A stretch of 27,623 nt of DNA from a virus. Lineage: Duplodnaviria; Caudoviricetes. The translations under genes and the position numbers were made by a program. Positions 1 to 27,623 of this stretch are shown here, piece by piece; the first letter of the stretch is position 1; each line of letters opens with the position of its first letter. The notes under the pieces were generated by a model. That model made no database searches. It was not told the origin of the DNA and saw nothing but the letters and a program-made list of their open reading frames with translations. Location of the stretch: IMG/VR virus record IMGVR_UViG_3300047403_000068, positions 1 to 27,623 of that record. The stretch is one strand, 5' to 3'.

Positions 1-60
1 TACAGTGAGAACGAAAGGAACGTTAACGAAAAGAAACGTGAAGGCCAGCGATGGACTAGC

Positions 61-89
61 TTGACACAAGACTTTGAAACTGGTACTAT
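61..89 (+). promoter_or_regulatory. sigma70-type promoter (TTGACA-N17-TACTAT, extended -10 TG)
   Basis: TTGACA 61-66, 17-nt spacer, TACTAT 84-89, TG at 81-82; SD GGAGAAGG 103-110 and ATG 113 follow. Confidence 0.85.
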
Positions 90-112
90 CTCTTACATAT
101 ACGGAGAAGGCA

Positions 113-967
113 ATGACCACCACAACACCTAGTACAACACAACAGCCCAAGCCACCATCCCTAGGGGGTATCCCCATCAAGTCCCTTGCTGATGAGGATC
201 GTACTCTCACCATGATCATATGGGGAAAGTCCTCCGCAGGGAAAACTGTCCTCGCAGCGACAATGCCCGGGAAGAAGCTATGGCTCAACTTCGATCCACG
301 CGGTACACAATCCATTCCTGTAACTCGCAGCGACGTTGTTGTAGCTGACTTCTCTGGACAAGACCCGAGTGTTGTCGAGAAGTTCAAGGCAGACGATCCA
401 ATGGATATGTCCCGTATCATCAAGGAACAAGAGATCAACAGCATCATCTTCGACAGCACTACAACGTTCTCGGAAATGTCTCTCACTCACGGCGTTGACA
501 AAGCACAGTCGTACAAACAATACGCAGATGCTACCATCGAAGTCCCCGGCTACGGTGGATACGGGCATCGCAAAGCATGGATGATGTTATGCATCATCAA
601 TCTTCTCCGTGTTGCTATCCGCACTAAGACACACATCTGCTTTGTCACACACGAGGACTCACCTGAGCGAGACGCGAAAGGGAACTTGCTTTACATCACC
701 ATGATGCTTGGTTCCGATCTTGCTGAGAAAGCCGGACTCCATATCTCTGAGATATGGCATCTAGAAGATACAGGCAGCGAGCGTCGCATTGCTGTGCGTA
801 ACTGCCGTGGATGGAAACCAATTCGCTCTCGTATGTTTGAAGCGGAAGGAAGCCGACTAGAGTTCACTTGGAAATACGATGCACAGAAGAACGAAGGCAT
901 GACCATTGCTAAGTTCTACGAGCAATGGAAAGCTAACAACTTCCGCAAGATACCCATTCCTGCATAG
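113..967 (+). CDS. Sak4-like / AAA_24 P-loop ATPase (putative single-strand annealing recombinase)
   Basis: Walker A WGKSSAGKT, Walker B IIFDSTT, FVTHE motif; directly upstream of an SSB-like gene; start moved from TTG 74 to ATG 113, which has an SD and lies downstream of the promoter. Confidence 0.75.
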   Translation: MTTTTPSTTQQPKPPSLGGIPIKSLADEDRTLTMIIWGKSSAGKTVLAATMPGKKLWLNFDPRGTQSIPVTRSDVVVADFSGQDPSVVEKFKADDPMDMSRIIKEQEINSIIFDSTTTFSEMSLTHGVDKAQSYKQYADATIEVPGYGGYGHRKAWMMLCIINLLRVAIRTKTHICFVTHEDSPERDAKGNLLYITMMLGSDLAEKAGLHISEIWHLEDTGSERRIAVRNCRGWKPIRSRMFEAEGSRLEFTWKYDAQKNEGMTIAKFYEQWKANNFRKIPIPA

Positions 968-1068
968 CACTGAACACCGAATACACAACGTGTATCTATT
1001 CACGTTGCGTCTGCGTGTAGTAGGCGACGCACCTAACTGCCTACACTTTGAGAAAGAGGAAAATTAAC

Positions 1069-1509
1069 ATGGCTGATACTGAGAACCAAGAACTGCCTTC
1101 TGTGATCGACTACGGTGAGGACATTGCGAATGCGAAGCCGCCTGTACCGCTGCCGAAAGGTAAGTACCGTGCGGAGATTCGCGATGCAAAGTCTGCACTG
1201 AGCCGGACCAGTGGGAACCTGTACGCGGATGTTACGTTCTTCATCGATGCGTCCAAGTATCCGGCTGACTTCACCGATGGTGATCCCGATGGCATTGCCA
1301 TTCACTATCGCATGGTCAGTCTGGAAAAGACTCCGCGTGCTCGTTGGTTGATGAAGCAGTTTGTACAGAAGATCGGTGCGCCTAGTGGTGCATCGGTCGA
1401 TCTCAACGATTGGATTGGTCGTGAAGCGATCATCAAGATCGATCACACCAAGGACCAAGCGGGATTGTTGCAGCCGGAAATCCGCGAGATCACTCCGGTT
1501 GGTGGCTGA
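1069..1509 (+). CDS. DUF669-like phage single-stranded DNA-binding protein
   Basis: PLPKGKYRAEIRDAK...SGN N-terminus and DLNDWIGREAIIKI motif typical of DUF669-type OB-fold SSBs; Sak4-SSB synteny; SD AGAGGA 1055-1060. Confidence 0.65.
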   Translation: MADTENQELPSVIDYGEDIANAKPPVPLPKGKYRAEIRDAKSALSRTSGNLYADVTFFIDASKYPADFTDGDPDGIAIHYRMVSLEKTPRARWLMKQFVQKIGAPSGASVDLNDWIGREAIIKIDHTKDQAGLLQPEIREITPVGG

Positions 1510-1577
1510 GACAATCACGTGTAAGAACACTGTGCAATTCCGTACAGTGTAATTGTGAGTAGTGAAAGGAAAAGACA

Positions 1578-1808
1578 ATGGCTCAAGCAAAGACTGCCTC
1601 TGACAAGCCGAAGCGTCCGGTTGCGAATCCGCGTGTGTTCGTGCTGTACGTTGAAGGGGATAGCACCCCTCGTGGCGTCTGCCGTACTGCGGAGCAAGTC
1701 ATGACTGCGATGGATGCAGGCATGAAGCAGGAGCCTCCGGTTAAGATCACGTTCAAGAAGTACGATCTTCCGCGTGGTCCTGCCCGTAAGGCGTCTGCGT
1801 CAGCGTAA
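1578..1808 (+). CDS. small basic hypothetical protein (76 aa), possibly nucleic-acid binding
   Basis: SD AAAGGA 1565-1570, Lys/Arg/Ala-rich termini, followed by an intrinsic terminator. Confidence 0.75.
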   Translation: MAQAKTASDKPKRPVANPRVFVLYVEGDSTPRGVCRTAEQVMTAMDAGMKQEPPVKITFKKYDLPRGPARKASASA

Positions 1809-1820
1809 CGGCTGATTGAG

Positions 1821-1856
1821 TAACGGTGGGGGACTGCAACCCCACCGTTATTTTTT
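1821..1856 (+). terminator. Rho-independent terminator
   Basis: 11-bp stem TAACGGTGGGG (1821-1831) / CCCCACCGTTA (1840-1850) followed by TTTTTT. Confidence 0.9.
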
Positions 1857-1872
1857 GGACAAGGAGAACAGA

Positions 1873-2133
1873 ATGAAACTTCCAAGGTCAATCAGCATTC
1901 CAATTCCGCATGATGTAGTCAGTGCAGATCGTGCATCGGAACTTGGCGATGCTAAGTCAGAATTTCTGCATATCCGTATCCATCCGAAGGAGAAGGAACT
2001 AATACATACGGTTGCAAAGGACGTTCTCAAAACGACACCAGCGATCTTTGTACGTTGGCTAACAATCCTTGCAGCTAGAGAAATCCAAGCAAAAGTCAAT
2101 CAGCTAAATGGAGTGTCCGCCAATGGAGAATGA
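1873..2133 (+). CDS. ribbon-helix-helix DNA-binding protein (DUF1778/MobC-like)
   Basis: KSEFLHIRIHPKEKELIHTVAK...TTPAIFVRWL fits the beta-alpha-alpha RHH pattern; SD AAGGAG 1861-1866 before ATG 1873. Confidence 0.6.
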   Translation: MKLPRSISIPIPHDVVSADRASELGDAKSEFLHIRIHPKEKELIHTVAKDVLKTTPAIFVRWLTILAAREIQAKVNQLNGVSANGE

Positions 2134-3454
2134 ACTAGAGGAAGATAACAATGGAACTAGTGAGGAATCTGTATACACGCCAGCGAACATCGAGCTTGAC
2201 CCACAACAGACAATCGCAGTTAACACTGCGCTCGATGTTACTAAACGAATCGTCGGTATTACTGGTCCTGCTGGTTCTGGAAAAACTACCATCCTGCGAC
2301 ATGTGTATTCGCAGCTTATTGCGGCAGGATATCGTGTCGCTTTGGCAGCCCCAACTGGAAAGGCAGCTAAGAGAATATCAGAAGCAACAGGCATCAAGGC
2401 CACTACAATGCACCGCTTGCTTGAGTTCTCTTATCCAGGAGAGCGTGATCCTAAGACTGGAAAGGTATATGGAACTTCTGAACCAAAGCGATGTAAGGAA
2501 AATCCACTAGAGTACGATGTTGTACTAGGCGATGAATACGCAATGGTCAACCGAGACTTGCATCGTTGCATTATCGATGCACTTCCTCCTGCTGGCCGTG
2601 TCGTTGCGTTCGGTGACTTAGCACAGCTACCGCCGATTGAGTCCTCTCCTGTGTACAGAGACATGCCTTCTCCATTCACGGAGATACTAGAGCGTTTCCC
2701 TAGTGTTCGACTGAATACCATCCATCGGCAGTCAAAGGGGAGTACGATTGTTGAAAACGCCAGCCGCATCCTCAAGGGTTTCCTTCCGCGTAGGACACCT
2801 GACTTTGATCTACGGATCACCGATGATCCAATTCCCGTTCTCACTGCGATTGTCCAAGCGTATCTCAAACAAGGCGTGGACTTTTCAAAGACGAACAACC
2901 AGATCATTGTGCCGATGAATATCTCTCGCGTTGGCTCTCATGCATTGAATGGACATATCCGAAATGTATTCGAGACAACAGAGACACAATGGATCGCGCT
3001 TCCCCGACACAGTTGGGATGAGAAGTATCCAATCTCCATCCGTGTTGGATCAAAGGTGATCTATGGGAAGAACGATTATCAGATCAACGTGTTCAATGGC
3101 GAGACTGGTATTGTCACAGAGATCACGGAGTACGGGGAAGTTGCAATCAATCTCGGGGATCGCACTGTTGTAATCCCTCCGCGCATCGAGTACACTATTC
3201 CAAACACTGACGGCGGCTGGAAGCGTGTGGTGTATGATCCACGAAAAGAAATCTACCTCGCGTATGTACTAACGACACACAAATCACAGGGAAGCGAGTA
3301 CGAACACGTGATCTATCTGATGAACAGATCAATGTATCGTATGCAAGTACGGTCAAATCTGTACACTGGCATCACTCGTGCTCGTTTCGGAGTGGCACTC
3401 GTAACTGACAGCCGTTCCCTTAGCAACGCAGTAACCAGAGAGAGGGTAGTGTAG
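2123..3454 (+). CDS. RecD2/Dda-like SF1B DNA helicase
   Basis: Motifs GPAGSGKTT, APTGKAA, DEYAMV, GDLAQLPPI, HRQ, FNGETG, AYVLTTHKSQGSEY, LYTGITRAR; GGAG 2110-2113 favours ATG 2123 over ATG 2108. Confidence 0.92.
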   Translation: MENELEEDNNGTSEESVYTPANIELDPQQTIAVNTALDVTKRIVGITGPAGSGKTTILRHVYSQLIAAGYRVALAAPTGKAAKRISEATGIKATTMHRLLEFSYPGERDPKTGKVYGTSEPKRCKENPLEYDVVLGDEYAMVNRDLHRCIIDALPPAGRVVAFGDLAQLPPIESSPVYRDMPSPFTEILERFPSVRLNTIHRQSKGSTIVENASRILKGFLPRRTPDFDLRITDDPIPVLTAIVQAYLKQGVDFSKTNNQIIVPMNISRVGSHALNGHIRNVFETTETQWIALPRHSWDEKYPISIRVGSKVIYGKNDYQINVFNGETGIVTEITEYGEVAINLGDRTVVIPPRIEYTIPNTDGGWKRVVYDPRKEIYLAYVLTTHKSQGSEYEHVIYLMNRSMYRMQVRSNLYTGITRARFGVALVTDSRSLSNAVTRERVV

Positions 3455-3456
3455 CC

Positions 3457-3522
3457 ATGCTTGATTGGTTGATCAATTTCATCGTCGATTTAGTAACACA
3501 ACCTGGAAGGAGAAAGCCATGA
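3457..3522 (+). CDS. putative 21-aa peptide MLDWLINFIVDLVTQPGRRKP
   Basis: Fills the helicase-kinase gap; GAGGG upstream; TGA overlaps the next ATG (ATGA). Confidence 0.45.
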   Translation: MLDWLINFIVDLVTQPGRRKP

Positions 3523-4220
3523 CTCGTGTTGTATTTATCACTGGTGCCCCACGATCAGGAAAGTCTACTGTATCGAAGCATCTTCTTTACTCTGCCGTTG
3601 GTAAAACGGGATGCACTTCCGGTATGGTTATCACAACCAGCGAAGCACTCAAACGTGCTGTGCATTCTCTCATTGGCATGTTCAATATCTCTCCTGATAC
3701 ATTCGAGACTCTGAAAGACTCACCACTAGACTCATTCAATGGGCTCACCCCTCGTCGTGCATACATCAAAGCATACGAGTTCGGTGCGTCTATCTTTGGT
3801 CCTGCATTTCTCGGAGACAGCATACTGCATAGAATGTCCTCTGCACCAAGTAAGTGTCTAATCATCACCGATCCGGGCCGCAGAGAAGAAGCAGCACGTG
3901 TTATCCACGAAGTCGGCGCGTATAACTGTATGCATATCCACATTGAAAGAGGCAACATGCATACGTTGAATACAGAAGGTGTGGCGTACACCATACCTGC
4001 TGATGGATTAGAGGACTCTCGCTTTCCGTTTCAACTCAATGCAGAAGGTGTACCTACGTATGTCCTCCGAAACAACTCCACCCTCGATCAACTCCATGCT
4101 CGTGCCGATAGCATCATCGACGAGTGGGTACAATACCTCTCAAGAGCTAATCCGCGATCTGGTCAAGCGAGCGCACTCGGCGCATCTTCAAGTGGACTGC
4201 CCACCACAGGGGAAGATTGA
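3519..4220 (+). CDS. deoxynucleoside monophosphate kinase-like P-loop protein
   Basis: ITGAPRSGKST P-loop, EALK, GLTPR, IITD..R.EE, C-terminal VLRNNSTLDQL; SD AAGGAG before ATG 3519. Confidence 0.7.
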   Translation: MTRVVFITGAPRSGKSTVSKHLLYSAVGKTGCTSGMVITTSEALKRAVHSLIGMFNISPDTFETLKDSPLDSFNGLTPRRAYIKAYEFGASIFGPAFLGDSILHRMSSAPSKCLIITDPGRREEAARVIHEVGAYNCMHIHIERGNMHTLNTEGVAYTIPADGLEDSRFPFQLNAEGVPTYVLRNNSTLDQLHARADSIIDEWVQYLSRANPRSGQASALGASSSGLPTTGED

Positions 4221-6588
4221 TGCGCGCATCGCTATCATTGCAGAAGCTCCTGGCGAAACTGAAGTCAAGCTCAAATCACCGCTTGTTGGCGGAAGCGGTA
4301 AACTTCTGTGGGACAAACTCAAACGTTTCGATATCGATCGAACTCAGTGTTGGGTTACGAACGTTATTAAGAGACAGCTTGTACAGAACAGATTTGCACC
4401 AAAGGCTCCTATTGCCAGTGCAGAGTATAACTACTGGTGCGAACTACTACGTTGGGAGCTTGGCCAACTCAAGAACTGTCAGTACGTGCTCATTCTCGGC
4501 GGCCCAGCACTTAACGCTGTTCGACATAGCGGTGAGAATAGCATCGATGATTACCGTGGATCGTGCGAGCGTTTGGATGACAACAGATGGTACACGTATA
4601 CGTACAATCCAGCGTTTGTTATCCGAGAGCCTAAGCTCGAAACGATCTTCATGCTCGATCTTGCCAAGTTCGATGGGCTGATGCGAGGGAAATATGTTGA
4701 GTACAAAACTGATGCGATCATCAATCCGTCGCCTCGTGAAGCGATCGACTGGTGCACTATGCTCATCGACAATGCAAAACAAAAGCCGGTTGCGTTCGAT
4801 ATCGAAACGATTGCTGGGGAAACTGCCTGCATTGGGCTTGGAAACGATGATCATCAAGCGATGTGCATCAACTTTCGCACACGGAGCGATCATAGGTTCT
4901 CACTATCCGAAGAAACGCAGGTACGTCTTGCCATCGGAAGGGTACTACAAAATCCAAACGTTAAACTTGTGGCGCAAAACGGCAACTTCGACTCGTATTG
5001 GCTATGGTACAAAGATCGCATTCGTGTCCGTCGCGTCTGGTTTGATACGTTGCTCGCTCATCACACGCTCTACCCACAGCTTCCCCATAATCTCGGGTTT
5101 ATCGTCTCGCAGTACACATGGCATCCGTACTATAAGAATGAGAAAGACGAATGGCGAGAGAAATCCGGTGGAGATATTGATGATTTTTGGCGATACAATG
5201 TTAAAGACGTCTGCCTTACGCTGCACTGCCACCGCCCGTTACTTAGGGAAATACAACGAGAGAACATGGAGCACCTTTATTTTCGTCACATCATGCGTCT
5301 TAACCCACACTTGGCGAGAATGACTGTTAATGGAGTACTCTGTGATGTTGACATGAAGGAGCATCTTAAGGTTGACCTTGCAGCAGAGTTAGAAAAACTA
5401 CGTGAGGATTTTTATATAGCAGTACAGACAGCAACAGGTGATCCAGAATATCGTCCTAATCCACTTTCGCACATACAAGTACGTGATCTATTGTTTAATC
5501 GTCTGCATCTATCTGGACGAGGACAGTCTACTGGTGACGATAATCGTGAAAGGATGATGAAACACCATGAGACAAATGATGCAGCGCGTCTCGTGCTCAC
5601 GAGCATGGATAAATTCAAGAAGGCAAAGAAGTTCTTTGGTACATATGTCGAAATGGAGCTTGATGAGGATAATCGCTTCCGGTGCGAGTACTCCCAGTAT
5701 TCCACTGTACGCGCTCCTGGCCGTCTTGGATCGAAAGCGGTTATGTGGGGTAACGGTGGTAACTTACAGAACCAGCCACAAGCAATGCAGAAGATGTTTA
5801 TTGCTGATGAAGGCTGGGGGTTTGTGTACTTTGATATGTCACAGATCGAAGCAAGACTCGTTGCGTGGATTGTTCCCATCCCTGCGTGGCAAGAGCAGTT
5901 TGAGTATGCAAGATTGAAAGGCGGGTACGACTGTCACCGTGCTTTGTGCGCGGAAATGTTCAAGATACCCTATGATCAAACTCCAGAGAAGGATTGGAAC
6001 GACGATGGAACTCCAACTCTACGATACATTGCGAAAAGATGCAGGCATGGTCTTAATTACAGAATGGGTCCGGACATTCTGGCGGTTCAAACTGGTCTAT
6101 CAATGTTGCAAGCAACCGATGCATACGTACGTTATCACAAAACGACACCTATTCTTAAATCTAGAAATGGATGGTGGCACAGAGTTGAGCAAAACGTACG
6201 GGATCATGTTCCTCTCCACTCGATATTTGGACGAAAGCTATTAGCCCGTGGCCGTATAGACGATGCAATTCTAGAATCTTGTATCGCATTTGAACCGCAG
6301 TCAACGGCAGGAGATCATGTTGCTAGTGTGATCTATAAATGCATGGAAGATGCCGAATGGCCACGCGATAAACATGGAGAACCGTGTGTGTCATTGAATA
6401 TCCATGATGCACTAATCACTCTCTGTCCACTTGAGTTGCGTTCCAAAGTGATAGAGATACAACGCAAGTACGCAGAGGCTCCACTCAAATTCCCAAGTGG
6501 TGATCTAATCATTCCTGCGGAGTTTGGGTTATCTCAACCTGACGAGAAAGGAATACATCGATGGTCAACGATCAAGAAAATAAAGTGA
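4060..6588 (+). CDS. polA: family A DNA polymerase with N-terminal UDG family 4-like domain and 3'-5' exonuclease
   Basis: UDG-like AEAPGETE..PLVGGSGKLL, VTNVIK, TYNPAF; ExoI FDIET, ExoII QNGNFD, ExoIII YNVKD; pol motifs A DMSQIEAR, B RYIAKRCRHGLNY, C IHDA; SD-like AAGGTG before ATG 4060 (start uncertain: 4039, 4060 or 4096). Confidence 0.93.
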   Translation: MSSETTPPSINSMLVPIASSTSGYNTSQELIRDLVKRAHSAHLQVDCPPQGKIDARIAIIAEAPGETEVKLKSPLVGGSGKLLWDKLKRFDIDRTQCWVTNVIKRQLVQNRFAPKAPIASAEYNYWCELLRWELGQLKNCQYVLILGGPALNAVRHSGENSIDDYRGSCERLDDNRWYTYTYNPAFVIREPKLETIFMLDLAKFDGLMRGKYVEYKTDAIINPSPREAIDWCTMLIDNAKQKPVAFDIETIAGETACIGLGNDDHQAMCINFRTRSDHRFSLSEETQVRLAIGRVLQNPNVKLVAQNGNFDSYWLWYKDRIRVRRVWFDTLLAHHTLYPQLPHNLGFIVSQYTWHPYYKNEKDEWREKSGGDIDDFWRYNVKDVCLTLHCHRPLLREIQRENMEHLYFRHIMRLNPHLARMTVNGVLCDVDMKEHLKVDLAAELEKLREDFYIAVQTATGDPEYRPNPLSHIQVRDLLFNRLHLSGRGQSTGDDNRERMMKHHETNDAARLVLTSMDKFKKAKKFFGTYVEMELDEDNRFRCEYSQYSTVRAPGRLGSKAVMWGNGGNLQNQPQAMQKMFIADEGWGFVYFDMSQIEARLVAWIVPIPAWQEQFEYARLKGGYDCHRALCAEMFKIPYDQTPEKDWNDDGTPTLRYIAKRCRHGLNYRMGPDILAVQTGLSMLQATDAYVRYHKTTPILKSRNGWWHRVEQNVRDHVPLHSIFGRKLLARGRIDDAILESCIAFEPQSTAGDHVASVIYKCMEDAEWPRDKHGEPCVSLNIHDALITLCPLELRSKVIEIQRKYAEAPLKFPSGDLIIPAEFGLSQPDEKGIHRWSTIKKIK

Positions 6589-6854
6589 TTTATTACTACA
6601 TTCGCGTACACTTTGCTGGACTTAGTGAAGATCAAGAAGAAACACAACTCATTGTGAAAACCAAAGAAGAAGCTGAAAACATACTGAGGCGATTTAATCA
6701 AGAGCTTATAGTGAATATAGTTAATCGCAGAGCAAACGGTGAACTTACATCTAGTAGTATGCTGTTTATGAATCACGTGCGTCAGGTGTATGTACAAGCT
6801 CTTTCTGCATCTGAACAGATTTGGAAATCGTTTCTGTTTTCTGAGGTTAAATGA
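6561..6854 (+). CDS. hypothetical protein (97 aa), AT-rich
   Basis: SD AAGGA before ATG 6561; overlaps the pol stop and the next start; alternative GTG 6585. Confidence 0.6.
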   Translation: MVNDQENKVIYYYIRVHFAGLSEDQEETQLIVKTKEEAENILRRFNQELIVNIVNRRANGELTSSSMLFMNHVRQVYVQALSASEQIWKSFLFSEVK

Positions 6855-8152
6855 TGATCAACTATACAACAATCGCTCCCCCTGGAACATTCATTCATTC
6901 CTACATGGAGCTATCATCAACACAGGAGACACCATATGCCTACGATTTCTTCTCTGGACTTTGGCTTATCTCTACTATTGTTGGTCGCCGCATCACAATT
7001 AATCGACCTCGTGCACCTGTGTACCTTAACCTTTACGCCATACTTGTTGCGGAGAGTGGTATTACTCGGAAGTCTACGAGCGTACGCCATGCTGTACATC
7101 TACTACGTTCTCTCCTTTCCGATAGATCAATAGAGGACAGCATTGCACTTGTTGAAACGAAACTCACCACCGGCAAACTAATGGATTGGCTCAATGTCCA
7201 AACAACAAAAGTCAATCACGCTCAAGCTGCACTCGCAATATCAGAACTCGCAAGTGTGTTGGGACGCGGTTCGAGTGTCCGTGACATGCCAGTTTTGCTT
7301 ACAGACCTCTACGACTGTCCTGAAACAAGACGCGGCGGAGGAAACCTTACAACTACGGTGGAATACCGCAAAGTGTACGTTACCTTCTTGTCCGCATCGA
7401 CGCCTAGCTGGCTCATCCGTGCAGTCAACCCAGACGTGATCGAAGGGGGCTTTACTTCACGTTGTCTACTAATCGTATCAGAGAAACCAAAGCGACAAAT
7501 TGCATGGCCAGAAGAAAGGAACGACAATGAACGAGAGAGAATTGCTAAGGACAAACTTGGTGAAATACTCGACAGCACACAAGAGAGAAGTTGCGTGCAT
7601 ATCGACGAAGGAGCACTTGCTATCTTTTCCAAGTGGTATGCCACAAGAAAACAAGGACGAGATATCTTTCGTGCTTCGTTTGCTGCACGCGAGGACAGCC
7701 ACGTTTTACGCATCGCAGGGTTATTGGCCATTAATGGTAACACCTGGACTATTTCTAGTCAGCACATCCGTACGGCTATCGCAATCGTGGATGATACGAA
7801 AGAAAAAGCAGCGGAGCTTTTATCTTTCGGAGCAGGAATCCTCCCGGACAGTTATCGAAATGCTGAAAGAATCAAATCAGCACTCATTGAAGCTGGTGCG
7901 GCGGGGGTAGGACAGTCTGCATTGTACACAAAAGTACGTACAAAGAACGTCAACGATATGCTTGACATTCTTCGCATCATGCATGAGTTGAACATGGTGC
8001 AACGATTCGATGTACCGACTATTGGCGGTGGTCCAACGAAAACACTCTGGCGTGGTACAAAGCTATTGAATGCGGACAATCTAAACGAGCTACTTCGTTC
8101 TCGAATCGATCCTGAAACTGTAGGAGGATTAGACAATGCCAATGCAAGTTGA
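6851..8152 (+). CDS. DUF3987/YfjI-family P-loop protein (putative replicative helicase), possible C-terminal winged helix
   Basis: NLYAILVAESGITRKSTS Walker A variant, AISEL Walker B, LLTDLYD, SASTPSW, GGFTSR arginine-finger region. Confidence 0.75.
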   Translation: MMINYTTIAPPGTFIHSYMELSSTQETPYAYDFFSGLWLISTIVGRRITINRPRAPVYLNLYAILVAESGITRKSTSVRHAVHLLRSLLSDRSIEDSIALVETKLTTGKLMDWLNVQTTKVNHAQAALAISELASVLGRGSSVRDMPVLLTDLYDCPETRRGGGNLTTTVEYRKVYVTFLSASTPSWLIRAVNPDVIEGGFTSRCLLIVSEKPKRQIAWPEERNDNERERIAKDKLGEILDSTQERSCVHIDEGALAIFSKWYATRKQGRDIFRASFAAREDSHVLRIAGLLAINGNTWTISSQHIRTAIAIVDDTKEKAAELLSFGAGILPDSYRNAERIKSALIEAGAAGVGQSALYTKVRTKNVNDMLDILRIMHELNMVQRFDVPTIGGGPTKTLWRGTKLLNADNLNELLRSRIDPETVGGLDNANAS

Positions 8153-8606
8153 TCCAATCGTACTGGAAATGACTGTCAAATCATTAGAGATTGATGAAGG
8201 GTACACATCTTGTGTGATACTAGACAGCAGAGGATTTTTCACAGTAGGACACGGTATCTTGGTTGATTCTCGTGTTCCTGGCTGTGAAGGTATCCCTTAT
8301 GATCTGTCACTTGAAATCATGCGGCGCAAAGCAGCAGCAGTTTATAATCATCTTGCTGTGAATTTACCATTTTGGTTCAATCTATCTACACAGCAACGAA
8401 GTGTGCTTGTAAACATGGGATACCAACTTGGTACATCTGGTCTACTTGCATTCAAGAAGATGCTTGCTGCATTAGAAAAAGGTGATCTACAGACAGTTGT
8501 AGCAGAAATGCGCGACTCGGCTTGGCATCGTCAGACACCAAACCGAGCCGAGAAGATGATCAAACTAATGCAACAAAGCACTAATTCTGTTCAACAAAAT
8601 CGCTGA
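8136..8606 (+). CDS. endolysin, GH24 T4-lysozyme-like muramidase
   Basis: E-x8-D-x5-T triad (DEGYTSCVILDSRGFFT) and SAWHRQTPNRA, matching T4 lysozyme SRWYNQTPNRA; SD AGGAGG 8122-8127. Confidence 0.92.
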   Translation: MPMQVDPIVLEMTVKSLEIDEGYTSCVILDSRGFFTVGHGILVDSRVPGCEGIPYDLSLEIMRRKAAAVYNHLAVNLPFWFNLSTQQRSVLVNMGYQLGTSGLLAFKKMLAALEKGDLQTVVAEMRDSAWHRQTPNRAEKMIKLMQQSTNSVQQNR

Positions 8607-8715
8607 TCTTCTTCCAGATCATACGGAAGAATGCTCTACCAAAGATTGATCCAGCGACAAACCCGGTAGCAGCAGCAACGATTACAGCAACAGACATTCC
8701 CAAGAACTCACCCAT
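8581..8715 (-). CDS. 44-aa single-TM membrane peptide (lysis accessory?)
   Basis: MGEFLGMSVAVIVAAATGFVAGSIFGRAFFRMIWKKISDFVEQN; SD AGGAG 8728-8724, 8 nt before ATG 8715, overlapping the holin stop. Confidence 0.6.
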   Translation of the reverse strand: MGEFLGMSVAVIVAAATGFVAGSIFGRAFFRMIWKKISDFVEQN

Positions 8716-8726
8716 GACTGTTTCTC

Positions 8727-9131
8727 CTATTTGATTGACTGCGTTGCAACACCCTTCAACTTCTCCCATGAACGCAAACCGCCCATGCCGAGCATTCCCA
8801 CCATCAACTCCCATAGATGATCGTCCAATGTCGGTGGCTTTGGAATCGGGTGTCCAACAAGAAAGCCGATCCACAACCCGACTGGCACAACCAAATACTG
8901 AAATGCCAATGCAGCACCACAACACCAACCGATAAACGGACGCCAGCCACCAATGAACACACTCCCTGTAGCTGCTTCCGCTTTGTTCACTTCAATCTGA
9001 CTTGTATCAACCTGCAACAGCGTATTCAACAAGTCCTGTTGCGCTTTCGCTCTTGCTTGCGGATCAGGAATGAACTTCTCTAGTACAGTCCCGATCAACG
9101 GCAAGATCAACGGTAACAACGCTGCGATCAC
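8727..9131 (-). CDS. holin, 3TM/GTA-holin (DUF3154-like) family
   Basis: EKFIPDP..AKA, QIEVNKAEA..GS.F.GGWRPFIGWCCG, MLGMGGLRSWEK signature; GTG start with purine-rich SD. Confidence 0.85.
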   Translation of the reverse strand: MIAALLPLILPLIGTVLEKFIPDPQARAKAQQDLLNTLLQVDTSQIEVNKAEAATGSVFIGGWRPFIGWCCGAALAFQYLVVPVGLWIGFLVGHPIPKPPTLDDHLWELMVGMLGMGGLRSWEKLKGVATQSIK

Positions 9132-9146
9132 TTTCCACCTTCCTTT

Positions 9147-12100
9147 CTACTTCTTGTACTTTGTAAGTACCTGTTCCAATTTCAAATCCGGTTGTCCAAT
9201 CGAATGTCCTGCGCCTAGTTCAAGCGATTGTAACAACTGCAACATGCGTCTCTGCTCGTTAAGTATACCATTCTCACCTAGTACAATGTTATCCCGTAGA
9301 CGCTCTCTATCATTCACATGCACAGTGCTACCTTCAATATCCCGCAACTGTGCTTGTAGCCCATTAATCCTCTGTTGAAAACCTTGTATCACCTTTTGTC
9401 TTGTTGGTTGTAGCATGTACTGTGCTATATACAACAACTCAGGTGACACTCCTTCTGTTCTATCAGCAGCCCCAAACGGAGTAGCTGCTCCTGATCGAAC
9501 AGACGAGAACTCTCCACCTGTTTTCTCTATAGGCACAATCTTCCGCATTTCTTCTATCGCATTCATCTTCTCTCGTATCAATGCAGCGGTAGCATTGCTC
9601 GTTGTGATACGTGTAGGCAATCCCCACAATCCAGTCATACGCAATTCACGTTGCTGCATTGGAACAGCCGCGCGTTCCACTCCCTTCTGCATTTGCTCAG
9701 ACAATGGCAAGCCTTCACGTGACGCTGCACTCCATCCACGTAGCGTATCTACAAACAACTGCGAACCTGTACCGACTAGCGCATCTAATGCAGCTACAGC
9801 CGATGCCGGAATCGGGTCGTTTTCCCTTGCCATTGGGCTCCCAGGCGTCGTTGGATCAACCCCTAGGGGAACCAGCCCACCCTGGCTCAGATCGTACCTG
9901 TAGCCCATTGCAGCAAGCCCAGCCCCCTGTATAGGACCGACCGGCACCCCTCGACCCACAGCACTCAAAGCGGCATGTCCCGCCCCGGTCCATATCTCAC
10001 GCCACTCAACCGGACCCATCAGGTTCAACGCATCACGCCAACCACGGCTGAGAGGATCATTGCTATCCCACAACTCTCCGCTCTTTGCACCAGACACAGC
10101 AAGTACACTTTCAATAACAGCACTCCACGCTGGTTGCAAATTCGGATCAATGTCGAATACAACAGGACCATTCTTACCAGGAAGCAATACACCACGCGCA
10201 CGTTGATCTGGTGTCCACCATTGCGTGTATTCTTCTCGAAACTCAGGATGTGTTAACAGTGTGATCATTGTAATACCAATGCCACTGCTTAACAGACCAC
10301 CAACAACAGCAGCAGCCCGCGTAGGATCGCGTTGAATAGCGTCATACGTGGACTTCAATGACTGCACACTTACATTCCAGAAGGGAACAGCACTTCGTAT
10401 TCCAGGTGCTGTACCTTTTCTATGTGGATCAAACACGAGAGCGTTTGCATCAGCAATAGCACGGTCCATCTGTGCGGTGTTCATACCAGAGCCGACATTC
10501 TGTGAAGCTACATGCAAGCGTACTGATCCTTGCAGTGCTTCATGTAGCCATCGAGCTTCATCATAGACCATCTTAGTCCACAACGAAAAGCCACCAAGCA
10601 CACTTGGATCAGACAACTCGTTAAACTGTCTGCCATATCGTCCGAGAATGCTATAGATGTTCTGATAGTTGAATACAGGAGTGAACGATCCGCCTACAGA
10701 CCCACCATGTTGAGTAAACTTCGCGACTGTACTATTCGCATATGCCTTCGCCATGTAATCAGCGATGCTCTGTGCAGCATTCGGACCAAATACAGCATCC
10801 AATGCACGAGCAGTACGCTGATTTGCCATCACAGAAGATGCAAGAGACTGTGAAAGCTGCGAAGTTACCTCCGCGTACGCAGCACGAGCAACTCCACTTG
10901 GGATAGACAATGCAGCATCAGCAAGATTGAACCGTGTTCCTTCTGCTTTTGTTAGCAATCCAAGTGTCAGATCATATTTCAAGCTCGCAAGTGTCTGTAA
11001 CGGCAAGCCCGTCAACGCAGTTGCTACAGCATCGTATCCAAACCCTGCGGTTAGTGTAGAAAACGATCGCCGCACTGTATCTAACACACGATACGCTTTC
11101 AACGGAGCAAATTCCAAGGCAACTCTAAGCACAGGATCAGTGACTTCCCAATATTCATGCTGTCCATTACGAGATATCATCAATGCATTATCAGTTGCGG
11201 CTACACCACGCTTGAATACATCTGGATACTGAGCAGACAACGTATCTACAACTGATCTACGCAGTGCATTTGTTTCAGATAGACGAATTGCCTGAGCAAC
11301 AGACACCATCATTGCAGTAGGAGCATCGACTAGTTGCTCCATTGGCAATGCAACGTTTGTACGCTGCATCAATTGCTGAATTGCAAACAATCCATCTGGC
11401 ATGTCTTGGTTCAATGCACGTTCAATGGACAAACCAAGTCCAGCAAAGCCTGTCTCTTTCTTTTGTGCCGCAATGTTCGGTACATACTCTGACTGAGCAA
11501 CAGAAAGGCGTGCAAATTCCTGTCGAGTGATCAATCCACGATCATAGACGTACGATAGAACAGATCGCATGATCTGATGATACCGTTCCATCATACCAGC
11601 AACAACAGGATCAGCCTTTGCACGGGCAACAAGCATCTGCGGGTGTGAGATCGGCATTGGATTACCAGCCGGATCAAGGAACTTCGTAGGTAGTCCATTC
11701 GCCCAGCGGTTCAAATCATCCGCAGCATGTAATCCATCGTTCAACAAACGCATCTGCTGCTCACTTAGCTTAGAAAACGCTCTAAGCCAAGTTGCAGGAG
11801 CCGTGCCAGATACAACAGTGCTATTCGGGAACACACCAGTTAGCATTGTATTCTGTGTTCTAGCAATCTGTGATCCAGCCGTGGCTGTACTGTCCAATGC
11901 AGCAAGTGTTTCCTTAGCTGCCGGTGTGTTAACATTCTTCAATGCACGTCGAATGGGCTCATCACGGTCAACAGCAGCAGAGAGTACGGCATCTGTTGTG
12001 CTGGTAATACGTGGCTTCGTTTCTGGAGCTAATCCAAGAACATTCATCATTCTCTGTCCACGTCCTCGTGATGCAAGAGCAATTCCTACAAGACCTGCTC

Positions 12101-13031
12101 CAGCAACAGACTGTAACAGATAATCATCGATGTGTGAATTAACGTCACCCCCGTTGCTGCCAGCGTCCAAAGCAACAACGGGGAGTGACGGCACTGACCG
12201 CTCAGGAGAAGGAGACTGAGCTATCTGTGCGGTAGACGGTGTTTGCTTTTCGTGTATTGCATCTGCAATAGCATTTGTTGCTTCTACCATTGCAGTTGGA
12301 ATAGCAATATTCGCTGCAAGAGGAAATACTGATGTTCCATTAACGTGTGTTCCAGGCGTCAAGAAGTCAACAATGTTCCCAAGTACCTTTCCTGCTTTGC
12401 TTGCTGCACGACTAACTGCACTTCCTGGCAATGGGATAACAGCACCACCTGCAAAGTCATTCAGGTTGTCAACGATGCTGTAATCTTCTTGCTTCTTTCC
12501 AACAAAATCAGCAATCTGAGCATTCGTTTTGTCAAGTTGTGTCTGCATGTATTCACTTCCAGGCAATCCAGTACGCGCGTACAGCCACGCAGGAAACTGT
12601 GTTGCGTGAATAATGCCACCACCAAACACTTTGAATGGATCAACCAAGTCTTTTATTGTCGGCGCTTTGATCAACTGCCCACTTGGCTCTGGCTGTTCTC
12701 CTGTCAAATCTGGTGGCGTCCAGTTCTTTCCAAGATCAATTGATTCACTATCTTCCTTTGCTGCTTTAACTACGTTAGTATCAACAGCAATAGAACCGTC
12801 ATGCATGATCCCTGCATCGGGAACATGCTCTATGGCATTTTCAACATCCTTCGGTTCACGAAGCACACCGACTACGTAAGTCTTGCCGTCAGTTGCATCA
12901 TCCGCGTAGATATCCCCGTACTCATTTCCAGACATACGGAAATTCGACAGCGAAGGAGTGTATTTCTTCTTTTCTGCTTCCGCTTCTTCTACGGAATCAT
13001 ACAACTTTGGCCCGATGTTAATCCGTTCCAT
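9147..13031 (-). CDS. large internal virion / DNA ejection protein with C-terminal LPD38-like region
   Basis: 1294 aa, last of the internal-protein block; FDPHRKG..IRSAVPFWNVSVQS..IQRDP + hydrophobic helix + EEYTQW resembles LPD38. Confidence 0.65.
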   Translation of the reverse strand: MERINIGPKLYDSVEEAEAEKKKYTPSLSNFRMSGNEYGDIYADDATDGKTYVVGVLREPKDVENAIEHVPDAGIMHDGSIAVDTNVVKAAKEDSESIDLGKNWTPPDLTGEQPEPSGQLIKAPTIKDLVDPFKVFGGGIIHATQFPAWLYARTGLPGSEYMQTQLDKTNAQIADFVGKKQEDYSIVDNLNDFAGGAVIPLPGSAVSRAASKAGKVLGNIVDFLTPGTHVNGTSVFPLAANIAIPTAMVEATNAIADAIHEKQTPSTAQIAQSPSPERSVPSLPVVALDAGSNGGDVNSHIDDYLLQSVAGAGLVGIALASRGRGQRMMNVLGLAPETKPRITSTTDAVLSAAVDRDEPIRRALKNVNTPAAKETLAALDSTATAGSQIARTQNTMLTGVFPNSTVVSGTAPATWLRAFSKLSEQQMRLLNDGLHAADDLNRWANGLPTKFLDPAGNPMPISHPQMLVARAKADPVVAGMMERYHQIMRSVLSYVYDRGLITRQEFARLSVAQSEYVPNIAAQKKETGFAGLGLSIERALNQDMPDGLFAIQQLMQRTNVALPMEQLVDAPTAMMVSVAQAIRLSETNALRRSVVDTLSAQYPDVFKRGVAATDNALMISRNGQHEYWEVTDPVLRVALEFAPLKAYRVLDTVRRSFSTLTAGFGYDAVATALTGLPLQTLASLKYDLTLGLLTKAEGTRFNLADAALSIPSGVARAAYAEVTSQLSQSLASSVMANQRTARALDAVFGPNAAQSIADYMAKAYANSTVAKFTQHGGSVGGSFTPVFNYQNIYSILGRYGRQFNELSDPSVLGGFSLWTKMVYDEARWLHEALQGSVRLHVASQNVGSGMNTAQMDRAIADANALVFDPHRKGTAPGIRSAVPFWNVSVQSLKSTYDAIQRDPTRAAAVVGGLLSSGIGITMITLLTHPEFREEYTQWWTPDQRARGVLLPGKNGPVVFDIDPNLQPAWSAVIESVLAVSGAKSGELWDSNDPLSRGWRDALNLMGPVEWREIWTGAGHAALSAVGRGVPVGPIQGAGLAAMGYRYDLSQGGLVPLGVDPTTPGSPMARENDPIPASAVAALDALVGTGSQLFVDTLRGWSAASREGLPLSEQMQKGVERAAVPMQQRELRMTGLWGLPTRITTSNATAALIREKMNAIEEMRKIVPIEKTGGEFSSVRSGAATPFGAADRTEGVSPELLYIAQYMLQPTRQKVIQGFQQRINGLQAQLRDIEGSTVHVNDRERLRDNIVLGENGILNEQRRMLQLLQSLELGAGHSIGQPDLKLEQVLTKYKK

Positions 13032-13040
13032 TGGGCATCT

Positions 13041-14081
13041 CTATTTATTTGCGCCGAGTTGATTGAAGAACATGCGATTTGTCTTTGGGAAGATAGTTGC
13101 ATTGTACACAGTAGTATCTCCACGTTTCTCTGACTGCGTGACAATATACTGCCGTGTCAATGAACCATCACTCTGCTTGATCCATCGGCTGCCTTCAACG
13201 GGTGCAATTGTCCTAGCACCAGGATGCTGTCCTGCCATCCAATTCATAGCAGCCTTGTCGCTGTCATTCGCTGCACCGATGAATTGTGGAGGGGTACTAG
13301 CTGGAGCACGTGCTTGTGTCTGCGTCTGCGTCTGCGTCTGCTGCTGCCTCTGTGAACTCTGTTGCACTGCCGGGCCAGTATCCTCCGCTGTATCCCTGCG
13401 ATTTGCAGGTGAAACATTTACACCACTTGTATCAATTTGATCAGGGATCAACTTTGCGCCAAATATCCTATGCATATTCGCCGCAGCTTCGCGCAAACGA
13501 TTCGGATCAGTTGACGTGACTTCTATACCAGCGTTGTCAACGTTAGTCCCTGTGACCTTATACTTTGGTGCCCCTTCATCCCGCTGTCTCTGAATACTGA
13601 GCGGAGTCGTGCGCCCAAATACACTACGAGCAATATCATTAATAGAACCTGCACCCGCAGACGGAGCATACCCACCCTCCAATGCTGAATGAACCCCTGC
13701 ACCAAACTTCTGTAATGTTCCAGCAGCAAGATCATCTTTGTGTCTAGCCGCAGCCGCATCGAACACTCCTTTCAATTCTGGAACGTATGTAGATAGTGCT
13801 TCTGCCGCATCAGGATGTGCTTGAGAAAACTCAAACACTTTCTTCATCAATTCCTTGTTTGCCTCGTTCTGCATTGCAGCAGTATCATATGCACTTGCGC
13901 GATCATTATACGCATTCAGTGCATCAAGATACTGTTGCCGCCGTCGATCTGCTCGTTCAGATGCCAGCGTGGAAAATAGATACCGCCCACGAGGAGCATA
14001 CGCCTGTCCACGTGCAAACTGTGTCTCTGCACTGTCCGCATCAAACAATGCTTGCTGCGGTTCTTTCATTGCTGTAGCCAT
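13041..14081 (-). CDS. putative internal virion / ejection protein (346 aa)
   Basis: Position between the pilot-like and large ejection proteins; Ala/Gln-rich helical N-half, Q/T linker. Confidence 0.6.
   Translation of the reverse strand: MATAMKEPQQALFDADSAETQFARGQAYAPRGRYLFSTLASERADRRRQQYLDALNAYNDRASAYDTAAMQNEANKELMKKVFEFSQAHPDAAEALSTYVPELKGVFDAAAARHKDDLAAGTLQKFGAGVHSALEGGYAPSAGAGSINDIARSVFGRTTPLSIQRQRDEGAPKYKVTGTNVDNAGIEVTSTDPNRLREAAANMHRIFGAKLIPDQIDTSGVNVSPANRRDTAEDTGPAVQQSSQRQQQTQTQTQTQARAPASTPPQFIGAANDSDKAAMNWMAGQHPGARTIAPVEGSRWIKQSDGSLTRQYIVTQSEKRGDTTVYNATIFPKTNRMFFNQLGANK
13315..13347. repeat. hexamer microsatellite (TGCGTC)3 plus variant copy and CTG run, encoding QQQTQTQTQTQ
   Basis: tgtgtc tgcgtc tgcgtc tgcgtc tgctgctgc. 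Confidence 0.7.
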
Positions 14082-14093
14082 TGCATTAACCCC

Positions 14094-14846
14094 TTAGAAG
14101 AAGCCAATGATGCCATCAATAAGACCACCGAGAACATCACCAAAGCCTGAGCCTGACTGACCACTTGCCTGTGCAGATGCAGCTTTGATTTGATTAGCTC
14201 CACCGTACGCAGAGTTAATCCCTTGATACTGGCCAGCAAGGCTAGTATTCTTGAGATTATTCTCGAAGCCAAGCGAAGCAGTATCACCACCAAGACGGGC
14301 ACGTTGCAGAGCACTACGCAAACCACCAGCAGTCTGCAAGTCTTGATTAGCAGAATTTCGCCAATCAAGATTGATCTTATTCCCAGTAGTCAATGCGTTA
14401 ATACGAGCATCACGTTCCGCCTGTGCAGTGTCCTTTGCTCGTCTCTGTGCCAATGCTGCAAGCGTGCTCCCTGCATCTGTACCAGTACGCAATGCTTGCA
14501 TAGTAACAGCATTAGTAATCGGATCATAAGCATCTGACATACTAGAACGTGCTGTCTGCATGAAATCAGCAAGCAACGCGTTTGGATCAATCTTATCTGG
14601 TCCATTAAACCTGCTAACAGCAGTATTATACACAGAATCCGTCTCTGGAAGGATCGAGTTCATTATCGACTCGAACTTCGTTAGATACGGATTATCTTTC
14701 AGGAACGTTTCATTTGCTTTCGTAACTTCGCCAGTCTTTTTCAACTGTCCACTAATGTCTGCCGAGTTACCACTGCCACTTGGACTGATACCAAAGATAT
14801 CATCCAATACGTCAAAGATACCGCCAATAACGCCGCCTGTACTCAT
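14094..14846 (-). CDS. putative pilot / DNA-transfer (ejection) protein (250 aa)
   Basis: Gly-rich amphipathic termini (GGVIGGIFDVLDDIFG; GFGDVLGGLIDGIIGFF) around a helical core, as in small podovirus ejection proteins; TAATG coupling to the upstream gene. Confidence 0.6.
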   Translation of the reverse strand: MSTGGVIGGIFDVLDDIFGISPSGSGNSADISGQLKKTGEVTKANETFLKDNPYLTKFESIMNSILPETDSVYNTAVSRFNGPDKIDPNALLADFMQTARSSMSDAYDPITNAVTMQALRTGTDAGSTLAALAQRRAKDTAQAERDARINALTTGNKINLDWRNSANQDLQTAGGLRSALQRARLGGDTASLGFENNLKNTSLAGQYQGINSAYGGANQIKAASAQASGQSGSGFGDVLGGLIDGIIGFF

Positions 14847-17014
14847 TAGAACACTCCCTTACTACCAATGCCACGGCGCTGATAGCTCTTTGGATCAGTC
14901 ACGTAGCGTGATTGAGATTGTCTCGCAAGTGAATCAAACAATGGAGACGTGCCAAATCTATTCCCACCAGGAGTATCTAGTGCAGAATACAATGCACTTG
15001 ATGGGGAGAACACAGGACCATTGTCTTTGATTGCTGTACGATACAAGTCACGAAACCTATTCGCGTCTGAACGATACAGATCAGCTACAGGTTTGAATGC
15101 ATTGTTGAAATCAATGGGCTTTGTGTCATACTTACCTGCCAGAACATCACTTGTCAAGGCATTTCTTGACGTGTTGACAGCGCCGAATAGCTGATTAGCA
15201 AGATCACTTCCCATTTGATTCAACTTGCCAAGACTATTGTGCTGTTGATTGTTCAACTCAGATACAGCAGCCTGATACGCAGGGCCATCAAGCATCCCAC
15301 GCTGTTGTGCTCGATTTAGATACTGGAACGCAGCATTTTGTTCACCACCAATAACGTCATTCAATACGTCATTGAAGTTGAACGTACTGCCTTCTGGCCC
15401 AAGAATATCACTGATTGTGTTCAAGTACGAATTACGTACTCCTTGAACATCTGTAACAGGAGGAGGCAACGGCGGTGTATGTGTTCCACCACCCGCAGCA
15501 GGAGTGCCAGTATTAGTATTGCCTGTGCCACTAGTCCCACCAACAACACTACTATTGCCACTGCCAGCATTATACCCAGTATCTCCATTCCATCCTCCAT
15601 CCGCATTGTACGTATTTCCGTTGCCAGGAAAACCACCAGGAAAACCACCAGGAACATCAGCGTATATAGTTCCGTCTGGATTGCCGATTGTAGAACTAAT
15701 GGCATCATCCAACGGTGTACGACTAGCAGATGTATTATCCCGCGCTTCTGCTCTAGCAGCTTCTTGTGGTGTGTTTGGATAGCTCACTTGTCCGTATGTA
15801 GGTTGATCCCCAGGGAACGTAAATCCATTTGTCGGAGCGGGTCCGGTGTATCCAAGTCCACGCTCTGCAAATGGATCAGTTAACCCAAACAACACAGACT
15901 TGGAATCTCCACTGCTATTGAACAGGTTTTCCACCATCTTTGGAACAAGACCATCAGTGAGATCGCGTCCAAGAATGATGTTGTCGATTGCTTTTGCAAC
16001 TTGACCAGCGCCAGGGAAGTTAAACGGCGTCATACCAAGGAATGAAGAAAACGCTTGCAGCGGTCCATTAGCAGTAATGAAATTCCCAGGGAACGAACTC
16101 GCTAAGATGTTCCCTACAATTGCTTGAAATGCAGGACCGAATGCAAACTGATCTGCTTCGGGAATTAATGGTACGTGTGGTACTTGTTCAACACGCCCAA
16201 TACCACCGAACTCACCATTCCTACCTGCAATCGCAAAGCCGTCAAGTAGATAAGGATTCTTTGCATCGTCTGCCGTTAATGTTTTTCCAGTGTCTTTCCA
16301 ATTGCCTGCATTGTCTACTACCCAAACATGGCCATCAGGATCAATGCGTACACCATCTGGTACAGCACCAAACGCAGCAGCAACATTTCCTTTATCTACA
16401 TCAGGAGCAACAACGGGCTTGCCATTCCCACCAGACTCTATCGGTAGAAATTCATCTTCTGAGATCGTATCATCTTCTGGCGGTGTATCTTCTGTTGCAG
16501 GTGGAGGAATATCATCTAGAAACGGACCATATGCTTCTTCGGGACCAAATACTTCATCAGGTCCGTACACTTCGTTGCTATCAGGATTTGCGACAGGACC
16601 GTATGATTCTTCCGGTCCATACACTTCTTCTGGTCCATATACCTCATTGCTGCCGATATTCTCAGATGGCCCATACACTTCACCGCCACTAGCATCAGCA
16701 ACAGAGCTATCTGCAGTACTAGAATCACTGCCAGGATCGCTGCTAGCACTGCTACTATCCCCAGTTCCATCATTGCTAGTATCATCAGCGTACATTGGAA
16801 CGCCAGTAATGGGATTAACCGCGTCGTTATTCCCACCAATCTGATACTTAGCAAACTCTGGTCCAAGCGCCTCCATTAACGCTTCCATCAAGCGCGGATT
16901 CTGCTTGCTACGAGGAACAACAATCTCTCCAGGCGTCAAATGCCCAATCATAGTATCACCGTCGATACCATCACGAGCAATCTTCTGGATCAGTGCACTA
17001 CGATTAATGGGCAT
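14846..17014 (-). CDS. putative internal virion protein (722 aa) with conserved N-terminal module and acidic EVYGP repeats
   Basis: GDTMIGHLTPGEIVVP...NPITGVPMY N-terminus, low-complexity centre, helical C-terminus; SD AGGAG. Confidence 0.65.
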   Translation of the reverse strand: MPINRSALIQKIARDGIDGDTMIGHLTPGEIVVPRSKQNPRLMEALMEALGPEFAKYQIGGNNDAVNPITGVPMYADDTSNDGTGDSSSASSDPGSDSSTADSSVADASGGEVYGPSENIGSNEVYGPEEVYGPEESYGPVANPDSNEVYGPDEVFGPEEAYGPFLDDIPPPATEDTPPEDDTISEDEFLPIESGGNGKPVVAPDVDKGNVAAAFGAVPDGVRIDPDGHVWVVDNAGNWKDTGKTLTADDAKNPYLLDGFAIAGRNGEFGGIGRVEQVPHVPLIPEADQFAFGPAFQAIVGNILASSFPGNFITANGPLQAFSSFLGMTPFNFPGAGQVAKAIDNIILGRDLTDGLVPKMVENLFNSSGDSKSVLFGLTDPFAERGLGYTGPAPTNGFTFPGDQPTYGQVSYPNTPQEAARAEARDNTSASRTPLDDAISSTIGNPDGTIYADVPGGFPGGFPGNGNTYNADGGWNGDTGYNAGSGNSSVVGGTSGTGNTNTGTPAAGGGTHTPPLPPPVTDVQGVRNSYLNTISDILGPEGSTFNFNDVLNDVIGGEQNAAFQYLNRAQQRGMLDGPAYQAAVSELNNQQHNSLGKLNQMGSDLANQLFGAVNTSRNALTSDVLAGKYDTKPIDFNNAFKPVADLYRSDANRFRDLYRTAIKDNGPVFSPSSALYSALDTPGGNRFGTSPLFDSLARQSQSRYVTDPKSYQRRGIGSKGVF
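15624..15654. repeat. 12-bp tandem repeat CCAGGAAAACCA x2.6 (PGGFPGGFPG)
   Basis: Copies at 15624-15635, 15636-15647 and a partial copy at 15648-15654. Confidence 0.7.
16523..16681 (-). repeat. seven E[VSA][YF]GP coding repeats
   Basis: Residues 112-164 of the 722-aa ORF; spacing of 6 or 12 aa. Confidence 0.85.
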
Positions 17015-17016
17015 GT

Positions 17017-17313
17017 TTATCTCCTGTTGTCCTGTAAGGACTGTCGATCGCGTATGATCGTTTTCACGTCAGCAGCCACAGCAGACATTTGCACACGAAG
17101 ATCATTGAGAGTGTCTGATATTGTTCTGTTTTTGCCTTCAATCTCTCGCATTGCTGCTTCATGGCGAACGTCTGTATCATGTAACGTCTGTATGTCTTTT
17201 TGTAGTGCACCCCACTGAGTGATTACGCTTGTTAATGCAACAGCAAGAGTTAATGCAATTGCAAGCCATTGAACAAGTCCTGTCGTAACCACTGGGTTCT
17301 GTCGTCTTTTCAT
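17017..17313 (-). CDS. membrane-anchored coiled-coil protein (98 aa; XhlA-like or i-spanin-like topology)
   Basis: Basic N-terminus, TM LVQWLAIALTLAVALTSVI, heptad-rich tail; ATG 17313 overlaps the upstream TGA (ATGA). Confidence 0.65.
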   Translation of the reverse strand: MKRRQNPVVTTGLVQWLAIALTLAVALTSVITQWGALQKDIQTLHDTDVRHEAAMREIEGKNRTISDTLNDLRVQMSAVAADVKTIIRDRQSLQDNRR

Positions 17314-17579
17314 AAAGTTCCCCGCCGTGTTGTGCCAATTCCTGACGCAATTCCACTTCGTATAATACAAGACTCTCCGTTGTATGTGGCTAATAGTGTC
17401 CATGAACCTGTACTAATATTAACCCACATTTCTACTAGAGTACCATCTTGCACAATACCCCACGTTTCTAAAGACTCCTGATGCTGCGACAACAAACGAT
17501 AGACCATTTCTGGCCGCTTCATACACACTAACGGGTGTTGCAGCTGTATGAACGTTAGAAGCGCAACAGTAGATAACAC
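17310..17579 (-). CDS. small exported-type hypothetical protein with Cys pair
   Basis: C..R.....L....E....G......VEMW....TGSWTLL....GESCII.SG pattern, recalled from alphaproteobacterial and phage hypothetical proteins; hydrophobic N-terminus. Confidence 0.65.
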   Translation of the reverse strand: MLSTVALLTFIQLQHPLVCMKRPEMVYRLLSQHQESLETWGIVQDGTLVEMWVNISTGSWTLLATYNGESCIIRSGIASGIGTTRRGTL

Positions 17580-17584
17580 GCGCG

Positions 17585-18004
17585 TTACTCATTTTGTAGA
17601 AGGATCAGTAACTCATCTGCTCTCTGCTTTCCAAGTACACCTTCCAAAACAGTCCATGCGCTTTGAAACGTAGGAGAAGCAAACGGAATCATCTTCTCTC
17701 CACGAGAGCGCAACAATTCAAGCCACAAACCTGTTGACGGTGATTTGGTAGCAACATCCTGTATTAGTGCATAGTCACCAACAGAGAAAAGACTAACAAG
17801 ATCACGCGCTTTGAATCCCTTGCGTGGTTGTGGTTGTATTGGAGGTGGCGTTATGTAAGCAGCACCATCCCAAAAGTCTCCAGGCTGTGCTGTATCACTC
17901 ACAGCGCCAATATACAATCCACTCGACGGCTGCCAATCACTCCCTGGACGCATCTCTGTGACAGTGACAACAACATTGTTAACATCTAGCAATGGTACAC
18001 GCAT
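17585..18004 (-). CDS. putative tail fibre assembly / chaperone protein
   Basis: Follows the fibre gene; AQPGDFWDGAAYITPPP motif typical of such proteins; SD GGGGAG before ATG 18004. Confidence 0.6.
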   Translation of the reverse strand: MRVPLLDVNNVVVTVTEMRPGSDWQPSSGLYIGAVSDTAQPGDFWDGAAYITPPPIQPQPRKGFKARDLVSLFSVGDYALIQDVATKSPSTGLWLELLRSRGEKMIPFASPTFQSAWTVLEGVLGKQRADELLILLQNE

Positions 18005-18006
18005 CG

Positions 18007-20211
18007 TTATGCTCCCCACACATTAACTTGTCCAAGGCCACCTGTACCACCAGCACCGCCAGTAGTTGTACCAGCACCACCACCCCCGCCACCACCACCA
18101 GGAGCACCACCATTACCGCCAGCACCACCTGTTCCCGCAGTATTACCGCCACCGCCACCGCCACCAGCGCCAGCTAATCCATTAGTTCCCGCTGCACCTG
18201 TTGTACCTGGATTAGTACTTGCACCACCACTACCAGCAGCGCCACCCCCACCCGCTGCATATGATCCAGATGCACCGCCAACACCACCATTCTTGGCGGC
18301 GTTGCCACTCGTTACACCACCCCCACTCCCACCACCACCGGCACTCCATTGCGAACTTCCACCATCGAAGATATTATTACCACTCGCACCAGATGATCCA
18401 CCGCCACCGCCGCCAAGCTCTCCATTGCCACCAGTTGTGCCACTACCCCCAACAGCAATGTACGGACCAAGTGCCGACGAAGCATCAGGCGTTGTTAGCG
18501 CGACAGGCTGTGTGGCTGTTCCGCCTCCATTGCCACCATTAATTGATGCCGTACCATTATCGCCAAGAACTCCCTTCTTTCCACCAGCAGCACTTATATA
18601 GCTGCCAAAACTCGATGCGTTTCCATCACCACCATTTGAGCCATTCCCACTTGAACCACCAGCACCACTTGTTCCTATGGCACCTACTGTAATACTAATG
18701 TTTGTTCCAGCAGCAGGAGCAACCCAAGGACCACCACGTTTGCGCTCTCCTGCACCCCCACCAGACCCACCATTACGAATTGAAGCAGCAGCACCACCAC
18801 GTCCACCACCACCCCCACCACCGGAACCAAAACACTCAGCGAACAACGTGCCATATCCGGGCGGCACAACGAACGTATCATTCGCTGTAAATGATACATA
18901 GAACGGACATAGCACAATAGAAAAGAAGTTTAATCCATTACAGACAATCAACCTTGCTTCATTCGGATACATCTTAAACGAAGTAAGTCCGTCGATTGTC
19001 TCCGCAGCATTTGGGTCAAGTGTGACTACACCTGTTCCAGCATTCTTGACAATGCACGACCATTTATCTCCAAGTGTAGCAGCAGCAGTAAAGGTAGGAG
19101 TACCACTAGTGCCGCCAGTATATTCAACCCAATTGCCTTTATCAGACAATGCAAGAGTATCACTTCCCGGAGTAGCAGACGTTCTACGTGTTACATTTCG
19201 TAAACGGTGCAACAAAATTTTCTTGTTAGCTGTTGCACTAATATCATATGTCGGCACAAAGTCCGCAGAGATATCCGGTGCTGTATCTTCCGTTAACGAA
19301 CTGATATCAAAATTTGGAGGCACTTGCCACGTTGCATCTTCCCGTAGAAACTTCGTAGTTCCTGCAACAGCGCCAGGATCAGGAACAGTGCCAGATGCGT
19401 GTGATGCGCCTGATGCAGCAAATACAGGAACATCCGCAGCAACAAGAGGACGAAATGTAGGATAATCATTCCCACCACTCGGAGGACCAGCAAAGATGTA
19501 ATTTGCTGTTTGCTGATTCCATGCAACAGTCAATGTGCCAGACGTAGTAACAGGAGAATTAGTCACCGCAAATTGTGTCGGCATTGACAAGCCGACAAAT
19601 GATACAGGACCAGCAGGACCAGTAGCTCCCGTTGGTCCAGCAATCACTGAGCCACCAATTACAATAGTCCAGTCAGCAAACGTACCACTGCCAAGTGTGT
19701 TAGTAACATCTACAGTTAATACACCAGCACTACGATCATATGCAGTGACCTGTCCAATCATAAAGGTATTCAAGTCAGACGTGCGATACACGTTGACGTA
19801 CATACCAATCGCCCATCCCCAATTCGCTTGTGTTGTCAGTACTTTTGAACCTGTACCAACAGTCAAGCTCGTCGTACTCGTCCCGACAAACAAATTCCCA
19901 GGATTAGTTGTAGAAGTCCAGTACGATGGATGTGCTGCACGATCTTCTGCGAATGTAGTAGGAGAAGCTGCACTTACATGATCAACTGCACACGTGTACA
20001 GCCTTCCTTCTGTTGCATCTACTAATCCTTGGCCGCTTGTGTACGCTGTTGAGTTTTTCCACACACCAATAAGATTATTTGCTCCGATGAACTCATACAA
20101 CAGAGCGTCTAGCATACGCCAGTTGTCGTTCATATTATCTTGCCAATACCGTTTGTCAATCGTCGGCAAACGGAATTGATAATGTGTGGAGTAGTCAACA
20201 GTGCCGGTCAT
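18007..20211 (-). CDS. tail fibre protein with glycine-rich C-terminal domain
   Basis: W.NSTAY..G..V....LYTC..DH.S module, TSTTSLTVGTGSK, collagen-like GPTGATGPAGP, about 270-aa Gly-rich C-terminus; SD AGGAG. Confidence 0.8.
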   Translation of the reverse strand: MTGTVDYSTHYQFRLPTIDKRYWQDNMNDNWRMLDALLYEFIGANNLIGVWKNSTAYTSGQGLVDATEGRLYTCAVDHVSAASPTTFAEDRAAHPSYWTSTTNPGNLFVGTSTTSLTVGTGSKVLTTQANWGWAIGMYVNVYRTSDLNTFMIGQVTAYDRSAGVLTVDVTNTLGSGTFADWTIVIGGSVIAGPTGATGPAGPVSFVGLSMPTQFAVTNSPVTTSGTLTVAWNQQTANYIFAGPPSGGNDYPTFRPLVAADVPVFAASGASHASGTVPDPGAVAGTTKFLREDATWQVPPNFDISSLTEDTAPDISADFVPTYDISATANKKILLHRLRNVTRRTSATPGSDTLALSDKGNWVEYTGGTSGTPTFTAAATLGDKWSCIVKNAGTGVVTLDPNAAETIDGLTSFKMYPNEARLIVCNGLNFFSIVLCPFYVSFTANDTFVVPPGYGTLFAECFGSGGGGGGGRGGAAASIRNGGSGGGAGERKRGGPWVAPAAGTNISITVGAIGTSGAGGSSGNGSNGGDGNASSFGSYISAAGGKKGVLGDNGTASINGGNGGGTATQPVALTTPDASSALGPYIAVGGSGTTGGNGELGGGGGGSSGASGNNIFDGGSSQWSAGGGGSGGGVTSGNAAKNGGVGGASGSYAAGGGGAAGSGGASTNPGTTGAAGTNGLAGAGGGGGGGNTAGTGGAGGNGGAPGGGGGGGGAGTTTGGAGGTGGLGQVNVWGA

Positions 20212-20234
20212 GTTACGGCTCCTATCTCTATCGC

Positions 20235-20630
20235 TTACGAAGCATCCAGTTCTGCGCCACTAACTTGCATAAACATTGAAGCAAAGTCAGCAGTTCCAAT
20301 GGTGTACGTAACTGTATCACCGGCTTTCAAGAAATATTCCTTCGGGCCAGGAGCAACAGTCGTAGTATCTGATCCACCAGTGTCCGCAGTCGGCAAACCA
20401 GTGCCCATCATGCGTGTACTATCAGTACGGACACGATTGCCCGCAGTAAGCGCCCCTGAATTAAGCACTTCCATACTAGCAACGTTAACCTTGAGTGTCG
20501 AGTTTACACCAGCAACACCAGTGTACATGATCTTTACACGTGCTGTCTTTCCTGTAGGACAGGTATAGACAGTCGTTGTTCCAATCGTGAATACTGCGGC
20601 CGTTGCAAGTGCGCCAAGAATGTCAGCCAT
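20235..20630 (-). CDS. small beta-rich virion / tail protein (131 aa)
   Basis: TTVYTCPTGKTARV...YFLKAGDTV...VSGAELD pattern; SD AAGGAG. Confidence 0.65.
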   Translation of the reverse strand: MADILGALATAAVFTIGTTTVYTCPTGKTARVKIMYTGVAGVNSTLKVNVASMEVLNSGALTAGNRVRTDSTRMMGTGLPTADTGGSDTTTVAPGPKEYFLKAGDTVTYTIGTADFASMFMQVSGAELDAS

Positions 20631-20644
20631 GTCGATTTGCTCCT

Positions 20645-20821
20645 TTACTTGTTCAAGAGTGAAGTTGCAAGATCAAATGCAGCTTGATACGGCATTCTCG
20701 TCTTGCGAATCAAAGACGTGATCTCAGACTTGATCGTAGCAAAGTTTGCACGAAACTCTGCTTTGTCTGCTGCTACGCCATCAGCAGGAATAGATGCATC
20801 TACTTGTGAAGTAGTAGCCAT
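20645..20821 (-). CDS. 58-aa protein resembling a tail-fibre N-terminal anchor (absent from ORF track)
   Basis: MATTSQVDASIPADGVAADKAEFRANFATIKSEITSLIRKTRMPYQAAFDLATSLLNK; SD GGAAGGT; fills the gap between its neighbours. Confidence 0.75.
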   Translation of the reverse strand: MATTSQVDASIPADGVAADKAEFRANFATIKSEITSLIRKTRMPYQAAFDLATSLLNK

Positions 20822-20823
20822 GT

Positions 20824-22650
20824 TTACCTTCCAATTGTTCCCATTTGATACGCAAGTGACAGTCCGTTGAACGTAAGTGACGAGTTACTGATGCCACTAA
20901 GACGAAACTTCATTAACGTAAACGCAGCAGCCCAATCCATCATGCGTTCATCTTTCGTGTTTCTTCCCCCACCAAACGGAGCAGAACCATACGGTGCGAT
21001 GCCGTATCCACCTGTATCAGCCCCAACAAATGTAGCAGATAGAGCAGGGGCAAGCAGAGGATTCAGCCTTGCAAACCCAAGTCCATCCGTAAACAATGTA
21101 TCATCGATGAATGGCTCTCCTGGATCAGTATCATCCAGATATACTTCATCGACAAACATTTCTGCTAAGAACTCACCACTTCCAGTAGTATCAATTTTCA
21201 ACACACGAGAAGTCTTGATACGCATTCTACGTTTCAAAGCACTCCAAGGAAGTTCCCATACAAATGGAATAGGAATGCCAACAGTCCCTGGTGTCCACCC
21301 TTGATAATCCGTGAACAATGTACCATCAGAGAATGCTTCTTGTTCTCCAATGAAATCATACAATGCCTTGCCACCAGATACATCTGTTCCATAGATGTAA
21401 ACTTTTGCGGCTGATGAAAAGAAGATCGTATCTCCAAGAGAACGAACAGCCGTCCGCCAATTCCAGCGACGCACTTTGTTCCATGCAGAAATCTTCAACT
21501 CAGGAATGAACGTGTATGCGTATGCTATTGTCTCAGATACTTCATCTTCTTGTGAAGCATTGGGAATGAACAACATATACTGATAGTTCCGTTTGTCAAA
21601 TATAGCAAACGGCGTTGTTTTGTCATCTGCAAACAATGGTAGCCTGTTCAAATCCGTCTGTAAATCAGAATCGACAAGCTGCGAAATACGTAATGGCTCA
21701 ATCTTTCCAGTGACGATTGCACGTCGAAGTGATTGAGCACCACTTACATCGCAGAAGAATAGATCATCCCCAAGAGTTTGTATTGTCCGATGTGATATTG
21801 TACCGATCAATGGAATAGGATCAGAGAAACTAGGAACATGGTTTCCTAGTGAATCATACGTGCCAAGCTGTCCGATCAATATATTCTTTGGGAAGAATAC
21901 AACAAGGAACTCACGATACGATCCAAGACCGACAATCGTAGCGTCTCCGTCAATGTACGCATCAAGATCAATATTCACTCCATCATTCGGTGGAGGATCA
22001 CCAAAGAACGTACCAACAGTGCCTTTGCTACCAATGTACAGCCTACTTGGCTTTGACGGATTCCCAGCGAGAATTAAATACTGATTGTGTGTATGACAAT
22101 ACTTTGCGATTGGTACATTCGTGTTCAACAACGTACCAAGATCGACAAGGTAATTCGTGGACAGACTCGGAGCAACTACTAATGGCTTATCTACGCCATT
22201 ACAAATGACAAGCTGTGACTTCATTTGCGTGAATGATGCAAACAATAAGTCACTAGACCATGGAACTGCAGCAAGAGAAGCAGCAATGGCAGAGGACCAC
22301 ATAAGTCTGGTTTCCCCTGTGCCATCAACTGATACAATCATGCCAGTTTTGTCTGCATATACCAAGTGCGTACCAAAGTAAATTCCTTCGATAAACTCAG
22401 TACATCCAAGACTTGCGGCATCTGCAAACAATGTCGTTCCGCCACGAACAGCAAGGCCACCGTTACGTTCTTGTACTAGATTATCTAGCTTCTTTGCAAA
22501 GCGGCTGTTGATCGTCAAATCTTGGCTGACAAGATCAAGCCCACCGCTAAAGTCATTTGCAGTGGAATCCTCTAACACAGGTCCGCTATTGATCAATCGA
22601 TTCGGACGAATGCGATTGTCAACTTCTGGTGTGTGAAAACCTTTTAGCAC
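20824..22650 (-). CDS. tail nozzle / tubular protein B (DNA stabilisation protein, P22 gp10 / T7 gp12-like)
   Basis: 608 aa, N-terminal DFSGGL...LDNL..RNGGLAVRGG, beta-propeller-like repeats (VICNGVDKP), follows the adaptor gene. Confidence 0.75.
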   Translation of the reverse strand: MLKGFHTPEVDNRIRPNRLINSGPVLEDSTANDFSGGLDLVSQDLTINSRFAKKLDNLVQERNGGLAVRGGTTLFADAASLGCTEFIEGIYFGTHLVYADKTGMIVSVDGTGETRLMWSSAIAASLAAVPWSSDLLFASFTQMKSQLVICNGVDKPLVVAPSLSTNYLVDLGTLLNTNVPIAKYCHTHNQYLILAGNPSKPSRLYIGSKGTVGTFFGDPPPNDGVNIDLDAYIDGDATIVGLGSYREFLVVFFPKNILIGQLGTYDSLGNHVPSFSDPIPLIGTISHRTIQTLGDDLFFCDVSGAQSLRRAIVTGKIEPLRISQLVDSDLQTDLNRLPLFADDKTTPFAIFDKRNYQYMLFIPNASQEDEVSETIAYAYTFIPELKISAWNKVRRWNWRTAVRSLGDTIFFSSAAKVYIYGTDVSGGKALYDFIGEQEAFSDGTLFTDYQGWTPGTVGIPIPFVWELPWSALKRRMRIKTSRVLKIDTTGSGEFLAEMFVDEVYLDDTDPGEPFIDDTLFTDGLGFARLNPLLAPALSATFVGADTGGYGIAPYGSAPFGGGRNTKDERMMDWAAAFTLMKFRLSGISNSSLTFNGLSLAYQMGTIGR

Positions 22651-23310
22651 TTAGTACAACTCCATCCAACGATCATTAACCGTTGCAATGCGAGGATCAA
22701 GTACAACAGGCACACTGTTATAGTTCACCTTAACCCGCTGGAAGTTTCTCTCAAACGTCGCAAGCAATCTCGCGCCAGATGAAGGATTTGCGCCATAATC
22801 AGATACCATACAATACGCTACTTTGTTTGCGATTGTATCTCTGTCAAATGGCACTTCTGCGGAAGGTACGCTCAAATCAGGCATGATACGCGCATGTACG
22901 TACACTGTACCTGTCTGAGTTAATGGCCAAATTCTCAGTCGCTTGTCTGCATCACTTAGATACTCGACCATTGGACGGCCAAAGTTCGAGAACGTAAATG
23001 GATTGATGTTGTTTGGAACATACGGCAGTGGACGTTGATCTGTATCAAGATACACAGCACGAATGTCCTCATGCTGATCAATATCAGCAAATGCTGTGGA
23101 TGAGGTAATCAAACCATCCGTACCAGTAAGTGTCCCTGACAACCACTGCATTAATTGTGGCCACCAGAATCCAGGCTCACGTGCTAGTTCCCGAAACGAT
23201 ATCTTTATTGCATTGTGAATAGCATCTTCTGCATAGATATGAGTACCAACACCAGGAGCAAGTCTGACTAACGATTCTACATCCGTGATGATTTCTTCAA
23301 TCGTAGCCAT
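22651..23310 (-). CDS. putative head-tail adaptor / tail tubular protein A
   Basis: 219 aa, MATIEEIITDV helical start, directly before the nozzle gene; SD AGGAG. Confidence 0.65.
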   Translation of the reverse strand: MATIEEIITDVESLVRLAPGVGTHIYAEDAIHNAIKISFRELAREPGFWWPQLMQWLSGTLTGTDGLITSSTAFADIDQHEDIRAVYLDTDQRPLPYVPNNINPFTFSNFGRPMVEYLSDADKRLRIWPLTQTGTVYVHARIMPDLSVPSAEVPFDRDTIANKVAYCMVSDYGANPSSGARLLATFERNFQRVKVNYNSVPVVLDPRIATVNDRWMELY

Positions 23311-23346
23311 ACTTGTCTCCTGGTGCTAGATACAAACTACACGTTG

Positions 23347-24012
23347 TTACGCGTAGAATGCAGCATTGCCGTGCAGGTTTGTTTCATCCAATAGCACCAA
23401 AGCAGAGAATGTCTTGGAGCTATCAAATGCAGCATTGCCTGCATAAATGCCACGAGCATCACCATTGGTACCAGTCTGAGCAGCAGTGACACCAACGGTC
23501 AAAGTACCTGCCGTGGCTGTCACGCCATTTTCAAGCCCAGCAACCAACGCGGTCGCCTTATACGGCAAACCACACTGAGCACCAGTCGCAAGAGAGATCG
23601 TGACAGTATCAGCCGATGAGCCCATTTCGATAGTATCAACATATCGAAATGCCTTGGTGATATTTACCGGAGTAGTGCCGTTCATCGTGCCAGAGAACGA
23701 CATACGTTCACCAAGGAAATTGCGGCCACGCACGTTGAAGGTACGAGTACAGGCAGCACTCGCAACAATAGTCAGCGTACGTCCCCACTTCGCAGTCGTA
23801 CTACCAATAGGGTTAATGCCCGTCGGGGCAAGCGAAGCGGTAGAGCCAGAAGTCAACGCAGATGACGTGTAGATAGTAGCACCAAGCGGCGGTGCACCAA
23901 AGTCAACACGATACGGAGTGCCAGGATTGGCAATTATCTGTCCCTCTGCTCCCATTGAAGGGACACGAACAGAGACACGCTCAGGATAGAAGTCAGCATA
24001 ACGTTGCGTCAT
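23347..24012 (-). CDS. putative capsid decoration / minor structural protein
   Basis: Thr/Gly/Ala-rich beta protein two genes after MCP; T.TNGDARGIY motif; GGAG SD favours ATG 24012. Confidence 0.6.
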   Translation of the reverse strand: MTQRYADFYPERVSVRVPSMGAEGQIIANPGTPYRVDFGAPPLGATIYTSSALTSGSTASLAPTGINPIGSTTAKWGRTLTIVASAACTRTFNVRGRNFLGERMSFSGTMNGTTPVNITKAFRYVDTIEMGSSADTVTISLATGAQCGLPYKATALVAGLENGVTATAGTLTVGVTAAQTGTNGDARGIYAGNAAFDSSKTFSALVLLDETNLHGNAAFYA

Positions 24013-24018
24013 TGGCAA

Positions 24019-24525
24019 TTACTCCACTTTTGCAAGAGACGATTGTACAGCGCGCATTGCAGGATCATCGTTGAATCGGCTGATTGAGCCGCGCGCACGA
24101 CTCTCAATCCGCTCTCTGATACTTTCAGGGTTGATATCATCCACGTTCATTCCCGTATCCATATCAACCAAACCACTGACGCTGTTCAATCCTAGACGCT
24201 GTAGCTGTTCTTCACTCTCAATGAACATAGAGTGTCCTTGTGGGAAGTACACCATGTATCCACCAACAATTTCCTTCTCGACTGGCGTAAACTTTCGTGC
24301 ATCTTTGTTCCACTCTTGCACGACGATCTTGTGCTTATGAAGTTCTCCAAGCGGCTCAACCTCAAATGCTTTTCGTGCATTTGCTTTGATCTTTGCAGCA
24401 AGTGCAGCATTGAATGCACCATCACTTGCAACAGCAGCAGCAATTCCACGCATCAATTCAGGATTAGTGCGGATTGCTTCGACTAGCTCTTGGATTGCTT
24501 CTGCGGTCATTGCTTGTTTTGCCAT
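24019..24525 (-). CDS. hypothetical head-module protein (168 aa)
   Basis: Strong SD AAGGAGAGAAGGTG; directly downstream of MCP. Confidence 0.7.
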   Translation of the reverse strand: MAKQAMTAEAIQELVEAIRTNPELMRGIAAAVASDGAFNAALAAKIKANARKAFEVEPLGELHKHKIVVQEWNKDARKFTPVEKEIVGGYMVYFPQGHSMFIESEEQLQRLGLNSVSGLVDMDTGMNVDDINPESIRERIESRARGSISRFNDDPAMRAVQSSLAKVE

Positions 24526-24555
24526 GTCACCTTCTCTCCTTCTCTAAATAGGATA

Positions 24556-24603
24556 TGTGGCGCACTGCTATCGGGAGGGAGGGGGAGACAACAGTGCGCC
24601 ACA
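24556..24603 (-). promoter_or_regulatory. 12-bp perfect stem-loop downstream of MCP (attenuator, processing or stability element)
   Basis: TGTGGCGCACTG 24556-24567 / CAGTGCGCCACA 24592-24603, 24-nt loop, no clear U-tract. Confidence 0.6.
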
Positions 24604-24615
24604 CAAGACTGGCTA

Positions 24616-25599
24616 TTAACCAGTCGTACCATTGCGGACAACTGCGTGAGTACGGAAAGCCCGCCACACACAATACTGTCCCTGCCATACAACGCGACGC
24701 CCAACAGCATCAACGTTCCACGGCGCAACAAGTTCCTTCACCTTCATGTTCACACCCTTGAGCATGTGAAGGCGAAGATACTTGCTATTGATGAAATACG
24801 CACGGTTTACACCGCAGTCCTCATCATACAAGCAAGTAATGCCGTTGTGCGTGAACCCCTGGAAACCAAGATCGTACATTGCTTTGCCGTTCTTGGTGTC
24901 AGAGATATTGATCACGATCTTATCACGCACAGCCTGTCGATAGATACGGACCATGTTGCGGCCCATAAGAATCAAGTCAGGCCGCTCGCCCTTGAGCGTA
25001 ACGTCCATGAGAACATCGTCGAATGCTTCTTCAATGTTCGTAGCATCAAGCGCACCAGAGAACTGATACGCAGACGTACGCCACTGTTGTTCAGCACCAC
25101 GATCAATATTACCAAACGTGCCCGTAGTCGGATCGTCAGGAATTGTCGCAGCAAGTCCATACGGATCAGTGCCGGAGCCTGAGCCGTAGAGATACACGCT
25201 GAACTTTTCCTTGATCGATTCCTCAAGGATATCAAGTTTGCTCTTTAGCAGTTTGAACAGAGCAGCTTGTCCCTGATTTTCGTCTTGCTCTTGATCGCTG
25301 ATGATCACCGTACCAGCAACACGCGACCAACCATAGCGGATCGTGTTGAACTCACTGGTTTGCCCGATCGGTACTTGATCGTAGTACTGATACGAAGCAA
25401 TGTTCGGGTTGCGACCAACGATAAGCGGATTGGTAATGTTACCACCGCCATCTTCCGTCTCGACACGATCATTCGCAAACGCCCACGCCATTAGAGCGTT
25501 CGACTTAATCGATGCCATGATCAAGTTCTTGCGAGACTTGTCAAGCATCGAGTGAATGACAGTATCAAGTGTACCTGTAGCGTAGCCACCTGATAGCAT
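24616..25599 (-). CDS. major capsid protein (HK97 fold, podovirus type)
   Basis: 327 aa; GGGNITNPL, ISDQEQDENQG..LFKLLKSKL, YLYGSG..DPYGL, GNIDR..WR, PDLIL, LGFQG, YFINSKYL; follows the scaffold; double stop TAA TAG. Confidence 0.9.
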   Translation of the reverse strand: MLSGGYATGTLDTVIHSMLDKSRKNLIMASIKSNALMAWAFANDRVETEDGGGNITNPLIVGRNPNIASYQYYDQVPIGQTSEFNTIRYGWSRVAGTVIISDQEQDENQGQAALFKLLKSKLDILEESIKEKFSVYLYGSGSGTDPYGLAATIPDDPTTGTFGNIDRGAEQQWRTSAYQFSGALDATNIEEAFDDVLMDVTLKGERPDLILMGRNMVRIYRQAVRDKIVINISDTKNGKAMYDLGFQGFTHNGITCLYDEDCGVNRAYFINSKYLRLHMLKGVNMKVKELVAPWNVDAVGRRVVWQGQYCVWRAFRTHAVVRNGTTG

Positions 25600-25635
25600 T
25601 TCTCACTCTCCAAAAGTTACGCACTCGCCCGAGTG

Positions 25636-26679
25636 CTAGTTGCCAAGACCTGCGTCTCGTAGAGCTTCGCGTACAATGTCACTGTTACGTCCACTACGCG
25701 AAGGTGTACGGTTCATCGGTTGATTATTCGCACCGCCACGTCCATTCGGAAGTGGGCGGCGGTTAGCATTACCGGGCGCGGCATTACCGCTCTTTCCATT
25801 CTGTTGTCTTGCAGCGATTTGAGGCATCAAAGGCTTGCTCCAATCGAATTGATGCTGATGCATCCAAGACTTCAAACGGAAGTAGAGTTCGGAGACTGAG
25901 ATTTGTGGCGCACGTGTAACCATTTGCGCCAACACATCCTCGTGGACAGCAGCATCAGGATACTGAGACATGAAGCTCGTGTACTCTGCTTCTGTTTCTC
26001 TAAGAGCCTGTTCCCTTGCTTGCTGTGTCTCACGGTCAGATAGCAACGGCTTGAGCTTGGCTTCTAGAAGCTGGTTGATTGCTTCCATATCGAGCCCAGG
26101 CGTGTCGCCAATAGTGACATTGTGCCCCTGCGCGCGGGCGGAAGTCAACAGGGATTTGATGGTTTCAGTCGGATTTTTCCGAATGTTAGCCAGTAGTTGC
26201 AGTGCAACACCAATATCATCCGGCTTCAATCCAAGCGAAGGTAGCATTTGCATAGATGAACGATAACCATTCAGTTCACCAGTCAATTCACGAACACGTC
26301 CCTCTAACTCCTGCGTGTTTCGCTGCGCTTGCTGCAACTGTCCCCACATACGCCTCTGTGCGCCAGCATTCGCAATGACTTCACCAGTATCAGCATTGAT
26401 TACATTCCCCTGTTGATCAATCCTGGTACGAATATCACCCTGCGCTTGCGTTTGCGTGGACTGTTGGCGGCCTTGGTTATTTCTGCCAGACTGCTGATTG
26501 TTTGTATTGCCTTGTTCACGCTGTTGCGTTTGCTGTTGTTGGCTCTGCGTACCCTGATTTTCAGCGGTCGAACTGTTGTCAGGCGTGGCATTTCCCTCTC
26601 CACCACCGAGCGTTTGCTCAATCGCAGACTCAACTACGCTAGAATTGTCATTACCTGTGTTAGTATCACGATCACCCAT
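25636..26679 (-). CDS. capsid scaffolding protein
   Basis: Between portal and MCP; disordered Q/N-rich N-terminus, coiled coil, basic C-terminal tail ending in a short helix; GGAG SD favours ATG 26679. Confidence 0.75.
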   Translation of the reverse strand: MGDRDTNTGNDNSSVVESAIEQTLGGGEGNATPDNSSTAENQGTQSQQQQTQQREQGNTNNQQSGRNNQGRQQSTQTQAQGDIRTRIDQQGNVINADTGEVIANAGAQRRMWGQLQQAQRNTQELEGRVRELTGELNGYRSSMQMLPSLGLKPDDIGVALQLLANIRKNPTETIKSLLTSARAQGHNVTIGDTPGLDMEAINQLLEAKLKPLLSDRETQQAREQALRETEAEYTSFMSQYPDAAVHEDVLAQMVTRAPQISVSELYFRLKSWMHQHQFDWSKPLMPQIAARQQNGKSGNAAPGNANRRPLPNGRGGANNQPMNRTPSRSGRNSDIVREALRDAGLGN

Positions 26680-26700
26680 TGTACTCACTCCATTAGGAGG

Positions 26701-27623
26701 TTATGCAGAACCCGCTGCACCGGTAGTGGCACCTTCTCCACCAAGACTTTGTTCGATTTCCTGCAATATCTGTGCAGCAGGAACACCTTGGATCAACGCC
26801 TTAGAGAATACTAGCTTCAACTTAGGCGGAAGTTGATCAAGGATGTTGATTGGAATGCCTTTGGAAACACTAGGAGTAGGTTGTCCATTACTAGGAGTAG
26901 GTTGCCCACCCCCTGTACTATTCCCCCGCTGCATCTGCAACTGTATCGACTGCTCGATTTGTCTCCAATCATCCTTTCCGATCACTACTTCGTTAAATGC
27001 ACGTTCTAGAACACGTAGCATAACGAGAATGACAGCAGGAGATGCGTTCGCAAACTGTCCGAGAGTCTGTCCGAGTGATATTGCTTCTTTCTTCTTCGTT
27101 GGACTCGTTGGCTTCTGTGAACTGCCACCAATAATTTCCATCGGGAAAGACAACTCGAAGTCCTTTGCAGACATATTCCTCCAAGACTCTGCGTACTTTG
27201 GTCCGATCAACGTCGAAACAACAGCAGGGTCCATGTTTGCTACACACAATGCAGCAACCTTGGCGAATATGTCTCCAATGAAGTCCTCGATAGCATCAAT
27301 CTTTGCATCCACACGAAGCTGCGTAGTTGCATCGTATGTATCAATCGCTTGATTTGTCGTGTTCGTCTTGAACTGAGCCCCACGCATCACTTCATTCGTG
27401 CCAGTTAGACGATCAATTGCTTCAATCTTTGCTGCTTTTGCTTGTCCGAATATCTGAGGGAACTGCAAAGATGCAGGAGTGTTGTACAGCATATGGTCAC
27501 TCAGCTTCGTTCCTTCCGGCAAAGGAATGCCACGAGCAGTTCCATCATATCCTTTGTTAGCTGCATCAAACTCATCCTTGCTAATCACATTCGAGTTGTA
27601 TATGACATTCTCTCGAATAGACT
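26701..27623 (-). CDS. portal protein, C-terminal part (5' end outside the window)
   Basis: Frame stays open to the window edge; IDRLTGTNEVMRG...TT.QAI motif typical of podovirus portals; position before scaffold and MCP. Confidence 0.8.
   Translation of the reverse strand, partial: SIRENVIYNSNVISKDEFDAANKGYDGTARGIPLPEGTKLSDHMLYNTPASLQFPQIFGQAKAAKIEAIDRLTGTNEVMRGAQFKTNTTNQAIDTYDATTQLRVDAKIDAIEDFIGDIFAKVAALCVANMDPAVVSTLIGPKYAESWRNMSAKDFELSFPMEIIGGSSQKPTSPTKKKEAISLGQTLGQFANASPAVILVMLRVLERAFNEVVIGKDDWRQIEQSIQLQMQRGNSTGGGQPTPSNGQPTPSVSKGIPINILDQLPPKLKLVFSKALIQGVPAAQILQEIEQSLGGEGATTGAAGSA
26869..26907. repeat. 21-bp-period direct repeat (GQPTPS x2) in the portal C-terminal linker
   Basis: ACTAGGAGTAGGTTG at 26869-26883 and 26890-26904. 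Confidence 0.7.

Follow-up and report, generated by a model that had tools for sequence, protein, structure and literature searches.

Residue 762 of DNA polymerase I (Pol I) is the textbook example of a switch that sets dideoxy and sugar selectivity. It also serves as a marker by which phage polymerases are assigned, according to lifestyle, to a Phe, Tyr, or Leu group. The polymerase encoded by a 27,623-nt stretch of phage DNA (hereafter the window, i.e., the whole stretch that was analysed) has His at this position. A sequence-only reading had proposed this residue as a possible sign of a replication module adapted to a non-standard nucleotide; the question is whether His762 marks modified DNA or another state of an enzyme that copies ordinary DNA. 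The window comes from a podovirus-like phage, in which plus-strand replication genes face lysis and structural genes. Most of the structural genes (9147-27621) lack a Pfam or PHROG match, and the capsid protein is ~25% like those of the Myxococcus Mx8/Mx9, Bradyrhizobium, and Brucella podoviruses.

Active-site signature of the polymerase

The polymerase gene contains the following features (window coordinates):

4039..6588, +, gene for a family A polymerase with UDG-like and 3'-5' exonuclease domains, 849 aa in the longest ORF (Pfam PF03167, PF01612, PF00476)
4201..4635, +, family 4 UDG-like domain with AEAPGxxE and TN kept, KCRP Cys lost, and motif B His replaced by Asn at 4606-4608 (Pfam, alignment)
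4774..5253, +, 3'-5' exonuclease domain retaining intact DIE, NxxFD, and YNxxD motifs (Pfam, homologue alignment)
5716..5733, +, PGRLGS (TGR motif), Arg668 equivalent kept (phmmer, homologue alignment)
5827..5868, +, motif A, equivalents of catalytic Asp705 and steric-gate Glu710 kept (sequence alignment)
6022..6069, +, motif B (helix O), equivalents of R754, K758, and Y766 kept; Arg759 at 6037-6039
6046..6048, +, His at the Pol I 762 position (phmmer alignment, homologues, contigs)
6055..6057, +, Asn765, which accompanies His762 (120/120 in the best 120 of 884 homologues; 129/135 in the distant His762 set)
6286..6288, +, Ala in place of Asn845 in motif 6 (120/120 near homologues; Ala, Ser, or Gly in 129/135; Asn in Taq)
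6400..6411, +, motif C (IHDA), in which the catalytic HD is retained (translation, homologue alignment)

The CAT codon at 6046-6048 translates to His. In a gap-free phmmer alignment of motif B (RYIAKRCRHGLNYRMG, the translation of 6022-6069) and Taq AKTINFGVLY, His faces Phe; we take Taq F667 to be the equivalent of E. coli F762. The codon was identical in contigs of two other studies (X2 5674-6600, X3 5595-6571; zero differing letters), and these contigs together with conservation among homologues rule out a sequencing error as the source of His. Alignment confirmed the family A hallmarks (motif A Asp, motif B Arg/Lys/Tyr, motif C His-Asp), and the catalytic set is intact, i.e., D705, E710, R754, K758, Y766, H881-D882, and the exonuclease motifs.

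The AlphaFold model (pLDDT 92.3, pTM 0.88) has a Klenow fold with a 3'-5' exonuclease, and its top Foldseek match is Bst Pol I (E 7.5e-27); helix O ends just before His (DSSP; 3-10 turns not displayed). The enzyme thus shares its fold, exonuclease motifs, D705, E710, R754, K758, Y766, and HD with E. coli Pol I Klenow and the Taq and Bst large fragments. In contrast, it has His762, Asn765, and Ala845, its UDG-like N-terminal domain replaces the 5' nuclease, and identity is only ~18%. The longest ORF places 67 residues ahead of the UDG motif, compared to 30-44 in most homologues; the true start is probably near 4060-4099, overlapping the end of the upstream kinase gene. The tail encoding the kinase C-terminus overlaps the polymerase start by ~120-160 bases (4039-4220), and the overlap is shorter in locus L033.

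We searched for homologues and obtained 884 proteins, counting residues in the best 120. All 120 carried His762, Asn765, and Arg759, with Ala replacing Asn845, whereas Arg761, Arg767, and HDA occurred in 116/120, 118/120, and 113/120, respectively. For a distant set, representatives clustered at 50% identity were searched with a profile, and the best 150 were taken. Position 762 was His in 135, another residue in six (three Tyr, one each of Phe, Asn, and Leu), and unaligned in nine. His762 is therefore kept in 96% (135/141 scorable) of proteins less than 50% identical, while residues 759-761 vary freely. Among the 135 His762 representatives, Asn765 was found in 129 and Ala, Ser, or Gly at position 845 in 129; Glu710, Lys758, and Tyr766 were kept in 132, 132, and 133, respectively, and Arg761 (35), Arg767 (45), and Ala883 (43) were minority states. 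Since Asn765 and the altered position 845 are near-universal and R761, R767, and HDA are not, the clade signature is His762 plus Asn765 plus loss of Asn845. Asn765 is also present in four of the six non-His representatives, so its coupling to His762 is not strict.

These results uphold the placement of His at 762 and shift the weight among its companions. Asn765 and the loss of Asn845, both of which accompany His762, were absent from the sequence-only reading, which had singled out R761, R767, motif C HDA, and PGRLGS. All of the latter are present in the window. However, the two arginines are subclade traits rather than special marks (35/135 and 45/135), and HDA is not distinctive, since HDA or HDS also occurs in the Phe762 enzymes of SP-10, P744, and MaVan. 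The Pro of PGR is subclade-wide (120/120), and the Gly of RLGS is private to the window's enzyme, with Ser in 120/120. Nine positions kept in at least 112 of the best 120 of 884 homologues differ here, including Ser555 and Gly564 (5698-5733 and elsewhere in 4039-6588), and the window's polymerase sits on a longer terminal branch than its neighbours. Several homologues (P0122, P0126, P0132, P0134, P0139, and others) reach 1,050-1,230 aa with the profile interrupted near 545 or 640, which suggests inteins or similar insertions beside motifs TGR and B.

Viral loci gave the same picture. His was found in 28/28 readable loci of the 30 detected by patterns outside motif B; the larger tally of 111/111 is circular for L031-L112, which were found by motif B patterns, and only the 28/28 is used here. 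Seven cultured phages also carry His762: Pseudomonas PaP2 and PaMx41 (of the Fredfastierviridae, which also include 119X), Polaromonas Tiera, Aeromonas P5, Caulobacter Kuura, Vibrio VS-ABTNL-3, and Microcystis Mel-JY34. Their polymerases share His762-G/A-x-Asn765-Tyr with the window's enzyme, a residue other than Asn at 845 where read, and similar replication genes; they differ in overall sequence (~23-27% identity), in having a UDG domain that is eroded (PaP2 group) or keeps the motif B His, and in lacking R761. The annotated PaMx41 polymerase (L184 7250-9689, KU884563.1) has 713 aa and stops before motif C, which lies in another frame; its close relatives encode full-length proteins, which makes an error in the record likely. 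The polymerase is split into two ORFs in Kuura (L172 14923-18327), VS-ABTNL-3 (L171 15568-18702), and ctLwi270 (L173 1727-4364), with other ORFs inserted between the halves in Kuura and VS-ABTNL-3.

We built a midpoint-rooted tree of 33 rows from hand-picked polymerase domains, with N4 and SPO1 left out. The 24 His762 rows fell on one side of a branch (support 82/83, 84% of bootstrap trees). This branch is not strongly supported, and the tree is compatible with a single origin of His762 without proving it. The nearest non-His row, ctLwi270 (L173 3138-4364), has Tyr762 with Arg759 and Arg761.

It could be argued that His762 is an ancient near-neutral substitution fixed by compensatory changes, with His filling the aromatic slot and conferring no distinct property. 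Retention in 135/141 proteins less than 50% identical, beside freely varying residues 759-761, argues against such neutrality, and we consider it unlikely.

Predicted role of His762 and the replication genes

One study describes the ring at 762 as placing the ribose for the Glu710 gate, and the hydroxyl of Tyr as bonded to the beta-phosphate (bioRxiv 10.64898/2026.05.20.726624). In another, the F762A change let Klenow take NTPs and 2'-modified sugars 12- to 90-fold better (PMC13369328). Because His is aromatic and able to form hydrogen bonds, it could provide a sugar platform and possibly a Tyr-like triphosphate contact. The imidazole ring would stack on the deoxyribose so that the sugar is presented to the gate formed by Glu710, and one of its nitrogens may hydrogen-bond the beta-phosphate or the 3'-OH, as T7 Tyr526 does; Asn765 would either orient His762 or take over the role of the lost Asn845. 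We therefore favor, with a probability of roughly 0.68, a family A polymerase with clade-wide His762, Asn765, and lost Asn845 that likely copies ordinary A/C/G/T DNA, with His predicted to replace Phe/Tyr under the incoming sugar. On the comparisons made here, His762 is best read as one more naturally occurring state of residue 762, the fourth, in a polymerase that replicates ordinary DNA.

The genes around the polymerase comprise:

74..967, +, Sak4-like ssDNA annealing ATPase (phrog_124)
1048..1509, +, DUF669 protein, presumably an ssDNA-binding protein (weak PF05037 match, below cut-off)
2108..3454, +, RecD2/Dda-like SF1B helicase (PHROG match)
3519..4220, +, dNMP kinase, optional in the group (phrog_139; 35/104 loci)
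6851..8152, +, DUF3987 P-loop protein, labelled primase or helicase in PHROG, optional (Pfam, PHROG; 10/18 genomes)

We compared these genes with those of 36 related virus records, 23 of which are at least 90% complete. Within 18 near-complete genomes, 1,773 ORFs (including those of the window) were clustered into 358 representatives, of which 354 were scanned against Pfam; four already identified were omitted, and an ORF that was shorter than 85 aa or lay on the unlikely strand was considered only if three genomes shared it. No DnaG or AEP primase was matched among the 354 representatives of the 18 genomes. DUF3987 is cut down to pieces of 60-96 aa in several loci (e.g., L065, L071, L101). 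A conserved 151-aa early protein (17/18 genomes) was given no family name by the atlas search. In L057 and L059, the gene next after the polymerase encodes a tyrosine integrase (4501-5553); in five loci, a DNA methyltransferase directly follows the polymerase. Acb2/Tad1-like genes (in L050 and L096) and genes for PEP-CTERM proteins (in L099 and L107) were also seen nearby.

If the His762/Asn765/Ala845 pocket relaxed sugar selection, the enzyme might use rNTPs or start its own chains in place of a phage primase, and ~44-kb phages would then replicate without a primase of their own. The widened sugar tolerance of F762A Klenow is in line with this idea, as are the unmatched DnaG and AEP families and the presence of DUF3987 in just 10/18 genomes. 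However, the steric-gate Glu (132/135) and Tyr766 (133/135) are kept, His is still an aromatic ring, and the missing primase can be explained by a host primase or by recombination priming, given that Sak4, exonuclease, and helicase are core genes. Relaxed sugar selection is therefore quite unlikely.

The modified-base question

The sequence-only reading raised the hypothesis of an active site suited to a nucleotide such as dU or a modified pyrimidine, backed by the dNMP kinase and a degenerate UDG domain. The degeneracy of this domain was borne out by alignment to TM0511. AEAPGETE and TNV align such that the GE(A/G)PG motif with its following Glu and the Asn of TN are kept, and the Phe of PFVG is Leu. 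Two further features of active family 4 enzymes are missing, with HP replaced by NP (motif B His) and KCRP by KRQ (iron-sulfur Cys). Motif B Asn is present in 114 of the best 120 of 884 homologues. In the distant representatives drawn from the best 150, motif B His is instead kept in 101/109, and in the PaP2 group the domain has eroded to a remnant while His762 is retained. His762 thus occurs with intact-looking, altered, or eroded UDG domains and is independent of their state. In this subclade, the domain probably binds DNA or uracil without being catalytic, and it varies independently of His762.

The kinase proved optional. It was found in 35 of the 104 loci that include the helicase, and a ~190-aa protein without identified family occupies its slot in 14 others; the count was made from clusters, since a phrog_139 tally of 25/36 includes P-loop cross-hits from helicases. 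MazG, the sole nucleotide-related match among the 354 ORF representatives and a possible counterpart of the dTTP-removing pyrophosphatase of dU phages, occurs in 13 loci and 5/18 genomes, and another pyrophosphatase in eight loci.

We then looked for the pathway genes. A scan of relatives for dCMP deaminase, thymidylate-synthase-like, ThyX, and PurZ genes came back empty: PF00303, PF02511, and PF00383 matched in 0/36 related genomes, and PF00709 (PurZ) exceeded its cut-off in 0/36. For this phage itself, the analysis covered the window; ~15 kb of its genome, for which a contig of 42,283 bases may be the source, lie beyond. A weak PF00709 match in G031 was dismissed (15.4 bits vs. a cut-off of 27), and a PF22769 match in one record belongs to a gene with a stronger dUTPase match and all five dUTPase motifs. 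Positive-control families were matched in 5 to 14 of 14 genomes. Overall, six family searches of the 36 genomes and Pfam scans of the 354 ORF representatives recovered no modified-base cassette; most of the relatives' proteins lack a Pfam match, so unrecognised enzymes remain conceivable.

Known systems differ from the window group in these respects. SPO1/SP-10-like hmU enzymes and P744/ctfzr933/MaVan-like enzymes share the UDG fusion and HDS/HDA motif C, the latter in three of SP-10, P744, ctfzr933, and MaVan. However, they keep Phe762 and Asn845, with Phe762 in 4/4 of those named, beside genes for dUMP hydroxymethylase, thymidylate synthase, or dCMP deaminase that are absent in the window group. 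The hmU-phage gene set (dUMP hydroxymethylase, dCMP deaminase) was found in 0/36 relatives; nor was the cytosine-nucleotide deaminase gene of dU phages (Naomviridae type) found in the 36, which hold one dUTPase. The N4-like UDG-PolA enzymes of cluster 17, as described in PMC10201439, are also UDG-exonuclease-polymerase proteins of 800-900 aa with altered UDG catalytic residues and no known DNA modification. They have Phe at B3, compared to His in the window group with its ~44-kb podovirus-like genomes; N4 lies outside our tree. DpoZ 2-aminoadenine polymerases likewise have non-canonical residues in motifs B, 6, and C, which alone did not account for base choice even there (PMC8599892). In contrast to DpoZ, the window's enzyme lacks the Tyr766-to-Phe change and scores 18.8 bits against NF038380 (cut-off 500), and PurZ is absent over cut-off from the relatives.

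Six-base palindromes that contain T fall short of expectation in the window (O/E 0.58), with 9/35 nearly absent vs. 3/1,213 other words, and likewise in all 18 relatives (0.38-0.77). Four of five controls with modified T or its genes gave 0.80-0.96, and the dU phage DSS3_VP1 gave 0.65. This depletion argues against a bulky modification and only weakly against dU; since DSS3_VP1 also avoids T palindromes, the test does not exclude dU. GTAC is nearly absent from G018, G025, and G035 (1, 2, and 0 sites vs. 134-173 expected), pointing to hosts with a GTAC-cutting system. As for two cultured His762 phages, Kuura DNA was cut by BamHI into correct fragments (PMC9959647), with two BamHI sites in 38 kb of its sequence, and the mutations of PaMx41 escapers fell in a Type I R-M site that contains T (bioRxiv 10.1101/2022.03.30.486325). 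Both phages thus have restriction-sensitive DNA, although their polymerases are distant from that of the window (about 23-27% identity).

In favor of a dU or modified-pyrimidine adaptation stand the motif B Asn of the near homologues, the kinase next to the polymerase, MazG and the other pyrophosphatase, the many unannotated ORFs, and the invariance of Arg759 among the best 120 of 884 homologues, at a position that we presume faces the major groove. Against these stand the missing pathway genes and lone dUTPase, the patchy kinase, His762 alongside an intact motif B His or an eroded domain, Phe762 in hmU-type phages, and the restriction-sensitive DNA. Moreover, dU DNA resists a common library method (PMC8323127), yet 276 relatives are present in one viral collection, and residue 762 acts on the sugar and beta-phosphate in the studies cited above (bioRxiv 10.64898/2026.05.20.726624; PMC13369328). 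His762 is therefore probably not a sign of modified DNA, dU is unlikely, and an active site tuned to such bases with the aid of the kinase and UDG domain is very improbable. What survives of that proposal is that the non-canonical site marks a group without description in the literature searched.

His762 among phage polymerases

Earlier classifications leave no place for such a group. Nasko et al. (2018) distinguished three 762 types (PMC6302109), and the virome survey of Keown et al. (2022) retained only F, L, or Y at 762 (PMC9069017), a filter by which the His762 clade would be dropped. The window's polymerase, having His, falls outside the Phe, Tyr, and Leu groups of both. Czernecki et al. 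(2023) described UDG-PolA fusions with Phe, Tyr, and Leu as B3 states, and their main text contains no His group, PaP2, or 119X (PMC10201439). We found no description of His at 762 in the literature searched, and the His in polymerases of cultured members went unremarked in those papers; most subscription papers and bioRxiv supplements lay beyond reach, so that absence from print is not certain. This large polymerase group marked by His762 is thus apparently undescribed.

A fourth, ionisable 762 state across a broad clade means that surveys filtered for F, Y, or L miss a whole phage group. The clade is also a natural source of an enzyme whose behaviour toward ddNTPs, rNTPs, or pH may be new, and the cultured members (the PaP2/PaMx group, Kuura, and Tiera) make His762 directly testable.
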